Source of the DNA: an archaeon
GTDB taxonomy: Archaea; Iainarchaeota; Iainarchaeia; Iainarchaeales; JANQMZ01
Assembly (NCBI GenBank): GCA_028279805.1
Contig: JANQMZ010000007.1
Location: 409,092-473,091, forward strand
DNA length: 64,000 nucleotides
Direction: 5' to 3'
In this document: positions 1 to 64,000 of the stretch, one piece after another
Numbering within the stretch: the stretch's first letter is position 1
Layout: every line of letters begins with the position of its first letter
Made by a program: the position numbers and the translations under genes
Notes under the pieces: model-generated
What the model was told of the DNA's origin: nothing
Database searches by the model: none
Seen by the model: the letters and a program-made list of their open reading frames with translations, nothing else

Positions 1-14
1 TAAGATTTTATGGT

Positions 15-1391
15 TTGGGAGAACAAAGTTTTTGGTTGGATGAGGCAATAACCACAAATGCAGCAAAAGCATTAATTGAAACTGGAACTCCGACATTTGA
101 TTCAGGGCATGTTTATAATCAAAGAATTCTGAATACTTTTTTAATCGGATTATCAATGCAATTTTTTGGTTTTAATGAAATGGCTGCAAGAATTCCCGCA
201 GTTTTGTTTGGCTTATTGACAATATTAATTGTTTATTTTTTTGTTAAAAGCATTTCAAATGAAAAACTGGCTTTAATGTCAGGCTTTTTTGTAACATTTG
301 TAACATTGTTTATTGGCTGGTCAAGGCAGGCCAGAATGTATCAGCAATTGCAGTTTTTTTATCTGGCTTCACTTTTTCTGTTTTACAAGTATACTGAAAC
401 AAAAAAACCGGAATATTTGATTTTAACAATTTTAAGTACAATAGCAGCAATTTTTTCGCATGAATTTGCTTATTTGCTTTTGATAATTTATGCTTTTTAT
501 TTTGTCATAATAAAAGGAATTGAATGGCATAAAAAGAGGAGATTAAAATTAGAATTAAAACCGGTTTTGATTGCCGGAATTCTTTTGGCTGGATTGTTTT
601 TTCTTGGTTTGAATCAGGCAATTGAATATGTTTTACAGAACAGGGTTAACTATTTCTGGATTTATTTAAATTATTTGCATAATGAATTTTTTGTATTTTT
701 TTACTTAAGTCTGACCGGAATGGTTATTGCTTTAAGGGAAAAAATTAAAACAAGTTTAATGGTTTTGGCATTTATTATTCCTTTTGTTGTTTTATCAAGC
801 TCTGTGTTGTTGTTACATTTTCGTTACCTGTTTTTTATTTTGCCTTTAATGTTTGTTTTTTCAGCTTATTCAATTTTTTATTTTTATGAATTGTTAAAAA
901 ACAAGTTTGATTTAAAAATTGCAAAAATTTTTGGAATAATTGTTTTTGTTTTAATTGTTTTTGCTTCAAATGCTTTTACTTTTGTTCCTCAAAATGAATA
1001 TTATTTGGACAGATTTTCTCCCCAGCCGGATTTTAAAAAAGCTTATTCTTTTCTGGAAGAAAACAATGCTCAAATTGTGATTGATTCGTGGCCTGCTGTT
1101 GGAAAGCATTTCAGGGGAAAATCAGATTACTGGATTTATTTTAACATTACCGGCGTAAAAAAAGACCTTTTAATTGATGATTCTCATGAAATTTATGCAA
1201 ATGCTGTTGCTTTGAGAGATAAAAAAGAATTAGAAGAATTTTTGGAACAGGATGAAAAAGTGTGGCTTTTGATGGATAATACTGCATGGATTAAGTTGTC
1301 GCCGGAGCAAAAAAATGTTATTCAGAATCAAATGGTGGAAATTAAAGAATTTGTTAATGACAAGTTCTGGATTAAAATTTATTCAACGTGA
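15..1391 (+). CDS. GT-C family integral membrane glycosyltransferase (PMT_2/ArnT-like). Probably 5'-partial: the frame is open to the window edge and the track start is TTG.
   Basis: Multi-TM protein. It has an early-loop 'WLDEA' DE motif and an 'ARIPAVLFGLLTILIVYFF' segment typical of PMT/ArnT-type GT-C enzymes. Confidence 0.6.
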   Translation: MGEQSFWLDEAITTNAAKALIETGTPTFDSGHVYNQRILNTFLIGLSMQFFGFNEMAARIPAVLFGLLTILIVYFFVKSISNEKLALMSGFFVTFVTLFIGWSRQARMYQQLQFFYLASLFLFYKYTETKKPEYLILTILSTIAAIFSHEFAYLLLIIYAFYFVIIKGIEWHKKRRLKLELKPVLIAGILLAGLFFLGLNQAIEYVLQNRVNYFWIYLNYLHNEFFVFFYLSLTGMVIALREKIKTSLMVLAFIIPFVVLSSSVLLLHFRYLFFILPLMFVFSAYSIFYFYELLKNKFDLKIAKIFGIIVFVLIVFASNAFTFVPQNEYYLDRFSPQPDFKKAYSFLEENNAQIVIDSWPAVGKHFRGKSDYWIYFNITGVKKDLLIDDSHEIYANAVALRDKKELEEFLEQDEKVWLLMDNTAWIKLSPEQKNVIQNQMVEIKEFVNDKFWIKIYST

Positions 1392-3325
1392 TTAAAATGA
1401 AACAAACAATGAAAGAAACAATAAAACTGTTATTGCCGGCTTTAATTATTTTTTATTTTTTTGTTTTAATTGCAAGAAATTTTAACCCTTTTTTATTGCC
1501 AAACATTGAGGACAGAATTTTTTTAGCTTTAATTCCGACACTTTTTTTGTTTGTAATAATTTATTTGCCTGAATATATTGCAAAAAGCCGGAGTAAAATT
1601 GTTAACAATGTTTTAAATTTTCTGAAAAAAGTTCAGCAAAATAAACAATTAAAAACAGTTGTTACAAATTTTTTCTTTTTTCTTTTGCTGGTGCTTTTAG
1701 TTGATGCTTATTTTTTGTTTTTGGAATCTTTTACAGTTATTCTGGCAATAATTACCGCTTTTTTAGGAATAATTACTTTCTGGTTAAACAAGCATTTGCT
1801 GGCTACAGAGCATGAATGGATTGTTGATGACAGGATTTATAAAATTGGCTTTATTGCAATTATTTTGCTGAATTTGTTTTTCACTTTTAACGGTTTTACT
1901 GATATCAGCATTAATCCTGATGCACAGCAATGGTTAGGACGCGGAGTTAATTATTTTTCTTATTTTTTCGGAGAACAAATTCAACAGGAACTGATTTCCT
2001 TTTATGATTTGGATTTTTGGGAGCTAACCAATACTCCTGGTTTAACAAGTGCTTTTTTAGTTGGTTTGAGCTTGTATTTGTCTTATTTGTTTAATTTTTC
2101 AACTGACCCTGTTTTTGTTGCAAGATTGCCTTTTGCTTTATTGTCAATTGTTTTTATTATTGTGTTTTATTTTTTAAGCCAGAAATTTGTTGATAAAAAA
2201 ACAAGTTTTTTTGCAACAGTTTTTTTGTCATTATCTCCTTTTTTTCAGTTTTTAAGCAGGGAAATTCATCTGGATTTTTTACTGGGTTTTTTTATTTTTT
2301 TAACAGTGTACTTTTATTATGCTTACCAGGAAAAACATGACAACAAGAATTTGATTTTATTTTCATTATTTTTTGGACTGGCGATTTTAACAAAAGTTAC
2401 CGCGTTATTTTTAGTGCCATTAATTGGTTTTATTGAAATTACAAAAATTTCAAAAACAAAAAAAATCAACCTAAAACACTATTTTATTGCAGCTTTTGTG
2501 GTTTTGGGCCTGATTGTTGCCGCCTGGCCGGGTTTAATTCAGAATCCTGTTGAAAAAAGCCTTGATTTGGTTGGTTACACCGGGGACATTTCCACCTCCC
2601 AAACTCACAGAGGTTTTTGGTTCGGAACACTTGGCTCTTTGCCGTTTTATTATTATGCTTTTATTTTGCTGATAAAACTGCCTTTGATTTTTTTAGCGTT
2701 TTTGTTACTGGGTTCTTTGCGTTCTTTGAAAAAAAATTATTTTTTAATTCCGGCATTGTTTATGATTTTAACTTCAATCAGCACCAAAATGGCTGACCGT
2801 TATCTGATAACCGTGTGGCCTTTTTTGCTTTTAATAATAGGAACAGGGTTTGTGACATTAACAGAATTTATTCGTGCAAGATTTAATTTAAAAATGGCAA
2901 AAATGTTAATGGCTTTAACACTTGTTTTTGTTTTGTTAAATATTTTAATTGTTGTGCCAAATTACGGATTGTATTATAATTCTTTAATCGGCAAAACGGA
3001 AAATGCTCAGAATTATATCAGGTTCGGCTGGGGAGAAGATTCAAAAAAAGCTGCAGAATTTGTAAATGAAAAATATGGCAATGCAAGCATTGCGGCTTTT
3101 ACTTATTCTTATGATACAGGTTATTATTCTCATGGAAATACAATAGCTGCGCTGCATCCTGGCTGGGAAGACCAGGATTTATTGCTGGTTTCAGTTTCCA
3201 AAAGGGTTTTATTGCATGAAAATCATCCTGTGCAGAAAATAATAAATGAAAATGAGCCGATTGATGTTATTTTTGTTCAGGGAATTCCTATGACAGAAGT
3301 TTATGATTTAAAAAATATTAATTAG
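1388..3325 (+). CDS. Second GT-C-type membrane glycosyltransferase, with a C-terminal soluble domain.
   Basis: About 14 predicted TM helices and a 'VDDRIY' acidic motif. It overlaps the upstream gene by 4 nt (ATGA), which suggests an operon. Confidence 0.5.
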   Translation: MIKMKQTMKETIKLLLPALIIFYFFVLIARNFNPFLLPNIEDRIFLALIPTLFLFVIIYLPEYIAKSRSKIVNNVLNFLKKVQQNKQLKTVVTNFFFFLLLVLLVDAYFLFLESFTVILAIITAFLGIITFWLNKHLLATEHEWIVDDRIYKIGFIAIILLNLFFTFNGFTDISINPDAQQWLGRGVNYFSYFFGEQIQQELISFYDLDFWELTNTPGLTSAFLVGLSLYLSYLFNFSTDPVFVARLPFALLSIVFIIVFYFLSQKFVDKKTSFFATVFLSLSPFFQFLSREIHLDFLLGFFIFLTVYFYYAYQEKHDNKNLILFSLFFGLAILTKVTALFLVPLIGFIEITKISKTKKINLKHYFIAAFVVLGLIVAAWPGLIQNPVEKSLDLVGYTGDISTSQTHRGFWFGTLGSLPFYYYAFILLIKLPLIFLAFLLLGSLRSLKKNYFLIPALFMILTSISTKMADRYLITVWPFLLLIIGTGFVTLTEFIRARFNLKMAKMLMALTLVFVLLNILIVVPNYGLYYNSLIGKTENAQNYIRFGWGEDSKKAAEFVNEKYGNASIAAFTYSYDTGYYSHGNTIAALHPGWEDQDLLLVSVSKRVLLHENHPVQKIINENEPIDVIFVQGIPMTEVYDLKNIN

Positions 3326-4085
3326 ATTTGATTTGCATAAAAGGAATTGTTCCCAATGCTCTGTAAATCAGTCCAACAAAATGTAAAATAAATGAAGCTA
3401 AAACAGCCTGCTCAATACTAATTGCAAAAAGCATTCCGAACTGAATAAATAAAAATTCCCTTATTCCCAGACCACTGAATGATATTGGCAAAACTGTTAA
3501 AATTATTACAACAGGAACCAGTAAGAGCAGAAAAAAATAATTAATTTCTATTCCGACTGCCAAAAAAGAAATCTGGTAAGTGAATGCAACCAAAAACAAA
3601 TACAATAAAGCAAAAATTGAATGTTTAAATAATTCTTTTTTTGAAACAAATGCCTGTTTTAAAAAAGAAAATTTTCCGAAAAAATTTTCAAACAAATAAA
3701 ACAATTGAATGGATATAAATACAAATATTAAAATTAAAGGAATTAAAAACAAAAAATCAAAATCAAAATAATACAATAAAAAGGCGATAAAACCGGCTTC
3801 TAAATACCATAAAAAGGAAAAAACCCTGTCAATCATTGAGGACAAAAAAGCGTCTTTTTTGTTTTTATGGGAAACAGCCTTATAACTTTCACTTCCCAAT
3901 GCTCCTAAAAAAAACAAATTAACAAAATCAGCTGCCCAGTAAAGTTTTAATAATTTCTTGAATTCAATCGGGTTTGATTTGTTTAAAAAAATATGCCATT
4001 TTTTTGACATTAAAAAAAGTTTTGGAAAAATAAGAACAAACAAAAAAACCAAAAATAAAGGGTTAACATTTTGAATGTTTGCCAA
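3318..4085 (-). CDS. Flippase-like / lysylphosphatidylglycerol-synthase-like TM protein (UPF0104 family).
   Basis: Polytopic membrane protein with an 'LGALGSESYKAVS' motif, sitting inside the glycosylation cluster. The true start may lie upstream in the 4086-4190 gap. Confidence 0.4.
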   Translation of the reverse strand: MANIQNVNPLFLVFLFVLIFPKLFLMSKKWHIFLNKSNPIEFKKLLKLYWAADFVNLFFLGALGSESYKAVSHKNKKDAFLSSMIDRVFSFLWYLEAGFIAFLLYYFDFDFLFLIPLILIFVFISIQLFYLFENFFGKFSFLKQAFVSKKELFKHSIFALLYLFLVAFTYQISFLAVGIEINYFFLLLLVPVVIILTVLPISFSGLGIREFLFIQFGMLFAISIEQAVLASFILHFVGLIYRALGTIPFMQIKSN

Positions 4086-4194
4086 AAATTCGTCTAAATT
4101 AATCTGGTTAAAAACCAGCCATAAAATTGAAAAACTGAAAATTATTTTAATCCAGAAAGAATTTTTTTTAAAAAAATCAATAAATTTTTGAATG

Positions 4195-5418
4195 CTACCA
4201 CCTTTGAATCAGTTTTTTAAAATATTTTTCAGCATACCATGCAACAATAAACTGCGGAATTAATCTTGATTTTTTAAAAAACTGCAACAAGTTCCAGAAA
4301 ATTTTATTAAACAATGTTTTTGTTTCAGTTTTTTTCTTAACTTTTTCAAAATTTTTCAAAGCAAAATTTTCAGCAAACTTTCTCGGAAAATCTTTTGAGT
4401 TTTCACATAATTTTAACATTTTTTGAATTCTTTTGCTTAAATAAGCAAAATACATGCTTTCTATTTTATGTTTTGATACTCCGGTAAAATCTATTGCATT
4501 TCCCAGCCTTCCGCCACAATTTGAAACAAAAAATGGCACACTTAAAATTTTTCTTTTATGTAAAATTTTTTCAGCTTTCCAGGTAACAGGACTGTTGGAA
4601 CCGGGGCAAACAATTTTTGCTTTTATTTTTGAAGCATTTTTTTCATTAATTGAATAACCTCGGCCGCACGGAACAACCATGTCGCATTTTAATTCTAATA
4701 ATTTCAATAACGGAATTTTTTTCCAGTTTCCTTTTTGCAAAACAAATTTGTTTCCGTGTTTTTTTTGAAGTTGTAAAATTTTTTCAATATCTAAACCGTT
4801 TTCATTGTAAATGGCTCCATGATGAGTTGATAAGGCAATTATTTTTGAACCTTTTTTGTGAAAAAGTTTTGCTGCATTTAATCCAACACTTCCAAATCCT
4901 TCAATTGCAACTGAAGCATTTTCCAGTTCAATATTTTTCAGTTTGGCTGATTCAATTGCTGCAATAAAAACAGATAAAGCGGTAAAATAACCAGAAATTC
5001 CTTTTGTTCTTTTAACGCTTTTTTCTCCAATTGCGTGCATTGTTGAGTCTACTTCCTTTTGGCTTGTGTTCATATCTGCGCCAATGCCGTAAACACGCTT
5101 TTTAACAAGAGGTTTTGCTATTTCCGCAAAACGTTTTAACAAAAACATTTTTTTTTCTTTTGAAATTTTTTCAATGTCTGCAACAATTGCAGATTTTGCT
5201 CCACCTTTGGGCAAACCCAAAAATCCGCTTTTTAAAGTCATTCCTCTGGCCAAATCCTTAACTTCATCAAGGTTGGCATCTTTTATCATTCTCAAGCCGC
5301 CGGCACTTTGGCTGTTAACAGATGAATCAATTACAATGAATCCTTTTAATCCTGCAGAAGAGTCCTGAATTAAACAATACAATTGTCCGTCTAATGATTT
5401 AAATACCGGGTCAGTCAT
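4195..5418 (-). CDS. Glu/Leu/Phe/Val (ELFV) amino-acid dehydrogenase family protein, divergent, with a C-terminal extension of about 100 aa.
   Basis: 'GGLRM', catalytic-lysine region 'LPKGGAKSAIV' and the Rossmann motif 'GFGSVG'. Confidence 0.6.
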   Translation of the reverse strand: MTDPVFKSLDGQLYCLIQDSSAGLKGFIVIDSSVNSQSAGGLRMIKDANLDEVKDLARGMTLKSGFLGLPKGGAKSAIVADIEKISKEKKMFLLKRFAEIAKPLVKKRVYGIGADMNTSQKEVDSTMHAIGEKSVKRTKGISGYFTALSVFIAAIESAKLKNIELENASVAIEGFGSVGLNAAKLFHKKGSKIIALSTHHGAIYNENGLDIEKILQLQKKHGNKFVLQKGNWKKIPLLKLLELKCDMVVPCGRGYSINEKNASKIKAKIVCPGSNSPVTWKAEKILHKRKILSVPFFVSNCGGRLGNAIDFTGVSKHKIESMYFAYLSKRIQKMLKLCENSKDFPRKFAENFALKNFEKVKKKTETKTLFNKIFWNLLQFFKKSRLIPQFIVAWYAEKYFKKLIQRW

Positions 5419-6698
5419 TTTTTCACCTTTGAACGCACAGTGCGATATTTTCCTGTTTTTTCTCTTGGAATTTTTTCAACAATATCAATAATTAAATCCG
5501 TTTCATTATTAACCCTTTTTAAAATTTTTTTTCGGATGTCTTTTTCTGATTTTTTTGAGAATTCCTTGGTTGTTCTTATTTTTATTCTTATCAGGTTTTT
5601 TTTCTCCTGAATTATTTGATATTGTTTTACTCCTAAAGCATCTTCAAGAATAAAAGTTAAGGAATAAGGGGAAATAATTTTGCCTGAAGGGAGCAAAATA
5701 AAATCGGTGGATCTTCCGATTAAAACACCCATTAATGGGAAGGATCTGCCGCAAGAACATTTTTCGTCCAACGGTTTTCCTACATCGCCAACAGTATAAC
5801 GGATTAAAGGCATTGCTTTATTGTAAAGTGTTGTGCAAACAATTTCCCCTTCCTGGTTTGCATTAACATGTTTGCTGTTTTTAACAAATTCAACAAAAAA
5901 AGAATCAGAATTAATATGATAATGTTTTCTTTCTTTGCACTGCCAGCTGATTTCCTTTAATTCAACCAGACCATAAATATCATAAAGAGGTGCATTAAAA
6001 ATCTTTTCAATTAATTTTCTTTGTTTTAATGATAACATTTCAGCTGTTGAGAAAAGCATTTTTGGTTTAACATAATTAATATTGTTTTTTTCAAGAAACT
6101 CAGCTATTTTGAAAAGAAATGAAGGCATTGATTCAATTATGGTAGGCTTAAAATGTTTATAGAAAAAAACTGGCTCTTCCAAATTTTCAAAAATTGAAAA
6201 ATGTTTAAGCCTCGAAAGCTTGTCCATTAATGAAAATTTTTGTTTTTCTCCTCTGCCCTTTTTTTTACCGGTAGCAGCACTAATTACCGCTATTTTATCA
6301 AAAACACTTAAACCGCACGCCCTCCTTGTTCTAAGCTTTAACAAATATTTTCCATAAATCCATGAATCTCTGTCAAAAAACGATTCAACCGGTTCACCTG
6401 TTGAGCCGGTGGTTTTTCCCTTATGCAATTCATTTAATGAATAATTTTGAGAAATAACTGGAAAATTTTTTCTCAATTCTTCTTTTGTTGTAACCGGAAT
6501 TTTCAACATGTCTTTTTTTGTTTTAATGTCATTCGGGGTTATGCCTGCTTTTTGAAATTTTTTTCTGTAAAAAGGAACGGTTTCATAAGCATGATTTAAA
6601 ATTTGTTTTAATTTTTTCCACTGCAGTTCTTCCAGTTCTTCCGGTTTTAGCCACTGGTTTCTGCTTAACTTATAATATTGCCACAAATGCTTAATCAT
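5415..6698 (-). CDS. CapK/PaaK-like adenylate-forming enzyme (phenylacetate-CoA ligase / coenzyme F390 synthetase family).
   Basis: N-terminal 'VPFYRKKFQKAGITPNDIKTKKDMLKIPVTTKEELR' is typical of the family. Its start overlaps the ELFV dehydrogenase gene. Confidence 0.65.
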   Translation of the reverse strand: MIKHLWQYYKLSRNQWLKPEELEELQWKKLKQILNHAYETVPFYRKKFQKAGITPNDIKTKKDMLKIPVTTKEELRKNFPVISQNYSLNELHKGKTTGSTGEPVESFFDRDSWIYGKYLLKLRTRRACGLSVFDKIAVISAATGKKKGRGEKQKFSLMDKLSRLKHFSIFENLEEPVFFYKHFKPTIIESMPSFLFKIAEFLEKNNINYVKPKMLFSTAEMLSLKQRKLIEKIFNAPLYDIYGLVELKEISWQCKERKHYHINSDSFFVEFVKNSKHVNANQEGEIVCTTLYNKAMPLIRYTVGDVGKPLDEKCSCGRSFPLMGVLIGRSTDFILLPSGKIISPYSLTFILEDALGVKQYQIIQEKKNLIRIKIRTTKEFSKKSEKDIRKKILKRVNNETDLIIDIVEKIPREKTGKYRTVRSKVKK

Positions 6699-7807
6699 TT
6701 TTTCACCTGAGAATAAACTTGCAAATATTTTTTGGACACGTTTTGCCAGGACATTTTTTCAGCAAGCTTTCTTGAATTATTTGAATGTCTTTGCAACAAA
6801 GCAGAATTTTCAATGTATTTTAAAAGAGCTTTTTCAATTTGCTTTGAATTCTGCTTTTCAACAATAAAGCCGTTATTATGAATTAATTCTGCCGCACCGG
6901 TTTTTGTTGTAATTACTGGCAAGCCGGAAGCTAATGCTTCCTGTGTAACATTAGCCAAAGCTTCTTCAATTGAAGGCAGGACAAAAACGCTTGATTGTGA
7001 ATAAATTTTATGAATATTTTTATGTTCAACCATTCCGGTAAAGTTAACATTTTTTGAAATGTTGTTTTGTTTGCAAAATTTTTTTAATTCAGATTCCTGC
7101 GGGCCTGAACCAACAATTGTTAGTTTAATATTTGAATGTTTTTGTAAAACATTTTTGAATGCTTCAAGTAAAAAAATTAATCCTTTTCTTTCAATTAATC
7201 TCCCGACAAATAAAACATTAAAATCTTTTTTCCTGCCCGGAGTAAATTCTTTTGAATCAATTCCGTTGTAAATTACTTCAATTTTTTTGTTTGAAGTATT
7301 GCGGGCTAATTTTTTTAAGTCATTGCTGACAGCAGTAACTGTTTTTGCATTATTCCAGACTATTTTTGATAAAGGTTTGAACAAAATTTTGTCCAAAAAT
7401 TTTAATCTTGGATTGTAGCCTGGAACATCTGAACCTCGCAATGCTACAATGTAAGGAACTTGTTTTCTCAGTAAAAAACCGATAATGCCTGAAGGCCAGC
7501 CGAACCAGCAATGGCACAAATCATATTCTTTTTCTTTAACCAGTTTTTTAGCCAAAAAGAAGGCTTTTAGAGTGTATTTTGCTATTTCAAGTATTTTCCA
7601 GTAATGAAATTGTTTTTTGCCAACATCCAACTTATACATAATAATGTTGTTTGAAAATTTTTCCTGCTTAAATTTGTCAGGGCTTGAAGTAATCAAATCA
7701 ATCTGCAAGTTTTTTGATTTTGCAAATTCTTTCAATAAGTAAAAATTTGCGTTGGCAGCGCCCCCCCCTACGGGGGGAAACTCATAGTTGAGCATTAAAA
7801 TTTTCAT
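6695..7807 (-). CDS. Glycosyltransferase family 4 (GT-B fold).
   Basis: N-terminal 'MKILMLNYEFPPVGGGAANA' and a C-terminal 'EALASGLPVI' type motif. Confidence 0.8.
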   Translation of the reverse strand: MKILMLNYEFPPVGGGAANANFYLLKEFAKSKNLQIDLITSSPDKFKQEKFSNNIIMYKLDVGKKQFHYWKILEIAKYTLKAFFLAKKLVKEKEYDLCHCWFGWPSGIIGFLLRKQVPYIVALRGSDVPGYNPRLKFLDKILFKPLSKIVWNNAKTVTAVSNDLKKLARNTSNKKIEVIYNGIDSKEFTPGRKKDFNVLFVGRLIERKGLIFLLEAFKNVLQKHSNIKLTIVGSGPQESELKKFCKQNNISKNVNFTGMVEHKNIHKIYSQSSVFVLPSIEEALANVTQEALASGLPVITTKTGAAELIHNNGFIVEKQNSKQIEKALLKYIENSALLQRHSNNSRKLAEKMSWQNVSKKYLQVYSQVKK

Positions 7808-7815
7808 AAAAGCAA

Positions 7816-8763
7816 CTATAAAATTTTTTCAATCGAATAAGGTTTTTGTTTTTTTGTTTGAAAATAATTTTTAATAATAATATCAGCCAAAAAACCAAAA
7901 ATTATGAATTGTATTCCGATTATAACCATTAAAATTGCCAAAAACAAAATTGGCCTGTTAGCCAAACCAATTCCTAAAAAAATTCTTTGATAAGACAAAT
8001 ATAATCCGAGCAATGTTCCAAGAATTAGTACAGGCAATCCTATTCCTCCAAACAAATGCAAGGGCCTTGTTGCATATTGTGACCAGAATTTAATATTTAG
8101 CAAGTCAAGAAAGCCTTTGTATAATCTTAAAAGGCCATATTTTGTTTTTCCAAATTTTCTCGGCCTGTGATTGACTTTTGTTTCTCCGACTTTGAATCCT
8201 TTCCAGGCAACCAATGCAGGAATAAATCTGTGAATTTCTCCGAATAATTCAGCGTCTTCCAGTGTTTCTCTCCGGTAAGCTTTCAGGGAACAGCCTGAAT
8301 CATGGATTTGCAAGCCTGTCAAACGTTTATGAAGCCAGTTGGATAATAATGATGGTAATTTTTTTGTTGTGGGATCTTTTCTGTCAGCCCTCCAGCCGCT
8401 TACAACATCAAACCCTTTACTCATTTTGCTTAAAAGTTTTGGAATGTCTTTTGGATCGTTTTGCAAGTCACCATCCATTGTAATAATTGTTTTTCCTTTT
8501 GAATTGTCAAAACCTGCTTTCATTGCAGCTGTTTGTCCAAAATTTTTTCTGAATTTAATTATTTTAACAATAGAATTTTGTTTTTTTAATTTTAATAATT
8601 CATTAAAAGTGTTATCGGTTGAACCGTCGTCAACAAAAATTATTTCACTTTTTATTTTTAAGTTTTTTAATGTTTGATTTAATTCTTTGAATAAAATTGA
8701 AACATTTTCCTGTTCGTTGTAAAAAGGAACAACAATTGATAAATCCATTTTGAATCCCTGCAA
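7816..8763 (-). CDS. GT2 polyprenol/dolichol-phosphate sugar synthase (DPM1/GtrB/ArnC-like) with a C-terminal TM anchor.
   Basis: 'SIVVPFYNEQEN', 'FVDDGSTDNT' and 'TMDGDLQNDP' motifs, plus two C-terminal TM helices. Confidence 0.8.
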   Translation of the reverse strand: MQGFKMDLSIVVPFYNEQENVSILFKELNQTLKNLKIKSEIIFVDDGSTDNTFNELLKLKKQNSIVKIIKFRKNFGQTAAMKAGFDNSKGKTIITMDGDLQNDPKDIPKLLSKMSKGFDVVSGWRADRKDPTTKKLPSLLSNWLHKRLTGLQIHDSGCSLKAYRRETLEDAELFGEIHRFIPALVAWKGFKVGETKVNHRPRKFGKTKYGLLRLYKGFLDLLNIKFWSQYATRPLHLFGGIGLPVLILGTLLGLYLSYQRIFLGIGLANRPILFLAILMVIIGIQFIIFGFLADIIIKNYFQTKKQKPYSIEKIL

Positions 8764-8821
8764 AAAAGAATATATAAAATTCCCTGATAAAAGTATATAA
8801 AAAACACTTGGATGAAAAAAA

Positions 8822-9157
8822 ATGCTTGAAAAATATTCAAAGGAAATAACGCAGTTTTTTGCATTGTTTCTGGTGATATCAGCGGGAATAATTGTTTATT
8901 TGTGGAACCAGCCTTTATTGTTTCCCGGTTTAATTGAAAGATTATTGGTTTTATTGTTTTTTTCAGGGGTTTTGGCTTTGCTGGTTAATTTGAAAAAAAC
9001 CAATGTAAAAAAATTAACAGAAAAACTGTTTAAAGCCAGTTTTTTGGGTTTTTTCATTGTTTTAATTGCCGGATTATTCTGGTTTATCGGCTTGGAAATT
9101 TTGTTATTTTTGGCTGCAATTGTTGCTTTTTTTGGAATTGTTTCAAGGCTTTTTTAG
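8822..9157 (+). CDS. Small polytopic membrane protein, possibly a GtrA-like partner of the divergent GT2.
   Basis: 111 aa with 3-4 TM helices. It is divergent from the GtrB-like gene. Confidence 0.3.
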   Translation: MLEKYSKEITQFFALFLVISAGIIVYLWNQPLLFPGLIERLLVLLFFSGVLALLVNLKKTNVKKLTEKLFKASFLGFFIVLIAGLFWFIGLEILLFLAAIVAFFGIVSRLF

Positions 9158-9233
9158 TGTTTTAAACGTCAAGGAACAGTATTTAAAATGTACGCCAAAA
9201 AAATTAATTATACTCAATAAGGCAGTGAAAATA

Positions 9234-10109
9234 ATGGATAGGGGCGTTCCTAAAAAGTTTTTGCCGGCGGCAGCTGTTTCGCTGGTTATACTTGTTTTGG
9301 TCATTTCAGGACCGGCTTTTGCTTTTACAATTGTTGACTGGTCTGCTGACCCGGGAACGACAACACGAAATAATGAAATAGAAATACTTGTAAGAATTTC
9401 ACAGGAAGTTGATGAAGTTCTTGACACTATTCAGCTTGAAATAACTGATCCGAATGGTGACAAATTTTTTGCAACTCTTGATAGCTGTGAGTCTGTTGGA
9501 TTCAGTGATGACGGTTCAGGAAATGTTACAGGACCGGGATATGGTTATGGTTATCTGGGTTACGGTTCTGCTTTTGGTTACGGTTATGGGTATGGATATG
9601 GTTATGGTTCAAGTTTTGGAACCAATGACCCGATGATTTGTAAATTTACTTATTTTGCAACAACTCTTGGAGACCATGACGGAGAATTGTTTATCAACGG
9701 AGTTCCATTCGGAACAGAGGAAGATTTGTTTGAAATAATTCCAGCCACACAAAATGGTTCCTCAGACAATCCACCTGCAGGCACAAGCCGCGGAGACCAA
9801 GGTGGTGGAGGCGGAGGTGGCGGAACACCGCCTGGAACAGATTCTGATGGAGGAGAAGAAGGTGCAGGAGGCGCACCTGAAATTGAACCGGAAGAACAGG
9901 AAGTAACACCTGAAGCAATAGCAGGAACAGGAGGACCAACTGGATTTTTCGGATTGGGAGACCTTGACTTGGGAGAATTAATGGATTCATTAACCGGATT
10001 AATTAATTTAGGCGGACTGGATTTGAGTTCAAGCGGACTGCCATGGTTCTTTTTAATACTTTTAATTCTGGGACTATTGTACAGGTATTATACTACAAGA
10101 GGAAACTAG
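9234..10109 (+). CDS. Secreted cell-surface protein with a (GY)n low-complexity repeat, a poly-Gly/acidic linker and a C-terminal TM+basic sorting-like tail.
   Basis: Signal peptide 'MDRGVPKKFLPAAAVSLVILVLVISGPAFA' starts from the internal ATG at 9234. The body carries 'GYGYGYLGYGSAFGYGYGYGYGYG', and the C terminus is 'GLPWFFLILLILGLLYRYYTTRGN'. Confidence 0.6.
   Translation: MDRGVPKKFLPAAAVSLVILVLVISGPAFAFTIVDWSADPGTTTRNNEIEILVRISQEVDEVLDTIQLEITDPNGDKFFATLDSCESVGFSDDGSGNVTGPGYGYGYLGYGSAFGYGYGYGYGYGSSFGTNDPMICKFTYFATTLGDHDGELFINGVPFGTEEDLFEIIPATQNGSSDNPPAGTSRGDQGGGGGGGGTPPGTDSDGGEEGAGGAPEIEPEEQEVTPEAIAGTGGPTGFFGLGDLDLGELMDSLTGLINLGGLDLSSSGLPWFFLILLILGLLYRYYTTRGN
9537..9610 (+). repeat. Tandem GGTTAT/GGATAT hexanucleotide repeat encoding (Gly-Tyr)n.
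   Basis: Read directly from the sequence. Confidence 0.8.
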
Positions 10110-10131
10110 TTATTTTTTAACTTTAAAATTT

Positions 10132-10473
10132 ATGATTAAAATGAAACAATTGTTAATTGGATTAATTTTTTTGCCACTGATTTTAAGTGGCTGTACTCAA
10201 ATTCAGTCAGGCCCCGGATTAGAAAAGTGCGGAATAGAACAATGCCACGGTTTTGATGTTACATGCGGTTCAGACATTCCGGAAGCTTGCACTCAGGAAT
10301 TCAGATTGGAGGATACGTGCAGGCAATTTGTTTCATGTGAAACAATTCAGGGGCAATGCACTTTAATTGAAGATGAAAAATTTGAAACTTGTAAAAATTG
10401 TGTAGAACAATGCAAAACTGATTCAGTTGATGCTTTTTCCTGTGTTAACGAATGTTTAAATAATAACAATTAA
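10132..10473 (+). CDS. Small secreted Cys-rich lipoprotein.
   Basis: Lipobox 'LILSGC'. The mature part of about 90 aa carries 14 Cys. Confidence 0.6.
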   Translation: MIKMKQLLIGLIFLPLILSGCTQIQSGPGLEKCGIEQCHGFDVTCGSDIPEACTQEFRLEDTCRQFVSCETIQGQCTLIEDEKFETCKNCVEQCKTDSVDAFSCVNECLNNNN

Positions 10474-10497
10474 ATATTTGAAAATTAATTCTTTTTC

Positions 10498-10896
10498 ATG
10501 GGCATAAAAAAGAAACAAAACCCACAAAAAAGACGATTAAACGTTCAGCCTGAAACGAGGCCTAATGATTTTATTATTGTAAGAGATTCGCAAGGAAAAG
10601 AGATTTATAAGGGAAGCGAAAAAAGAGATAATAGGAAAAAAACAGTTGAAAACCTTTCTAGAAAAGTTGATTTTGAAAGCCTTAAAGGCGGAGTTCAAGA
10701 ACATTTGAACATAATTAGAAAATATATTCGGGACATGTACTCCGAAGGAGGCGATGTGAGTCATCTTCCTCACGCAAAATTAACCGAAATTCAAGAAGGA
10801 ATTTTAGGCAGGCAGTTAACAGAAGAAAAATTATACGAATATTTTGTTTTTTTAGAAGAACTAAGAGAAGAAGAAAAAATAGCCGATGGAAGATAA
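10498..10896 (+). CDS. Hypothetical charged protein.
   Basis: ORF only. Confidence 0.3.
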   Translation: MGIKKKQNPQKRRLNVQPETRPNDFIIVRDSQGKEIYKGSEKRDNRKKTVENLSRKVDFESLKGGVQEHLNIIRKYIRDMYSEGGDVSHLPHAKLTEIQEGILGRQLTEEKLYEYFVFLEELREEEKIADGR

Positions 10897-10898
10897 CT

Positions 10899-11195
10899 TT
10901 AAATTTTTTTAATATTAGTTGGAACTTTAACCTTGTTTAATCTTCTTGTAATTTTGCTCCAGCCGGCTAAAACAAAATAACCAACAACTGTAACAATCAA
11001 TGCAACTGTTATGTCAACAAACAAAGGAGATTCAGAAAAAGCCAATGTGACATATTTGTCAATAAAAGTTCGGAAAGCCTGAGCCCAGAAAATTGCAATA
11101 GCAACAATAATTCCAAACCTTAAATTTTGAGGAACATTTTTTCCAATATCCGAAACAGGTTTTTTGTAATGCTTAATAATTTTCTTTTCAGGCAT
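10899..11195 (-). CDS. Hypothetical small membrane protein.
   Basis: Two TM helices. Confidence 0.3.
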   Translation of the reverse strand: MPEKKIIKHYKKPVSDIGKNVPQNLRFGIIVAIAIFWAQAFRTFIDKYVTLAFSESPLFVDITVALIVTVVGYFVLAGWSKITRRLNKVKVPTNIKKI

Positions 11196-11227
11196 TTAAA
11201 AAAAAAGTGTTTTTTACTATTTAATGA

Positions 11228-11542
11228 TTACATTACACCCAAAAAAGTTCTGGTAAAATGTCTTTTTGACACTTTAAAAGCCTGTTTTCCTTCACCGGTT
11301 AAACTGTAAACAATTGTTTTACCTTGTTTTTTTTCTTTAATAAAACCGGAATTTTTAAGGCTTTTTAAGGCCGGATAAATTGTTCCCGGGCTCGGCCTGG
11401 AACCTTTTCTTTTTTCCAGTTCATCAGCAAGTTCCTGGCCATGCATAGATTTTTTTGACAATAAAAATAAAATCAAAAATGACAGCATTCCGCGCATATC
11501 ACAGCAATTATGATATTTGTGATAATGACCCTTCATACACAT
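11228..11542 (-). CDS. PadR-family winged-helix transcriptional regulator.
   Basis: 'LSFLILFLLSKKSMHGQELADELEKRKGSRPSPGTIYPALKSLKNSGFI' matches the PadR signature. Confidence 0.75.
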   Translation of the reverse strand: MCMKGHYHKYHNCCDMRGMLSFLILFLLSKKSMHGQELADELEKRKGSRPSPGTIYPALKSLKNSGFIKEKKQGKTIVYSLTGEGKQAFKVSKRHFTRTFLGVM

Positions 11543-11578
11543 ATTGGATGTCCGATAGGTTTAAAAACAAAAAGGTTT

Positions 11579-11596
11579 ATATCGTATATACGATAT
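11579..11596. promoter_or_regulatory. Perfect 18-bp palindrome ATATCGTATATACGATAT, a candidate PadR operator / TATA region.
   Basis: It lies in the divergent intergenic region between the PadR gene and the small ORF at 11614. Confidence 0.5.
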
Positions 11597-11613
11597 AACG
11601 GAGGTTGATAAAA

Positions 11614-11781
11614 ATGGGTTATGGTAATTGCTCATGTCATGGTTATAGTTATCGTGGAAGTGGCAGAAGTTTTTTAACAAAAGAAGAAAAAATTGAAATG
11701 TTAAAAGACTATCAAGATTCTTTGGAAAAAGAAGCTAAAGGCATTTCTGAAAGAATTGCTGAACTGGAAAAGAATAATTAA
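11614..11781 (+). CDS. Small protein (55 aa) with a Cys/His-rich N terminus ('GYGNCSCHGYSYRG').
   Basis: GGAGGT Shine-Dalgarno sequence 8 nt upstream. Divergent from padR. Confidence 0.4.
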   Translation: MGYGNCSCHGYSYRGSGRSFLTKEEKIEMLKDYQDSLEKEAKGISERIAELEKNN

Positions 11782-11860
11782 TTCTTTTCCTTTTTTTCAC
11801 TTTTTTGTTAATCAAAAACTATTTAAATGAAAAAATCATAATCAAGCTGAGGTGAAATGA

Positions 11861-12283
11861 ATGCTTGAAACACAGGTTAGCTTGATAGGCGTGGTTGTAG
11901 CAGCAGTTGCAAGTATGATTGCAGGCTTTTTGTGGTACTCTCCTGCTTTGTTCGGAAAAAAATGGGCAAGTCTGAAAGGGTTTAAAATGAAAACCAAGGA
12001 AGACATGAAAAAAATGCAGGAAAAAGCAAAACCGGCATACATTGGTTCATTTGCAGCAGCACTGGTTACAGCATGGATTTTATCACAGTTTTTGATTTTA
12101 ACACAGGCAACAACATTAATGGCTGCAGCAACAACAGCTTTCTGGATTTGGTTTGGTTTTATTGCAACAACAATGTTTGCAATGCACTTGTTCAGCGAAC
12201 AGTCAAAAGAACTTTACCTGATTGATGTCGGACACCAGCTTGTATCACTTATTGTAATGGCAGAAGTTCTGGTTTTATTATAA
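11861..12283 (+). CDS. DUF1761-family membrane protein.
   Basis: 'AGFLWYSPALFGKKW' motif and 4 TM helices. Confidence 0.5.
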   Translation: MLETQVSLIGVVVAAVASMIAGFLWYSPALFGKKWASLKGFKMKTKEDMKKMQEKAKPAYIGSFAAALVTAWILSQFLILTQATTLMAAATTAFWIWFGFIATTMFAMHLFSEQSKELYLIDVGHQLVSLIVMAEVLVLL

Positions 12284-12348
12284 AAACCAGGATTTTTTCT
12301 TTTTTTTATAACGAAACAAATTTATACGGGTAAATGTAAATACTTGAT

Positions 12349-12942
12349 ATGCAAAAAAGACCATACCTTGTTTCTCTGGCAATAATTCTGATTTTGGCAT
12401 GGTATTATTTTATTTTCCGCGCATTCCCAATAACATTAGGATTTGTTAATGCAGTTGTTGCTTTTGCTTCAACTTTTATTATCAGCTTGTCTTTTTTGTT
12501 CGGGCCACTGGCAAAATTTGTAAAATTTTTCGGCAAATATTTGCATGACAGAAAAGATTATGGATTGATTGGATTTGGTTTGGCTGCACTGCATACTTTT
12601 TTAGCAGTTCCAAACATGTTAAGCAATAATAAGGAAATTTTGTTGGCTGATGCCGGTTCACTGGCTTTTGCCGCCATTGCATTTGCAATTTTTATTTTAA
12701 TGGCTTTAACATCCACAAATGAATGGATGCAAAGCCTTGGTTATAATAACTGGAAAAATTTGCAGAGAACAGGTTATCTGGCTTTTTTGTTTGTGGCATT
12801 TCACATTGTTTTGCTGGAAAGTGGCATATTTTTGACAAGAACAATTGGCATGATAGCATTAAGCGTTATTTTGGGAATAATTTTGTTAAGAATTATTGCT
12901 TCCATTTTTGGAATGCCTGCTCTGGAAAAAATAAAAGTTTGA
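12349..12942 (+). CDS. Ferric-reductase-like transmembrane protein (MsrQ/YedZ-like heme-binding subunit).
   Basis: 6 TM helices with conserved His residues in 'LHTFLAVPN' and 'AFHIVLLE'. Confidence 0.5.
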   Translation: MQKRPYLVSLAIILILAWYYFIFRAFPITLGFVNAVVAFASTFIISLSFLFGPLAKFVKFFGKYLHDRKDYGLIGFGLAALHTFLAVPNMLSNNKEILLADAGSLAFAAIAFAIFILMALTSTNEWMQSLGYNNWKNLQRTGYLAFLFVAFHIVLLESGIFLTRTIGMIALSVILGIILLRIIASIFGMPALEKIKV

Positions 12943-12943
12943 G

Positions 12944-13660
12944 TTATTTTTTCATTAATTCTTTTTTTTCTTTTACAGTGAAACGTTCAATTGCATAACG
13001 CAACGTAGTTCTTGGTAGTTTTAATTTGTTTTTTCTTAAAAATTTTAATACTGGAGGCTTGTTGGCTTTTGCTGCTTCACGTAAAGTCCAGCCCATTGCT
13101 TTTTGAACCAAATCATCCTCTTCTTTTAACATTCTGGAAACGGTTTTAACAACTTGATTTGAATAATCATTGTTTCTTGCAATGTTAACATATGAAACCA
13201 GGGAACATCTGCGCAGCCAGCGGTTTTTGCTTTTATGCCAGGAAAAAATTTTTGATTTTAAGGATGGAAATTCCGTTATTAAATAACCTATTGGGTTGGG
13301 GCATAAGCTGTCACAATAAGCCCAGTTTGTTATATATTTTTTTATCCATTTTTCAAACACGTTCAGGGTTTGTTTTGAATAGTCTTTTTGAAATCTGGAA
13401 ATTAGAAAAAAAGCAAAAATGCTTTGTTCAAATAAGTCGTCTTTTAACAATTCTTCACATAAAATAACAGCTTCTTTGTAAGTTAAATCCGGATGTTTTT
13501 TGTGAAATTCTTTAACCAAAAGCCTTACTTTTGGCATTCTAATTCCTAACGGGTTAACTTTTTCTTTAAAAAAATATTTAACGTTGGGAATAAATTTTTT
13601 GTTTGAATTTTTTTTAAGCAACAATTTTGCTTCTTTTTTTAATGCATTAATGTTTGCCAT
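12944..13660 (-). CDS. DNA alkylation repair enzyme (AlkC/AlkD-like HEAT-repeat glycosylase family).
   Basis: 'WAYCDSLC' and 'NRWLRRCSLVSY' motifs. Confidence 0.5.
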   Translation of the reverse strand: MANINALKKEAKLLLKKNSNKKFIPNVKYFFKEKVNPLGIRMPKVRLLVKEFHKKHPDLTYKEAVILCEELLKDDLFEQSIFAFFLISRFQKDYSKQTLNVFEKWIKKYITNWAYCDSLCPNPIGYLITEFPSLKSKIFSWHKSKNRWLRRCSLVSYVNIARNNDYSNQVVKTVSRMLKEEDDLVQKAMGWTLREAAKANKPPVLKFLRKNKLKLPRTTLRYAIERFTVKEKKELMKK

Positions 13661-13669
13661 TAGAATCAG

Positions 13670-14020
13670 CTATAACAAGTCGCCTATTTTATTTTTCTTT
13701 TTTTCAAGCTTCTTTTTTTTACTTTCAGGAATTGTTGCTTCAACAGTTTCTTCAACTTTTTGAGATTTATCCAAAACATCGTCAAGTTTTTTTTCAATAT
13801 CTTCAAGCTTTTGGTTAACCTGTTTTTCCCTGTGAAAAAAGAATAACACCCAGAACAAAAAGTTTGCAACAACCGCTTTTCCGACATCAAATGCGGATGG
13901 CAAATCAAGTTTTAACTGATCAAGCTGAATAAAAGCCAAAACCAGGACCAGATAAGCAACCAAAGCGAGAGTGCCCCGAAACAAAAGGCTTCCAATTGTC
14001 CTGAAATCAATTTCTTTCAT
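13670..14020 (-). CDS. Hypothetical membrane/coiled-coil protein.
   Basis: ORF only. Confidence 0.3.
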   Translation of the reverse strand: MKEIDFRTIGSLLFRGTLALVAYLVLVLAFIQLDQLKLDLPSAFDVGKAVVANFLFWVLFFFHREKQVNQKLEDIEKKLDDVLDKSQKVEETVEATIPESKKKKLEKKKNKIGDLL

Positions 14021-14051
14021 ATAACCAGAACAGCTTTGAAATATTTAAACT

Positions 14052-14789
14052 TTAATTTATTTCAAGAATTTGTTTAACCCTTTTTTTATCATGGTTTAAT
14101 TCGTAAAAAAATCCTTTGCCTCTTTTAACTTTTCTAAAAAATCGTTCAATTAAAGCCATATATAAATGAATTTGTTCCGGGTTTGGGTCAAGAATTATTC
14201 TCAAACCCTGCCTTATCTTTTCCCTGTGTTCAAAAAGAAATTCTGATAACAAAAATTCGGAGGGATGCATTCCGAGTTTTTCTCCGAATTTTTTGCTTTC
14301 CCTTGTTTCAGCTTCAGCAGACCATTTCCAGTAACCCGGCTGGCCGATATACTGAGTCCTTTCCCTTTGAATTGAAAAAATTCTCACAAGATTTGAAGCT
14401 ATTGGAGAATGCTGTAAAGTAACTCTTGCACGCCCGCTCCCGTCAGATAAAACAAAGTGGGGATTATTAGTCCAGCCTTGTTGTAAAGGATTTAAAACGG
14501 CAGGTTTTCTGTCCACATAATCCCAGCCATTTACTGTTTTAAAAGAAAAAGAATTTTCAACAGCTTTGCTTCTATGAGGAACAGTTGAAAATGAAACAGG
14601 TTTGGATGTTTGTCGTTTTACTTTTTTTCCGGTTTTTACAAATTTTCCCATAAAAAAATAATGCTTTAAATGTTTATAAAAATTGGTAAAATCTGGCAAA
14701 AACATTAAAAAAAGAAAAAAACAATACACTTGAATGAAAACAGAAAAAGTTGAATTTGAAAATTCAAGAGGGCAAAAAATTGTCGGCAT
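14052..14789 (-). CDS. Hypothetical protein.
   Basis: ORF with no confident family. The true start may be the internal Met46. Confidence 0.3.
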   Translation of the reverse strand: MPTIFCPLEFSNSTFSVFIQVYCFFLFLMFLPDFTNFYKHLKHYFFMGKFVKTGKKVKRQTSKPVSFSTVPHRSKAVENSFSFKTVNGWDYVDRKPAVLNPLQQGWTNNPHFVLSDGSGRARVTLQHSPIASNLVRIFSIQRERTQYIGQPGYWKWSAEAETRESKKFGEKLGMHPSEFLLSEFLFEHREKIRQGLRIILDPNPEQIHLYMALIERFFRKVKRGKGFFYELNHDKKRVKQILEIN

Positions 14790-15504
14790 TTTGGATTTGC
14801 CTCAGGAAAAAAATCCCGAAATTATTATAATTTGCCATTCTTTTACAGGTTACAAAGAATTAAAACAATTGCACGCCATAGCCAAAAAATCTGTTGAAAA
14901 AGGATTTGCAGCTTTAAGATTTGATTTTTCAGACTGCATCGGAGAATCAGGCGGAACATGTGAGGAAATGAAACTGGATAATCAGGTAAATGATGCAATA
15001 TCGGCACTGGATTTTGTTGAAACACTTGAAGGAATTAACAAAGAAAAAATCGGAATCTGCGGCCATTCACTGGGCGGGACAACAGCAATAAATGCAGCTG
15101 TTGATAATCGTGTGAAAGCATTGGTTTCAATTGCAGCTTTAGCCAAACCGGAATGGGAGCATTTGTTTGATGATGAAAAAGTAAAACAATGGAAGCAACA
15201 GGGCTGGATTGAATTTCAGTCACACAAAAAAGGCCCGGTTAAAATAAATTATTCTTTTTATGAAAATATTATCAAGCATAAGTGCGGTGAAACAATTAAA
15301 GAAATAAATTGCCCTGTTCGCGTTTTACATGGCACCAAAGATGAATTGCTGGATTTAATGAATGCCGCTTACCTGTATGACAATGCAAAGGAACCAAAAG
15401 ACATTAAATTAATTGAAAATGCGGATCATTTGTTTTTAACATCGCCTTACATGGAAAAAATGGCGGAATTAACAGTTGACTGGTTTGAAAAAAATTTAAA
15501 ATAA
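14734..15504 (+). CDS. Alpha/beta hydrolase (dienelactone hydrolase / S9-like).
   Basis: 'GHSLGG' nucleophile elbow. Confidence 0.7.
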   Translation: MKTEKVEFENSRGQKIVGILDLPQEKNPEIIIICHSFTGYKELKQLHAIAKKSVEKGFAALRFDFSDCIGESGGTCEEMKLDNQVNDAISALDFVETLEGINKEKIGICGHSLGGTTAINAAVDNRVKALVSIAALAKPEWEHLFDDEKVKQWKQQGWIEFQSHKKGPVKINYSFYENIIKHKCGETIKEINCPVRVLHGTKDELLDLMNAAYLYDNAKEPKDIKLIENADHLFLTSPYMEKMAELTVDWFEKNLK

Positions 15505-15576
15505 AAAAAAGTTAAAAAGATTTTATTCAAAGTGGCACATAAGAAAAAGTATTAAGAAAAAAAGTTTTTTTTATTT

Positions 15577-15735
15577 TTATTCTGATGCTTCTGCAGCAGG
15601 TTCTTCAGGCGAACCGGATTCATCTTCTGCAGCCGGTGCTTGTTCTTCCACAGCACTCATTGCAGCACCACAGTGTTCAGGAGCTTCTTCCGCTTCTGCT
15701 GTTGCTCCGCAACTTTCACATTTAAAAGTTGTCAT
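15577..15735 (-). CDS. Small (52 aa) rubredoxin-like zinc-ribbon protein with an acidic tail.
   Basis: 'KCESCG' and 'EHCG' knuckles. A 'TTTATATA' box and a 'GGGAGGAG' Shine-Dalgarno sequence lie upstream on the minus strand. The region is locally GC-rich. Confidence 0.5.
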   Translation of the reverse strand: MTTFKCESCGATAEAEEAPEHCGAAMSAVEEQAPAAEDESGSPEEPAAEASE

Positions 15736-16005
15736 AAAATATCTCCTCCCTAAAAGTTGATAATTTGATAAGCTGAGGGTTTTTTTATATAAAAGTGTTT
15801 TCCCAGTTCCAAAACCGGGCTATAAAAGGCTTAAGCTTGATTTAAAAAGAACCTGTTAACCTGTTTGCTTTTTGCTAACAAATTGTTTTCTAACAGGTAT
15901 AACCAAAAATGCGTTATCATAAAGCTAATAGTCTTTATCTTTTTAGAAAGTGTATTAAAAAAGCCTGACATAATTTACTGACCAAAAAAAAGGAGGAGTA
16001 AAAAA

Positions 16006-17556
16006 ATGAAAAAAATTGTAATAATACTGATTGTGATGACTTTAATGTCAGGACTTGTCTGGGCAAAAGAGGTTAATGTAAAATTTAATTTTCCTCTTGA
16101 TTTTGCAACACAGGATGTTTTTGATACTGTGACAATAAATAATGATGAAAATGCTTACACTGCATTTGTTTTGGCAGCGCAAGCAAATAACATTGAACTT
16201 TCAATAGACTATTATGATTTTGATGGTGATGGTTCATTGGAATCGGCTTTCATAAGCAAAATTGATGGCTTGGGAGCATCAGAAGACTGGAGTGAATACT
16301 GGCAGTTTTCACAAAATAATTCATCTTCTTTTGTGGGAATAAGTGCAAGTTTTCCTGATGACGGGGATACTGTTTCACTGGATTATCTGAACGGATTTGA
16401 GGAGGATGCAATTGAATGGCTTGCCGACAACCAAAAGGAAAGCGGAATTATTGGCAACAACTCTTTTCAGAATTCTTTTGCATTAATGGGATTGTCAATG
16501 GCGGGACAAAACAATGTAAGTTTAGATTCAGGCATTGTAAACGATGCAATTGACAATCTTTTAACACACCAGGAAAATGATGCAGGGTTCGGAAACGATT
16601 TGACAACAGCAACAGCGATAATGGCCTTGCTTTCAAACGGAAAAGAATTAACAGATTTTTTAAAAACAGGAAAAAACAGCATTGAAAACTTAAGAGAAAA
16701 CCAGATGGATGACGGTGGTTTTAAAAGCGGTTCAAATGAAAGCGATGTTGACACAACTTCATGGGCAATGATTTCATTTGCACAGGCAGGATACCAAATG
16801 CCTGAAAATGATGATGGCAAAAGCCCTGTTGATTATTTGCTTTCGGCACAGCATGAAAACGGTTCTTATGGTTACAATGCTTCAGATTTAAAAGAGAGCA
16901 TTGATTTTACAGAGGAAGCATTAATTGCTTTGGCTGTTGCAAACCGGTCAGCTGAAAATTCGGTTAACTGGCTTTCATCAAAACAAAACGAACAGGGATG
17001 CATAAGTGACGGGTTCAGGACTGCATTGGGAAGCATTGCTTTCAGAATGCACGGAGAAACAGATAAAGCGGATAAAGCTTTAGAATGCTTAAAAACGCTG
17101 GCAAAAGGGGATGGAAGTTTTGGAAGAACAACCAATTCTTCAAATGCCCTGGACACAGGCTTAGCTTTAATTGCTTTAAGTTCTGAAGAATTTCCTTTAA
17201 CAGTTTCAGAATCATTGGATACAGATGGAATGGCCGGCTTGAATTCAATTGTAAAATTTGTTGTTCAGATTAAAAACACGGGAAAAGTTAAAGCTGAAAA
17301 TGTCAGCATAACATTGGATGGTTTGGCTGAAAACTGGGTTTTTGATTCAGGACAAGGTTCAATTGATTTTTTTGACGAAATAAAACCGGGAGAAACAAAG
17401 ACTGCTGAAATTTTTGCCCAGATGAAAGATGTTGGAAACTTTGAAGTTAAAGCAAATGTTTCAACAAAAACACGCCTGAATGACACAAGTTCAACAAATT
17501 TTGTAGAAGTGAACGTTGAACAGGCAAAACTGGATGTTTCAATAGGATTTGAATAA
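16006..17556 (+). CDS. Secreted protein with prenyltransferase/terpenoid-cyclase-like alpha/alpha-toroid repeats and a C-terminal CARDB-like beta-sandwich.
   Basis: Signal peptide and strong SD 'AAGGAGGAG'. Repeats carry aromatic/Gly motifs ('QENDAGFG', 'QMDDGGFKSG', 'QHENGSYGY'). Confidence 0.5.
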   Translation: MKKIVIILIVMTLMSGLVWAKEVNVKFNFPLDFATQDVFDTVTINNDENAYTAFVLAAQANNIELSIDYYDFDGDGSLESAFISKIDGLGASEDWSEYWQFSQNNSSSFVGISASFPDDGDTVSLDYLNGFEEDAIEWLADNQKESGIIGNNSFQNSFALMGLSMAGQNNVSLDSGIVNDAIDNLLTHQENDAGFGNDLTTATAIMALLSNGKELTDFLKTGKNSIENLRENQMDDGGFKSGSNESDVDTTSWAMISFAQAGYQMPENDDGKSPVDYLLSAQHENGSYGYNASDLKESIDFTEEALIALAVANRSAENSVNWLSSKQNEQGCISDGFRTALGSIAFRMHGETDKADKALECLKTLAKGDGSFGRTTNSSNALDTGLALIALSSEEFPLTVSESLDTDGMAGLNSIVKFVVQIKNTGKVKAENVSITLDGLAENWVFDSGQGSIDFFDEIKPGETKTAEIFAQMKDVGNFEVKANVSTKTRLNDTSSTNFVEVNVEQAKLDVSIGFE

Positions 17557-18036
17557 ATGAACAAAAAAGAAATTAAAAGAATTGCAGTTATTCTTGCCGG
17601 CTTGGGAATAGCTGCAATTTTTCTTTTTTTTGTCAATTCTTCAGGCACAGGTTTTGTTGCATTGGCAGAAGAAAATTCTGAGGAAAAAAATTTTTTTGAA
17701 TCGGAAGAAAAACTTTCAAACAGTTTGTCTTTTCAGGTTGTAAAAAAAACAGAACTAAAAACAGAGCTTGTTCAGGGAATTTTGCAAAATTGTCCGCAGT
17801 ATTCAAATCTTGTTTTTAATGTTCAGAACATAGGCAAAAATTTGGCTGAAAGATTGTTTGTTGAATATCCTTCCAATTTAAAGGTTAAAAATTGTTTAAA
17901 CTGTTCAGTAAAAGAAATAAAACCAAAACAAATTGTTAAAATAACATTAAATGCATGCAAGTCAAATGATTCAAAAATTGGCGTAAATTTTTCATCAATT
18001 AACACGGAAAAAAACACAATAAAAATTGAAAAATAA
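17557..18036 (+). CDS. Secreted/anchored hypothetical protein (CARDB-like).
   Basis: N-terminal TM/signal. Its start abuts the previous gene. Confidence 0.35.
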   Translation: MNKKEIKRIAVILAGLGIAAIFLFFVNSSGTGFVALAEENSEEKNFFESEEKLSNSLSFQVVKKTELKTELVQGILQNCPQYSNLVFNVQNIGKNLAERLFVEYPSNLKVKNCLNCSVKEIKPKQIVKITLNACKSNDSKIGVNFSSINTEKNTIKIEK

Positions 18037-18063
18037 CGGAAATTTTATCAGGATTTGAATAAT

Positions 18064-18615
18064 TTATTTGCGCCTTAATCTTTGCCTGCCTCTGTCTGCA
18101 ATATTTCTTTTATAAACATGAAAATCATCAGAATTATGCTTTTGTCCTCGTGAAGTTCTTCCCAAAACTTTGTTGCCATAAAGTCTTCCCGCTCTTGCGC
18201 CCTCCCTCGTAATAACTGTTCCGTAAATTTTTTCAAAACCTAATCTGATTAAATGTTCTTCAATTTCAGCCATATGATGCCAGCCCATTCTTGAATTTGG
18301 TTTGGTTATGGTGTGACCCAGCCAGCAGGATTTTTCACCTTTTTCATTTCTTGCAGCAACTCCGCCGGTGTAAGCAACAACGTTTCCTTTTTTGTCAACG
18401 GCCAATGCATAAAATTTTCCCGGTTTTTTTCTCAAAAACATTCTTCTAAAATTTTGAATCCTGTCACCAGGCTCTCTAACACGGGCAAAAGTCTGGTCAA
18501 TTAAGGAACGCACCTGTTCCCATAAACCGGTGTTTTGCCTGAATTCATCATGAGTTAAAAAAATCAGAGATAAATCATTTCTCCAGGAACCATGCTCTAA
18601 AACAACTTTTACCAT
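18064..18615 (-). CDS. Possible GNAT-fold acetyltransferase with a basic C-terminal tail.
   Basis: The core shows only weak GNAT-like features. Confidence 0.25.
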   Translation of the reverse strand: MVKVVLEHGSWRNDLSLIFLTHDEFRQNTGLWEQVRSLIDQTFARVREPGDRIQNFRRMFLRKKPGKFYALAVDKKGNVVAYTGGVAARNEKGEKSCWLGHTITKPNSRMGWHHMAEIEEHLIRLGFEKIYGTVITREGARAGRLYGNKVLGRTSRGQKHNSDDFHVYKRNIADRGRQRLRRK

Positions 18616-18685
18616 TAAAAATTAACTGTTTTAACATAAAAAAGGCTTTTCTTTTTTTGAATGAAAAGCTTTAAATTCTTTAAAT

Positions 18686-18916
18686 ATGATAAAATTGGAT
18701 AACATGGCTAAAACAAGAAAAAAGGAAGGGAAGCCTTTACCTGAAACTGCTGACATGAAAATGTGGAAAAAAGAATATGAAAACATGTCAGAAGAAGAAC
18801 ATCATCAAAAACTAAAGCAATTAGGATTGTCTGACGAGGATATGAAAGAATTTGATGAGGTTTTGGAAGAGGAAAAAAAAGAAAAAAAATCAGAATCAGA
18901 TGAAGATTCAGAGTAA
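18686..18916 (+). CDS. Small acidic hypothetical protein.
   Basis: ORF only. Confidence 0.3.
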   Translation: MIKLDNMAKTRKKEGKPLPETADMKMWKKEYENMSEEEHHQKLKQLGLSDEDMKEFDEVLEEEKKEKKSESDEDSE

Positions 18917-18919
18917 AGA

Positions 18920-19255
18920 TTGAAAATGCTTTCAGCAAGTCTTTTTTTAAATTTTTTAGTAGATGTTGTTGCATTATTTTTTGTAGCAGGATTTTTTGGC
19001 GTTAAACAAAACAGAGCTGCTTCCGTTTTAATCATAACAATTGTATCTTACCTGGTCGGACATTTTGCCGTTCCCTTAATTGTTTCAAGCGTTTCATTCG
19101 GCATAGGAGCATTACTTGTAACACTTTTAGGCGTTTTATTCATACGCCTTGTAATGATCTGGATAGTTTTCAAAACAGGAATAGTAAACGGCTTAATGAT
19201 CTGGATATTGTCTGCAGTAGTAAGCATAATATTCTCATTATACCTGCCGTTATAA
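18920..19255 (+). CDS. Hypothetical membrane protein.
   Basis: 3 TM helices. Confidence 0.3.
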   Translation: MKMLSASLFLNFLVDVVALFFVAGFFGVKQNRAASVLIITIVSYLVGHFAVPLIVSSVSFGIGALLVTLLGVLFIRLVMIWIVFKTGIVNGLMIWILSAVVSIIFSLYLPL

Positions 19256-19300
19256 TTGGAACAAATCATGGCATAGATTTTTATTCTCTCCATTCTTTTT

Positions 19301-20596
19301 TTGTTATTGATTCAAATGCTGGACACGCCTAACGAAGTTATCTGTGAAGTTTGCAAAATTCAGTTAGACAAAGTTTCAATGGTAAAAATTTTAACAGATT
19401 ATGAATTGTTTTTATTGAATCATCCGGCAAGAGTAATAACAATTAATATTCCAATGAAAATGGATTCCGGGGAAATAAAAGTGTTTCCTGCTTTCAGAAT
19501 TCAATACAATGATGCTCGCGGCCCTACAAAAGGAGGAATAAGGTTTCATCCCAATGTTAACATGGAGGAAGTAGAACAACTGGCTTTTTTAATGACATTA
19601 AAATGTTCACTGGCAAATATTCCTTTCGGAGGGGCAAAAGGAGGCATAACCGTTAATCCAAAAGATTTAAGTGAACGGGAATTGCAGACTTTAAGCAAAT
19701 TATATGTTAAAAATTTTCATCCGTTTATAGGGCAGGAAAAAGATATTCCTGCTCCGGACGTTAATACCAATCCGCAAATAATGGCCTGGATGCTGGAAGA
19801 ATATGAAACAATTTTGGGCAAAAGTGTTCCAGCAACTTTTACAGGCAAGCCTGAAGAATTAGGCGGAATTGAAATAAGAAATTCTTCAACTTCTTTAGGA
19901 GGTGCAATTGTTTTGAGAGAATATTTTAAAAGCATTGGAAAAAAACTTGAAGGAATAACAGTTGCAATTCAGGGATTTGGAAATGTTGGTTCACATATGG
20001 CCCGCATTTTAGATGAATGGAATGCAAAAATTGTTGCTGTAAGCGATGCATCAGGTGCTGTTTACAACAAAGACGGGTTGGATATTAAGGAATTGTTTGA
20101 AAAAAATCCAAATGCAATGTCTCTTGAAGGATTAAATGGTGAAAAAATTTCAAATGAAGAATTATTGGAATTGGATGTTGATGTTTTGATTCCGGCTGCA
20201 GTTGAAGACCAGATTAATGAAAAAAACATGAAAAACATTAAAGCATCCGTTATAATGGAAATGGCTAATGGTCCTGTAAGTGTTGAAGCTGATGATTTTT
20301 TGCAGGATAAAATTACAATAATTCCTGACATTCTGGCAAATGCCGGAGGAGTTACAGGCTCATATCTGGAATGGACTCAGAATTTAAAAAAAGAAGACTG
20401 GACAACAAAAGAATTGGAAACAAAACTTGAAGAATTCATGGTTAATGCTTTTAATGCAATGAATGATTATTCAAAAAAACATTCTTTTCCGATGAGAAAA
20501 AGTGCTTATGTTTTAGCTGTTGAACGAGTTTTAAAAGCTGAAGCAGCAAGAGGCAACATTTCAAGCATTAAAGCAAAACAAAACGGTTTGAAATAA
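19301..20596 (+). CDS. gdhA: Glutamate dehydrogenase (ELFV family).
   Basis: 'FGGAKGGI' and 'QGFGNVG' motifs. The N terminus and length are canonical for GDH. Confidence 0.85.
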   Translation: MLLIQMLDTPNEVICEVCKIQLDKVSMVKILTDYELFLLNHPARVITINIPMKMDSGEIKVFPAFRIQYNDARGPTKGGIRFHPNVNMEEVEQLAFLMTLKCSLANIPFGGAKGGITVNPKDLSERELQTLSKLYVKNFHPFIGQEKDIPAPDVNTNPQIMAWMLEEYETILGKSVPATFTGKPEELGGIEIRNSSTSLGGAIVLREYFKSIGKKLEGITVAIQGFGNVGSHMARILDEWNAKIVAVSDASGAVYNKDGLDIKELFEKNPNAMSLEGLNGEKISNEELLELDVDVLIPAAVEDQINEKNMKNIKASVIMEMANGPVSVEADDFLQDKITIIPDILANAGGVTGSYLEWTQNLKKEDWTTKELETKLEEFMVNAFNAMNDYSKKHSFPMRKSAYVLAVERVLKAEAARGNISSIKAKQNGLK

Positions 20597-20646
20597 TTCT
20601 TTAAATCATTTTTAAATTATTTCTTCACTTATTTTAAAGTGAGAAA

Positions 20647-21177
20647 ATGAAGAAACTATTTTTTCTAATTTTATTTCTGATTTTTTTAATTTTTGTTTTT
20701 AATAATCTTTCATTTAAGGATCAAATGCAGATAAAATCAATAGCAACATGCGGACTTGTCAATGGAAAATTTTGCGAATCAGACAATTTTTGTGCCGGAT
20801 TAAAAATTGGAGGACATCCTGGAAACTGTTGCATGGGCTTTTGTTATGACATAGATTGGAAAAGCTGTGACCAAGATTCAGATTGTATTAGAGTAAACAA
20901 AACTTGTTGTTCTTTTAGCAGAACTGCAATAAATAAAAAATATGAGCAGAAATGGAGTCTATTTCTACATCAAGACGGTTGCTACTGTCAAGCATGGATG
21001 CCTAGGCCATCAATTGACTGGTTTGCAAAACCAGTTTGTGTTGAAAACAAGTGTGTTTTGGATTTAGAGGATTCTTCAGTTTGTGAAAATGAAGAAACTG
21101 CTAAACGCGCTGATTTATGTTATTCTTTATTTGATAAAGATGTGCAAGAAGGAAGGATTTTTGATCAGCCTCGCTAA
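20647..21177 (+). CDS. Secreted Cys-rich protein (about 20 Cys).
   Basis: N-terminal signal/TM followed by a cysteine-dense domain. Confidence 0.55.
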   Translation: MKKLFFLILFLIFLIFVFNNLSFKDQMQIKSIATCGLVNGKFCESDNFCAGLKIGGHPGNCCMGFCYDIDWKSCDQDSDCIRVNKTCCSFSRTAINKKYEQKWSLFLHQDGCYCQAWMPRPSIDWFAKPVCVENKCVLDLEDSSVCENEETAKRADLCYSLFDKDVQEGRIFDQPR

Positions 21178-21279
21178 ACACCTTTTTAAACTATTTTGCC
21201 TAATTTTTGTTAATTGCGAGCTCAAGCGAGCAAGTGCCATTGTAAATGGCACGCGGAGTAACCGTACGCAATCGGTTGT

Positions 21280-21351
21280 GCCCTGGTAGTCTAGTGGTTA
21301 GGATACGGCCCTGTCGAGGCTGTGACTCGGGTTCGAATCCCGGCCAGGGCG
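21280..21351 (+). tRNA. tRNA-Asp (anticodon GUC). No CCA is encoded.
   Basis: Manual fold: acceptor GCCCUGG/CCAGGGC, anticodon loop CUGUCGA, T-loop GGUUCGAAUCC. Confidence 0.85.
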
Positions 21352-21373
21352 CTTTAAAATAATGGTGATGTGA

Positions 21374-21613
21374 ATGAAAACAATGACTTGTAAACAGCTT
21401 GGGGGTTCTTGTGATAAAGAATTTCATGCTGAAACTTTTGATGAAATGGCTGAAATGAGTAAAAATCATGGCATGGAAATGTTTGAAAAAAACGATGAAG
21501 AGCATATTAAAGCTATGGAAGAAATGAAAAAACTAATGAATAATCCTGATGCTTTGAAAGAATGGATGGAAAACAAGCAAAAAGAATTTGATGAATTGCC
21601 TGAAGACAATTAA
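21374..21613 (+). CDS. DUF1059 small metal-binding protein.
   Basis: 'MKTMTCKQLGGSCDKEFHAETF' is the family signature. Confidence 0.7.
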   Translation: MKTMTCKQLGGSCDKEFHAETFDEMAEMSKNHGMEMFEKNDEEHIKAMEEMKKLMNNPDALKEWMENKQKEFDELPEDN

Positions 21614-21653
21614 TTTTGTTTGAATTTTTTTCTGGTTTTTTTTAAGTGATTTT

Positions 21654-22409
21654 GTGAATTTGTTTGAAGCAATAATTTTAGGAATTTTACAGGGAGTATT
21701 TGAATGGCTGCCTGTTAGCAGTCAGGGTCAAATTATTGCTGTTGCAATTGCTTTTTTTCAGATTTCAACACAGGAGGCTTTAAAGCATTCAATTTTTTTA
21801 CATACAGGAACTTTGATTGCTGCAATTATTTTTTTCAGAAAAGAATTAATTAAAATAATTCAAGGAGAAAACCCGGAATTAAGAAATTTTATTTTAATTG
21901 CTGTTTTGGCAACAATTATAACTGCTGTTCCGAGTTTTTTTATTTTAAAACAATTAATTTTTTCTTCAACAATTTTATTGTTTTTAATCGGATTTTTATT
22001 AATAATAACCGGATTATTACAAAAAATTAAACAAAAACAAATAAAACCAAAATTAAACAAAAAAAATTCAATAATATTAGGCTTAATGCAAGGCTTTTCA
22101 GTATTACCAGGAATAAGTAGGTCAGGAATAACAACAGCAACACTATTATTCGAAGGATTTGAACCGGAAGAAGCTTTTAGGATTAGTTTTTTGCTAAGTG
22201 TTCCAACAGTTTTAATTGGAGAAATAGCTTATGGATTAGTTGAAGGATTTAGCTTTGAATTTAATTCCTTAATTGCTTTAGTATTTGCTTTTGTATTCGG
22301 ATTAATATCAATTGATTTGCTGTTGAAACTGGCTAAAAGGATTAGCTTCAGTTGGTTTGCGATTGGTTTTGGATTAATTTATTTGATTATTGGGTTGGTT
22401 GGGGTTTGA
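21654..22409 (+). CDS. uppP: Undecaprenyl (polyprenyl) diphosphatase (UppP/BacA).
   Basis: 'FEWLPVSSQGQ' and 'GISRSGITTA' motifs. The start codon is GTG. Confidence 0.8.
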   Translation: MNLFEAIILGILQGVFEWLPVSSQGQIIAVAIAFFQISTQEALKHSIFLHTGTLIAAIIFFRKELIKIIQGENPELRNFILIAVLATIITAVPSFFILKQLIFSSTILLFLIGFLLIITGLLQKIKQKQIKPKLNKKNSIILGLMQGFSVLPGISRSGITTATLLFEGFEPEEAFRISFLLSVPTVLIGEIAYGLVEGFSFEFNSLIALVFAFVFGLISIDLLLKLAKRISFSWFAIGFGLIYLIIGLVGV

Positions 22410-22427
22410 ATATTGTTTGTACAGACA

Positions 22428-23102
22428 CTAATCAAAAGGAATTAAACGATTCTCGATAAAATCTAACATCTCTTTAACATCTGACTCTTTATATTTATCA
22501 AAATGTCCGTGTGCTGCGTCACTACCAACATCAATATGTCCTTGAATTTTTCTCCAAAAAGATTTATCAAAAACCCCTTCAGATTTTAATTTATCATTAA
22601 TTGTACCGACCATTTCATTACCAGAAAGTTTAATTTCTTTTTTCTTACAAATATCTCTCAATTCTTCTTCAATAACAATTCTACCATAAATAGCTGCTGT
22701 GTCTTTATTTTTATTTTTCAAAAAATGTTTTGCCTGTTGAAGAATAGAATCAAAAATATCAGAAGCAACCAAATGATTAATTTTGTACAAAAAACCTTTT
22801 TTTATTTCCTCTTTTGCGCTTTCAAGTATCCTAACTGCGCTAGATAATTTCCCACGATAATTAAGCCCTCTGCTATTCAAAGCGTTTTGCAACATTTTAT
22901 AGTGGATTTCTTTACCAAAAGTTTTTTCAATTAAGTTTAAAGCAGAAGGTGCCCATTTTAACCACAGATAATATCCATCAGTATCCCTTATACGGCCCAA
23001 GTTTCTAATACTGCTTCTCATTATTGGCACTCTTTCGAATCCTACCTCGTTTATAAGCTCATTAAATCTTTTTAAAATAGAATCTCTCATCCAAAATTTC
23101 AC
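22428..23102 (-). CDS. Hypothetical protein, possibly HEPN-like (Rx4H motif 'RKIQGH').
   Basis: ORF at the edge of the defense island. Confidence 0.25.
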   Translation of the reverse strand: MKFWMRDSILKRFNELINEVGFERVPIMRSSIRNLGRIRDTDGYYLWLKWAPSALNLIEKTFGKEIHYKMLQNALNSRGLNYRGKLSSAVRILESAKEEIKKGFLYKINHLVASDIFDSILQQAKHFLKNKNKDTAAIYGRIVIEEELRDICKKKEIKLSGNEMVGTINDKLKSEGVFDKSFWRKIQGHIDVGSDAAHGHFDKYKESDVKEMLDFIENRLIPFD

Positions 23103-23134
23103 TACAAATCTATTTAAAAAATTAAAGCTTTTTA

Positions 23135-24322
23135 ATGGTGGTTATGGATGAGAGAATAGAAGAACATTTTTCAACATTGGACTTAGATTTAAGAAAAACT
23201 AGATTTTCTAGATTTATCGACCAAAAAGTCACTCCAGACGTTTTATCTTTCATTGCAGATTGTATAATGGCACATACTGGAGGAAATGAAGAAAAAAAAT
23301 TTAGAGTAAAGGACATATGGAACTCCGAATACTTCAAAAAAAACGTAATTCAAATATATAGCAAGCCGTCACCAGAAAATGAAACGGCGACACACGAATA
23401 TGACAAGTTTATTGGACAACCTATGAGACTTTTGAACTACGGAAAAATAATAGAATCAGAAAAAAAAGGGAACGCTAATTTTTACTGGTGCTCAAATCCA
23501 GAAATACTCAACTATATATCAATGAATGAAACATATTCATTTAATTTTCTTTATTTATATCTAAAAAAAGTTTTAGATGATAGCGGATTTTTACAACATA
23601 TAGAAAGATATAAGGAAAATGATAACCCGCAAAATTTTAGAGAATTGAAAAATAGGTTTCAAATATTTATTAGAGGGAACACAAAAATAAATACAGATGT
23701 TGAGATAAATAGGATCTTTCCAAAAGTGCTTAACATATTTTCTGTAAAATGGAACATACGAGGAAGTAAAAAGGGAAGAATTTCCAGACACAGATTCAAT
23801 TTTTCAGATTTAACTTACAATGAAATAAATTGGAGAGATATAAAAAAAGACAAGAGAACTACTAGAACAGAGGCACAAAATAGAGAATTGGAAAAAGTAA
23901 AAAAATATGAAAAGTATACTGTTGAAAAAGCCAAAAGGATAATAAGAAAAAAATATAGAGAAACAGAAATAAAAGATCGGTGGGCTGGAGGAAAAGCAAC
24001 ACAAGTGCACCATATTTTTCCGGAACACGAATATCCACAATTTGCAGCTTATCTTGAAAACCTAATAAAACTAACACCAGACCAGCATTTCACGAAAGCA
24101 CACCCAAACAATAGTACAAAAGATATAGATAAAACATATCAACTTGATTTGGTTATAGCTAAAATATACAGCATAGAAGATTCTTTATCAAAAAAAGAAA
24201 CATATTACCATAAAGATAGACTCATAGAACTATTGAACGAAACATTAGGAATCGAAATGTCTCAAATAACCTCCTTTGATGAAATCAGAAAAAAAATAAA
24301 AGAAATTCAACTAAGTTTCTAA
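23135..24322 (+). CDS. Putative HNH-type restriction endonuclease.
   Basis: C-terminal 'QVHHIFPEHEYPQFAAYLENLIKLTPDQHFTKAH' His-Me finger motif. Convergent with the MTase. Confidence 0.5.
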   Translation: MVVMDERIEEHFSTLDLDLRKTRFSRFIDQKVTPDVLSFIADCIMAHTGGNEEKKFRVKDIWNSEYFKKNVIQIYSKPSPENETATHEYDKFIGQPMRLLNYGKIIESEKKGNANFYWCSNPEILNYISMNETYSFNFLYLYLKKVLDDSGFLQHIERYKENDNPQNFRELKNRFQIFIRGNTKINTDVEINRIFPKVLNIFSVKWNIRGSKKGRISRHRFNFSDLTYNEINWRDIKKDKRTTRTEAQNRELEKVKKYEKYTVEKAKRIIRKKYRETEIKDRWAGGKATQVHHIFPEHEYPQFAAYLENLIKLTPDQHFTKAHPNNSTKDIDKTYQLDLVIAKIYSIEDSLSKKETYYHKDRLIELLNETLGIEMSQITSFDEIRKKIKEIQLSF

Positions 24323-26854
24323 TTTTCCGAAAAAATAAATTGAATTGCTATCGATGTTCATAGATCTAGTGCTTCTGTTTCTAGCAACGCTATAAAATTC
24401 TCTGAACTCAGAAGTGCTATAATAATTCAATGTTTTCTCATCAATTTCTGTTCCATTTTTTGGTTGAGCAATAGCCACTGAACCATCACAAATAGCGTTT
24501 TCCGGCATAAAACATGCTCTGGGATAATAAGTAAGATTTGGTATTAAAACAGAATTTCTAGAATTTAAAAATTTTTTAACCGTTAAGGAAGATGCCTCTC
24601 TATTACTGATATATTTATCGTAACCGGAAATATCTTTTATTTTGTTATTCCCAATATTTCTAGATTTTAAAACTCTATATTTTCCTTTGTCGTAAAGAAT
24701 TTTATTTGTAATCTGTCTATCTCTAAAAACTTTGAATATGTCAAATTTCATCTTTTTACTTATTTTATTAAAAAAATTGTTCCTGTAAATTAACCAATAA
24801 GGAAAAATATCTGAAGCCATCTCCAATTGCTCTAAAAATCTTGCGTTTTTAGTTACATAAGACTCTATTTTTACCATATTCTTGGGGGTTCTTCTATTTC
24901 TTTTCAAGATGAACCCAATAGTTTCTATCTTAACATCAAAAGCTTTTTCGCCAAAATCAACAATTTTTACAATGTTATATTGATTCATTAATTCCCTTGT
25001 TTTATTAAATTCAGGAGTAGACAATAAACTTTTTGGGACAATAAATGAAATAAAATCGCCCAATGTTATTGCTCTTTCAATGAAAAAAGAAAAAAGATTA
25101 TTTGTATCTTTGTTATTTTTCCCTCGCTTGTAATGTTTTAACAATTTTTTGTTGTTAACAACTTTTTTAAACGGAGGATTCCCCAATATAACATCATATT
25201 TAAAATTGCCATTATAAAAAATAAAATCAGCGTTTATATATTTTATTTTGAAATTATTTGGGATTCTTAATTTTTTTACTAAAATTTTTAAGAGGGTTAT
25301 TGATTTTTTGTCTATATCTATAACATCTAAACTTACTTTTTTATTGTTTTTATATTTAGCTATAAGTGAGGGTAAAAAATTTCCTGCACCCACTGCGGGT
25401 TCAAGTAAGTGAATCTCTTTCTTGTTCTTAAAATCTGGTAAATCCTTAACAAGAGAAAAACAAATATTTGAGGGGGTATAGTAAGCGGAATTTTTTAATC
25501 TTTTTGCATTAGAAAGTTCGGCGATCTTAGAAAGTGTATTGTATGAATATTTTTTTAGGTTTGTATTAATAAATGACTTAAGCTTACTGTGAGAGTCTAA
25601 TTTGTTTTTTTCTATTATTTTTATTATTTTAGGTTTTGTTAACTCTTGATCTTTCAGTGCCCCTCTTATATTTCCAGCTATTTTTCTAAAAATAATTGTT
25701 GGCACAGCTTCTCCCACACACCTCCTTATGTTCAACTCATTTTTCTTTAAAAAAAATCTTTTCTTGTCCAAAGACTTATGATTGAGCACGTCAAAAGGAA
25801 TTTTTGACCATTTAAAGTTCCTTGGAATTGTCATTAGTTTCATGATTTCTCTAATTGAAAAAACTCTGTGGTCTCTTGGATGTATAGTCCACTGACTTGC
25901 TAAAATATCATTTCTAGTATGTATACAATAAGCTGGTTTATCCCAGTAACATCTTTTGTATTTATCACCACTTTTGTTTTTGTTAAACACTATTTTATCA
26001 TTTTTTATTCTGTGAGGAATTCTAGCACGAGCTCTATTCTCAAAGGCAGATTGCCCTTCTTTCAAATTTTCTATCCATTTAAGCATATATTTTGGAAATT
26101 TTCTATAGGAATGATAAATGTCCGAATAATCTATTTCGCCCATTTTTTTTAAAGGTTTTAATTTTCCAATGGTTTGTCTAACGGTTTTTTCTTTTTCTTT
26201 TGATGGAAAAAGCTCTAATGGGGAAATATCTATTAAATCTTTTCTAACTCCAATTACAAGAGTTCTTGTTCTTTGAGAAGGGCTTCCATAGTCCTTAAAA
26301 TTTATAACTTCAGAATGAACATTATAATTTGTGAGATTTGACTCTATTGCTTCTTTTATTGACTTTAGATTTCCGTCAGAGTCAGTGCATTTTGTATTTA
26401 AAAAAGTCCTAACATTCTCAAACAAAAATATTTTTGGATTAATTTTTTTAGTTACTATTATGGATTCAACTACCAATGAATTTCTTTTTAACTCGTTTTT
26501 TTTATTATGATTCGCTACAGACATTCCCTGACAAGGAGGCGTAGCCACAACAACATCAATTTCTTTTAAGCCGGTCTTTCTTTTCCAATGCTCTGTTTCT
26601 TTGTAAACTTTTTTTTTGATTTTTTCTTGACTCAAGTCTCCTAAAATATATCCTGAATCATGCTCGCATTTATTATTATATTTTTGAATATTGAGTCTTT
26701 CTTCAGAAACTTCGTTTGTAGCTACACAGTTAAATTCTGTAAGATTGAACCCATTACATCCCACACCAGCACCACTGAAAAGGCTTACATAAGAAAGTGT
26801 CTGGCCTTTGCTTGAATCTTTATGGCGAGGCATTTTTTCATTCTCCCTTTCCAA
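24311..26854 (-). CDS. Fused DNA methyltransferase: N-terminal C5-cytosine MTase plus C-terminal gamma-class N6-adenine/N4-cytosine MTase.
   Basis: m5C motifs 'FSGAGVGCNGF' (I), 'PPCQGMS' (IV), 'FLFENVRTF' (VI), 'QRTRTLVIG' (VIII). These are followed by 'LLEPAVGAGNFLP' (I) and 'ILGNPPFKK' (IV). Confidence 0.8.
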   Translation of the reverse strand: MERENEKMPRHKDSSKGQTLSYVSLFSGAGVGCNGFNLTEFNCVATNEVSEERLNIQKYNNKCEHDSGYILGDLSQEKIKKKVYKETEHWKRKTGLKEIDVVVATPPCQGMSVANHNKKNELKRNSLVVESIIVTKKINPKIFLFENVRTFLNTKCTDSDGNLKSIKEAIESNLTNYNVHSEVINFKDYGSPSQRTRTLVIGVRKDLIDISPLELFPSKEKEKTVRQTIGKLKPLKKMGEIDYSDIYHSYRKFPKYMLKWIENLKEGQSAFENRARARIPHRIKNDKIVFNKNKSGDKYKRCYWDKPAYCIHTRNDILASQWTIHPRDHRVFSIREIMKLMTIPRNFKWSKIPFDVLNHKSLDKKRFFLKKNELNIRRCVGEAVPTIIFRKIAGNIRGALKDQELTKPKIIKIIEKNKLDSHSKLKSFINTNLKKYSYNTLSKIAELSNAKRLKNSAYYTPSNICFSLVKDLPDFKNKKEIHLLEPAVGAGNFLPSLIAKYKNNKKVSLDVIDIDKKSITLLKILVKKLRIPNNFKIKYINADFIFYNGNFKYDVILGNPPFKKVVNNKKLLKHYKRGKNNKDTNNLFSFFIERAITLGDFISFIVPKSLLSTPEFNKTRELMNQYNIVKIVDFGEKAFDVKIETIGFILKRNRRTPKNMVKIESYVTKNARFLEQLEMASDIFPYWLIYRNNFFNKISKKMKFDIFKVFRDRQITNKILYDKGKYRVLKSRNIGNNKIKDISGYDKYISNREASSLTVKKFLNSRNSVLIPNLTYYPRACFMPENAICDGSVAIAQPKNGTEIDEKTLNYYSTSEFREFYSVARNRSTRSMNIDSNSIYFFGKLET

Positions 26855-26966
26855 AGTGAACTGTCTCTAAAACAAACTTTTGAGACGAACCTATAACATA
26901 ATACTTTTATAATTTAAAAGTTGACGATATCAGTTTAAAGCTACTGAGAGCACATTTCCGCTGAAA

Positions 26967-27179
26967 TTACTGCGAATTTTTACACTGACATGGATTTCCG
27001 CCAGACATCATTCCGGAAACCCAGTTATGCACTTTCACTTTTCCACATTTTTTACAACTTGCGTTTTTTACAGCTCTGGCGGTTCTTTCGTTCCATTTTT
27101 CCATTATTTTGTCTTCTTCTCTTCTTGAATTCAAAAATTCTTTTAATTCAATTATTTCAGTTTTAGTTAATTCAGTCAT
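26967..27179 (-). CDS. Small Cys-rich (zinc-ribbon-like) hypothetical protein.
   Basis: 'CKKCGK...CQC'. Confidence 0.3.
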   Translation of the reverse strand: MTELTKTEIIELKEFLNSRREEDKIMEKWNERTARAVKNASCKKCGKVKVHNWVSGMMSGGNPCQCKNSQ

Positions 27180-27283
27180 AAAAAAAAGAATTATTCTTAT
27201 TATTAATTGGTTTTTGGTTCAATGGTGTAATTGAATTCAAACTTTCCGAAAATATATTCGTTTTTCTTCTTCTTTTGAGGAAT

Positions 27284-27714
27284 TTTTTGATTTTTTATTA
27301 ATCCAAAGGCTTTCTATATTTTTCAATATCTGTGGACATTTTATTATTAAATCTAACATGCTTTGTTAGTGTGTGCTTAAATTTATCAATATCTGATTTT
27401 TTAAAAATTGCTAACTTTGGCTTTTTAGTCTCTGTGTTAAAATGAATAACATACAAATGTGTTGGACGGAACTTTAGACCTGAGGGGGTTTCAATAAATT
27501 CATATATATACGCATCAGGAATTCCTTTGTCCGATTCTGAAGTTTTAACCTCAATTAATCTAGGATCTTCTTTTTTTTTAAATCAACACTTATTATATCC
27601 ATTCCTGAATATTTTCTATTGCTCTGAACATCTGTTGGGAATCGACCATTAGCTGTTTCATATTTAATAACAATATCAATTCCTTTTTGTGCTAAATTTT
27701 TAGTCATTTTTTAC
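27284..27714 (-). pseudogene. PD-(D/E)xK nuclease (Hjc/Vsr-like, about 136 aa) interrupted by a frameshift at an A9/T9 homopolymer (27571-27579).
   Basis: Manual translation gives 47 aa, then a -1/+1 shift, then an 89-aa continuation containing 'MDIISVD...LIEVKTSE'. The track shows no single ORF of 60 aa or more here. Confidence 0.45.
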
Positions 27715-27744
27715 TCACTTTCCAATTAATTTTTTTATCACAAA

Positions 27745-30381
27745 CTATTTTTCAACCTGCTCAACCATACTCCTCCAAAGCACTTCATCTTTCTTATTTT
27801 CAATCAAATCTTCTAAGAATGTTTCCGGATTGTTTTTCCATTGCAAAAATTGGTTTATTTTGGTTGAGGCTGTTGTGAACGCTGATTGGGATGGCTGTCT
27901 GTCATCCAGTTTTGATGAAATTGTGCCGTCATTGATTCTTTTTCTTAAACCAATGTAGCCGATGGCTACTTTTATTTTATCCAAGGGAATGTTTTTTGAT
28001 TGAGATAACATTCTTTTGTATAATTCTAATTGTTGCCTGTGATTGGATGAATAATCAGCACTTTTATCTGTTTTCCAGTCCACTATTAGATATTCTTCTC
28101 CGTTGGAAAAAACACTGTCAATTTTTCCGGTAAAATTAATTTCATCTTTTGTGTCAACAATTTTTGAAATTGATAAGGTTATTGTGGTTTCAACTTCTTC
28201 AACATTTGGATAAGTTTTTTTAATTTCTTTAATGAACATCTGAACATTTTTAATAAATGGTTCAGTTTCTTTGGTTTTTTCAAATTTTTGGTTTTTTAAA
28301 ATTTTTTCAGCAGCATTATGAACATCTGAGCCAAGAGTTGAAGCTTTAAACGGAATTGTTTGAATTTTTAAAATCCTGTTAACAAAATAATCATAAGAAC
28401 TTTTAGGCAAAGCACTATAAGAAAGGCGATTAACGCCGGCAAAATGTTTTTTAACAAAATCTTTTAACCAGGGTTTACTATTTTCTAATTCTTGCCGGGC
28501 TTCTTTGAATTGTTTATTTACAAATAAATTAAATGCTCTTTTTTGCAATTCGTTAAAGCTTTCAGGTGATTCTGTTTCAAATTGTAATTCTTGTTTTTCT
28601 GAAAAATCATTCAAAAAATCAGCTGGTTTGCCAGTTAAAATGTAAAGATTTTTTTTGGCTCTGGTAAATGCAACAAAGTTTGAACGCAGTGTTTCTTCTT
28701 CCAGTTCTTCTTCTGCGTTAATTTTTTTGGATTTTAAAATTGCTTCAACAACAGCATCCTGAAAACTTGCACTATTTGAAGATTTTGAAGGAGCAAAAAT
28801 AACTGTTTCAAATTCTTTTCCTTTTGCTTTATGAATTGTTGTTAGAATGATTTTTTGTTCAATGTCTGATTCATTTGCAAAAAGGTCAGCTGATTCTAAA
28901 TAAGCAGTAAAATTGGCTAAATCCTTGTTTTCTAATAAGGAAATGGCTTCATTGCAGGAACTTTGAACATTCTGGGCAGCCAGCAAATATTCTTCTCCAT
29001 AAGTTAAAGCAACCGGTATGATTTTTTCTTTAAATAACAAATTGATATCCTCAATGCTTGAAATTGATTCTCTTAATTGTTTGAATTCCGAGCTTTTTGC
29101 AAAAATATCATTCAATGTTAAATTATAGTTTGAGGATAATTCAAATGCTTCATGCAAGGAAATGGGAAAAAAGCTGGTAAACATTGCGTTTTTAACAAAT
29201 TCAATGTTGTTTGAAAAAATTCCTCGCAGAAAAGTAATAATGTTGTTTTTTGCTTCATTTGAAGCTGAAAAATAAGTGGAAGAATGTTCAATGTTGTGTT
29301 TTTCAAATTCTTTTGAAATTTCCCTTATTTGATTATTTGTTCTGGCAATGACAGCCACTTGGTTTGAATTTTTTAACAATTTTTGAGTTAATGCTCTAAT
29401 TGCCTGGTTTTGATTATCCTGCACATCAAAAATAACCGGTTTTGGTCCTTTTTCTGCTGTTTTGTTTTCAAGGTTTTCTAATGCTTTGATATATTGTTCT
29501 TCTTTTGTTTTTTTAGAAAAATCTTCTTTTGCAAAATTTAAAATTTCGTTTGAACTTCTAAAATTTTCAGTTAAAACAAATTCTTTTGAGTTGTTGAATT
29601 TTTCAAAATTTAAAATGGAGCCTCCTTGAAAACCAAAAATAGCCTGCTTTTGGTCTCCAACCGCAACAAAGTTTTCACAGGATTTCAAGGCAATATCAGC
29701 TTCCAGTTTGTTTACATCCTGCAGTTCGTCAACTAGAACATATTTGAATTTTTTAACATTGTCTAATTCCAAAAATTTTATTAGCAAATCATTGTAATCA
29801 AATCCCTTGTTTGCCTTAATTGTTTCATAATGCTGAAAAATTTTAACAAATTCTTCAAGAAATTGTTCAAGTTCTTCTTTTGAATAATTTTTAAAATCTT
29901 CCAAAAAAGTTTTTGAATCTTGCAAATCAATTGAATCGGGCATGACGCCAAAACTTTTCAAATACCTAATCAGGCTTTCTATTTTTGGAACAATTGTATT
30001 AATCAAATATTCATCGCCGTAGTTTAAAACTTCATTTTGTTTCAAATAATCATAAATTGAATAACGCAAAAGATTTGAGGAAATAATATTATCATTGTCA
30101 ATGTTGTCCAATGCAAACGAATGAAAGGTAAAAACCTGCAATTTTCCCAAATCAATTTCAACTTTTTCATCATTTAAAATTTTAATAATTCGGTTTTCCA
30201 TTTCAGCACGGGCTTTATTGGTAAAAGTCAGGCACAAAATTTCTTCCGGTTTCAAGCCTTTTTTGATTAAATCCACATATTTAAACGCTAATAAGAGGGT
30301 TTTGCCGGTGCCTGGGTTAGCAATAATCAAAGCATTTCCATCATGCTTAATAATTTCTTGCTTTTCTTTATTTGGTTTCAT
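27745..30381 (-). CDS. UvrD/PcrA-like SF1 helicase fused to a C-terminal RecB-family (PD-(D/E)xK) nuclease.
   Basis: Helicase motifs: 'ANPGTGKT' (Walker A), 'VDELQDVN' (motif II), 'AVGDQKQAIFGFQGG' (III), 'NFRSS' (IV), 'TIHKAKGKEFETV' (VI). Nuclease motifs: 'GKIDSVFSNGEEYLIVDWKTDK' and 'QLELYKRM'. Confidence 0.8.
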   Translation of the reverse strand: MKPNKEKQEIIKHDGNALIIANPGTGKTLLLAFKYVDLIKKGLKPEEILCLTFTNKARAEMENRIIKILNDEKVEIDLGKLQVFTFHSFALDNIDNDNIISSNLLRYSIYDYLKQNEVLNYGDEYLINTIVPKIESLIRYLKSFGVMPDSIDLQDSKTFLEDFKNYSKEELEQFLEEFVKIFQHYETIKANKGFDYNDLLIKFLELDNVKKFKYVLVDELQDVNKLEADIALKSCENFVAVGDQKQAIFGFQGGSILNFEKFNNSKEFVLTENFRSSNEILNFAKEDFSKKTKEEQYIKALENLENKTAEKGPKPVIFDVQDNQNQAIRALTQKLLKNSNQVAVIARTNNQIREISKEFEKHNIEHSSTYFSASNEAKNNIITFLRGIFSNNIEFVKNAMFTSFFPISLHEAFELSSNYNLTLNDIFAKSSEFKQLRESISSIEDINLLFKEKIIPVALTYGEEYLLAAQNVQSSCNEAISLLENKDLANFTAYLESADLFANESDIEQKIILTTIHKAKGKEFETVIFAPSKSSNSASFQDAVVEAILKSKKINAEEELEEETLRSNFVAFTRAKKNLYILTGKPADFLNDFSEKQELQFETESPESFNELQKRAFNLFVNKQFKEARQELENSKPWLKDFVKKHFAGVNRLSYSALPKSSYDYFVNRILKIQTIPFKASTLGSDVHNAAEKILKNQKFEKTKETEPFIKNVQMFIKEIKKTYPNVEEVETTITLSISKIVDTKDEINFTGKIDSVFSNGEEYLIVDWKTDKSADYSSNHRQQLELYKRMLSQSKNIPLDKIKVAIGYIGLRKRINDGTISSKLDDRQPSQSAFTTASTKINQFLQWKNNPETFLEDLIENKKDEVLWRSMVEQVEK

Positions 30382-30388
30382 TTGAAAA

Positions 30389-32131
30389 TCACGATGGTTT
30401 TGTCAGCTCTGCTATTTTTTCTATAATTAGATCTGCTCTTTGTTCGATAAAAGCATCAAAATTATCTTTCCAAATGGCAGAATTTTTCTCATAAGGAGGA
30501 ATTAGATTTGACTTTAGGTCTTCTTCATAATGCTTATTCTTTTGTTTTACTTTTTTTTCAAAATAAGATGAAGGATTGTCATTCCCGATTATTTGATTGG
30601 ATTTTTTTGGCAGAAAACAGATATTAACAACACAATCTACTTTATCTTTGTTAGAATTTATAACCGCATTAGATTTTTTGGGAAAAATGTGATGGAGTTC
30701 GCTTTTTTTAGGATTTATGAAAGAATCATAAATTGGAATCTCAGTGTGATTTGTGATGTCAAATGGTTTTTGACTAGCCATTAAACATAGAAGTGATCTG
30801 CAAAAACCACTATTCAAATTTAATTTTTCGCTTAACAATGCCTCTCTATCACTAAAATCTTTTTCAAGTTTAAAGTTAAAATCAGATGCTTTAGTTAGAA
30901 ATTTTTTGAAAAGGTTACAATCATTTTTTATTTCTTCATTAGTTGCCCCCAAGTAATCTGCATTAAACGATTTTGTCCAAAACCAATTTTCAATAGCTTT
31001 TTTTATGTTATCAGATTGTGGATTGTCTTCTAACAAATAAAAGAAATATGCTAGGGAAACTATCATTGGAGAATATGGTAATATTTTTGGAGAAGCAACT
31101 CCAAGTTTGTTTGTTAAAAAAAGTATTGCTTCTTTAAGAGAATTTGATGCTTTATCCCAGTTGTCTTCAAGATCTTTTGACTTTAGTTTAAATAAATCGG
31201 ATTCCTTGCACGCTCCAAATCTAATTAAAGATATTAGTCTTATAATTGAAGTTTCATCCAAATCATCATAATTTAGCTTACCCAATCCTGTTGTTTCATC
31301 ATATAATTGTTCTAAATTGTCTCTCAAATAAAAATCATCAGTGAAAGTGTTAGCTGTTATTAAATCAATAGTTGAAAGTTTCTTTCCACGCATGTTTACT
31401 CTGGTAAATAATTCACACACTTCTTCTATTGGGACATTTTGTAAACTTATTATGGACAAAGAGTAATTTGAACTTAATCTTTCATTCACTTCATGATATA
31501 ATGTTGCAATAGATTTGTCCATATCTCTTAGTTTTAGAAGTAAATCCATGTCCGGTTTTATTAACTTACCCACTTCAACAAAATATTCCTTTTCTTCAGG
31601 ATTTTGTTTTTGAATTTTTTGGAATTCTTTTTCAGTAAAAAATAAGTCAATATCTTTCTTTTTTTCTAAATCCTCCTCTTCAATTTCCTTTTTAGCTGCT
31701 TTTAGAGAAAAATATATTGTGAAATCAATTGGGTTTTTTCTATTTTGAGGTGTTTTTTTGCCGCCCAAACTAGAAACGATCAAAGAAGTTAATCTTTGTT
31801 GTCCATCTAAAACATAGTTGAAAAAAGAACCAGTACGGTCTTGACTAATTGATCTTACAAATTCAAAATTATCAACAATTTGCCGGTTATCAGGAAGTTT
31901 TTGTTCGCTTTCCCAAATTATAAGGCTGCCTATAGGATAATGCTTATATATGCTGTCCCAAAGAGCTTTGATGTCTTTTGGATCCCAAACAAAATGCCTT
32001 TGGAATTTAGGAATAGTGTAATCATATTCAACTTTTGAATTATTATCAGGATTATCTGGAATCATTTCAGAAAGTTTTCTTGAAAACACTGTTATCTTGC
32101 GTTTTTTATACATCAATTCACATCCTTGCAA
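30389..32131 (-). CDS. GmrSD-family protein (DUF262 ParB-like domain plus DUF1524 His-Me finger), a putative type IV modification-dependent nuclease.
   Basis: 'LDGQQRLTSL' DUF262 hallmark and C-terminal 'ELHHIFPKKS'. It lies 7 nt upstream of the helicase gene. Confidence 0.7.
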   Translation of the reverse strand: MQGCELMYKKRKITVFSRKLSEMIPDNPDNNSKVEYDYTIPKFQRHFVWDPKDIKALWDSIYKHYPIGSLIIWESEQKLPDNRQIVDNFEFVRSISQDRTGSFFNYVLDGQQRLTSLIVSSLGGKKTPQNRKNPIDFTIYFSLKAAKKEIEEEDLEKKKDIDLFFTEKEFQKIQKQNPEEKEYFVEVGKLIKPDMDLLLKLRDMDKSIATLYHEVNERLSSNYSLSIISLQNVPIEEVCELFTRVNMRGKKLSTIDLITANTFTDDFYLRDNLEQLYDETTGLGKLNYDDLDETSIIRLISLIRFGACKESDLFKLKSKDLEDNWDKASNSLKEAILFLTNKLGVASPKILPYSPMIVSLAYFFYLLEDNPQSDNIKKAIENWFWTKSFNADYLGATNEEIKNDCNLFKKFLTKASDFNFKLEKDFSDREALLSEKLNLNSGFCRSLLCLMASQKPFDITNHTEIPIYDSFINPKKSELHHIFPKKSNAVINSNKDKVDCVVNICFLPKKSNQIIGNDNPSSYFEKKVKQKNKHYEEDLKSNLIPPYEKNSAIWKDNFDAFIEQRADLIIEKIAELTKPS

Positions 32132-32738
32132 TTTTTCCTGCGTCGGTTAGCTTTAATCCGTCTTTTTCTTCCAGGAGGCCTTTGTGTTTTAATTCTTTTA
32201 CGTTCCGATAAAGCATTGCACGGCTTTGTTTCAAGATTCCTGCTAATTTTGACAGATTTGGTGTTGATTCAATGTTTTCCAGTATTTGCAGTTGTGATTC
32301 GCTTAAATCAAATGACAATATTGGCAAGGTTATTATTTGGTTTTCATCAGCAGGGCAATAATAAATGTTTTTGATTTTCTTAGACCGGGAATAAGAGCCA
32401 AATAATAATCCTAATGCTTGTGTTTTTTTGCTTGGTGTGATGTTTACAAAAATTTCATCGTCTTTTGGAAGAACATCAATAATGTTGACGCATTCTTTTG
32501 CAATTTTAACAATGTCATACAATTCAATTTTTCTTTGCTTTACTTCAAGAACATTTCCAAAGCTTTCAACAATTGAATCAATTGTTTTTTGTTGGGTTTT
32601 ATTAGGCTTTTTGTCCACAAGCAAAAAAATCCTGTCAATTCCAAGCTTTGTTGTAAGCAAGACAATTGAATCGCTTGAATAAGTTGTTGTTATTAGTACC
32701 TTAGCCATTTGAAGCCTCTTTATAATAAAAACAGCCAA
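32118..32738 (-). CDS. Csa3-like regulator: N-terminal CARF-like Rossmann domain plus C-terminal winged HTH.
   Basis: N terminus 'MAKVLITTTYSSDSIVLLTTKLG', a glycine-rich loop 'TQALGLLFGS', and a C-terminal wHTH 'LYRNVKELKHKGLLEE'. It overlaps the GmrSD gene start by 14 nt. Confidence 0.4.
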   Translation of the reverse strand: MAVFIIKRLQMAKVLITTTYSSDSIVLLTTKLGIDRIFLLVDKKPNKTQQKTIDSIVESFGNVLEVKQRKIELYDIVKIAKECVNIIDVLPKDDEIFVNITPSKKTQALGLLFGSYSRSKKIKNIYYCPADENQIITLPILSFDLSESQLQILENIESTPNLSKLAGILKQSRAMLYRNVKELKHKGLLEEKDGLKLTDAGKIARM

Positions 32739-32795
32739 AATTTAAATAGTTTACTAATAATGCAATTATTGTAATGAAAAAGAGAATTGTATACT

Positions 32796-32812
32796 ATAAA
32801 CGATACGTTTAT
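32796..32812. promoter_or_regulatory. Palindrome ATAAACG-ATA-CGTTTAT in the divergent promoter region.
   Basis: It lies between the Csa3-like gene and the 32836 ORF, next to a TATATAT stretch. Confidence 0.4.
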
Positions 32813-32835
32813 ATATTTTCTTGTGTTATATTTAA

Positions 32836-33294
32836 ATGTTCGGGAATTTGTGGAAAAGAATGAAACCTAGCAGAAAAGTTTGGGAAAAAATGAAAAAGCT
32901 TGTTGAATGGGGGGGTTTTAAAGAAATGAAATTAAGCAAAGAAAAAGAGGAAGAGGTTGATACTTTGATTGAATGGAATGCGATTATGTTTAGTAATCCA
33001 GCAGGCGTTGTGAAAATAAATGACATGATGGAGAAAGCGCCTGCAAAAACAACTGACATGGATTTGTTTGTTCTTGCAAAAATTTTTGAAACAATGGAAG
33101 AGGAATTAATTTATTCAAAAAACTTGGTGTCCAAACTGATTGGCCTTGGAAGCAAAACAAAGCTTTCAAAAAAGCTTGAAAAACAAGCTGGTAATTTCAA
33201 AAAAAAATACATGCAAAGCATAATTGGAGATGCAAACACAAATAAATATTTGAGAAAATACTTTGAGTTCCGGCTTCAGAACAATTTGTTGTGA
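32836..33294 (+). CDS. Hypothetical protein.
   Basis: ORF only. Confidence 0.3.
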   Translation: MFGNLWKRMKPSRKVWEKMKKLVEWGGFKEMKLSKEKEEEVDTLIEWNAIMFSNPAGVVKINDMMEKAPAKTTDMDLFVLAKIFETMEEELIYSKNLVSKLIGLGSKTKLSKKLEKQAGNFKKKYMQSIIGDANTNKYLRKYFEFRLQNNLL

Positions 33295-33469
33295 TGGTGT
33301 TAAAATGAATGAAAATGGTTTGAATCAGCAGTTTAAGTCAAAGAAAACATTGAAAGCATTCAAAGAACTGGTTAAAAAATACAACTTGTACGAAGCAAAA
33401 ATAAGCGAATTGAGCGAATGTGACTTGGCGATTCTTCAAGTGATTAAAAGGCACAGTGAGAATATATGA
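33263..33469 (+). CDS. Small hypothetical protein.
   Basis: Overlapping ORF in an operon-like array. Confidence 0.25.
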   Translation: MSSGFRTICCDGVKMNENGLNQQFKSKKTLKAFKELVKKYNLYEAKISELSECDLAILQVIKRHSENI

Positions 33470-34215
33470 AAAAACTTTCAAAAAAAATTTTGAGAATTAT
33501 GCTGTTAATAATAGTGACAACTTCTGGCTGCTTGGAGGCAGAAACGATGGTTCCGGAAAAAGCCAAAAAACTTCTTCCCAAATTTGCTGATGAAATTGCA
33601 AAGTTGCCTAAAATAGATCCATCCTCCCTGGAAAGTTATGAGGGATTTAAAGGATCTCTTAATTCGGTTAATTCCATAATTATGATTCTGAACAGGGAGG
33701 GGGGATTAGAGTTGGAAGAGCTTGATATCAAATTTGAAACCTATAGAAAAATTTCTCGTGTTGCAACAGAATATGGACCACTTATAGACAATTACAATGA
33801 AGTTGTCCTAACAGCAAAAGAATTTGAGGAAGGAAACTCTGAAAAAGAATATGCCTTTTACATGGCAATAGGAAAATTTGGAGTTGAAGCTTTTTTAATA
33901 GTGACCATAGCTTACTACGGAGTTGCTTATACCACAACAGGATATTTGTACAGGGCTTCAGGATTAAATCGGCTTGCTTTTACACACCCTACAATTATAT
34001 CTATAGTGCTTAACAAAACGCATTGGGCAATCCGCGGCGGATTAAGTGAAAAAAGTTCAGAATTTGCCGAAATCACTATTGAAACTGGAAAGCAATTTGC
34101 AGATTCTCCGGGCAAAAAATTAGAGGAAATTAAGGGCGACATAAAAAACATTTTTGATAATACCACAAACTGGGTAGGATGGCAACTTGGACAAACAATA
34201 AGGCAGAATGGTTAA
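33466..34215 (+). CDS. Hypothetical lipoprotein.
   Basis: Lipobox 'TTSGC'. Confidence 0.4.
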   Translation: MKKLSKKILRIMLLIIVTTSGCLEAETMVPEKAKKLLPKFADEIAKLPKIDPSSLESYEGFKGSLNSVNSIIMILNREGGLELEELDIKFETYRKISRVATEYGPLIDNYNEVVLTAKEFEEGNSEKEYAFYMAIGKFGVEAFLIVTIAYYGVAYTTTGYLYRASGLNRLAFTHPTIISIVLNKTHWAIRGGLSEKSSEFAEITIETGKQFADSPGKKLEEIKGDIKNIFDNTTNWVGWQLGQTIRQNG

Positions 34216-34675
34216 ACGAATCAAGCTTGTCTTACACAAATTATTGGACACTGATTCAACGGAAATCTACTCCAAGTTGCCTTATATGTTCTTTGTTCCT
34301 GTTTTAACAAAAGGAGGTGAAAAAATGCATCATGTTGGAAAAGTTTTACAGGTTTTAAGCCATAAAAATTCAAAAGTAACTTCATCAGACAATACGACAC
34401 AAGCGGTTGTTGAAATGTGGGATGGGCCTAGATTTATTTTTGACGTTGAGCAAAAAATAGAAAACAAAATAAAAGAATCAGATTTTGTTATAGTTGATTA
34501 TACTCCGCAAAAAAATCACGCACCAAAACACTATATTATAAAAATTTTGGATAAAAAAATAGGCGAAAAAACATGGAAATCATTCAAGGAATTTATAAAA
34601 CAACAAGAAGAAATAGCTAGAAAAAGAATGCCACAAAAAGAGCCAGAAATAGCAAGCAAAATACACTACACCTAA
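34208..34675 (+). CDS. Hypothetical protein.
   Basis: ORF with an overlapping start. Confidence 0.3.
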   Translation: MVKRIKLVLHKLLDTDSTEIYSKLPYMFFVPVLTKGGEKMHHVGKVLQVLSHKNSKVTSSDNTTQAVVEMWDGPRFIFDVEQKIENKIKESDFVIVDYTPQKNHAPKHYIIKILDKKIGEKTWKSFKEFIKQQEEIARKRMPQKEPEIASKIHYT

Positions 34676-34744
34676 AACCAATATTAAAAAAGGCAATTTC
34701 CATTGTTTTGCAATTTCACACTCATAAACCGTTAAATACTTGTT

Positions 34745-35995
34745 TTGCGTTCTTATTCAAGCATGGTTAAAGAAAATCCTAAGCTTAAAAGAAATTTAAC
34801 TTTGTCTTTGTTGACTTTTTACGGTATCGGCAACATCATCGGCGCGGGTATTTATGTTTTGATTGGGGAGGTGGCTGGGGCTGCTGGTTTGTATACTCCG
34901 ATTGCTTTTGTTTTGGCTTCGATTTTGGCTGGTTTTAGTGCTTTTAGTTTTGCTGAATTGAGTTCAAGAATGCCCAAAAGTGCCGGTGAAGCTGTTTATA
35001 TTCAAAAAGCTTTTGGAATTCAAAACTTTTCAATATTAATAGGATTAATGGTTGCAATAACGGGAATAATTGCAGCTTCAACAATAGTAAAAGGATTCAC
35101 CGGTTATCTGGATGTATTTGTTTTAATTCCGCACTGGATTTCAACAGGATTTGTAATATTATTATTAGGCGGAATTGCCGCATGGGGAATAAAACAGTCG
35201 GCAATAGTTGCAACAATTGTCAGTTTGCTTGAAATTGGAGGAATATTATTTGTATTATGGGTTGGAAAAGATTTATTTTTACAGGTTCCGGAAAGATTAC
35301 CGGAATTGGTTCCTTTAATGGGGTTAAGTGATGGCGGGTTTGGAATAATGTTGGGAGCTTTTCTGGCATTTTTTGCATTTGTAGGATTTGAGGACATGGT
35401 TAATGTTGCTGAAGAGGTTAAAAATCCGACAAAAAATATGCCACGTGCAATTATTATTGCTTTAATTGTTGTAACTATTTTGTATTTTTTGGTTTCATTG
35501 CTGGCTGTGCTGGCTGTTCCGTTGGAAGATTTAAGTGCAACAACAGCACCATTGGCTTTGATTTTTCAAAATGCAACCGGGGAGGTTCCAATTGTTATTA
35601 GTTTGATTGCATTGTTTGCTGTAACCAATGGTGCAATGATTCAGATTATTATGAGTTCAAGAATTTTATATGGTTTAAGTTCTCATGGATGGATTCCGGA
35701 ATTGTTTGGAAGAATTCATCCAAAAACTCATACTCCTTTAATTTCCACATCAATTATAACAGGAATTATTTTGATTTTAAGCTTAAGTTTTCCAATTGGA
35801 ATACTGGCTCAAATGACAAGTTTTATTATTTTAAGCGTTTTTACAATAATCAATTTAGCTTTATGGAAAATTAAAACAATGGAACCGGCACCAGACGGAG
35901 TAAAAGTTTATCCTATCTGGGTTCCCATTGTTGGTTTTTTCATTAGCTTGGGATTTGTTTTATTCAGGGCGGCAGAATTCTTTGGATTGTTTTAA
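34745..35995 (+). CDS. APC-superfamily amino acid permease.
   Basis: 'GIGNIIGAGIYVLIGEVAG' and 12 TM helices. Confidence 0.8.
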   Translation: MRSYSSMVKENPKLKRNLTLSLLTFYGIGNIIGAGIYVLIGEVAGAAGLYTPIAFVLASILAGFSAFSFAELSSRMPKSAGEAVYIQKAFGIQNFSILIGLMVAITGIIAASTIVKGFTGYLDVFVLIPHWISTGFVILLLGGIAAWGIKQSAIVATIVSLLEIGGILFVLWVGKDLFLQVPERLPELVPLMGLSDGGFGIMLGAFLAFFAFVGFEDMVNVAEEVKNPTKNMPRAIIIALIVVTILYFLVSLLAVLAVPLEDLSATTAPLALIFQNATGEVPIVISLIALFAVTNGAMIQIIMSSRILYGLSSHGWIPELFGRIHPKTHTPLISTSIITGIILILSLSFPIGILAQMTSFIILSVFTIINLALWKIKTMEPAPDGVKVYPIWVPIVGFFISLGFVLFRAAEFFGLF

Positions 35996-36004
35996 TCAGC
36001 GGAA

Positions 36005-36025
36005 ATCTGCTTTGGAAAAGCAGAT
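36005..36025. terminator. Perfect hairpin ATCTGCTTT-GGA-AAAGCAGAT immediately after the permease stop.
   Basis: Read directly from the sequence. Confidence 0.4.
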
Positions 36026-36052
36026 ATAAATAAAGGGCGTATTCTATAAAGG

Positions 36053-36075
36053 AAAGATATCCAAAAGATATCTTT
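36053..36075. promoter_or_regulatory. Palindrome AAAGATATC-CAAAA-GATATCTTT overlapping a TTTATATAT box upstream of the TA operon.
   Basis: Read directly from the sequence. Confidence 0.5.
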
Positions 36076-36086
36076 ATATATCTGGA

Positions 36087-36344
36087 GTGATCCATATTAC
36101 TAAGAGGGTTAAAAAAGGCCATTATACTGTGGTAATCACAAGGCATGCTTACATTAGAGCGTTGCAAAGAGGAATTGATCCTGAACTTGTGGATGATTCC
36201 ATTGTTAATGGCAAAATGAAGAGGTTTGCAAAAAACAGAATAAAATTTGAAAAGAGGTTTAAAAAATTTTCAATAGTTTGCGTTGATGAAATTATTGAAA
36301 ATGAAATAATAATAGTTACTATTACAAAAAAGATGAGAAAATGA
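36087..36344 (+). CDS. DUF4258-family putative toxin.
   Basis: 'HAYIRALQRGI...IIVTITKK'. GTG start. Confidence 0.45.
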   Translation: MIHITKRVKKGHYTVVITRHAYIRALQRGIDPELVDDSIVNGKMKRFAKNRIKFEKRFKKFSIVCVDEIIENEIIIVTITKKMRK

Positions 36345-36649
36345 CTAAGAAAAGAACTTGCGTTAGATGCAAAGGAAAAATGATTGAAAAAAAGGATAAA
36401 ACTCCGGAAGGGTTTACTTACAAGTACTTCAGTTGTAAAAACTGCAAGGACGAGATACTAACCATGAAACAGTTGCATGAAGTTGCTGAAAAATACAGAG
36501 AAATGAAAAAATACAGAGCAAAAGTTTCAAAATGGGGAACAAGCTTGGCTTTACGAATTCCAAAAGAACTGGCAAAAAAATATGGATTAAAGAAAAACAA
36601 AGAAGTTACATTGGTTCCAGATAAAAAAGCAATAAGAATTGTGAATTAA
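36341..36649 (+). CDS. Antitoxin: YgiT/MqsA-type zinc ribbon plus AbrB/SpoVT/MazE-like domain.
   Basis: 'CVRCKGKM...CKNCKDE' and 'GTSLALRIPKELAKKYGLKKNKEVTL'. Confidence 0.6.
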   Translation: MTKKRTCVRCKGKMIEKKDKTPEGFTYKYFSCKNCKDEILTMKQLHEVAEKYREMKKYRAKVSKWGTSLALRIPKELAKKYGLKKNKEVTLVPDKKAIRIVN

Positions 36650-36841
36650 ATGGTTAAAGTGGAAGTTAAAAAAAAACAATTTAATGCGATTATTAAAGAA
36701 GATGAAACCGGAGGATATTTTGCACATATTCCCTCCCTGCCGGGATGCAATACGCAAGGAGAGACAAAGGAAGAAACTTTCAAGAATATAAAAGAAGCAA
36801 TTGAGCTTTATTTAGAAGTAAAATATGAGAATATTAAATAA
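36650..36841 (+). CDS. HicB-family (UPF0150) antitoxin.
   Basis: 'GGYFAHIPSLPGCNTQGETKEETFKNIKEAIELYLE'. Confidence 0.7.
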   Translation: MVKVEVKKKQFNAIIKEDETGGYFAHIPSLPGCNTQGETKEETFKNIKEAIELYLEVKYENIK

Positions 36842-36853
36842 TTACACAAATTC

Positions 36854-37675
36854 TTGGACAAAAGCTTTAAAAGAATCAAAACTTATTCAAATAATATGGG
36901 TTCCGGCGGTTTAAGGAGAAGGAGGAGAATACTGGAAAGCCTTGATAAAAAAAAGAGGAAAGGAGAATATATTGATCCAGATATATATTCCCGTCATTAC
37001 AGGCGTTTAAATACCGGAGAACATGTAAGAGGGATTAGAACACTTGAATCTCTTGTGGGAGGAGAGTTGAGGGCGTTGGTTGCAATTCTTGAATCTCAGA
37101 TGAAATCTTACAAAGGAATAATCGCACAAAGAGGAACGGAGGAAATAGAGGGTGGAAAGGAATTGATGCGATTAAAGGACAAGCTTGAAAAAAATCCTCC
37201 GGCAACAGCAGAAGAATTGGACAGCTTATCAAAAAGAGTTGGTGAACTGGAAAGATTATACGGAATGCATGGAAGTCATAATAATCTTTTCAGCTTTCAG
37301 GAATCTTTGGTGAAAATGTATGAAGAGGTTTTGGAATCCCGGCGAAAAGATTTAAAAGGCATTGAAAAGGAAAATCCTTCAATGCCCAAGGAAGCAAGAC
37401 AAAAAATCAGGGAAATTGTTGAACAACATTCACCAGGAGAAGCAAAAAATCTTCTTCATGATTATGAACAGTTGATTAGAATAAGACTGGGTTCCTTGGA
37501 TTTGGAAACATTCAGGGAAAGATTTAAGCGTGTTCTTGAAAGTGAAACAAAACCTCAAAGTGATTTTTTTTCAGAAGCAAAAGGAAAAATGATTGAAGGA
37601 GTTTTATTCAGTGTTGGAAATGATTTCAGAGAAGTTTTAAGTGAAATTCAAAAAGCAATGGAAAGAATAAAATAA
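36854..37675 (+). CDS. Hypothetical coiled-coil protein.
   Basis: ORF only. Confidence 0.3.
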   Translation: MDKSFKRIKTYSNNMGSGGLRRRRRILESLDKKKRKGEYIDPDIYSRHYRRLNTGEHVRGIRTLESLVGGELRALVAILESQMKSYKGIIAQRGTEEIEGGKELMRLKDKLEKNPPATAEELDSLSKRVGELERLYGMHGSHNNLFSFQESLVKMYEEVLESRRKDLKGIEKENPSMPKEARQKIREIVEQHSPGEAKNLLHDYEQLIRIRLGSLDLETFRERFKRVLESETKPQSDFFSEAKGKMIEGVLFSVGNDFREVLSEIQKAMERIK

Positions 37676-38242
37676 TTATTTTTGATTTTTTTCAACTGTT
37701 TTTTTGATTTTATCCAGATAATCCTGTTCAGGTTTTTGAATTTGTTCACCGATTTTTCTGTAATTGCCGCCAAAATATAACAATGGTTTTTTTTCTTCAA
37801 TTGCAGATAATTCTAACACTTCGCCAACAAACATTACATGGTCGCCCAATTCAATTGCTTTAATTAATTTGCATTCAGCATTCATTGCAGCATCTTTAAC
37901 CATTAAAACATTAATTTTTTTGGCATCATAAAATTCTGCAATTCCCAATTCTTTTAAAACAGCAATTTTATCAACATTTTTAGCAGAACTTTGGCCTGAA
38001 ACGCTGGAAACAACATTTTGTTGCTGGGAAGCAATGCTTATTCCAAATTCTTTTGATTCTTTGATGTTTTCAACAGTTGCTTTCTGAAAACCCAGATGAA
38101 CTGCCATCAAACTTGGCTTATAGGACACGTGATTAGTCCATTCAGCAGCCATAATATTCTGGCCATGAGGGCCATTGCTTGTTATTAAGCCAATGTTTGA
38201 AACAAATTTTCTTGTTCTCCAGTCATTCCATTCTAAATCCAT
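37676..38242 (-). CDS. Flavin reductase-like FMN-binding protein.
   Basis: 'NIGLITSNGPHGQNIMAAEW'. Confidence 0.6.
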   Translation of the reverse strand: MDLEWNDWRTRKFVSNIGLITSNGPHGQNIMAAEWTNHVSYKPSLMAVHLGFQKATVENIKESKEFGISIASQQQNVVSSVSGQSSAKNVDKIAVLKELGIAEFYDAKKINVLMVKDAAMNAECKLIKAIELGDHVMFVGEVLELSAIEEKKPLLYFGGNYRKIGEQIQKPEQDYLDKIKKTVEKNQK

Positions 38243-38283
38243 GAAAGATTAAAAGAATGGGAGAATTTAAGTGTTTTTCCAAA

Positions 38284-39288
38284 TTAGTTTTGTTTTTTTC
38301 TTGTTTTTCTAGGATTTAAAGATGATCCGGTTTTTATTTTCCTTTTCCCTCTGGGACTTAAAGTTATTCCTGTTCTTCTGGACTCTTTTTCAATTTTTTT
38401 TTGATGCCTATATTTTTCATATTGAATGATTTCAGGATTAAAATCAAATCTTCTAACCAAATCTCTTTCCGGAAAAAATCCAAGCAAAACAGGAATTTCC
38501 ATTCCGGCTTGATATAAAATTCTCGGATTTTCAAACATTTCAACAACTTGTTCAGGTGGAAAATGCAATTCTATTGCCAGTTTTGCTGCAACTTGTGTTC
38601 TGGGTTTTTTTGAAAAAATGTTAAAAAATTCTTTAAGAGTTATATCATAACTGTTTACCAGTTCATAACCAAACAAACCATTTTGACTTAAAAAATTCAC
38701 AGAATCAATTATGGTTTCTGGCTTTCTTCCATCAAAAAGTCTTGCTGATTGTTTTATCAAATCAACAGCTTCTTCTTTTGAAAACTTTTCTGGTTTTAAA
38801 GCCCTTCTTCTTCTTTTTCTTTCTTCTATAAAACCGGACATTCCCTCAGGCAATGCGTTGGTTCCCGGCCCCCCAAATGCGTTTTTTTTTCTTTGCAAAC
38901 CGGTTTCAAGCTTGCCAACATCTTCTGAATCAGCACCTGCACGGATTAAAACATCTCCGGGAACCCCAGAATTAACCAGGTCTTCAAGCAAATAATGGCG
39001 AAGGAGTTGTTCAATTGGAAACTCAAGCTGGCGCGCATGTCCTGCAGTTAGAGTTACCGGATAAATTCTTCTGAATTCGCTTAAATCAATTTCATACACA
39101 TCATTCAAAGTTCTTCCGCCCAAACCACGTTTTAATAAAAATTCAGAAGCCTTAAAGTATGATTCCTTCGCAGCTGCTCTTTGAACAAATGTTTCAATTT
39201 CTTCTCTTGAAAGTTCTCCTGCCAAAGCTCTTTGCCTGACGGTTTTTCCTCGAGTTCGAGGCTTTGATTGCCCTCTTTTTTTCAGCAT
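38284..39288 (-). CDS. Hypothetical protein with basic N- and C-terminal tails.
   Basis: ORF only. Confidence 0.3.
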   Translation of the reverse strand: MLKKRGQSKPRTRGKTVRQRALAGELSREEIETFVQRAAAKESYFKASEFLLKRGLGGRTLNDVYEIDLSEFRRIYPVTLTAGHARQLEFPIEQLLRHYLLEDLVNSGVPGDVLIRAGADSEDVGKLETGLQRKKNAFGGPGTNALPEGMSGFIEERKRRRRALKPEKFSKEEAVDLIKQSARLFDGRKPETIIDSVNFLSQNGLFGYELVNSYDITLKEFFNIFSKKPRTQVAAKLAIELHFPPEQVVEMFENPRILYQAGMEIPVLLGFFPERDLVRRFDFNPEIIQYEKYRHQKKIEKESRRTGITLSPRGKRKIKTGSSLNPRKTRKKQN

Positions 39289-39383
39289 GATATGAATAAG
39301 GAAAAGCTGAGTATAAATAGTTTTATGGTTTAAAAAGGCAAATTTGGAAAAAGTATTTAAAAGGGTTTAATTGTATTTTTGCC

Positions 39384-40118
39384 ATGAGCAGGTTGTTTGA
39401 AGGGGCAGTAAAAAACTGGAAATACGTTTTAAGCTTGTTAATAATTGGCTTGATTTTTTTATTATGGCAGTATTATTACCAGTTAAGTTTTATTCCGGAT
39501 AACTGGCAACTGGCTTTGGTTAGGGCATTAGGTTTTGCCGGAGCAACATTTTTTGCAATAGCTTTATTGTCAAGTTCAATGTTTAAATTCTGGCCGCAGT
39601 ATGCAAAGTATTGGACTGCAAGAAGAATGTTTGGAGTAATGGGTTTTACTTTTATTTTTTTACATTTTTTAACAACAACAATGTTTTTTTATGACGGAAA
39701 TCCGATGCTGTTATATTTCCCTTTAAATCCTTTTGAAAATTTGTTAATATTTGGATTGGCAGCTTACCCCATTTTCTTTTTAATGTTTTTAACAAGCACA
39801 GACTGGGCTTATGAAAAAATGGGCCCGCCAAGATGGAAAGCTTTGCACAGACTTGTATATTTTGCTTTCATGTTTTCAGTTTTTCACTTTTTATTAATTA
39901 ACCCGCCTGCATTGAAAAACCTGTCAGGTTACTTGTTATTATTGGTAACATTTTTGGCATTGCTGGGAGAATTATACTGGTTTATTAAAATGGCAATCCA
40001 AAAAGGATTCCGAGGATTAGGAGTAAAAATTGGTTTTTTAATAATTTTATTCTGGCTTGCTTTAATTTACTTGGCTTATCCGATGTTAACTAATGCTTTT
40101 GGAATTATTTTCAGTTAA
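39384..40118 (+). CDS. Ferric-reductase-like TM protein (MsrQ/YedZ-like), a paralog of 12349.
   Basis: Conserved His residues in TM helices: 'FLHFLTT' and 'FHFLLINP'. Confidence 0.5.
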   Translation: MSRLFEGAVKNWKYVLSLLIIGLIFLLWQYYYQLSFIPDNWQLALVRALGFAGATFFAIALLSSSMFKFWPQYAKYWTARRMFGVMGFTFIFLHFLTTTMFFYDGNPMLLYFPLNPFENLLIFGLAAYPIFFLMFLTSTDWAYEKMGPPRWKALHRLVYFAFMFSVFHFLLINPPALKNLSGYLLLLVTFLALLGELYWFIKMAIQKGFRGLGVKIGFLIILFWLALIYLAYPMLTNAFGIIFS

Positions 40119-41191
40119 CCAAAAGTAAAAGTGTATAATTCAAATCCTTTTCCAGTAACTTCAAAAACAATTGTTTTCTGGGAATAATCCTGTGAAGAAA
40201 CCAAATTGTACAATTTTTGTTCTTCAACCGGAACAGCTAAATTCTGAACATCAGTTCCGGTATTTTCTTCTGTTAAAGGATTTTGATTTAATTCAATTGT
40301 TAAATTTGATTTGTCTGGCGAGCCGGCAACTATATTGACATTTTTTGCTTTGAAGGTTAAGGCAACTTTTCCTTTATCTGAAACCAATTTTGAAAAATCT
40401 GCTTTTGTTTCCCATTCTCCGTCCAGATAAGCCAGATTCGGAATAAAAGTGTCAGGCAAAGAATATTCCGTTACTGCGTCTTTTTTGAACCCTTCTTTGT
40501 TGCCGAATGGTGCGCGAATAAATTTATAGCCGAAATAAATTTCAGGCGTGCCGATTTGCGAAAAATCAGGGTTTTCTGTTGAGCCCAAATTTGATTCTTC
40601 TTCTTTAACTGTTTCATCTTTTTCTGATAATAATTTTAGTATTTGTTTTTCTGTTTCTTCATAGCCCCCTTCCCCAATATGGTCATAGCGGATAAAGCCT
40701 TGTGAATCAATTAAAAACTTGTGAGGCCACCAGCGATTGTTGTAAGCACGCCATGTGCCAAAATCGTTATCCAGAACAACCGGATATTTTAATTGGTGTT
40801 TTTCTACAGCTTGTTTTACATTGTCAAAATTTTTTTCAAATTCAAATTCAGGGGAGTGAACGCCAATTATTACCAGGCCATTGTCTGAATATTTTTCATG
40901 CCAGTCTTTCAAATAAGGCAGGGTTCTGATGCAATTAATGCAACTGTATGTCCAGAAATCAACCAGTACAACTTTTCCTTTCAAATCTGCAATTTTAATG
41001 TCAGGTTCAGTGTTAATATAATTGTGAATTTTTTGTAATTCAGGAGCTTTTTGCAAACCGTTTTTTGTTTCAATAGGCGTAATCTCATTAATATTAAAAT
41101 TTTTTGTTGATTGCAATGCGAATATTGCTAAAATTATTATTAACAATATTCCTCCTACCAAAAAAGGATTGTTTGGCTTTAAAATTTTCAT
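40115..41191 (-). CDS. Extracytoplasmic thiol-disulfide oxidoreductase (TlpA/ResA-like redoxin) with a C-terminal extension.
   Basis: 'DFWTYSCINCIRTLPYL' CxxC motif and an N-terminal TM anchor. Confidence 0.7.
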   Translation of the reverse strand: MKILKPNNPFLVGGILLIIILAIFALQSTKNFNINEITPIETKNGLQKAPELQKIHNYINTEPDIKIADLKGKVVLVDFWTYSCINCIRTLPYLKDWHEKYSDNGLVIIGVHSPEFEFEKNFDNVKQAVEKHQLKYPVVLDNDFGTWRAYNNRWWPHKFLIDSQGFIRYDHIGEGGYEETEKQILKLLSEKDETVKEEESNLGSTENPDFSQIGTPEIYFGYKFIRAPFGNKEGFKKDAVTEYSLPDTFIPNLAYLDGEWETKADFSKLVSDKGKVALTFKAKNVNIVAGSPDKSNLTIELNQNPLTEENTGTDVQNLAVPVEEQKLYNLVSSQDYSQKTIVFEVTGKGFELYTFTFG

Positions 41192-41193
41192 AA

Positions 41194-41910
41194 TTATCCC
41201 AACAACATTTGGTTAACAAAACCTAAATTGGCAACCAAAACCAATGTGTTTGTAAAAACCAAAATTCCCAGAATTATTAAAATTATTCCGAACACGATGT
41301 TAAACCATTTCAAATGTTTTGAAAATTTTTGAATAAAGCCTGATGCTTTTGAAGTGAATGCTCCTACCAAAAGAAACGGAATTCCCAGACCCAAAGAATA
41401 GGACAGCATTAAAGGGAATGCTGCTTCAGGCTGGGTTGCCGCTAAAGTTAAAACTGCTCCTAAAACCGGCCCTACACAGGGAGTCCAGCCCACCGCAAAC
41501 GCCGCACCGAATAAAAAGGAACTTAGGTACTGGAAGCGTGTTTTTTTAACTGTTAATTTTTTGTCGCCTTGCAGTTGCGGAATTTTAATTACTCCTAATA
41601 AAAATAAGCCGAATAATATGATGATTATTCCGCCAATCTGGCTTAAAGTGTTTCTTAAATCAAAAGCAATGCTTGACAAAACGCTTTGCAGTAAAACTCC
41701 TAAAATTGAAAAAACCAATGAAAAGCCTAAAACAAAAAACACTGAACTTAAAAAAATTGTAATTCTTACACGGGGAGCGTTTTCCTGCAATTCTTTTGTT
41801 GTTGTTCCGGCTAAAAAAGTTAAATATGCGGGAATTAATGGAAGAATGCAGGGACTTAAAAAAGATGCGATTCCTGCAAAAAATGCAATTATAATTGTAA
41901 ACTCAGTCAA
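41194..41910 (-). CDS. ccdA: CcdA/DsbD-family transmembrane electron transporter.
   Basis: 'FLSPCILPLIPAYLTF' and 'WTPCVGPVLGA'. Confidence 0.8.
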   Translation of the reverse strand: MTEFTIIIAFFAGIASFLSPCILPLIPAYLTFLAGTTTKELQENAPRVRITIFLSSVFFVLGFSLVFSILGVLLQSVLSSIAFDLRNTLSQIGGIIIILFGLFLLGVIKIPQLQGDKKLTVKKTRFQYLSSFLFGAAFAVGWTPCVGPVLGAVLTLAATQPEAAFPLMLSYSLGLGIPFLLVGAFTSKASGFIQKFSKHLKWFNIVFGIILIILGILVFTNTLVLVANLGFVNQMLLG

Positions 41911-41912
41911 TT

Positions 41913-42419
41913 TTATTCACCCAATTCGTCCCTTGCAAAACTAATTTTATCCAGGATAACAGCTTTATTCCACTGGCCGATTCCTCTGACCAGAACATTT
42001 TCTTCCGAATCAATAATAATGTGAGTGTGTTGTAATGAAACTCCAAATTTTCTTGCCAAATCTTCTTCATCTGCATCGGTTCTGGCATCCTTATAATTAA
42101 CTTCTATTCCTGCAACATCTGTCGGAATTTCCTTAAAAGTTTCAACCAAAACAGGTTTTTGAACAACGCATGTAGGACACCAGTCTGCATGGAATTCTAA
42201 AAAAATAATTTTATTATTCTGCAAAGCTTGTTGATAAGTTGTTTTAGAAAATTCTTTGTATTGGTTTCCGGTTAAATTTAAATTTTCATTTTCTTTTTCA
42301 TTGGAATTTGATGACGGATTTGAATTTGAATTGTTTTGTGAAAAATCTGTTTCACTGACTGCCTGCGTGCAGCCGAACACAAAAATTATTGAAAGCAAAA
42401 GTATTGGCAATGTTTTCAT
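41913..42419 (-). CDS. Secreted thioredoxin-like lipoprotein.
   Basis: 'GCTQ' lipobox and 'FHADWCPTCV' CxxC motif. Confidence 0.7.
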   Translation of the reverse strand: MKTLPILLLSIIFVFGCTQAVSETDFSQNNSNSNPSSNSNEKENENLNLTGNQYKEFSKTTYQQALQNNKIIFLEFHADWCPTCVVQKPVLVETFKEIPTDVAGIEVNYKDARTDADEEDLARKFGVSLQHTHIIIDSEENVLVRGIGQWNKAVILDKISFARDELGE

Positions 42420-42420
42420 T

Positions 42421-42699
42421 TTATTCTCTCCATGTTACCCAGGCTAATGCAAGCAAGCCGGCTGTCTGTGCTCCGCTTACTAAAATTGCGTGCTGCATTG
42501 CTTCGGCTGTATAAAAATCAAGTTGTACAAAATGAAAATATGCTGCAAAAATGTTTTGCAATAATAACAAAAATGCAAAAACAATTAAACCTGAACAAAA
42601 AGTGCTTTTCATTTGCCTGTAATTCTGAATATAAACACTTAATAGGAATAACAACAATGCTACATTGATTAATTCCAATATTACCGGAAATTCCATCAT
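42421..42699 (-). CDS. Small membrane protein.
   Basis: ORF with 2-3 TM helices. Confidence 0.3.
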   Translation of the reverse strand: MMEFPVILELINVALLLFLLSVYIQNYRQMKSTFCSGLIVFAFLLLLQNIFAAYFHFVQLDFYTAEAMQHAILVSGAQTAGLLALAWVTWRE

Positions 42700-42719
42700 A
42701 TACCTCCTTTTTTAGTTTT

Positions 42720-43019
42720 TTAAAGCTTTTTCCCAATTTTTGACCATATTTCCTCAAAAGCTTTTTTTTCTTCATCCGTAAAAGCCGGAAAAAACAATTC
42801 ACCATATTTGTCCATGCTGCTTGTAATCCAGTTGTTTTTTTTCAAAACATCAACATGGTGTAAAATTGTTTTATAGTCAACACCTGCTTTTTTAGCCAGC
42901 TGGTTTTTGTTTAAAGGCCTGTCCATTAAACAATGCATTATTTTGGCACGCATTGGCCCGCCCCGGCTGGCGCCAAGCAAATACCAAACATTTTTTTTAA
43001 AAAGCCTTAAAGGATCCAT
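42720..43019 (-). CDS. Winged-helix transcriptional regulator (ArsR-like).
   Basis: 'LNKNQLAKKAGVDYKTILHHVDVLKKNNWI'. Confidence 0.5.
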   Translation of the reverse strand: MDPLRLFKKNVWYLLGASRGGPMRAKIMHCLMDRPLNKNQLAKKAGVDYKTILHHVDVLKKNNWITSSMDKYGELFFPAFTDEEKKAFEEIWSKIGKKL

Positions 43020-43146
43020 CTTTAAACCAATAGAACAGCTAAAATTAAAAAAGAATAGAACAAAAAATACGAAGCAAAATACTGCAATTGTCGAAAAAAG
43101 GCAATCTTTTTATTCTCTGAATCATTGATTATTAAGGTGGAGAAAA

Positions 43147-43278
43147 ATGCTGTTAAGAGAATCTGCAACATGCCCGGAATGCGCAAAAAGGGCTGAAGTG
43201 ATTGTGACAGAGGAAGGTTTAATCTTAAACCATTTACAGCACAATGAAACTTGTTCAAAATTTATTGAACAAGAATAA
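43147..43278 (+). CDS. Small (43 aa) putative zinc-binding protein.
   Basis: 'CPEC...HLQHNETC'. A GGTGGAG Shine-Dalgarno sequence lies upstream. Confidence 0.3.
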   Translation: MLLRESATCPECAKRAEVIVTEEGLILNHLQHNETCSKFIEQE

Positions 43279-43365
43279 TGCTGTAAAAAAAATCCTTGTT
43301 TGAAAAAACAAGCATCAGCATTGCCTTACAAATGATTTTAAGCTTTTTCTAATCTGATTTGTTAA

Positions 43366-43920
43366 ATGGTTTTAACATTTTCAAGCTATAAAGTTTTACA
43401 AAAAAATTCTTCCGCTCCCGACTTTACTTTGCCGGGTGCTGACGGAAAAAATTATTCTCTGGAAGATTTAAAAGGAAAAAAAGGTTTGCTCATAATTTTC
43501 ATGTGCAATCACTGCCCTTATGTTCAGCCTAAAATGAAATATTTTTCAGAATTAAGAAAAAATTATCCTGAATTGCAAATAGTTGGAATTAGTGCAAACG
43601 ATGTTGAACAATATCCTGAAGATAGTTTTGAAAAAATGAAAGAATATTCTCAAAAATATGATTTTGGTTTTCCTTACTTGTTTGATGAATCACAGGAAAC
43701 AGCAAAAAATTACGGGGCTGTTTGTACTCCGGATCCTTTTTTGTTTAACGAAAATTTAGAATTGGTTTATCATGGCAGGTTTGATGATTCTCCGCAGGGT
43801 TCACATGAAGAAGCTAATACAAGTGAAATGGAAGATGCAATAAAACAATTATTGGCAGGGGAAGAAATTACGGTTGAAACAAAACCATCACAGGGATGCA
43901 ATATTAAATGGAGTGAATGA
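43366..43920 (+). CDS. Thioredoxin-fold redoxin (AhpC/TSA-like) with a CNHC motif.
   Basis: 'LLIIFMCNHCPYV'. Confidence 0.6.
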   Translation: MVLTFSSYKVLQKNSSAPDFTLPGADGKNYSLEDLKGKKGLLIIFMCNHCPYVQPKMKYFSELRKNYPELQIVGISANDVEQYPEDSFEKMKEYSQKYDFGFPYLFDESQETAKNYGAVCTPDPFLFNENLELVYHGRFDDSPQGSHEEANTSEMEDAIKQLLAGEEITVETKPSQGCNIKWSE

Positions 43921-44194
43921 AATGAAAAAAAGTACAGGGCAGGAGAATGTGTCAGTTGTTCCTGTTACCCGCCGTATAAACGCAAAAGCGTTTGAATTGC
44001 TTGAACAGCATCCGGAGGGTTTAAGCTGGACGGAATTGCGTTCAAAAATTGAAGAATCAGATAGTAATTTTCATCCGAAAACGGTTAACGGGTGTGTCTG
44101 GAAACTTGTTGAAAAATTTCCTGACGAAATTTACAAACCGTCAAAAGGAATTTTTCGTTTGGTAAAATTTGAAGATAAAATTAAAGTGAGGTGA
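43874..44194 (+). CDS. Hypothetical winged-helix protein.
   Basis: ORF only. Confidence 0.3.
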   Translation: MKQNHHRDAILNGVNEMKKSTGQENVSVVPVTRRINAKAFELLEQHPEGLSWTELRSKIEESDSNFHPKTVNGCVWKLVEKFPDEIYKPSKGIFRLVKFEDKIKVR

Positions 44195-44198
44195 AAAA

Positions 44199-44603
44199 AT
44201 GAGAAAATTTTTGTTAGCAGGACTGTTGGGCGGACTGGCAATTTTTATTGTTTCAATGGCATTGTCATTTGTTGTCCAGGCAATTGCACCATATGATATT
44301 TTCAGCTTGGCTGGAATGCGTTCAATTGATGATCCTTTAATGATGTTTTTCTTTTTGGTTGGCTGGGTTTATGCTTTTCCAATGGCATACGCTTATTCAC
44401 ACTTTAAAGGAAGCATGCAGGGAACATTTGTTCAGAAAGGAATCAGATTTGGTTTTCTTGTATGGTTATTGACTGCTGTTCCGACAACTTTCATTATTTT
44501 TACAACAATGACTTATCCGTTAGGTTTTCATTTGGACAGCATTGTTGGCGGACTAATCTGGTTAATGGCTGGATCAATAGTTATTGCAAAATTCATGGAT
44601 TGA
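44199..44603 (+). CDS. Hypothetical membrane protein.
   Basis: 4 TM helices. Confidence 0.3.
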   Translation: MRKFLLAGLLGGLAIFIVSMALSFVVQAIAPYDIFSLAGMRSIDDPLMMFFFLVGWVYAFPMAYAYSHFKGSMQGTFVQKGIRFGFLVWLLTAVPTTFIIFTTMTYPLGFHLDSIVGGLIWLMAGSIVIAKFMD

Positions 44604-44608
44604 AAAGC

Positions 44609-44812
44609 TTAAGGCTTTTCAATTTCTTTTCTTTCATGAGTTTTTCCTTCATACATGTATAATTTGTCTGTTTCTTCAGTTTTTGTTTTTTGATGAGAAC
44701 CATCACAAAATGGTTGGTTTGCACTTAAACCACACATGCAATTCCATTTTCCGACATCTTCTTGTGTTATTTCTCTCGGACCATGAGCAACTCTTTCAAC
44801 TAATCTTGGCAT
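44609..44812 (-). CDS. CDGSH iron-sulfur domain protein (mitoNEET-like).
   Basis: 'CMCGLSANQPFCDGSH'. Confidence 0.8.
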   Translation of the reverse strand: MPRLVERVAHGPREITQEDVGKWNCMCGLSANQPFCDGSHQKTKTEETDKLYMYEGKTHERKEIEKP

Positions 44813-44874
44813 AATTATAACCTCCTTTTAAAATAAGAGTAATTGTTTGTTAAAAAGAGTTTTGCCAGATTTGT

Positions 44875-45852
44875 TTAAAGGGGAATAAAAGTCAGTTTTA
44901 AGTTTCCCTTAAATAATTCATTTGCATAACTTACTCCCATTTGAATTTTTTGATGCATTGTCAAATTTTCAGATTCCTTGGTTCTTAGAAATGCTTCTGA
45001 ACCAAAATCAATATAGGGATTAATAAAAATAGGATTAACAATTTCTTCAAGTTCGGCGCCTGCCAAAAACTCGTATTTTATTACACCATGTTTTCCAACA
45101 ACTCCAAAAGTATTCATTCCGTAGTCTCTAAAAAAGTGAAAACTAGTTCTAATATCATTTTCACTTGGAAACATTCCTCCAAAAGAATACAAAAATCCAA
45201 TAAATTCTTCCCCGTAAGCTCTTGTTAATTCGATTTGTTTTTGTGCTTCTTTTATCCGTTTATTTAGAATGCGTTTTTTCCTTTCATTTTTTTCAACAGA
45301 TAATTGTTTTTCCCTTCTTTGAATTTGTTGACGACGCAGTCTTATAAAACTTCCAGGTTTTTCATGAGAATATTCAAAATGTGTATGATAAAGACCAAGA
45401 AACCTGGGTTCTTTTACAATTATTTCAGACAAAATACCTATTCGATAATAATCCAAACCAACTCCAATTGCCCCCTGTTTATTCTTACCAACTTCATACC
45501 ATTTCCCCTGATTTAAGTCGACAAACCACGCTTCTTCAACAAGATAAGGAAATTTTGGCAATTGTTCCCAGATTAATCTTTCACCGTCAGCAAGATTTGC
45601 TTTAAACATACGCATTCTTTCATCAGCAATATTAGGATTGAACTCTGGACCTGGTCTCTCTAAAAAGTGACTTTCTGAAAAATGTGAAATCATTTCTTGC
45701 TCCCTGAAATGATGACTTGCTTTTCCGGTATAATAGCCCCCAAATATTCCTGCTAGTATGGAGCCAATCGCGATAGCCGTTCTTTTAGCATCTGATGAAA
45801 CATTTGGTTGACTTTTTGGTTTTGCTCTTCTTTGGGCAGGTTTTTTTTCCAT
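44875..45852 (-). CDS. Membrane-anchored protein of unknown family, paralog A. It has an HxH motif and a conserved C-terminal 'KLTFIPL'.
   Basis: Basic N terminus plus one TM. Blockwise similarity to the 46271 ORF. Confidence 0.5.
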   Translation of the reverse strand: MEKKPAQRRAKPKSQPNVSSDAKRTAIAIGSILAGIFGGYYTGKASHHFREQEMISHFSESHFLERPGPEFNPNIADERMRMFKANLADGERLIWEQLPKFPYLVEEAWFVDLNQGKWYEVGKNKQGAIGVGLDYYRIGILSEIIVKEPRFLGLYHTHFEYSHEKPGSFIRLRRQQIQRREKQLSVEKNERKKRILNKRIKEAQKQIELTRAYGEEFIGFLYSFGGMFPSENDIRTSFHFFRDYGMNTFGVVGKHGVIKYEFLAGAELEEIVNPIFINPYIDFGSEAFLRTKESENLTMHQKIQMGVSYANELFKGNLKLTFIPL

Positions 45853-45929
45853 AAAAAAAGAATTGTTTCAGAATATTTAATGTTTGTTATCAAAAGCAAA
45901 ACTTTAATATAAACAAAATAAGTAAGTGT

Positions 45930-46259
45930 TTGATGCAATTAAGCCAAAAAAAATGTGTTGCCTGCGAGGGAGGAATTCCTCCAATGGAAAAAGAAAAAGC
46001 GGAAGACTTTTTGAAACAAGTTCAGGAATGGAGTTTGGCTGAAAATAATAAAAAAATCAGCAAAAATTTTGAATTTAGAAATTTTGAAGAAGCAATGGTT
46101 TTCATTAACCTTGTTGCGGCTTTAGCAGAAGAGGAACAGCATCATCCGGACATATTTGTTTCATACAATAAAGTAAGAATTGATATCTGGACACATAAAA
46201 TCAATGGCTTGCATGAAAATGATTTTATTTTAGCTGCAAAAATTGACGAATTACAATAA
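45930..46259 (+). CDS. Pterin-4a-carbinolamine dehydratase (PCD/DCoH).
   Basis: 'EEQHHPDIFVSYNKVRIDIWTH'. Confidence 0.8.
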   Translation: MMQLSQKKCVACEGGIPPMEKEKAEDFLKQVQEWSLAENNKKISKNFEFRNFEEAMVFINLVAALAEEEQHHPDIFVSYNKVRIDIWTHKINGLHENDFILAAKIDELQ

Positions 46260-46270
46260 TGATTTAATTT

Positions 46271-47233
46271 TTATTTAAGCGGTATGAAAGTTAGCTTTAT
46301 TTTTCCTTTTAATAATTTGTTAAAATACTTTATCGCGGCTGAGATTCTCTGACGGGGTGTTGCGTTTTGAATATGCGCAGATTGAAGAAATGATTCAGGG
46401 ATTGAATTAAGATGAACAGTATCAACATATTCTTCTTTTGTAATTCCCTCTAAAACTTCAATTCTTGTAACACCATACTCGTTTATATTTCCAAAATGAG
46501 CGATTCCAAATCTTTCATGAAACTCACCTGCGCTTACAATATCATTAGGGCTTGGGATTGCCACGGAGATAAAGCCAAAAAATTCAGCAAAAGATTCGCC
46601 ATATGTTTTAGTTAATCTGAGCATTTCTTTTACCTCTTCCATTCTACGAATTAGTCCTTGCCTTTCAGTTTGACTAGTTACACTGGACAAATCAGTTTCA
46701 TGTTTTCTAAAAATTTCATTAAGTTCTTTAGCCAGTTCACGCACAGTAGATGGTTCCTCAAAGCCTTTTGGATGTATATGATAAAGTCTTGCTTCATGTG
46801 ATTCTTCCAATATTAGCGAAGTTAATATGCTCATGTGAAGACTGGAATAATGAATGCGTCCTTTTTCTTCAGGCTCATTGTGACCCACCTCAAACCATTT
46901 TCCGGTTGCTGAGTCGAAAAACCATGCTTCTTCAACACCAAAAGGCATGTTTGACAATTCCTTCCAGATTAACCTTTCGCCTTTCAGAAGATCCGCATGA
47001 AAAATATGCCCGGTTGTATTATCAAAATTAACTCTGGGTCGTTCTTCAATAAAATATTCTCTTCCTCCAATATAATTGGAATGTTGAATCGAGGACTCAG
47101 ATTTTATAAAAGGCCTTATTGAAAAAAAACCAGCAAGCAAGCCACCAACAACAATTGCTGTTTTTTTAACATTTTTTGAAAAATTTAATTGCCTTTTTGG
47201 TCTTATTCTTCTTCCGGTAGATTTTCTTGTCAT
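46271..47233 (-). CDS. Membrane-anchored protein of unknown family, paralog B. It carries a JAMM-like 'HIHPKGFEEPS'.
   Basis: Shares blocks with paralog A: 'GERLIW', 'VEEAWF', 'GKW.EVG', 'LYH.H', 'PS.NDI' and 'KLTFIPL'. Confidence 0.5.
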   Translation of the reverse strand: MTRKSTGRRIRPKRQLNFSKNVKKTAIVVGGLLAGFFSIRPFIKSESSIQHSNYIGGREYFIEERPRVNFDNTTGHIFHADLLKGERLIWKELSNMPFGVEEAWFFDSATGKWFEVGHNEPEEKGRIHYSSLHMSILTSLILEESHEARLYHIHPKGFEEPSTVRELAKELNEIFRKHETDLSSVTSQTERQGLIRRMEEVKEMLRLTKTYGESFAEFFGFISVAIPSPNDIVSAGEFHERFGIAHFGNINEYGVTRIEVLEGITKEEYVDTVHLNSIPESFLQSAHIQNATPRQRISAAIKYFNKLLKGKIKLTFIPLK

Positions 47234-47281
47234 AAAAAAAAGAATTATTTCAAAATATTTAAGGATTATGATTTATTGTAA

Positions 47282-48214
47282 TTATAATAATGTTTTGACT
47301 TTTTCAGCCAAATGTTTTGCAGTGAAACCATATTTTTCAAACAATTCATCAGGTTTTCCGGATTCAGCAAAAGAATTATTCATGCCAATTCTTGCAAAAT
47401 TAACATTTAAATTTTTTTCAGCTAAAACCTCAGCAACAGCAGAGCCAAGGCCTCCATTAATCTGATGGTCTTCAGCTGTCAAAATTGCTTTTGTTTCCTT
47501 TGAAGCATTAACAACTGTTTTTTTATCCAGAGGTTTGATTGTGTGCATGTTTATTACACGCAGGGAAATGTTTTCTTTTTTTAATAATTCGGCTGCTTCT
47601 AAAGCAATTGAAACCATTACGCCACAGGCAATAATTGTTGCATCATTGCCATTTTTTAACACATTGGCTTTTCCGAATTCAAATTTATAATTGTCAGAAT
47701 GCAGAACAGGAACCTTGTTTCTGCCTGTTCTCAGATAACAAGGCTTGTCAAAATCCAGTAAAAATTCTGTTGCTTTTTCAGCTTCAACTGAATCACTTGC
47801 AACAATAACATTCATGTTTGGCAATGCCCTCATAATTGAAATGTCTTCAGTCATTTGTGCTGAAGGGCCGTCTTCACCAACATGAACACCTGAATGAGAG
47901 CCAACCAGTTTAACAGGAACATTTCCATAACAAATGCTTTGGCGAATTGGTTCAAATGCCCGTGATAAAAAAATTGCAAAAGTTGAAGCAAAAACTTTTT
48001 TTCCTGTTAAAGCTAAACCGACCGCTTCTCCTATCATTGCCTGTTCTGAAATGCCTGAATAAAAATGCCTTTCAGGGTCAACTTCTTTTGCCTTAATTGA
48101 TTTGGTGCTCATAGCCAGGTCAGCATCCAAAAAAACAACATTTGGGTCTTTTTTTGCAATATTTATTACGCCTCTGCCATAACCTTCCCTGATTGCTTCC
48201 ATTTTTGTTTCCAT
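47282..48214 (-). CDS. tktB: Transketolase, C-terminal subunit.
   Basis: 'GEDGPSAQMTEDISIMRALPNM'. Confidence 0.85.
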   Translation of the reverse strand: METKMEAIREGYGRGVINIAKKDPNVVFLDADLAMSTKSIKAKEVDPERHFYSGISEQAMIGEAVGLALTGKKVFASTFAIFLSRAFEPIRQSICYGNVPVKLVGSHSGVHVGEDGPSAQMTEDISIMRALPNMNVIVASDSVEAEKATEFLLDFDKPCYLRTGRNKVPVLHSDNYKFEFGKANVLKNGNDATIIACGVMVSIALEAAELLKKENISLRVINMHTIKPLDKKTVVNASKETKAILTAEDHQINGGLGSAVAEVLAEKNLNVNFARIGMNNSFAESGKPDELFEKYGFTAKHLAEKVKTLL

Positions 48215-49039
48215 TCATCCACCTAATTCTTTTAACGCTTTTTTTAATTGCTCTTCATCCAAGGCTTTTCCGTGCCACTGCGGGTCGTTTTCCATAAAGG
48301 AAACGCCTTTGCCTTTTATTGTGTTGGCAATAATTGCAAAAGGTTTATCGGAATTTGAAGCCTGTTCAAATGCTTCAAAAATTTCTTCAAAATTATGGCC
48401 GTCAATTTCAATAACATTCCAGTTAAATGATTTGATTTTTTCATCCAAGGGATCAATTTCCAATGTTTCCGCAACGTAACCATCATTCTGGCATTTGTTT
48501 CTGTCAATGATTGCAATTAAATTGTTTAATTTTTTAAAACCGGCAAACATAAAAGATTCCCAAATCATTCCTTCCTGCATTTCTCCGTCACCCAGCATTA
48601 CAAAAGTTTTGAATGATTTGTTGTCAAGTTTTGCCGATAAAGCCATTCCGCTTCCGATAGCCAAACCCTGGCCCAGAGAACCGAAAGACATTTCAATTCC
48701 TGGCGTTGTCCTGTGAACATGCCCTGAAAATCTTGAATTGGTTTGCCTGAACGAATTGATTAATTCTTCTTCGGGAAACAATCCCCGTTTTGATAAAACA
48801 GCGTACAAGCCCGGAGAACAATGTCCTTTGCTTAACAAAAACCTGTCCCTGTTTTCATCTTTTAAATTATCAGAATCCAAATTTAAAGTGTTAAAATATA
48901 GGGCTGTTAATAATTCGGTTGCACTCATTGAGCCTCCGGGGTGCCCTGAACCAGCTTTAGAAGTCATTTTAAGTATCAAAATGCGTATTTGCCTTGCCAA
49001 TTCTTTTAATTCTTCGGCATTTTCAGTTTTGTGTTTCAC
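48215..49039 (-). CDS. tktA: Transketolase, N-terminal (TPP-binding) subunit.
   Basis: 'GSGHPGGSMSATELLTALYF' and 'GSLGQGL'. Confidence 0.85.
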   Translation of the reverse strand: MKHKTENAEELKELARQIRILILKMTSKAGSGHPGGSMSATELLTALYFNTLNLDSDNLKDENRDRFLLSKGHCSPGLYAVLSKRGLFPEEELINSFRQTNSRFSGHVHRTTPGIEMSFGSLGQGLAIGSGMALSAKLDNKSFKTFVMLGDGEMQEGMIWESFMFAGFKKLNNLIAIIDRNKCQNDGYVAETLEIDPLDEKIKSFNWNVIEIDGHNFEEIFEAFEQASNSDKPFAIIANTIKGKGVSFMENDPQWHGKALDEEQLKKALKELGG

Positions 49040-49108
49040 AAGAATAACCCCTGAAAAAAGAAATATTGAAACGTTTTAAAAGCGTTATCAGGTTTGAATT
49101 AACACAAA

Positions 49109-49792
49109 TTGTTGGACAAATTTGTTTCCAAAAAGAAAATAAAATGTTGCACTTGTTCTGTGATAATGGTCAGAAAAAAAATTATTCAGAAATACAAAGA
49201 ATTGTATGAGGAAGGAAAGGACAGGGAAAATTCTTTGGGACAATATAGTGATTTTTTTTCAAACTTTTTTGAAAACATTTCCTTAAGAGAATTAATTGGG
49301 TGGATGGTTAAAGAAAAAAGCAAAATAAAAGTTTTGGACGTTGGTTGCGGCGATGCAGGATTTTTAAATGATTTGAAAAAACAGTTTGGTGAAAAAGTTT
49401 TTACAAGCGGAATTGATTTGATTGATTTTACAGGAACAGATGAAAAAATAATTGGAGATGCATTAAATGCAGAATGGCCTAAAGAATTTGACTTGATTGT
49501 TTCTTTCAGGACATTACATGAAATTGGCAATTCTGAAAAAATTTTAACAAAAGCACTTGACTCTTTGAAAAAAAACGGAATGGCTGTGTTAAGCTTCAGA
49601 ATGCAGGAATTTGTAAACGGGCAGCTTGATTTTCTGGGTGAAATGAAGCAAGGGGATGCAAGGTTTTTGCAGCAGATTGGCGAAAGAGCTTATTTTAAAA
49701 AAGCACAGATTGAAAGCGTTGAATCGTTCAAAAAAGAAAAAGGCATAAAATTTTTGAACGGAGTAACACTCATAATGGAAAAAACAGGTTAA
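49109..49792 (+). CDS. Class I SAM-dependent methyltransferase.
   Basis: 'VLDVGCGDAGFLNDL'. Confidence 0.6.
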   Translation: MLDKFVSKKKIKCCTCSVIMVRKKIIQKYKELYEEGKDRENSLGQYSDFFSNFFENISLRELIGWMVKEKSKIKVLDVGCGDAGFLNDLKKQFGEKVFTSGIDLIDFTGTDEKIIGDALNAEWPKEFDLIVSFRTLHEIGNSEKILTKALDSLKKNGMAVLSFRMQEFVNGQLDFLGEMKQGDARFLQQIGERAYFKKAQIESVESFKKEKGIKFLNGVTLIMEKTG

Positions 49793-49810
49793 AAACTCAA
49801 AGTAAACCTT

Positions 49811-49857
49811 TATATATCAGTTTGGATTCCATAGTATAAACTGATATATATCAGTTT
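49811..49857. promoter_or_regulatory. Half-site TATATATCAGTTT followed by a perfect 20-bp palindrome AAACTGATATATATCAGTTT (49838-49857).
   Basis: Read directly from the sequence. TATA-like cores. Lies upstream of the 49913 gene. Confidence 0.45.
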
Positions 49858-49912
49858 ATCAATCTTGTAATCAGAGGCTTAAAAGCTTCGAATACTGTCG
49901 CAGGGGCGATTT

Positions 49913-50326
49913 TTGATGAGTTTGATTTCCTTAACATTCGGAACAGAACAATATCCTGGTTTGAACGCAAAAGGCTCAAATACAAGCGTTACAAAGCCAA
50001 ATGAAGTTAATTTTAAGGGAAAAAAAGGGGTTTTTGAGGTTAAAAAAGTTGACAAATTTTTCGGAACAAAGGAAATTTGCCTGATGGGCAAACTTGTTGA
50101 AGGGGTTGTCGGGCCCGGAATGCAGGCAGAAATTGGTGACAAAAAAATAAAAATTGAAACAGTTGAATCAAAGTATGGTGAAAGGCCTGTTCACAGGGAA
50201 GGAACAAATGCTTTGATAATGGTTGGCGGGGCAGAACATTCGGATTTTGAAGGAAACGAAACAATTGAATTCAAAAAAGAGTACGCTGTAAAAATCAGAA
50301 AAAAAGGAAAAGTGATAATTTGCTGA
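49913..50326 (+). CDS. Stand-alone EF-Tu/aEF1A domain-2-like beta-barrel protein.
   Basis: 'GKLVEGVVGPGMQAEIGDKKIKIETVE...ALIMVGG' fits the domain-2 pattern. The true start may be the internal Met. Confidence 0.35.
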   Translation: MMSLISLTFGTEQYPGLNAKGSNTSVTKPNEVNFKGKKGVFEVKKVDKFFGTKEICLMGKLVEGVVGPGMQAEIGDKKIKIETVESKYGERPVHREGTNALIMVGGAEHSDFEGNETIEFKKEYAVKIRKKGKVIIC

Positions 50327-50375
50327 CTTTGATTCTGTTTAAAAATATTCACATTCTTATTTTACTAATCGATAT

Positions 50376-50693
50376 TTGGTTGGTGAAAAAATAGCGGAAA
50401 TAGACAAGCTTACTGGTTTGCCGAAAGAATTGCTTGATGCGACAGAAATTTCAAAACAACAGGAAAAAATTAAAATTCGTGTTGTAAAAAGACGTTTTGG
50501 AAAACTTGTTACAACGGTTTCAGGTTTTGAATCAAAAGACGAAGCAAAAAGGCTTGGAAAAGAACTGAAAAGGAAATTAGCCTGCGGCGGAACATCAAAA
50601 GGAACGGAAATTGAACTGCAGGGAGAACACGGTGAAGCGGTTAAAGCAACTCTTTTGAAAAATGGTTATACTGAAGAACAAATTGATTTATAA
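50376..50693 (+). CDS. sui1: Translation initiation factor SUI1 (aSUI1/eIF1).
   Basis: 'KIRVVKRRFGKLVTTVSGF...LACGGTSKG'. Confidence 0.8.
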   Translation: MVGEKIAEIDKLTGLPKELLDATEISKQQEKIKIRVVKRRFGKLVTTVSGFESKDEAKRLGKELKRKLACGGTSKGTEIELQGEHGEAVKATLLKNGYTEEQIDL

Positions 50694-51302
50694 TTTTTTG
50701 ATTTGCATTTGTTTTACAGCATCATTAATTATTTTTTCATAATTTAATTTTTTTTCTTCATTTAACATTTCTTCATGTGAAGATTTTGTTGCAGGATGTT
50801 TTGGCCCTAAAAAATCACAAGTTTCAGGCCCTGTGGAAATTTGTAACGTGTTAATTTGTTGAGCCAGATTAACCGTTTCCATTTTATCAAAAGATAATAA
50901 AGGGCGGATGATTGGAATTTTTACTGCCCGGGTAATTGTTGTTAAGTTTGACAAAGTCTGGCTTGACACTTGCCCCAAATTTTCTCCTGAAATTAAAAAA
51001 GAAAAATTTTGTTTTTGTGCAATTTTTTCTGCAACTCTGAACATTAAACGTTTTGTTAAAACAAAATAATATTTGTGTTCACATTTTTTTACAATTTCTT
51101 TAAAGCCTTGACTTAAATCAACCAGAAATAATTGTTTCAGATTAAGCTTTTTTGCCAGTTTTAACGCTTTTTCTTCTGATTGGGGGCCTAAAAATTTTAC
51201 CGCCGAAAAATGCAGTGCTGCAACAGGTGTTTGTTCTGCAGCAATATGCCCGGCGACAGGACTGTCAATGCCTCCCGATAATAACAATAAGCCTTTTTCC
51301 AT
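50688..51302 (-). CDS. PP-loop ATP pyrophosphatase (ThiI/QueC-like adenylyltransferase domain).
   Basis: 'LLLSGGIDSPVAG' SGGxDS motif. Confidence 0.5.
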   Translation of the reverse strand: MEKGLLLLSGGIDSPVAGHIAAEQTPVAALHFSAVKFLGPQSEEKALKLAKKLNLKQLFLVDLSQGFKEIVKKCEHKYYFVLTKRLMFRVAEKIAQKQNFSFLISGENLGQVSSQTLSNLTTITRAVKIPIIRPLLSFDKMETVNLAQQINTLQISTGPETCDFLGPKHPATKSSHEEMLNEEKKLNYEKIINDAVKQMQIKKL

Positions 51303-51307
51303 AATCT

Positions 51308-52384
51308 TTATTTTTCCAGATGAATTGTCTGGGTCGGATAAGCAAATTCTAATTTTGATTTTTCAAATTCTTTTTTAATTTCAAAATTAATCTCACTTAT
51401 AACATCAAACTTGTTATCCAGATCTGTCACATAATAAATAAAAGTGATGTCCAAAGATGAATCGCCAAAACCTGAAAAGCGCGCATAAGAATCATTATCA
51501 ACGCCTTTATGTTTTTTTGCAATGCTTTTTAAAATCTGCAAAGCTTTTTCCATTTGCTTTGTGCTTGTGGAATAAACCAAGCCTAGTTTTGTTTTGACTC
51601 TTTTTTCCGGTTCGGATGAAATGTTTTTAATTATGGCATTTGCCAGTTTTGAATTTGGAACAACAATTAATCTTTTGTCAAAATCCTTAATGCGCGTATA
51701 ACGCAGGCCAATTTCCTTAACTGTTCCCATTACGCCGGCTGCTTCAATTATATCCCCAACAACAAAAGGTCTTGAAGTGAATAAGCTTAAACCGCCGAAT
51801 GCATCAGCAATGGTTTCTTTTGCCGCAAAAGCAAATGCCAAACCTCCAATACCAAGTCCTGCTATAACCGCGGTTAAATCATAACCGAATGAAGAAAAAA
51901 TTACAACCAATGCCAGTACAATTACAATTGCTTTTGAAACTTTTGTTAAAATTGGAATTAACTGGTCATCAAGTTTTGAATCAGTTTTTTCTGTTAAAGG
52001 AACAACAAAAGCTTTGATTAGTTTGTCAATTCCCGCGACCAATGAAAGTGTTATGACAACAATTAAAATAACATTTAAAAGATTTAAAAAAATTGAATCA
52101 ATTTCAGGTGAAAATGTTAAAAACTGGTAACCAAAAAATGCAAAAATTAAAATAACAAGAACAGGAATAGGCTTTTCAACAATTTCCAGTAAAATATCAT
52201 CAATTTCAGATTTTGTTTTGGCTGTTAATCTTTTGAGAATGTTATCAATAATAAAAACAGCAACTTTTCCCAGAATAAAACCAATCGCAATGAAAACCAA
52301 AAACACAAAATATTGTTCCAAAGTGTTTCCAAAATACAACTGATTAAAACCGGGAAAATCAGGCAAATCAAACATGTTAAACAA
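51308..52384 (-). CDS. Mechanosensitive ion channel, MscS family.
   Basis: 'GDIIEAAGVMGTVKEIGLRYTRIKDFDKRLIVVPNSKL'. Confidence 0.8.
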   Translation of the reverse strand: MFNMFDLPDFPGFNQLYFGNTLEQYFVFLVFIAIGFILGKVAVFIIDNILKRLTAKTKSEIDDILLEIVEKPIPVLVILIFAFFGYQFLTFSPEIDSIFLNLLNVILIVVITLSLVAGIDKLIKAFVVPLTEKTDSKLDDQLIPILTKVSKAIVIVLALVVIFSSFGYDLTAVIAGLGIGGLAFAFAAKETIADAFGGLSLFTSRPFVVGDIIEAAGVMGTVKEIGLRYTRIKDFDKRLIVVPNSKLANAIIKNISSEPEKRVKTKLGLVYSTSTKQMEKALQILKSIAKKHKGVDNDSYARFSGFGDSSLDITFIYYVTDLDNKFDVISEINFEIKKEFEKSKLEFAYPTQTIHLEK

Positions 52385-52480
52385 ACTGACTTAAAAAAGT
52401 TTAAAAATAGAGTTATAACGAAAAAAATAAAAATAATAAGAACTAAATAATATTAAAAAGTTAAAACACGGGGGTTTTAA

Positions 52481-53134
52481 ATGAGGCAAAAAAGGGTTTT
52501 AGCGTTATTGGCATTAATTTTAATAAGTACGATTTTTCCAACAGGAACTGCATTAAATTTTTGGGAAAATGATATTCCTGAGAATCCGGGTTTGCCGGTG
52601 CCAATGAGTGTTGAAAACCATTATCCAGATAATCTGATTCCAGAAAACCCAGGACTGCCTGAATTGCTTAACTCTGACGTTGATCTTGAACATTGTGATG
52701 CGCTGGAAAGAGGAAGAGACAAGTTAATATGTCTAATAAGAGAAGAGGCGTGGAAAGAATATCACGAAAAAGTGGAAGAATGCAGTAAAATAGAGGATGA
52801 AGACGAAAAACAAAATTGTTTGGATGATGCCAGAACAGATCTTCTTTACGGTCTTGGCATGGCGGCTTGTTTTGAAAAGTCTGGTGATGAAGGTCAAAAA
52901 TGCAGAGACCGGGTAGAAAAAGAATATCAGGCTGAAAAAAACTATAACAACGCAAAAGCGGGGTGCAGGGCAAAATATGAAAAAGGTTCAGAGGAAAGAA
53001 AACAATGCCTGTTGAAAGCAAGAAATGATTATGTCTATGCAAAAGCAATTATTGAATGTGAAGACAAATATTCTGAAAATCGGGAAAAATTAGAAGAATG
53101 TAAGGATGCTGCACGGGACAGATGGCTAAGTTAA
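52481..53134 (+). CDS. Secreted protein with two 'NLIPENPGLP' repeats and a Cys-rich repeat domain.
   Basis: Signal peptide. 'IPENPGLP' occurs twice. Repeated modules follow the pattern 'C..(A)...Y' and hold about 10 Cys. Confidence 0.5.
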   Translation: MRQKRVLALLALILISTIFPTGTALNFWENDIPENPGLPVPMSVENHYPDNLIPENPGLPELLNSDVDLEHCDALERGRDKLICLIREEAWKEYHEKVEECSKIEDEDEKQNCLDDARTDLLYGLGMAACFEKSGDEGQKCRDRVEKEYQAEKNYNNAKAGCRAKYEKGSEERKQCLLKARNDYVYAKAIIECEDKYSENREKLEECKDAARDRWLS

Positions 53135-53166
53135 TAATTTTAAAATTATATTAAAAAAAGGAGGAA

Positions 53167-53667
53167 TTGTTAATGAAACGAAAAGGAGTTTTGGCAGCAT
53201 TTTTAATGCTTATTTTCATAAGCTCATTTTTTATAACAGGAAACGCGTCCTTAACTGTCGGAAAAACAAAAAACATTGACTTTGAAGACAATTTGATTCC
53301 GGAGAATCCCCAGTTACCACAACTGCTTAACACATCAAACGGCTTGGTAATAGACATTGAGGATAATTTAATTCCCGAAAATCCAGGGCAACCACAAGTG
53401 TTGGATCAGAATTATACTCCGTCACAACAAAAAATTCTTAATGAATATCTTAGAAAAAAAGCAGCTTGTAAAAAAATAAAAGACGAGGACAAAAGAGAAA
53501 GATGCATTTATGAAGCAAATATGTGGTTCGCTTACAAGATGGAAGTAGACAGCTGCAAGGTAAGATTCAAACACGATGCTGAAAAAAGACAGCAATGCAT
53601 TGACAAAGCAAAAAGAGACTATGAAAGATGCCTGGAAAGTCATAAAGGCTGTCCCTGGGCAGGATAA
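53167..53667 (+). CDS. Secreted paralog of 52481 ('NLIPENPQLP' / 'NLIPENPGQP' repeats plus a Cys-rich domain).
   Basis: Shared repeat motif and cysteine pattern with 52481. SD 'AAGGAGGAA'. Confidence 0.5.
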   Translation: MLMKRKGVLAAFLMLIFISSFFITGNASLTVGKTKNIDFEDNLIPENPQLPQLLNTSNGLVIDIEDNLIPENPGQPQVLDQNYTPSQQKILNEYLRKKAACKKIKDEDKRERCIYEANMWFAYKMEVDSCKVRFKHDAEKRQQCIDKAKRDYERCLESHKGCPWAG

Positions 53668-53941
53668 CAAAAAAATTTAATGAAAAGCAGCCGGTTTAAA
53701 AAAAAACTGGTTTTGCTTTTTTCTATTTTTTTTTATTTTTCTTATTTTTTTCCCTGATTTTAAAGAAAAAAGGCGTTTTAGCAAGCTTTAAATTACTTTT
53801 GTTTGAAAATTATTAGGTTATACTCTTTTAGAGTGGGGTCTGTCGTTTTTATAATATTTTTCAAGAGCAATGGCTGTAAAAAAGCTGAAAAATGACGATA
53901 CAGACGCCTGTGGCTAAAATGGTCAGAATGAGGGTTGTATT

Positions 53942-54172
53942 GTGGCATTAAAAGTTGAAGAGCATTTTTTGGTTCCAAAGCACACTATTTTACATCAAGA
54001 GGATGCTGAAAAAATTCTTCAACAACTCGGCTCCAAATTAATTCATTTGCCAAAAATCAAAAAAAATGACCCTGCGATTAAAAGTTTTAAAGCTAAAAAA
54101 GGAAGCGTTGTAAGAATTGAAAGAATAAGTAAAACTGCCGGCGAGTCAACTTATTACAGGAGAGTGGTTTAA
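53942..54172 (+). CDS. rpoH: DNA-directed RNA polymerase subunit H (Rpb5-like).
   Basis: 'LVPKHTILHQEDAEKIL' and 'KGSVVRIERISKTAGESTYYRRVV'. GTG start. Confidence 0.85.
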   Translation: MALKVEEHFLVPKHTILHQEDAEKILQQLGSKLIHLPKIKKNDPAIKSFKAKKGSVVRIERISKTAGESTYYRRVV

Positions 54173-55636
54173 ATGGAAAAATGGCCATTAATTAAATCAT
54201 ATTTTGACCAGGCATCATTTGTTGACCAGGAAATAGCATCATTTAACCAGTTTGTTGATGAAAAATTACCGGAAATTGTTAAAGAAAATGATACAGTTAT
54301 TCCAAAAATTGAAGAAGTTAAAATTGAATTATCTGACATTGAAGTTTTAAAACCAAGAATTGTTGAGGCTGACGGTTCGCCAAGAACAGATTTTTATCCA
54401 ATGGAAGCACGAATAAGAAACAGAACTTATTCCGGGCCAATTTTTATTACAATGAAAATGTTAAGGCGAAATGTTGAACAGGATGTAAGGAGAGCATACA
54501 TTGGTGAGTTACCAATCATGCTGAAAAGTAATCGTTGTTGGCTAAACGGAAAAAATGCTGAAGAATTAATTGAAATGGGAGAAGACCCGATGGATTTTGG
54601 CGGTTATTTTGTTGTAAACGGTTCTGAAAAAGCTTTGATGACACAGGAAGTTTTGTCTTCAGACAGAGTTTTAATTTCAACTTCAGCCACAGAAGATGTT
54701 ATTTCGGAAGTTATCAGTACAAAAGGAGCTTTTAAGGGCAGAGTCAGAGTTATCAGAAAAAAAGATGGTTCCTTTGATGTAAAGTTTCCAAGCTCTCCCA
54801 GAAAGCTGAGCCTGTTTACATTGTTAAAAGCTTTGGGTTTGGAATCACAAAAACAAATAATGGATGCTTTTCCGGATGACAAAATTGTGAAAAACGATTT
54901 GTTACTGAACTGGGAAGAACTGGATGTAAAAAAACAGGAAGAAGCTTTGGACAAAATTGGCAAAAGTGTTGCACCCGGCCAGATAATTGATTATCGATTA
55001 AAAAGAGCACAGGAAGTAATTGACGGGTTTTTGTTGCCGCATATTGGCCAGGATAAAGAGGATAGAATTGCAAAAGCACATTATTTGGTGATGATGGCAA
55101 CCAAAAGCATTGAACAGGCATACGATTTGAGAGATGAAGATGACAAAGACCATTATGCAAACAAAAGACTGGAATTGTCAGGAAAATTAATGGAACATTT
55201 GTTCAGATATGCATTCAAATATTTTGCAAAAGACTTAAAGTTTCAGATTGACAGAACAATTACAAGAAGAAGAAAACTGAATATTAGTACAGTAGTAAGG
55301 CCTGATGCCATTACTGAAAGGATAAGGTTTGCAATGGCAACAGGAAACTGGATTGGAAGGGCAACAGGCGTATCAAAATTTATGGACAGGGTTAATTATT
55401 TAAGTCCTTTAACTGACATCAGAAAAGTTAAAAGTCCTTTAAACAAAAACCGTGAACTGTATGAAGCAAGAGATGTTCACGGAACACATTGGGGCAGGTT
55501 AGGACCAATTGAAACTCCTGACGGACCGCAATGTGGCTTGGTTAAAAATTTGTCATTATTGGCAAAAGTTACAACAGATGCAAGTGAAAAAAATGTTGAA
55601 AAAATTTTGGAAAAACAGGGAGTAAAACTGGAGTGA
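54173..55636 (+). CDS. rpoB2: DNA-directed RNA polymerase subunit B'' (N-terminal half of Rpb2).
   Basis: Position and sequence conservation. Confidence 0.9.
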   Translation: MEKWPLIKSYFDQASFVDQEIASFNQFVDEKLPEIVKENDTVIPKIEEVKIELSDIEVLKPRIVEADGSPRTDFYPMEARIRNRTYSGPIFITMKMLRRNVEQDVRRAYIGELPIMLKSNRCWLNGKNAEELIEMGEDPMDFGGYFVVNGSEKALMTQEVLSSDRVLISTSATEDVISEVISTKGAFKGRVRVIRKKDGSFDVKFPSSPRKLSLFTLLKALGLESQKQIMDAFPDDKIVKNDLLLNWEELDVKKQEEALDKIGKSVAPGQIIDYRLKRAQEVIDGFLLPHIGQDKEDRIAKAHYLVMMATKSIEQAYDLRDEDDKDHYANKRLELSGKLMEHLFRYAFKYFAKDLKFQIDRTITRRRKLNISTVVRPDAITERIRFAMATGNWIGRATGVSKFMDRVNYLSPLTDIRKVKSPLNKNRELYEARDVHGTHWGRLGPIETPDGPQCGLVKNLSLLAKVTTDASEKNVEKILEKQGVKLE

Positions 55637-55641
55637 GTTAA

Positions 55642-57456
55642 ATGAGTGTAAAATCAAAAGTTTATATTGATGGACGACTTGTCGGATTTCACCCAAATCC
55701 TGAAAAACTTTCAAAAGATTTGGTTAATTCCAGGCGTGAAAATAAAATTGACCCTCAGATTAATGTTGCTTTGAATGACAAAACAAAAGAGGTTTACATT
55801 AACACTGATTCGGGCAGAGTTCAAAGGCCTTTGATTGTTGCAAAAAACGGAAAAACAACTTTAACTGAAGAAATTTTGCAAAAAATTGAAAAAAAAGAAT
55901 TAAAATGGCAGGATTTGGTTGAAAAAGGAATAATTGAATACTTGGATGCAGAAGAAGAAGAAAATGCTTTGATTGCAGAAGAAGAAAAAGAGTTAACAGC
56001 CGGACACACCCATATTGAAATAAATCCTTTAACAATGTTAAGTGTCATTTCTTCATTTATTCCGTATTTGAATCACAACATGGCAGGAAAAGCATTGCAC
56101 GGAGCCAAAATGTTTAAACAGGCAGCAGGCCTGGGGCAGATTAATTATAATTTGAGAACCGATACAGAGGGTTATTTGCTGCATTATCCTCAGAAAAGCC
56201 TGGTTAAAACAAAAACAATGGATATGATTAACTTGGACAGGCGTCCTCAGATTCAAAATTTTGTCGTGGCAATAATGCCATATTATGGTTTTAATACGCT
56301 GGACGCGGTCATAATAAATGAAGCGGCTTTGCAGAGAAGCATGGGAAGAATGGCTTATTTTAGGACTTATGAAGCAAGCCAGAAAAGATATCCGGGCGGG
56401 CAAAAAGATGCTTTTGAAATTCCGGATGAAGAAACAGTTGGCTTTTTAGGAGATGAAACTTATGCTGCTTTAGGCGAGGATGGTTTTGCTGAAATAGGAG
56501 CAAAAGTTAAAGAAAAAAGCGCGGTTATTGGAAGAACAAGCCCTCCGAGATTTTTGGAGGAGGTGTCAGATTTTGGAGTTGTGGATGAAAAGAAAAGAGA
56601 TGCATCAGTTTCTGTCAGAAAAGAAAAAGGCGGATATGTTGACAGGGTTTTAATAACAGAAGATACAAACGGTTCAAAACTTGTAAAAGTAAAAATTCGT
56701 TCCGACATGAAGCCGGAAGTGGGTGACAAGTTTTCATCAAGGCACGGGCAAAAAGGAGTTGTAGGATTAATTGTTCCGGAAGAAGATATGCCTTTTACTT
56801 CACAGGGAGTAAAACCTGATTTGCTTTTGAACCCGCATTCAATTCCAAGCAGAATGACAATGGGGCATTTGCTTGAAATGCTTGCAGGAAAAGCAGCAAG
56901 CTTTAAAGGAGAACAAATTGATTCAACTCCTTTTAACAGCACTTCAATGGAAGAACTTGAAAAAATGCTGGAAAAAAGAAATGTGAACAAAACAGGCAGG
57001 GAAATTTTTTACGACGGAATTACAGGGGAAAAAATTCAGGGAGAAGTTTTTACAGGCGTTGTAGCTTACAGGCGTTTGTATCACATGGTTGCCCATAAAA
57101 TGCAGGCCCGGTCAAGAGGCCCCGTGCAAATTTTAACAAGACAGCCGACTGAAGGAAAGGAAAAAGAAGGAGGCTTAAGATTCGGGGAAATGGAAGGAGA
57201 AACACTGGTAGGGCACGGAGCGGCAATGCTGTTGCAGGAAAAACTTGTTGAAGATTCTGACAAGTCAGTGCAGTTTGTTTCAGAAAAATCAGGATTAATT
57301 GCAATGAATGACAGAATCAGGAACAGAAAATATTGCCCGGTCGGAGGCAGCGGAAAAATTTACCCGGTTGAAATGGGACACAGTTTCAAGTTATTGTTAG
57401 ATGAATTAAAGGCTTTGGGAATTTATCCAAGGCTTGTGTTAAAAGATAAAGCGTGA
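55642..57456 (+). CDS. rpoB1: DNA-directed RNA polymerase subunit B' (C-terminal half of Rpb2).
   Basis: 'GDKFSSRHGQKGV' and 'RFGEMEGE'. Confidence 0.9.
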   Translation: MSVKSKVYIDGRLVGFHPNPEKLSKDLVNSRRENKIDPQINVALNDKTKEVYINTDSGRVQRPLIVAKNGKTTLTEEILQKIEKKELKWQDLVEKGIIEYLDAEEEENALIAEEEKELTAGHTHIEINPLTMLSVISSFIPYLNHNMAGKALHGAKMFKQAAGLGQINYNLRTDTEGYLLHYPQKSLVKTKTMDMINLDRRPQIQNFVVAIMPYYGFNTLDAVIINEAALQRSMGRMAYFRTYEASQKRYPGGQKDAFEIPDEETVGFLGDETYAALGEDGFAEIGAKVKEKSAVIGRTSPPRFLEEVSDFGVVDEKKRDASVSVRKEKGGYVDRVLITEDTNGSKLVKVKIRSDMKPEVGDKFSSRHGQKGVVGLIVPEEDMPFTSQGVKPDLLLNPHSIPSRMTMGHLLEMLAGKAASFKGEQIDSTPFNSTSMEELEKMLEKRNVNKTGREIFYDGITGEKIQGEVFTGVVAYRRLYHMVAHKMQARSRGPVQILTRQPTEGKEKEGGLRFGEMEGETLVGHGAAMLLQEKLVEDSDKSVQFVSEKSGLIAMNDRIRNRKYCPVGGSGKIYPVEMGHSFKLLLDELKALGIYPRLVLKDKA

Positions 57457-57460
57457 TAAA

Positions 57461-60061
57461 ATGCTGGAAAAAAAAATAAAGGAATTGGAATTCGGGTTAA
57501 TGAGCCCTGAAATGATTAGAAAAATGTCAGTTGTTGAAATAAAAACACCTGAAACTTATGACAAGGATGGTTATCCTGTTGAAGAGGGTTTAATGGATTT
57601 GCACATGGGTGTAATTAGCCCCGGAATGCGGTGCAAAACTGACGGGCAGACAATGAAAAATTGCCCCGGATATTTTGGCCATTTGGAAATGGTTCGCCCT
57701 ATTATTCATCCAAAATTTTCAATCAATCTGGAAAAACTGTTAATGTCTACATGCAGAAAATGTGGAAAAATTTTGGTGCCCGCTGAAAAAATAAAAGCAA
57801 TCCGTTCAAAACCGGGTTCTGAGGAAATGGCTAAAAAAATAAGGGATAAAGCAAAAACAATCAAAAAATGCCCACATTGTTCAAAAAAAGATGAAAAAAT
57901 TTCATTAGACAAGCCAACAAATTTTTATCTGGGAAAAGAAAGAATTTATCCGGCTGAAATAAGAGAATGGGTTGAAAGAGTTTCAGATGAAGATGCTTTG
58001 CTTTTAGGATTTAAACCAGACATTTTAAGACCGGAATGGCTTATAATGACTGTTCTGCCCGTGCCTCCAATTACAATCAGGCCGAGCATTACACTTGAAA
58101 CAGGAATGAAATCAGAAGATGATTTAACACACAAACTTGTTGACATTATAAGAATTAATACCCGGTTAAAGGATAATATTGATGCCGGTGCTCCCCAATT
58201 AATTATTGAAGATTTGTGGGATTTGTTACAGTATCATGTTACAACATATTTTGATAATCAGACAGCTGGTGTGCCGCCTGCAAAACACAGGAGTGGGCGG
58301 GCACTAAGAACGCTTGTCCAAAGACTGAAAGGAAAGAAGGGCAGATTCAGATATAATTTGACAGGAAAAAGAGTTAATTTTGCGGCCCGTTCGACAATCA
58401 GTCCCGACCCGTTTATTTCAATTAATGAAATTGGTGTTCCTCAAAGAATTGCAGATGATTTAACTGTTCCTGAAAAAGTTTTGGACTGGAACAAAAAAGA
58501 TTTGCAAAAACTTATTAAGGAAACAGATAAAGCTGTTTCTGTTTTAAGAACAGACCAGAGAAGAAAAATTGTAACAGAAGAAACAAGAAAAGAAATTGCA
58601 AAAGAGCTTGACCTTGGTTTTATTGTTGAAAGAAAATTACAGGACGGAGACATTGTTTTGTTTAACAGGCAGCCGTCTTTGCACAGATTATCAATGCTTG
58701 CACATAAAGTCAGAATAATGGACGGAAAAACTTTCAGGTTAAACCCGGTTGTATGCAAGCCATATAACGCCGACTTTGACGGGGATGAAATGAACATGCA
58801 TGTTCCACAAACACAGGAAGGCATTGCAGAAGCAAGAGAATTAATGTATGTCCAGGAACAGGTTATTAGCCCGAGGTACGGAGCGCCTGTAATTGTTTTA
58901 GATGAAGATGGCATTACAGGAACATATATTCTGACAATGGATCAGACAGAGTTTTCAGAGAAAGAAGCATTTAAACTGTTTTACGAACTTGGTTTTGACA
59001 AGTTTCCAAAACCGGACCGGGGCAAAAACTATTCAGGAAAATTAATTTTTTCACAGTTGTTGCCAAAAGATTTGAATTTGTCTTACAAGTCAAAAACTTT
59101 TGAAGTTTTAGAAAAACTTGATTCAAAAGAAAAAACTTTAGGAGAAAAATCAAAACACTGGGTTCACATTAAAAACGGCAAACTGATTTCAGGAACAATT
59201 GATGAAAATTCTTTGGGGGAGATCAGCGGGGTTTTGATTGACACGCTTGCAAGAGAATATCCTCATGACGTTATTTCAAATTTTTACAACAAGTTAAACA
59301 AAATTATTGGATGGGTTATCACAATCAAAGGTTTAACTGTCGGGCTTGATGAATATGAAATTAATGACAAAATAAAAAAATTAAGGGAAAAAGCGGTTAA
59401 AGAGGAACTGGATGAAGCTGAAAAACTTGTAAAAGAATATAAAAAAGGCAGCTTGCAGTTAATTCCGGGAAGAACTTTGGATGAAAGTTTTGAAACAAAA
59501 ATGTTACAGTTAGGAGCAAAAGTCAAAGGAAAAGTTGAAAAAGAATTAATGAAAGAAAAACTTGAATCAGTTTTACAGGAAAATCCTGTTCTGAATACAA
59601 GCCTGATGATTATAGCAGGTTCCAGGGGAAATGCTACAAATCTGATGAACATTGCAGGATTCTGGGGGCAGGCATCTGTAAGGGCAGGCAGGCCAAAAAG
59701 CGGTTTTTCAAACAGAATTCTGGCATTAAGCCAAAAAGGAGATGTCGGGGCTACAGCAGGAGGATTTATTGAACAAAGCCTGCTGGAAGGATTAAAAGGA
59801 TCAGAATATTTTTACCACTCAATTGGTGGAAGGCAGGGAGAAGTTGATACCGGTGTTTCAACAAAAGTTTCAGGTTATTTGTACAGAAGACTGGCAAATT
59901 CTCTGAAAGAATTAAGCGTTAAAAACGATGCAACTGTCAGGACAAGTGCAAACAAAATAGTGCAGTTAAAATACGGAGAAGACGGAGTTTTTCCGATGAA
60001 AACAAAAAAAGGAAAAGCAATAGATGTTGCAAAAGTTTTCAAAAAAATAAAACAAAAGTGA
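57461..60061 (+). CDS. rpoA1: DNA-directed RNA polymerase subunit A'.
   Basis: 'NADFDGDEMNMHVPQT' catalytic motif. Confidence 0.9.
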   Translation: MLEKKIKELEFGLMSPEMIRKMSVVEIKTPETYDKDGYPVEEGLMDLHMGVISPGMRCKTDGQTMKNCPGYFGHLEMVRPIIHPKFSINLEKLLMSTCRKCGKILVPAEKIKAIRSKPGSEEMAKKIRDKAKTIKKCPHCSKKDEKISLDKPTNFYLGKERIYPAEIREWVERVSDEDALLLGFKPDILRPEWLIMTVLPVPPITIRPSITLETGMKSEDDLTHKLVDIIRINTRLKDNIDAGAPQLIIEDLWDLLQYHVTTYFDNQTAGVPPAKHRSGRALRTLVQRLKGKKGRFRYNLTGKRVNFAARSTISPDPFISINEIGVPQRIADDLTVPEKVLDWNKKDLQKLIKETDKAVSVLRTDQRRKIVTEETRKEIAKELDLGFIVERKLQDGDIVLFNRQPSLHRLSMLAHKVRIMDGKTFRLNPVVCKPYNADFDGDEMNMHVPQTQEGIAEARELMYVQEQVISPRYGAPVIVLDEDGITGTYILTMDQTEFSEKEAFKLFYELGFDKFPKPDRGKNYSGKLIFSQLLPKDLNLSYKSKTFEVLEKLDSKEKTLGEKSKHWVHIKNGKLISGTIDENSLGEISGVLIDTLAREYPHDVISNFYNKLNKIIGWVITIKGLTVGLDEYEINDKIKKLREKAVKEELDEAEKLVKEYKKGSLQLIPGRTLDESFETKMLQLGAKVKGKVEKELMKEKLESVLQENPVLNTSLMIIAGSRGNATNLMNIAGFWGQASVRAGRPKSGFSNRILALSQKGDVGATAGGFIEQSLLEGLKGSEYFYHSIGGRQGEVDTGVSTKVSGYLYRRLANSLKELSVKNDATVRTSANKIVQLKYGEDGVFPMKTKKGKAIDVAKVFKKIKQK

Positions 60062-60068
60062 TTAAAAA

Positions 60069-61346
60069 ATGCCTAAAAAGAAAACCGTTAAAACAAAAAC
60101 TTTAAAGAAAAAAATAAAGGCTTCTGTGAAAAAAACAAAAAAGGCAAAAAAAACCGTTAAAAAAATTAAAAAAGCTGTTAAAAAGAAAAAAACTGTTAAA
60201 ACAGTTGTAAAAAAAGAAAAACCGGTTAAAAAAGACTGGGAAGATTTTGGTTTGCCAAAACTTGTCTGGGATGAAACGCATTCTTTTGCAGCTGAAAACA
60301 ATTTGTCTGATGCGGAAAAACAAAAATTGCTGGATGAAATAAAATCAATGTATAACGCTTTACAGGTTGAAAACGGGGAAGCTGTTGGCATAGTGGCAGC
60401 GCAATCGTTGGGAGAACCGGGAACACAGCTTACTTTGAGAACAAAGCACTTTGCAGGTGCTGCAGAGGTTTCAGTGGGTTCAGGTATTCAGAGAGTTGAA
60501 GAAATTGTTGACGGGAGAAGCAAGGCAAGATATGCCACAATGACAATTTATCTGAATGAAGAATTAAGAAAAGATGAGCAAAAAGCTGATGCGTTTGCAA
60601 AATCTTTAATTAATGTCAGAGCGCAGGACCTGGTTTCAATTAATGAAGATTTTGACAAGAGAACTGTTTCAATTGAAGTTAATGTAAAAAAAGCAAAAGA
60701 AAACCAAATTGAAGCAGAAGAACTTGTTGAAAAATTAAAAAGCCAGATTGAAAACGGAAAAACTTCAAAAAGAAAAAATGTTTTAACAATAAATTATGAT
60801 AAAAAACATCCTTTGTTAAAAATAAGAAAAGAATTAATCAAGCTTTTGAAAAAAAGAGTCGGCGGGGTTGCAGGCATTGAAAAAACAATTTTGTTCCATG
60901 AAAACGGGGAATACATTATAAAAACAAGCGGAACAAATTTGAAATCTGTTTTAAGAAAAAAAGAAGTTGACCCTACAAGAACAATTACAAATGACATTGT
61001 TGAAATTTCAAAAGTGCTGGGAATTGAAGCTTCAAGAACAGCATTAATAGAGGAATTAAACAAAACACTTGAAGAAAACGGCATACTGGTTGACATCAGG
61101 CATATTATTCTGCTTGCAGACCTTGTTTCATTTTCAGGTGAAATAAAAGGAACAGTCAGAACAGGGGTAATGAGAGCAAAATCAAGCCCTTTTGCAAAAG
61201 CAGCTTTTGAGGAAACAACAAAACATTTACTGGCAGCAGCTTTCAAGGGAGAAAAAGAAAAACTGCAGGGAGTAATTGAAAACATTATCGTGGGACAGCC
61301 AATCAAACTTGGCACAGGCGTAGTAAAACTGATAATGAAGGAATGA
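60069..61346 (+). CDS. rpoA2: DNA-directed RNA polymerase subunit A'', with a lysine-rich N-terminal extension of about 55 aa.
   Basis: '[28 protein letters not shown]', preceded by a '[38 protein letters not shown]' tail. Confidence 0.85.
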
Positions 61347-61648
61347 TTCAAATGGATGAAACAACTGAAATCAGAAGAGCTGTTGATACAGGAAAAGTTT
61401 TGCTTGGATTAAGGGAAACTGAAAAAAATGTTCTCAAAGGAAACGGAAAACTTGTTGTTGTAAGCAACAATTTGAATGAAAAGGAAAGAGAAAAACTGGA
61501 ACATGTGGCAAAACTTTCAGATATAAAAATTTATTTTTTTAAAGGAAATTCTATTCAGCTTGGCTCAGTTTGCGGAAAACCTTTTCCGGTTTCAGTTTTG
61601 TTAATTCAGAAAGAGGGAAAAAGCGACATTTTAACAATAACAAAATAA
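61343..61648 (+). CDS. rpl30e: 50S ribosomal protein L30e.
   Basis: Conserved L30e sequence. Canonical position after rpoA''. Confidence 0.85.
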
Positions 61649-61658
61649 CAGGGATACA

Positions 61659-62057
61659 ATGAAACTGTCAAAAGATGATATTTTTTTTATAAACGAGTTT
61701 CAGTCTGTGACCGGAGTAACAGCAAAAGACTGTATTAATGACGGAAAAACTGTTTCTTTTCTTGTTGAAGATGAAAAAATGGGAAAAGCAATCGGAAAAA
61801 ATGCAAATAATATAAAACAACTTGCAAAAAAATTAAATAAAACAATTGAAATTATCGGTTTTTTTGAAAATGCTGAAACATTTTTACAAAAAGCTTTTAA
61901 CAAATATGATACAAAAATTGAAATTAAAAACGAAAAAGTGGTTATTCAGACTGATGCAGAAGCAAAAATGAACATTTTAAGGAACAAAAAACGATTTGAA
62001 AGGATTAAAAACTTTACAAACAGAAATTATAATATTGAGGAAATTAGGTTGAAGTAA
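61659..62057 (+). CDS. nusA: Archaeal NusA-like KH-domain transcription termination factor.
   Basis: '[28 protein letters not shown]' KH motif. Confidence 0.8.
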
Positions 62058-62058
62058 T

Positions 62059-62487
62059 ATGGCAGTAGGAGAATTTGCAGCAAGACAGCTTGAAAAAAAA
62101 AGAAAGAAATGGAGATGGAAAAAAGCGCATTACAAGCTTAAAATGAAAGGTTTAACACAAAAATATGACCTTTTAGAGGGAGCTCCTCAGGCTAAAGGAA
62201 TTGTTATTGAAAAAAGAGGAGTTACGGCAAGACAGCCAAACTCAGGAATAAGAAAATGTGTCAGGATCCAGTTAATTAAAAACGGAAAACAGCTGACCGC
62301 GTTAGCCCCGAGGGATGGAGCAATAAAATTTATAGATGAACATGACGAGGTTACAATTGAAGGAATTGGCGGCAGTAAAAAAGGAGCAAAAGGAGATTTG
62401 TGGGGAGTAAAATACAAAGTTGTAAAAGTAAACAATCAAAGTCTGGAAATGTTAAGAACAGGCAAAAAAGAAAAAGTTAAAAGGTAA
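62059..62487 (+). CDS. rps12: 30S ribosomal protein S12 (uS12).
   Basis: '[25 protein letters not shown]'. Confidence 0.9.
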
Positions 62488-62492
62488 ATAAA

Positions 62493-63095
62493 ATGAGTTT
62501 AATTTTTGACAGATGGTCAACGGAAGGCATTGTAATAAGGGATATCAGCCTGGCCAGATATATTAGCCTGGATACGCCTACAGTACCACATTCTTTCGGA
62601 AGAAAAAACCAGAGAAGGTTTGAAAAAGCCACAATAAATGTTGTTGAAAGATTAATAAACAAGGTAATGCGTTCAGGCCAGGGCAAAAGAAAATTATCAG
62701 GAAAATATATCCGGGGAAGAAATTCAACCGGTAAAAAAATTCAGGCAATAAATCTTGTTGAAAATGCTTTTGAAAAAATTGAACAAAAAACAAAAAAAAA
62801 TCCTATTCAGATTTTAGTTGAAGCAATAGAAAATGCAGCTCCAAGAGAAGACATTACAAGAATAAAAAAAGGAGGCATTTCCTATTCACAGGCAGTTGAC
62901 ATTGCCCCAATGAGAAGAATGGATGAAGCTTTAAAAAATTTGGCATTATCAGCTTTTTCAAGTTCTTTTAATAACAAAAGAAAAGCATCTGATTCTCTGG
63001 CGGAGGAACTTATTCTGGCTTCACAAGGAGACATTAAAAGTTTTTCAGTTAAAAGAAGAGATGAAGTTGAAAGAATTGCAAAAAGCAGCAGATAA
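62493..63095 (+). CDS. rps7: 30S ribosomal protein S7 (uS7).
   Basis: Conserved S7 sequence and position. Confidence 0.85.
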   Translation: MSLIFDRWSTEGIVIRDISLARYISLDTPTVPHSFGRKNQRRFEKATINVVERLINKVMRSGQGKRKLSGKYIRGRNSTGKKIQAINLVENAFEKIEQKTKKNPIQILVEAIENAAPREDITRIKKGGISYSQAVDIAPMRRMDEALKNLALSAFSSSFNNKRKASDSLAEELILASQGDIKSFSVKRRDEVERIAKSSR

Positions 63096-63110
63096 TGAAA
63101 AGGTGTTAGT

Positions 63111-64000
63111 ATGGGCAGAAGAGAGGACATGGTAAAAGAAGCTGAAGATTTAATGGGCAATCTTAACAATATTAGAAATATCGGAATTGTTGCACATATT
63201 GACCATGGCAAAACAACAATGACTGATTCTTTAATTGCAGCAGCCGGACTAATATCAGAAGAATTAGCAGGAAAACAATTGTTCATGGATTCATACCATT
63301 TGGAACAGGAAAGAGGAATAACAATTAATGCTGCAAACATTTCAGTTGTATATCCTTATGAAAATGAAACTTTTTTGATTAATGTTATTGACACTCCGGG
63401 ACACGTTGATTTCGGCGGGGATGTTATCAGGGCAATGAGGGCTGTTGACGGCGTTGTTGTATTAATTGACGCTGTTGAAGGGCCGATGCCTCAGACTGAA
63501 ACTGTTATAAGACAGGCTTTGAAAGAAAACTGCAAACCCACTTTGTTTATCAACAAAGTTGACAGGCTTATTAATGAACTGCAGGTTGATGAAAAAGAAA
63601 TGCAGGAAAAATTTGTCAAAAATATTGCAAAAGTTAATGCGTTGATTGAAAAAAATGCTCCGGCACAGTTTGCAGATGAATGGAAAGTAAGTGTTGAAAA
63701 CGGAACAGTGGTATTCGGTTCAGCTTTATACAAATGGGGAATATCCGTGCCTCAGATGAAAAAAACAGGAATAACTTTTAAGGACATTTATGAAAATTTG
63801 TCAAAAGAAGACGGGCAAAAAGAATTATCCAAAAAAATTCCTTTATACAAGTCAATAATGGAAATGGTTATAGAGCATTTGCCAGATCCTTCCCAGGCAC
63901 AAAAATACAGAATTCCTGAAATATGGAAAGGGGAGTCAGAATCAGAAGCCGGAAAAGGAATGATTGAATGTTCAAAAGATTCTCCTCTTGCAATGATGAT
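63111..64000 (+). CDS. fusA: Elongation factor 2 (aEF-2), 3'-partial at the window end.
   Basis: '[18 protein letters not shown]' G1 motif and 'DTPGHVDF' G3 motif. Confidence 0.9.

Follow-up and report, generated by a model that had tools for sequence, protein, structure and literature searches.

The window, a stretch of 64,000 nucleotides from a small archaeal genome, contains a pair of genes that is very probably an intact, self-contained two-gene restriction-modification module of the type IIS HpyAV/Hin4II kind. The pair consists of an endonuclease gene (R) and a single gene for a fused methyltransferase (M), and we place it with HpyAV and Hin4II because of its profile matches, motif register, architecture and protein lengths. 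That the two genes form a restriction-modification pair, as the original prediction from the nucleotide sequence had proposed, is borne out by the open reading frames, by matches of both products to type II models of PADLOC and by the linkage of R and M throughout their families. Apart from its host, the pair is an ordinary representative of its kind.

A fused methyltransferase and its convergent endonuclease

The reading frames and the sequence place the two genes in convergent orientation, the predicted overlap at their 3' ends being exactly as described (Table 1), and neither frame contains an internal stop. The longest reading frame of M (24311-26854, minus strand) starts with TTG and gives the 847 residues of the original prediction; the database gene call starts at the ATG at 26833, preceded by GGGAG, and gives 840 residues. 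We consider this ATG the more likely start.

Table 1. Features of the restriction-modification locus (positions within the window)
Feature	Positions	Strand	Description	Basis
Endonuclease gene R	23135..24322	+	395 aa, HpyAV/Hin4II-like type IIS	ORF, PADLOC REase_II model, homologues, AF2 model
N-terminal region of R	23135..23860	+	about aa 1-242; helical, with beta-hairpins at aa 106-119 and 209-220; presumed DNA recognition	
Beta-beta-alpha-metal (HNH) motif of R	23987..24109	+	aa 285-325; H292, H293, N309, H318, H323	
Fused methyltransferase gene M	24311..26833	-	840 aa from ATG	ORF, database gene call, PADLOC MTase_II model
C5-cytosine DNA methyltransferase domain of M	25805..26791	-	aa 22-350 (847-aa numbering)	PF00145, TIGR00675, PDB matches, motif order
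Gamma-class N6-adenine DNA methyltransferase domain and target-recognition region of M	24323..25627	-	aa 410-844	PF07669, PDLC03382
3'-end overlap of R and M	24311..24322	.	12 nt	ORF coordinates, sequence

Judged by its sequence, M genuinely fuses an m5C DNA methyltransferase to an amino DNA methyltransferase. The N-terminal half matches PF00145 in Pfam (residues 22-350, E = 2.1e-40), exceeds the cut-off of TIGR00675 (105.9 bits against 100.65) and matches HhaI and HaeIII in a search of the PDB. Its C5 motifs FSGAG (residues 26-30), PPCQ (106-109), ENV (146-148), QRTR (motif VIII, 194-197) and GEAVP (motif X, 381-385) follow the canonical order I, IV, VI, VIII, X, and the amino-methyltransferase motifs I (EPAVGAGNF, 485-493) and IV (NPPF, 559-562) come after them. 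The gamma-class motifs had been predicted in exactly this form; of the predicted C5 motifs, the first three are canonical and in order, while motif VIII reads QRTR and not QxRxR.

The C-terminal half matches PF07669 (Eco57I; residues 505-638, E = 5.2e-14 in Pfam), the 445-position PADLOC model PDLC03382 (residues 410-844, E = 1.5e-92) and, weakly, TaqI in the PDB. Because of PF07669 and this type II methyltransferase model, we assign it as a gamma-class DNA N6-adenine methyltransferase rather than an N4-cytosine, RNA or protein methyltransferase. The earlier designation "N6A/N4C" is thereby narrowed to N6A. Both domains hold under profile alignment (PF00145 and PF07669), and the matches to DNA methyltransferase profiles speak against a C-terminal enzyme acting on RNA or protein, a reading that the original prediction had left room for.

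Taken as a whole, M aligns from residue 18 to 845 with positions 5-819 of the 823-position PADLOC MTase_II model PDLC03277 (E = 3.7e-229), and its C5 half also matches a 387-position MTase_II model (E = 3.5e-130). At 823, 387 and 445 positions, the three PADLOC models are exactly as long as M.HpyAV, M1.Hin4II and M2.Hin4II, respectively, according to the published enzyme lengths. These model matches and model lengths, rather than pairwise alignment, indirectly indicate that M is homologous to all three enzymes.

Over nearly its entire length (residues 6-386), R matches the PADLOC REase_II model PDLC03488 (E = 2e-104), a model whose underlying enzymes are not confirmed as HpyAV or Hin4II. No family of Pfam or NCBIfam covers R, and sequence searches of the PDB with R alone, with a family profile and with a profile of the catalytic fragment returned nothing meaningful. 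In the AF2 model (pLDDT 88.5, pTM 0.83), a low-confidence linker (residues 231-241) parts a confidently modelled N-terminal region from the C-terminal part of the protein. Foldseek yielded no statistically significant fold match for either the N-terminal region or the catalytic fragment; the former gave just weak matches to winged-helix DNA-binding proteins (SqrR, SmtB and FoxO1, E about 1). The N-terminal region is presumed to be the DNA-recognition part because of the domain logic of type IIS enzymes, as given for HpyAV (PMC2816704).

The C-terminal part carries the HNH His-Me motif that had been noticed in the 395-residue protein. H292, H293, N309 and H318, as well as H323, are unchanged in all 26 homologues compared, and in the AF2 model two strands (residues 290-293 and 310-313) and a helix (315-322) form a beta-beta-alpha element. 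The HNH family of Pfam was found in eight of 16 fragments from the family, weakly (best E = 0.002), and HNH_2 was weakly matched in relatives as well; the catalytic fragment of the window's own R had no Pfam HNH match. When this fragment was submitted to Foldseek in isolation, the matches were, by title, mainly HNH nucleases, none of them individually significant. Based on the conserved residues, the topology of the model, the weak Pfam matches of the relatives and the fold matches of the fragment, we assign R as a His-Me (HNH) endonuclease, although none of these tests taken singly is statistically strong for the window's R.

Distribution and genomic context

R has more than 1000 homologues, most of whose database copies are unnamed or labelled "hypothetical protein", and relatives are present in 377 species-representative genomes. 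The clade of nucleases of about 395 residues is widespread among DPANN-like archaea and, on the bacterial side, among Bacteroidota and Patescibacteria (CPR). For M, 5435 relatives were found, and nearly all of the 120 listed have the fused architecture. R adjoins both methyltransferase halves in every one of the 72 fetched loci with enough sequence, and the halves lie in one reading frame in 67 of these. A convergent layout of R and M occurs in 12 of the 72, the window's own locus included, and a split methyltransferase is seen at a few genome loci and in a relative on an Acinetobacter plasmid. The window's proteins have lengths typical of their families (395 aa for R, against about 390-400 aa; 840 aa for M, against about 835-860 aa).

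The pair sits within a neighbourhood of defence genes. Four neighbours, the DUF4145-like, 70-aa zinc-ribbon, UvrD-nuclease and GmrSD-like genes, were considered as parts of the restriction-modification system and rejected, since their adjacency is not conserved: at other loci they are not kept beside the pair, with the exception of a weak helicase match at a single locus (L058).

The locus had also been described as markedly more AT-rich than the flanking housekeeping genes, which was taken to suggest horizontal acquisition. The GC contents of R (0.295) and M (0.289) lie about 1.3 standard deviations under the gene mean (0.333, SD 0.031), GC3 is within one standard deviation, and core genes are equally low, for example the BacA-family (UppP) gene at 21654-22409 (0.286). 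R and M are no outliers, and base composition is a weak argument for horizontal transfer. Mobility of the pair is better supported by its patchy distribution across domains and by the fact that its neighbours are not conserved beside it elsewhere.

In the window, CCTTC/GAAGG, the site of HpyAV and Hin4II, is mildly depleted (O/E 0.76, z = -2.3, rank 36 of 512), a value that is not decisive for specificity, and GAGAC/GTCTC is not depleted (O/E 0.85).

Alternative readings of the locus

The original prediction regarded a dual-chemistry fused methyltransferase with an HNH endonuclease as an unusual architecture. In its strongest form this would make the pair a genuinely new architecture without precedent, and the missing Pfam or NCBIfam family over R, together with the many copies that are unnamed or "hypothetical", could be taken to point that way. 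We give this reading next to no credence: the same domain order has been published for HpyAV (PMC2816704), whose dual methylation has been mapped (PMC3936762), existing PADLOC models match the window's proteins end to end, and the layout recurs in hundreds of genomes, with R relatives in 377 species-representative genomes and a fused architecture in nearly all of the 120 M relatives listed.

It is also very unlikely that the pair belongs to the Alw26I/Eco31I/Esp3I family, the other known type IIS group combining m6A, m5C and HNH, which acts at GTCTC-type sites. TIGR02987, the model for the adenine methyltransferases of that family, weakly matches residues 457-589 of M (E = 5.6e-12), and Eco31I is counted among the HNH restriction enzymes (PMC2816704). 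The match, however, scores 45.2 bits where the cut-off lies at 353.5 bits, and it extends over the SAM-binding core alone, while the model that M matches end to end is a different one from that of the Alw26I family, and sites of the GAGAC/GTCTC type show no depletion in the window. Moreover, a circular permutation puts motifs IX-X ahead of I-VIII in the C5 methyltransferases of the Alw26I family (PMC5944983). Membership in this family is effectively refuted because the motif order in M is canonical.

Somewhat more weight, if still little, falls to a decayed or domesticated remnant, in which R would be inactive and the fused M an orphan (epigenetic) methylase. Decay has a precedent in the family, HpyGORF49P with a frameshift in its HNH site (PMC2816704), and the weak avoidance of CCTTC would fit. 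Yet both proteins are full length in comparison with their families, R keeps all invariant catalytic residues, the motifs of M are all intact and the frames are uninterrupted, as befits an intact module of the HpyAV/Hin4II kind.

Proposed mechanism and comparison with known systems

By homology, we propose which bases this module methylates, which sequence it recognises, how far from that sequence it cuts and what the individual residues do. The target would be asymmetric, with one strand consisting entirely of pyrimidines and the other entirely of purines, as is CCTTC/GAAGG in the characterised relatives. Such a target could be marked at C alone on one strand and at A alone on the other, and one polypeptide would combine C5 and N6A domains because the pyrimidine strand offers C and the purine strand offers A. 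The N-terminal C5 domain would thus mark the pyrimidine strand and the C-terminal gamma-class N6-adenine domain the purine strand. The 395-residue R would bind the unmethylated target via its N-terminal domain and cleave on one side of it, a few bases away (at 6/5 in the case of HpyAV), with a single C-terminal beta-beta-alpha-metal (HNH) site, in which H293 would act as the general base and H292, N309 and H318 would be metal-binding or structural. The rationale for a dual-chemistry fusion, namely that a site with a pyrimidine and a purine strand needs a cytosine and an adenine methyltransferase, has already been published.

The actual recognition sequence may differ from CCTTC, since HpyAV or Hin4II and environmental endonucleases of similar size (385-393 aa) were reported to share just 29-34% identity (PMC2816704). 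From these 2010 figures for similar environmental reading frames, the clade to which the window's R belongs is probably about one-third identical to HpyAV. One of our two R-family searches was seeded with the Aliarcobacter butzleri endonuclease, which is 44% identical to the window's R, and its best 120 matches were listed. No H. pylori protein was among the best 120 matches of either search or among the best 80 of the 377 genome loci, and none of these 80 loci came from a species of the 2010 table. We tentatively raise the possibility, without favouring it, that the clade of about 395-residue nucleases reads an asymmetric site other than CCTTC, which would be a type IIS specificity not described before. 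That the clade occurs in an archaeon with a small genome further hints at an exchange of defence modules between ultra-small bacteria and archaea.

Both proteins, unnamed in the databases, can now be correctly annotated, and the HpyAV/Hin4II kind, listed in 2010 mainly from mammal-associated bacteria, now extends to environmental lineages in the hundreds, archaea among them. Type IIS enzymes whose specificity is altered might be drawn from the family; in general biological terms the finding carries little weight.

Among known systems, those of Alw26I, Esp3I and Eco31I resemble the pair in that m6A and m5C protect opposite strands of an asymmetric site, and the Eco31I nuclease is likewise an HNH enzyme. 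Some members also have fused methyltransferases. They are nevertheless a separate family, with a permuted C5 domain where that of the window is canonical. HpyAVI (CCTC/GAGG) and HpyAII (GAAGA/TCTTC) share the pairing of a polypyrimidine/polypurine site with a cytosine and an adenine methyltransferase: M2.HpyAVI (m5C) with M1.HpyAVI (m6A), and M2.HpyAII (m4C) with M1.HpyAII (m6A). They differ in having separate methyltransferase genes, other specificities and adenine methyltransferases of the beta class, whereas that of the window is gamma (PMC3936762). Closer still is Hin4II of Haemophilus influenzae RFL4 (CCTTC 6/5), which has both methylation chemistries and an HNH-type endonuclease, but whose two methyltransferases are encoded by separate genes rather than fused.

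HpyAV of H. pylori 26695 (hp0053/hp0054), a type IIS enzyme cutting CCTTC 6/5, was described in 2010 together with its architecture and a table of ten putative systems (PMC2816704). M.HpyAV is a C5 and N6A fusion (PMC2816704) and generates m5C in CCTTC and m6A in GAAGG, as mapped by SMRT sequencing in H. pylori (PMC3936762). As in the window, a single methyltransferase carries an N-terminal C5 domain followed by a C-terminal gamma-class N6-adenine domain (823 aa in HpyAV, 840 aa in the window), and the two-gene module is completed by an endonuclease of about 400 residues with a C-terminal HNH motif. The residues H294, H295, N311 and H320 of R.HpyAV, an HNH enzyme in which they were verified as catalytic by mutagenesis (PMC2816704), correspond with identical spacing to H292, H293, N309 and H318 of the window's R. 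The two systems differ in gene order, tandem with M before R in HpyAV and convergent in the window, and in their hosts, a bacterium for HpyAV and an archaeon for the pair described here.

Domains of the methyltransferase and the endonuclease

The genes for the predicted endonuclease (REase) and the fused methyltransferase (MTase) are convergent, with 12 nt common to both reading frames. In the database gene call the MTase has 840 residues and starts at an ATG at 26833 preceded by a GGGAG box, which is more likely the true start than the upstream TTG; positions below nevertheless follow the 847-residue numbering. Most of the methyltransferase motifs claimed in the original prediction are confirmed, namely FSGAG (26-30), PPCQ (106-109) and ENV (146-148) for the C5-cytosine half, which also carries GEAVP (381-385), and EPAVGAGNF (485-493) and NPPF (559-562) for the amino-methyltransferase half, while the motif given as QxRxR reads QRTR (194-197) and does not strictly conform. 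Pfam assigns PF00145 (C5 DNA methylase) to residues 22-350 (E = 2.1e-40) and PF07669 (Eco57I-type N6-adenine DNA methylase) to residues 505-638 (E = 5.2e-14), the protein scores above the family cut-off of NCBIfam TIGR00675 (dcm), and in PDB sequence searches its first half matches HhaI and HaeIII and its second half, weakly, TaqI. The motifs are therefore borne out by profile alignment, and the C-terminal half belongs with the DNA adenine methyltransferases rather than with enzymes acting on a substrate other than DNA.

The REase matches no Pfam or NCBIfam family, and PDB sequence searches with it returned no meaningful match. Its residues H292, H293, N309, H318 and H323 are invariant across the family. 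In a confident AlphaFold model based on 26 homologues (pLDDT 88.5, pTM 0.83), residues 290-322 are predicted to form a beta-beta-alpha element, with H292 and H293 on a strand (290-293), a second strand (310-313) directly after N309, and H318 on a helix (315-322). The Pfam HNH profile PF01844 gave weak matches (best E = 0.002) to the catalytic fragments of 8 out of 16 relatives and none to that of the REase itself. When the full model was searched with Foldseek, the only matches were weak ones of the N-terminal part to winged-helix structures. The 60-residue catalytic fragment modelled alone gave 17 matches, none of them significant (E = 3-10), most being HNH nucleases by PDB title (retron-associated HNH nuclease complexes, CBASS Cap5, the NmeCas9 HNH domain) and the remainder teneurin-2 entries, whose aligned stretch we take to be an HNH-like toxin domain. 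Taken together, the conserved residues, the model, the weak Pfam HNH matches and the fold matches of the fragment support a putative His-Me nuclease whose recognition region is N-terminal, the arrangement to be expected of a type IIS enzyme.

Genomic setting

The pair lies within a run of defence-type genes, none of which is a conserved neighbour of the pair in other genomes. The only tRNA gene in the window is located about 1 kb upstream of this run and could be an integration landmark. The pair had been described as AT-rich and foreign-looking, yet its GC content of 0.29 compares with a gene mean of 0.333 (SD 0.031) and its GC3 lies within 1 SD, so that composition does not mark it as foreign.

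Features of the window discussed in the text
Feature	Position	Strand	Remarks
REase ORF	23135-24322	+	395 aa, ORF listing
MTase ORF	24311-26854	-	847 aa from TTG start, ORF listing
UvrD helicase with C-terminal PD-(D/E)XK nuclease	within 27745-32738	-	878 aa; PADLOC likeness to GajB, DRT-associated helicases
GmrSD-like DUF262 protein	within 27745-32738	-	580 aa; PADLOC PDC-M55C and HEC-05
HFX_2341_N/CARF-like protein	within 27745-32738	-	206 aa
DUF4145-like protein, opposite side of pair	22428-23102	-	224 aa
tRNA-Asp (GTC)	21280-21352	+	
Inverted repeat GTCTC-N14-GAGAC	26863-26886		intergenic
Zinc-ribbon ORF	26967-27179		70 aa
Split RNA polymerase subunits	54173-61346	+	Rpb2-type 487 + 604 aa; Rpb1-type 866 + 425 aa
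Dehydrogenase-family ORF	4195-5418	-	by Pfam
Dehydrogenase-family ORF	19301-20596	+	by eye from translation alone

The inverted repeat, located 30-50 nt before the ATG of the MTase, might serve as an operator or as the terminator of the upstream zinc-ribbon ORF, but with arms of just 5 bp it may well be due to chance. Elsewhere in the window, the split archaeal-type Rpb2 and Rpb1 subunits indicate an archaeal host, and two ORFs of the Glu/Leu/Phe/Val-dehydrogenase family occur within 15 kb of one another. Both R-M proteins are encoded on an NCBI contig of 853 kb, a size that together with the GC content of 33% suggests a DPANN-like host lineage.

Distribution and gene layout of related systems

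Relatives of the REase number more than 1000 and those of the MTase 5435 at E <= 1e-20, the best 120 of the latter being mostly about 800-970 residues long and nearly all carrying both PF00145 and PF07669. Among species-representative genomes, 377 were found to carry a REase relative, and such relatives span Bacteroidota, Patescibacteria, Planctomycetota, Gammaproteobacteria and archaea (Pacearchaeota, Methanosarcinales). A REBASE-predicted CCTTC m5C methyltransferase from Methanobrevibacter is also included in a review of archaeal R-M systems (PMC11033074).

In every one of the 72 fetched loci that offered sufficient sequence, the REase adjoins both MTase halves, 60 of these loci being arranged in tandem (MTase then REase) and 12, including the window's own, convergent. 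Both halves occupy one uninterrupted frame in 67 of the 72 when read with translation table 11. Of the five exceptions, at least the Gracilibacteria locus L056 may be an artefact of that table; Gracilibacteria read UGA as glycine. Given these counts, the fusion and the convergent layout are both unremarkable.

At a locus of a Candidatus Pacearchaeota archaeon (L055, 454-2936), the halves are out of frame with each other and 93 nt apart, representing either a natural split as in Hin4II or a frameshift; a Hin4II-like split layout is found on an Acinetobacter plasmid. In Aliarcobacter butzleri (L082, 5001-8725; Logan SRR24988450), a cassette encoding an 846-residue MTase followed by a 394-residue REase sits between ureF and a gene for a cobW-family GTPase, probably ureG. 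It thus appears to lie inside a urease gene cluster and looks like a mobile R-M module inserted into an operon.

Relation to characterised R-M systems

Like the pair described here, systems of the Alw26I/Eco31I/Esp3I family use both m6A and m5C methylation alongside an HNH nuclease. The C5 domains of that family are, however, circularly permuted (PMC5944983), whereas the C5 domain in the window is canonical in motif order, and TIGR02987 scores 45 bits on the MTase against a cut-off of 353.5; membership in this family was therefore rejected.

The PADLOC type II MTase model PDLC03277 aligns over nearly its whole length (positions 5-819 of 823) with MTase residues 18-845 (E = 3.7e-229), PDLC03370 (387 positions, E = 3.5e-130) and PDLC03382 (445 positions, E = 1.5e-92) each match one half of the protein, and the type II REase model PDLC03488 matches the REase (E = 2e-104). 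With homologues of the two genes adjoining each other elsewhere, this bears out the proposed restriction-modification pair. The lengths of the three MTase models equal those published for M.HpyAV, M1.Hin4II and M2.Hin4II (PMC2816704). The architecture had been considered unusual, but besides being matched by existing models and common among relatives it has a published precedent in HpyAV of H. pylori 26695, whose MTase is a C5 and N6A fusion in the same order and whose recognition sequence is CCTTC, with cleavage at 6/5 (Chan et al. 2010, PMC2816704). Ten more putative systems given in that study likewise have fused MTases, and it also includes two environmental REase ORFs, 385-393 residues long.

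As to the recognition site, CCTTC/GAAGG is only mildly depleted in the window (O/E 0.76, z = -2.3). The environmental REases of similar size share 29-34% identity with HpyAV or Hin4II (PMC2816704), which leaves room for a site other than CCTTC. The most under-represented 5-mer by z-score is CCAGG/CCTGG (CCWGG; 62 against 105 expected, O/E 0.59, z = -4.2), more depleted than CCTTC, which might reflect another R-M specificity in the host genome.

Mutagenesis has verified H294, H295, N311 and H320 in the HpyAV REase, an HNH enzyme (PMC2816704), and H292, H293, N309 and H318 of the REase are spaced identically at an offset of two residues. M.HpyAV, classified as "IIS; Gamma, 5mC", was shown by SMRT sequencing to place m5C in 5'-CCTTC-3' and m6A in the complementary GAAGG (Krebes et al., PMC3936762), a dual chemistry explained by a CCTTC-type site offering only C for methylation on one strand and only A on the other (PMC2816704). 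That the REase belongs to the HpyAV/Hin4II kind is suggested by its PADLOC match, by the register of its motifs and by the conserved linkage of REase and MTase genes. Judged by sequence, the pair is an ordinary module, a putative and as yet uncharacterised member of this known kind.

What the first reader, a model, noticed from the sequence alone, without database searches (positions are those of the whole stretch)
27745..32812. Candidate defense operon under a CARF regulator: Csa3-like regulator, GmrSD-like DUF262/DUF1524 protein and UvrD-type helicase fused to a RecB nuclease
Three co-directional genes overlap or abut (14-nt overlap, then a 7-nt gap), which suggests a single operon. The first is a 206-aa protein with a CARF-like Rossmann N terminus and a C-terminal wHTH (Csa3 architecture). 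The second is a 580-aa protein carrying the DUF262 'DGQQR' hallmark and a C-terminal DUF1524 'HHIFP' His-Me finger (GmrSD/SspE/BrxU-like). The third is an 878-aa SF1 helicase whose C terminus holds a RecB-type nuclease ('IVDWKTDK...QLELYK'). The window has no CRISPR array and no cas genes. A CARF regulator leading a GmrSD-plus-helicase-nuclease module does not match the standard layout of the named systems I can recall (Gabija = OLD-ATPase plus UvrD, Hachiman = HamA plus helicase, Nhi = single protein). It could be an undescribed modification-dependent or cOA-signal-tuned immunity module in a tiny-genome archaeon. The palindrome at 32796-32812 in its promoter could be the Csa3-like operator.
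Basis: partly seen in the sequence, partly recalled or inferred. Interest (0 to 1): 0.85.

Follow-up and report, generated by a model that had tools for sequence, protein, structure and literature searches.

The report
Csa3-led variable defence gene cassette
A small archaeal genome carries an operon in which a CRISPR-type sensor-regulator (Csa3) sits in front of two DNA-cutting defence genes, and across related archaea the same regulator and promoter lead many different nuclease and helicase genes, so this is a regulated plug-in defence slot, not a new fixed three-gene system.

Summary
Three tightly packed minus-strand genes encode a Csa3-family CARF-wHTH regulator (32118-32708), a BrxU/GmrSD-type type IV restriction enzyme (30389-32113) and a UvrD helicase fused to a RecB-type PD-(D/E)XK nuclease (27745-30381). 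The 64-kb archaeal window has no CRISPR array or cas gene.

The exact trio recurs in one other lineage. Each effector occurs alone or with other partners, and their closest homologues sit in unrelated contexts. BrxU-type enzymes work alone, and the helicase-nuclease fusion is a published ancillary defence family.

What is conserved is the regulator as first gene of an operon: 45/49 loci, median gap 10 nt. Its cargo is interchangeable (nucleases, helicases, R-M). It is preceded by a regular promoter unit, TATA-YN-TTTCTAY-N6-GTAKA, found in 37/82 upstream regions against 5/679 controls.

Best reading: a Csa3-controlled variable defence cassette beside a type II R-M. Novelty: new variant of a known kind. 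The ligand and its source are unknown.

The parts
32118..32708 (-). Csa3-family regulator (N-terminal CARF domain, C-terminal winged HTH), 196 aa from ATG 32708. The mechanical ORF extends to TTG 32738.
   Evidence: TIGR01884 72.7 bits (cutoff 60.2), PADLOC CARF3 3.7e-61, Pfam HFX_2341_N. AF2 pLDDT 91.8, and Foldseek top hits are Sso Csa3 6wxq/2wte/6w11. Start site set by the family alignment.
30389..32113 (-). BrxU/GmrSD-type type IV restriction enzyme: N-terminal DUF262 NTPase-like domain, helical linker and C-terminal His-Me finger nuclease. 574 aa from ATG 32113; alternative start TTG 32131.
   Evidence: Pfam GmrSD_N 1.9e-30; PADLOC HEC-05 3.9e-41 and PDC-M55C 2e-46 over the full length. 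PDB BrxU 7p9k at 6.8e-13, or 7e-31 with a profile. Invariant IPxFQR, DGQQR, HHxFP, N497 and N506.
27745..30381 (-). SF1 UvrD/PcrA-type helicase fused to a C-terminal RecB-type PD-(D/E)XK nuclease, 878 aa. The nuclease domain has no cysteines, so it has no Cas4-type Fe-S cluster.
   Evidence: Pfam UvrD-helicase, UvrD_C and PDDEXK_1. PDB profile hits PcrA, UvrD, Rep, AddA, RecB and GajB. Invariant catalytic motifs. Family described in PMC5704561.
27298..27707 (-). Probable fourth gene of the unit, disrupted: a small NOV_C/DUF3883-type PD-(D/E)XK domain ORF broken by a frameshift at a poly-A run near 27555-27565.
   Evidence: Two consecutive ORF pieces, 27555-27707 and 27298-27456. The repaired 136-aa translation hits Pfam NOV_C at 27.4 bits (cutoff 22.1). 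Whether the frameshift is real or a sequencing error is unknown.
32789..32815 (-). Candidate promoter/operator unit: TATA-like box 1 (32808-32815), GTATC (32802-32806) and GTATAC (32789-32794).
   Evidence: Conserved in the nine closest relatives. The wider family has TWTWTAAA-YN-TTTCTAY-N6-GTAKA in 37/82 upstream regions against 5/679 control intergenic regions, with the spacer 6 nt in 36/37. Function is inferred, not shown.
32741..32748 (-). Second TATA-like box (TATTTAAA), 32 nt upstream of the Csa3 ATG. Probably the proximal core promoter of the operon.
   Evidence: Read directly from the sequence. A second TATA-like box at a similar position is conserved in relatives. Inferred.
24311..26854 (-). 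Neighbouring module, not part of the operon: fused C5-cytosine and N6-adenine DNA methyltransferase of a type II R-M.
   Evidence: Pfam DNA_methylase 2e-40 and Eco57I 5e-14; PADLOC MTase_II 3.7e-229 over the full length; weak NCBIfam hit to the Alw26I/Eco31I/Esp3I family.
23135..24322 (+). Neighbouring module: type II restriction endonuclease, convergent with the methyltransferase and overlapping it.
   Evidence: PADLOC REase_II 2e-104.

Best explanation
WHAT IT IS
The locus is a Csa3-controlled variable defence cassette inside a small defence island.

HOW IT LIKELY WORKS
1. A dimeric Csa3-family CARF-wHTH regulator is the first gene of the transcription unit.
2. It probably binds the GTATC/GTATAC boxes next to the TATA box in its own upstream region (inferred). 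That would set the expression of itself and of whatever cargo lies behind it.
3. Its CARF pocket is conserved across the family. It presumably senses a nucleotide-derived signal that changes regulator activity on infection. The ligand and its source are unknown.

CARGO IN THIS GENOME
- A BrxU/GmrSD-type type IV restriction enzyme. It has an NTP-dependent DUF262 domain and a His-Me nuclease, and is expected to cut modified foreign DNA. It is self-sufficient by analogy with BrxU.
- A UvrD-RecB-type helicase-nuclease. It is expected to load at DNA ends or nicks and unwind and degrade DNA. Genomic context marks it as an ancillary enzyme used with many defence modules.
- A broken small NOV_C-type nuclease gene.

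The adjacent type II R-M covers unmodified DNA. The island therefore gives complementary coverage, as BREX plus BrxU does on pEFER.

STATUS OF THE STEPS
- Shown: gene order, domain identities, family-wide operon leadership, variable cargo, and the conserved promoter motif.
- Inferred: DNA binding at that motif, ligand control, defence activity, and any cooperation between the two effectors.
For: - Domain identities.
- The regulator leads an operon. The next gene is co-directional in 45/49 non-redundant loci against a background of 65% (p = 4e-5), with a median gap of 10 nt against 44. The upstream neighbour is co-directional in only 12/70 (p = 1e-15).
- The cargo is variable and rich in nucleases, helicases and R-M genes. 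Of 128 cargo proteins: PDDEXK_1 15, UvrD 8, N6_Mtase 6, GmrSD_N 5, DUF2779/Cas4-like 4, DUF4268 4, ResIII 4, YhcG 3, SNF2 3, MmeI 3. The 64 upstream neighbours are mainly AAA ATPases and TPR proteins.
- The promoter motif is roughly 50-fold enriched upstream of Csa3. It has a fixed 6-nt spacer and a fixed offset from the TATA box. The window's variant is shared with its nearest relatives.
- Invariant or nearly invariant residues after strand 1 (T8, Y10) and after strand 4 (N89, T91, K95, T96) lie where CARF pockets form. Csa3 motifs are described in PMC8699464.
- The effectors are independent.
- Literature: PMC5704561 and bioRxiv 10.1101/2024.01.29.577857.
- Cargo GC (0.285-0.305) is lower than that of the regulator (0.332) and the flanks.
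Against: - There is no experimental evidence for any step.
- In the window the pocket motif reads ITPSKK where the family consensus has ITPGRK.
- Sso Csa3a bound its reported palindromes non-specifically and independently of cA4 in vitro (PMC8699464). Operator logic for Csa3 proteins is therefore not firmly established.
- The conserved motif lies between two TATA-like boxes in a mostly divergent promoter region, so it could control the divergent gene instead of, or as well as, the Csa3 operon.
- No cOA synthase was found, and DPANN archaea mostly lack CRISPR-Cas (PMC12988326, PMC5704561).
- Short intergenic gaps are common in these compact genomes: 53% of background gaps are 50 nt or less.
- Counts for the UvrD cargo are inflated, because 6 of the 8 UvrD cases come from loci fetched with the helicase as the query.
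Confidence: 0.6

Rival explanations
1. One reading: the three genes are one obligate, undescribed defence system. In it the GmrSD-like enzyme and the helicase-nuclease work as a complex under CARF control.
For: Tight packing: a 14-nt overlap or 4-nt gap, then a 7-nt gap. The same order recurs in Diapherotrites CG11, with 56%, 53% and 51% identity for the three proteins.
Against: There is only one other lineage with the trio. Other GmrSD subfamily members lack both partners. Most helicase-nuclease loci lack both. The nearest homologues of each part are in other contexts. BrxU-type enzymes defend alone.
Confidence: 0.1
2. A plain defence island. The three genes are unrelated neighbours packed together in a compact genome, and the Csa3-like protein regulates only itself or distant targets, not the downstream genes.
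For: Gene packing is generally tight in these genomes. The effectors are independently mobile. The conserved motif occurs only upstream of Csa3 and not before cargo genes.
Against: The regulator is promoter-proximal far more often than chance allows, and it is coupled more tightly than background to the next gene. There is no room for a promoter between the three genes in the window.
Confidence: 0.15
3. A DNA repair or recombination operon, not a defence one. Csa3a is known to activate DNA repair genes, and a UvrD-RecB nuclease could process DNA ends for the host.
For: Csa3a activates DNA repair genes in Sulfolobus (Liu et al. 2017, cited in PMC5704561). The helicase-nuclease resembles AddA and RecB.
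Against: The partner is a type IV restriction enzyme. Family-wide cargo includes R-M methyltransferases, MmeI-type enzymes, RhuM, YhcG and pAgo- or Cas12a-adjacent cases. The contexts of the helicase-nuclease are patchy and HGT-like across archaea and bacteria.
Confidence: 0.08
4. A remnant of a type V-A CRISPR-Cas neighbourhood. The regulator and helicase-nuclease once accompanied cas12a and an array, as in L012, and these have since been lost.
For: L012 has Csa3, two genes, UvrD-nuclease, Cas12a, Cas4, Cas1, Cas2 and an array, all co-directional. L085 has a V-A-type array directly after the helicase-nuclease. The Csa3 promoter motif partly resembles the V-A repeat stem-loop.
Against: Only 2 of 168 loci have arrays and only 1 has cas genes. 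The window shows no trace of cas genes or repeats. The motif differs from the repeat in spacer length (6 against 4 nt) and mostly in the right arm (GTATA in 31/37).
Confidence: 0.07

Closest known systems
Csa3 (CARF3) transcription factors of Sulfolobales (Csa3a, Csa3b; PDB 2WTE, 6W11, 6WXQ)
   Same: CARF plus winged-HTH architecture. Best structural match and NCBIfam family hit. A repeat-type DNA motif next to a TATA box, as with CAPPa. A conserved pocket-forming loop after strand 4.
   Different: Not next to type I-A or any CRISPR-cas locus in the window. It leads non-CRISPR nuclease, helicase and R-M cargo. Only about 18-19% identical to Sso Csa3. The pocket motifs have diverged. The ligand is unknown, and the clade is DPANN-centred, a group mostly lacking CRISPR-Cas.
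BrxU / GmrSD type IV restriction enzymes (PADLOC HEC-05; PDB 7P9K)
   Same: DUF262 domain with IPxFQR and DGQQR, an LWDS motif aligned to BrxU's RLFDS, a C-terminal HH..N..N His-Me finger, similar length, and a full-length profile match.
   Different: Not embedded in BREX, Hma or type I R-M. It sits behind a CARF regulator. Pfam does not call DUF1524. Substrate specificity is untested.
UvrD-Cas4-like helicase-nuclease fusions (Hudaiberdiev et al. 2017, PMC5704561)
   Same: An SF1 UvrD helicase fused to a pfam12705 nuclease. Patchy distribution in mesophilic archaea and bacteria. Stand-alone or in variable defence contexts, for example type III R-M in L171.
   Different: Here it follows a GmrSD gene and a Csa3 regulator, contexts not listed in that paper. 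The nuclease domain has no cysteines, so it is RecB-like and not Cas4 proper.
Gabija (GajA OLD-family ATPase-nuclease plus GajB UvrD-like helicase)
   Same: The helicase core matches GajB profiles (PADLOC 6e-41). In the Diapherotrites trio an OLD/TOPRIM ATPase directly follows the helicase-nuclease.
   Different: There is no OLD-family gene in the window. The helicase carries its own nuclease and is about 380 aa longer than GajB. The gene order in Diapherotrites is reversed relative to gajA-gajB.
Regulator-led or embedded defence genes (BrxR/WYL-type regulators; genes embedded in BREX, Hma or R-M operons)
   Same: A ligand-sensing HTH regulator heads the defence genes. The cargo is co-oriented and interchangeable (discussion).
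   Different: The sensor is a CARF domain of the Csa3 family and not WYL. The host clade is DPANN archaea. The promoter/operator unit is conserved across phyla.

Membership tests
Csa3 (CARF3) family | N-terminal CARF (Rossmann-like) fold | tested here: met
   AF2 pLDDT 91.8. Foldseek top hits are Csa3 6wxq/2wte/6w11 (E about 2e-9), followed by Crn1-type proteins, Can2, Csm6, Cam1 and Cad1, all CARF. PADLOC CARF3 3.7e-61.
Csa3 (CARF3) family | [quoted passage not shown] | tested here: met
   The profile hits MarR/AdcR and Lrs14 HTH structures over residues 111-185. Helix-helix-helix-strand-strand topology in the model. TIGR01884 above cutoff.
Csa3 (CARF3) family | Conserved ligand pocket motifs, and cA4 binding | tested here: inconclusive
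   The loops after strands 1 and 4 are the most conserved CARF segments (T8, Y10, N89, T91, K95, T96). The motifs differ from Sso Csa3 (T-h-G-F-D/N-E-x4-R and L-x2-G-h-R). Ligand binding cannot be tested here.
Csa3 (CARF3) family | Genomic linkage to CRISPR-cas (classically type I-A) | tested here: not met
   No array or cas gene in the 64-kb window. Among 168 related loci, two have V-A arrays and only one (L012) has cas genes. The rest of the 853-kb genome could not be inspected.
GmrSD / BrxU type IV restriction enzymes | N-terminal DUF262 domain with the DGQQR and (I)PxFQR motifs | tested here: met
   Pfam GmrSD_N 1.9e-30. The motifs are invariant in 26 homologues. BrxU 7p9k at 7e-31 with a profile.
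GmrSD / BrxU type IV restriction enzymes | C-terminal DUF1524 His-Me finger nuclease | tested here: inconclusive
   Pfam gave no DUF1524 hit at E <= 0.01, and the PDB sequence alignments stop at about residue 360. However, H474, H475, F477, P478, N497 and N506 are invariant, and the HEC-05 profile aligns to residue 577.
GmrSD / BrxU type IV restriction enzymes | Modification-dependent DNA cleavage | not testable with these tools
   Needs biochemistry or a phage/virus challenge.
UvrD-Cas4-like fusion family (pfam12705 branch) | SF1 UvrD helicase core fused to a C-terminal PD-(D/E)XK nuclease with D, (D/E)xK and QxxxY motifs | tested here: met
   Pfam hits. Invariant GxGKT, DELQD, D755, D768-W-K770 and Q784-L-x2-Y788.
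Cas4 proper | Four-cysteine Fe-S cluster in the nuclease domain | tested here: not met
   No cysteine in residues 640-878 (translation). TIGR00372 cas4 scores 28 bits against a cutoff of 65.
Gabija | Adjacent GajA (OLD-family ATPase with TOPRIM nuclease) | tested here: not met
   No such ORF in 23-33 kb. The 890-nt stretch after the helicase gene holds only the broken NOV_C gene and a 70-aa ORF.
Type V-A CRISPR-Cas | cas12a, adaptation genes and an array with the ...AATTTCTACTGTTGTAGAT repeat | tested here: not met
   tblastn with the L012 Cas12a, Cas4, Cas1 and Cas2 proteins found nothing in the window. No array.
PADLOC candidate PDC-M55 | Presence of components A and B beside component C | not tested
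   Only component C (the DUF262 protein) matched, at 2e-46. No description of the candidate's composition was found.

The most novel reading that the evidence does not exclude
Across DPANN and neighbouring archaea, one clade of Csa3/CARF regulators, together with a fixed promoter-operator unit, acts as a conserved 'socket'. It drives interchangeable nuclease, helicase, R-M, GmrSD and sometimes Cas12a-adjacent cargo. These lineages mostly lack type III CRISPR, so the CARF sensor would respond to a signal not made by Cas10. Candidates are a virus-derived nucleotide, or a host-derived one given the episymbiotic lifestyle. That would make this a CRISPR-independent CARF signalling pathway that induces innate defences.
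Probability: 0.25. Interest if true: 0.8.

Novelty: new variant of a known kind. Interest (0 to 1): 0.5.

Why it matters
CARF sensors are understood almost entirely as receivers of cyclic oligoadenylates made by type III CRISPR systems. Here a well-conserved Csa3 clade consistently heads non-CRISPR defence genes, in archaea that mostly lack CRISPR. It comes with a conserved, easily testable promoter element. If the regulator does switch this cassette on in response to a ligand, it would show CARF signalling used outside CRISPR. It would also point to an unknown signal source. Finally, it would provide a simple anchor (regulator plus motif) for finding new archaeal defence genes in the variable slot. 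Several recurrent cargo families (c27, c51, and the 98-aa and 428-aa genes of L012) have no Pfam match.

Tried and rejected
The rest of the 853-kb genome could not be inspected for CRISPR-Cas or cyclases.
- The 2020 CARF classification paper could not be retrieved by DOI or by a guessed PMC id. What it says about the contexts of this CARF3 subfamily is unknown to me. This matters for novelty, because PADLOC already holds an HMM (PDLC01849) that matches this subfamily end to end.
- A literature search for PDC-M55 found nothing.
- A tRNA-Asp-linked integration site was considered. No att-like repeat of 12 nt or more was found.
- The palindrome as a stand-alone signal was rejected as non-significant.
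- The Gabija reading was rejected for the window because there is no OLD-family gene.
- The PADLOC summary of cargo proteins was swamped by redundant GajB models and was uninformative beyond UvrD.
- The viral-contig scan gave a single hit, on a contig of the same length (17,722 nt) as metagenome locus L166. A viral origin of the cassette is not supported.


Full report
OBSERVATION

The three minus-strand ORFs are present as described.

Two start sites need adjusting. The family alignment and the database gene calls place the regulator's start at ATG 32708 (196 aa). They place the GmrSD-like start at ATG 32113 (574 aa). The junctions are therefore either a 14-nt overlap or a 4-nt gap, then a 7-nt gap. 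Neither leaves room for an internal promoter.

The window is archaeal. It has split RNA polymerase A'/A'' and B'/B'' subunits and archaeal-type uS7 and uS12. It comes from an 853-kb contig. I found no CRISPR array, no cas gene, and no defence-family hit in the 64 ORFs scanned outside 23-33 kb except one weak 'mad2' match.

THE THREE PROTEINS

Regulator.
- It scores above the curated cutoff for NCBIfam TIGR01884 (Csa3): 72.7 bits against 60.2.
- It matches a PADLOC CARF3 model end to end at 3.7e-61.
- A confident AlphaFold model (pLDDT 91.8) has as best PDB matches S. solfataricus Csa3, free and cA4-bound. These are followed only by other CARF proteins.
- The C-terminal third matches MarR- and Lrs14-type winged HTH domains.

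GmrSD-like protein. It is a BrxU-type enzyme.
- Pfam GmrSD_N scores 1.9e-30.
- PADLOC HEC-05 scores 3.9e-41 over residues 35-577. HEC-05 is the BrxU family (bioRxiv 10.1101/2024.01.29.577857).
- BrxU 7P9K is the only close solved relative.
- Pfam did not call DUF1524. However, H474-H475-x-F-P, N497 and N506 are invariant in 26 homologues down to 27% identity, together with IPxFQR and DGQQR.

Helicase-nuclease. It has all the UvrD/PcrA motifs and a C-terminal PDDEXK_1 domain with invariant D, DxK and QxxxY. The nuclease domain has no cysteines, so it is RecB-like and not Cas4 proper.

IS THE TRIO A SYSTEM?

I fetched 80 species-level loci anchored on the helicase-nuclease and 80 metagenomic loci anchored on the regulator. 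I also fetched the neighbourhoods of the closest homologues.

The exact trio recurs in one lineage only, Diapherotrites CG11. There an OLD/TOPRIM ATPase and an MmeI-type enzyme follow it.

The parts otherwise occur separately:
- Other members of the GmrSD subfamily stand alone, beside type I R-M, beside a Dcm-Vsr-HATPase set, behind a small PD-(D/E)XK gene, or near an integrase.
- About 70 of the 80 helicase-nuclease loci have no Csa3 gene in the stretch fetched, up to 10 kb either side, shorter on small contigs.
- The helicase-nuclease occurs in DPANN, Thermoplasmatota, Altiarchaeota, Nitrososphaerales, Dadabacteria and Thermodesulfobacteriota, in changing contexts. These include type III R-M, a Piwi-domain protein, conjugation genes and a complete type V-A CRISPR-Cas locus.

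This is the picture published for the UvrD-Cas4-like fusion: monophyletic, stand-alone or in non-conserved defence contexts, and probably ancillary (PMC5704561). The three genes are therefore not an obligate system.

WHAT IS CONSERVED

The regulator is conserved as leader of an operon with interchangeable cargo. In 49 non-redundant loci with at least 1.5 kb downstream:
- The next gene is co-directional in 45 (92%, against a 65% background; p = 4e-5).
- The median gap is 10 nt, against 44 nt for background.
- The upstream neighbour is co-directional in only 12 of 70 (p = 1e-15).

The 128 cargo proteins are dominated by PD-(D/E)XK nucleases, UvrD and SF2 helicases, N6 methyltransferases, MmeI-type enzymes, GmrSD, DUF2779/Cas4-like, DUF4268, YhcG and RhuM. 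The 64 upstream neighbours are mainly AAA ATPases and TPR proteins.

One caveat applies. Six of the eight UvrD cargo cases come from helicase-anchored loci. In the regulator-anchored set UvrD is cargo in only two loci.

In the window, cargo GC (0.285-0.305) is lower than that of the regulator (0.332) and the flanks. This fits later acquisition of the cargo.

THE PALINDROME AND THE PROMOTER

It is not significant alone. Ten percent of shuffles of the AT-rich spacer give one as good.

Upstream regions of the regulator family, however, share a regular unit: TWTWTAAA-YN-TTTCTAY-N6-GTAKA.
- It is present in 37 of 82 upstream regions against 5 of 679 control intergenic regions.
- The spacer is 6 nt in 36 of 37 cases.
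- It lies 72-145 nt upstream of the start codon, 93-145 nt in 36 of the 37.
- It occurs almost nowhere else in 1.7 Mb of related loci.

The window and its eight nearest relatives carry a variant. This variant is a TATA box, then GTAT(C/A), then AGTA(T/G)A(C) about 12 nt later, then a second TATA-like box. In the window these lie at 32808-32815, 32802-32806, 32789-32794 and 32741-32748.

The palindrome as such recurs only in L105.

Because it lies between two TATA-like boxes in a usually divergent promoter region, I cannot say which promoter it controls. Known Csa3a sites are also palindromes next to BRE/TATA, although specific binding was not reproduced in vitro (PMC8699464).

MECHANISM

I propose the following, with shown and inferred steps kept apart.

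Shown:
- A Csa3-type sensor-regulator is the first gene of a tight operon.
- The operon also contains a self-sufficient BrxU-type restriction enzyme, a helicase-nuclease and a broken small NOV_C nuclease gene (27298-27707).
- The operon lies next to a type II R-M with a fused m5C/m6A methyltransferase.

Inferred:
- The regulator binds the GTAT boxes and sets expression of the unit.
- Its conserved CARF pocket responds to a nucleotide-type signal.
- The GmrSD-like enzyme cuts modified DNA while the R-M handles unmodified DNA.
- The helicase-nuclease degrades DNA from the resulting ends, or acts independently.

The ligand source is the main gap. No cyclase or Cas10 was seen, and DPANN archaea mostly lack CRISPR-Cas (PMC12988326; PMC5704561).

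COMPARISON AND NOVELTY

Each protein belongs to a known family, and the helicase-nuclease and BrxU families are already tied to defence. No named multi-gene system matches the layout:
- Gabija fails for lack of an OLD-family gene.
- Type V-A CRISPR-Cas fails for lack of cas12a and an array.
- The composition of PADLOC PDC-M55 could not be checked.

What appears new is the family-wide pattern. A Csa3 clade with a conserved promoter unit heads variable non-CRISPR defence cargo. I found no paper describing this. I could not read the 2020 CARF census, though, and PADLOC already carries an HMM for this subfamily.

I rate the finding a new variant of a known kind, with moderate interest (0.5). The most novel reading that my evidence does not exclude is CRISPR-independent CARF signalling that drives a plug-in defence slot. 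I give it about a 25% probability; it would be of high interest if true.

Noticed in passing
window 27298-27707 (-): The 'empty' 565 nt after the helicase gene holds a small NOV_C/DUF3883-type PD-(D/E)XK gene split by a frameshift at a poly-A run. The repaired translation passes Pfam's cutoff (27.4 against 22.1 bits). It could be a pseudogene, a sequencing error or programmed slippage.
   Followed up: partly
L012 7765-20176 (Woesearchaeota archaeon Tobar13.5m-G65): Csa3, two unknown genes (98 and 428 aa), the UvrD-nuclease, then Cas12a, Cas4, Cas1, Cas2 and an 8-repeat array (repeat GTCTAATCGATTACTATAATTTCTACTGTTGTAGAT), all co-directional. The helicase-nuclease sits directly upstream of a type V-A system.
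   Followed up: partly
L085 11074-11705 (Undinarchaeota): A 10-repeat V-A-type CRISPR array begins about 40 nt after the helicase-nuclease gene, at the end of the contig. No cas genes are visible on the part held.
   Followed up: no
Csa3 upstream regions of about 37 loci, compared with the L012 and L085 arrays: The Csa3 promoter motif (ATTTCTAY-N6-GTAKA) partly resembles the Cas12a repeat stem-loop (AATTTCTAC-TGTT-GTAGAT). The motif regex, derived only from Csa3 promoters, picked out both CRISPR arrays among 1.7 Mb. Spacer length and the usual right arm differ, so this may be coincidence, or a hint that this Csa3 clade recognises V-A repeat-like DNA.
   Followed up: partly
L027, L038, L041 (Micrarchaeota, Bathyarchaeota): A protein of about 760 aa with a weak Piwi-domain hit (E = 3e-5, below Pfam's cutoff) lies directly upstream of, and co-directional with, the helicase-nuclease. 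This is a possible pAgo-helicase-nuclease pairing.
   Followed up: no
L004-L006, L057, L099 (Diapherotrites CG11): In the only other trio, an OLD-family ATPase with a TOPRIM domain (689 aa) directly follows the helicase-nuclease, and an MmeI-type enzyme comes next. This is a Gabija-like pairing in reversed order, with a nuclease-bearing helicase.
   Followed up: partly
window 23135-26854: Type II R-M with a fused C5-cytosine/N6-adenine methyltransferase (847 aa) and a convergent endonuclease overlapping it by 12 nt. There is a weak NCBIfam hit to the Alw26I/Eco31I/Esp3I family. From memory, these are type IIS enzymes whose methyltransferases modify C on one strand and A on the other. A host m5C methylase thus sits next to a modification-dependent enzyme.
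   Followed up: no
about 20 regulator loci (e.g. L114 2682-4253): A two-domain AAA ATPase of about 500 aa (cluster c2; Pfam AAA, with weak nSTAND3 hits) is the recurrent divergent upstream neighbour of the Csa3 gene. It is absent from the window, where a 152-aa ORF without any Pfam hit takes that position.
   Followed up: no
L169 (contig of P0244, the helicase homologue 60% identical to the window's): The helicase-nuclease lies next to TrbC and TrbL-type conjugation genes with a divergent Csa3 gene 1.5 kb away. Some copies therefore appear to ride on conjugative elements.
   Followed up: no
window 26967-27179 (-): A 70-aa ORF with a CxxC...CxC pattern lies between the broken NOV_C gene and the methyltransferase. 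It could be a small zinc-ribbon regulator of the R-M. Only insignificant family hits were found.
   Followed up: no
window, outside 23-33 kb: One of the 64 remaining window proteins matches the PADLOC model 'mad2' at 3.7e-8. The summary output does not say which protein.
   Followed up: no
recurrent cargo clusters c27 (e.g. L119 6176-7528) and c51 (e.g. L135 3224-3916): Recurrent cargo families directly behind Csa3 with no Pfam match at all. These are candidates for unknown defence genes in the variable slot.
   Followed up: no
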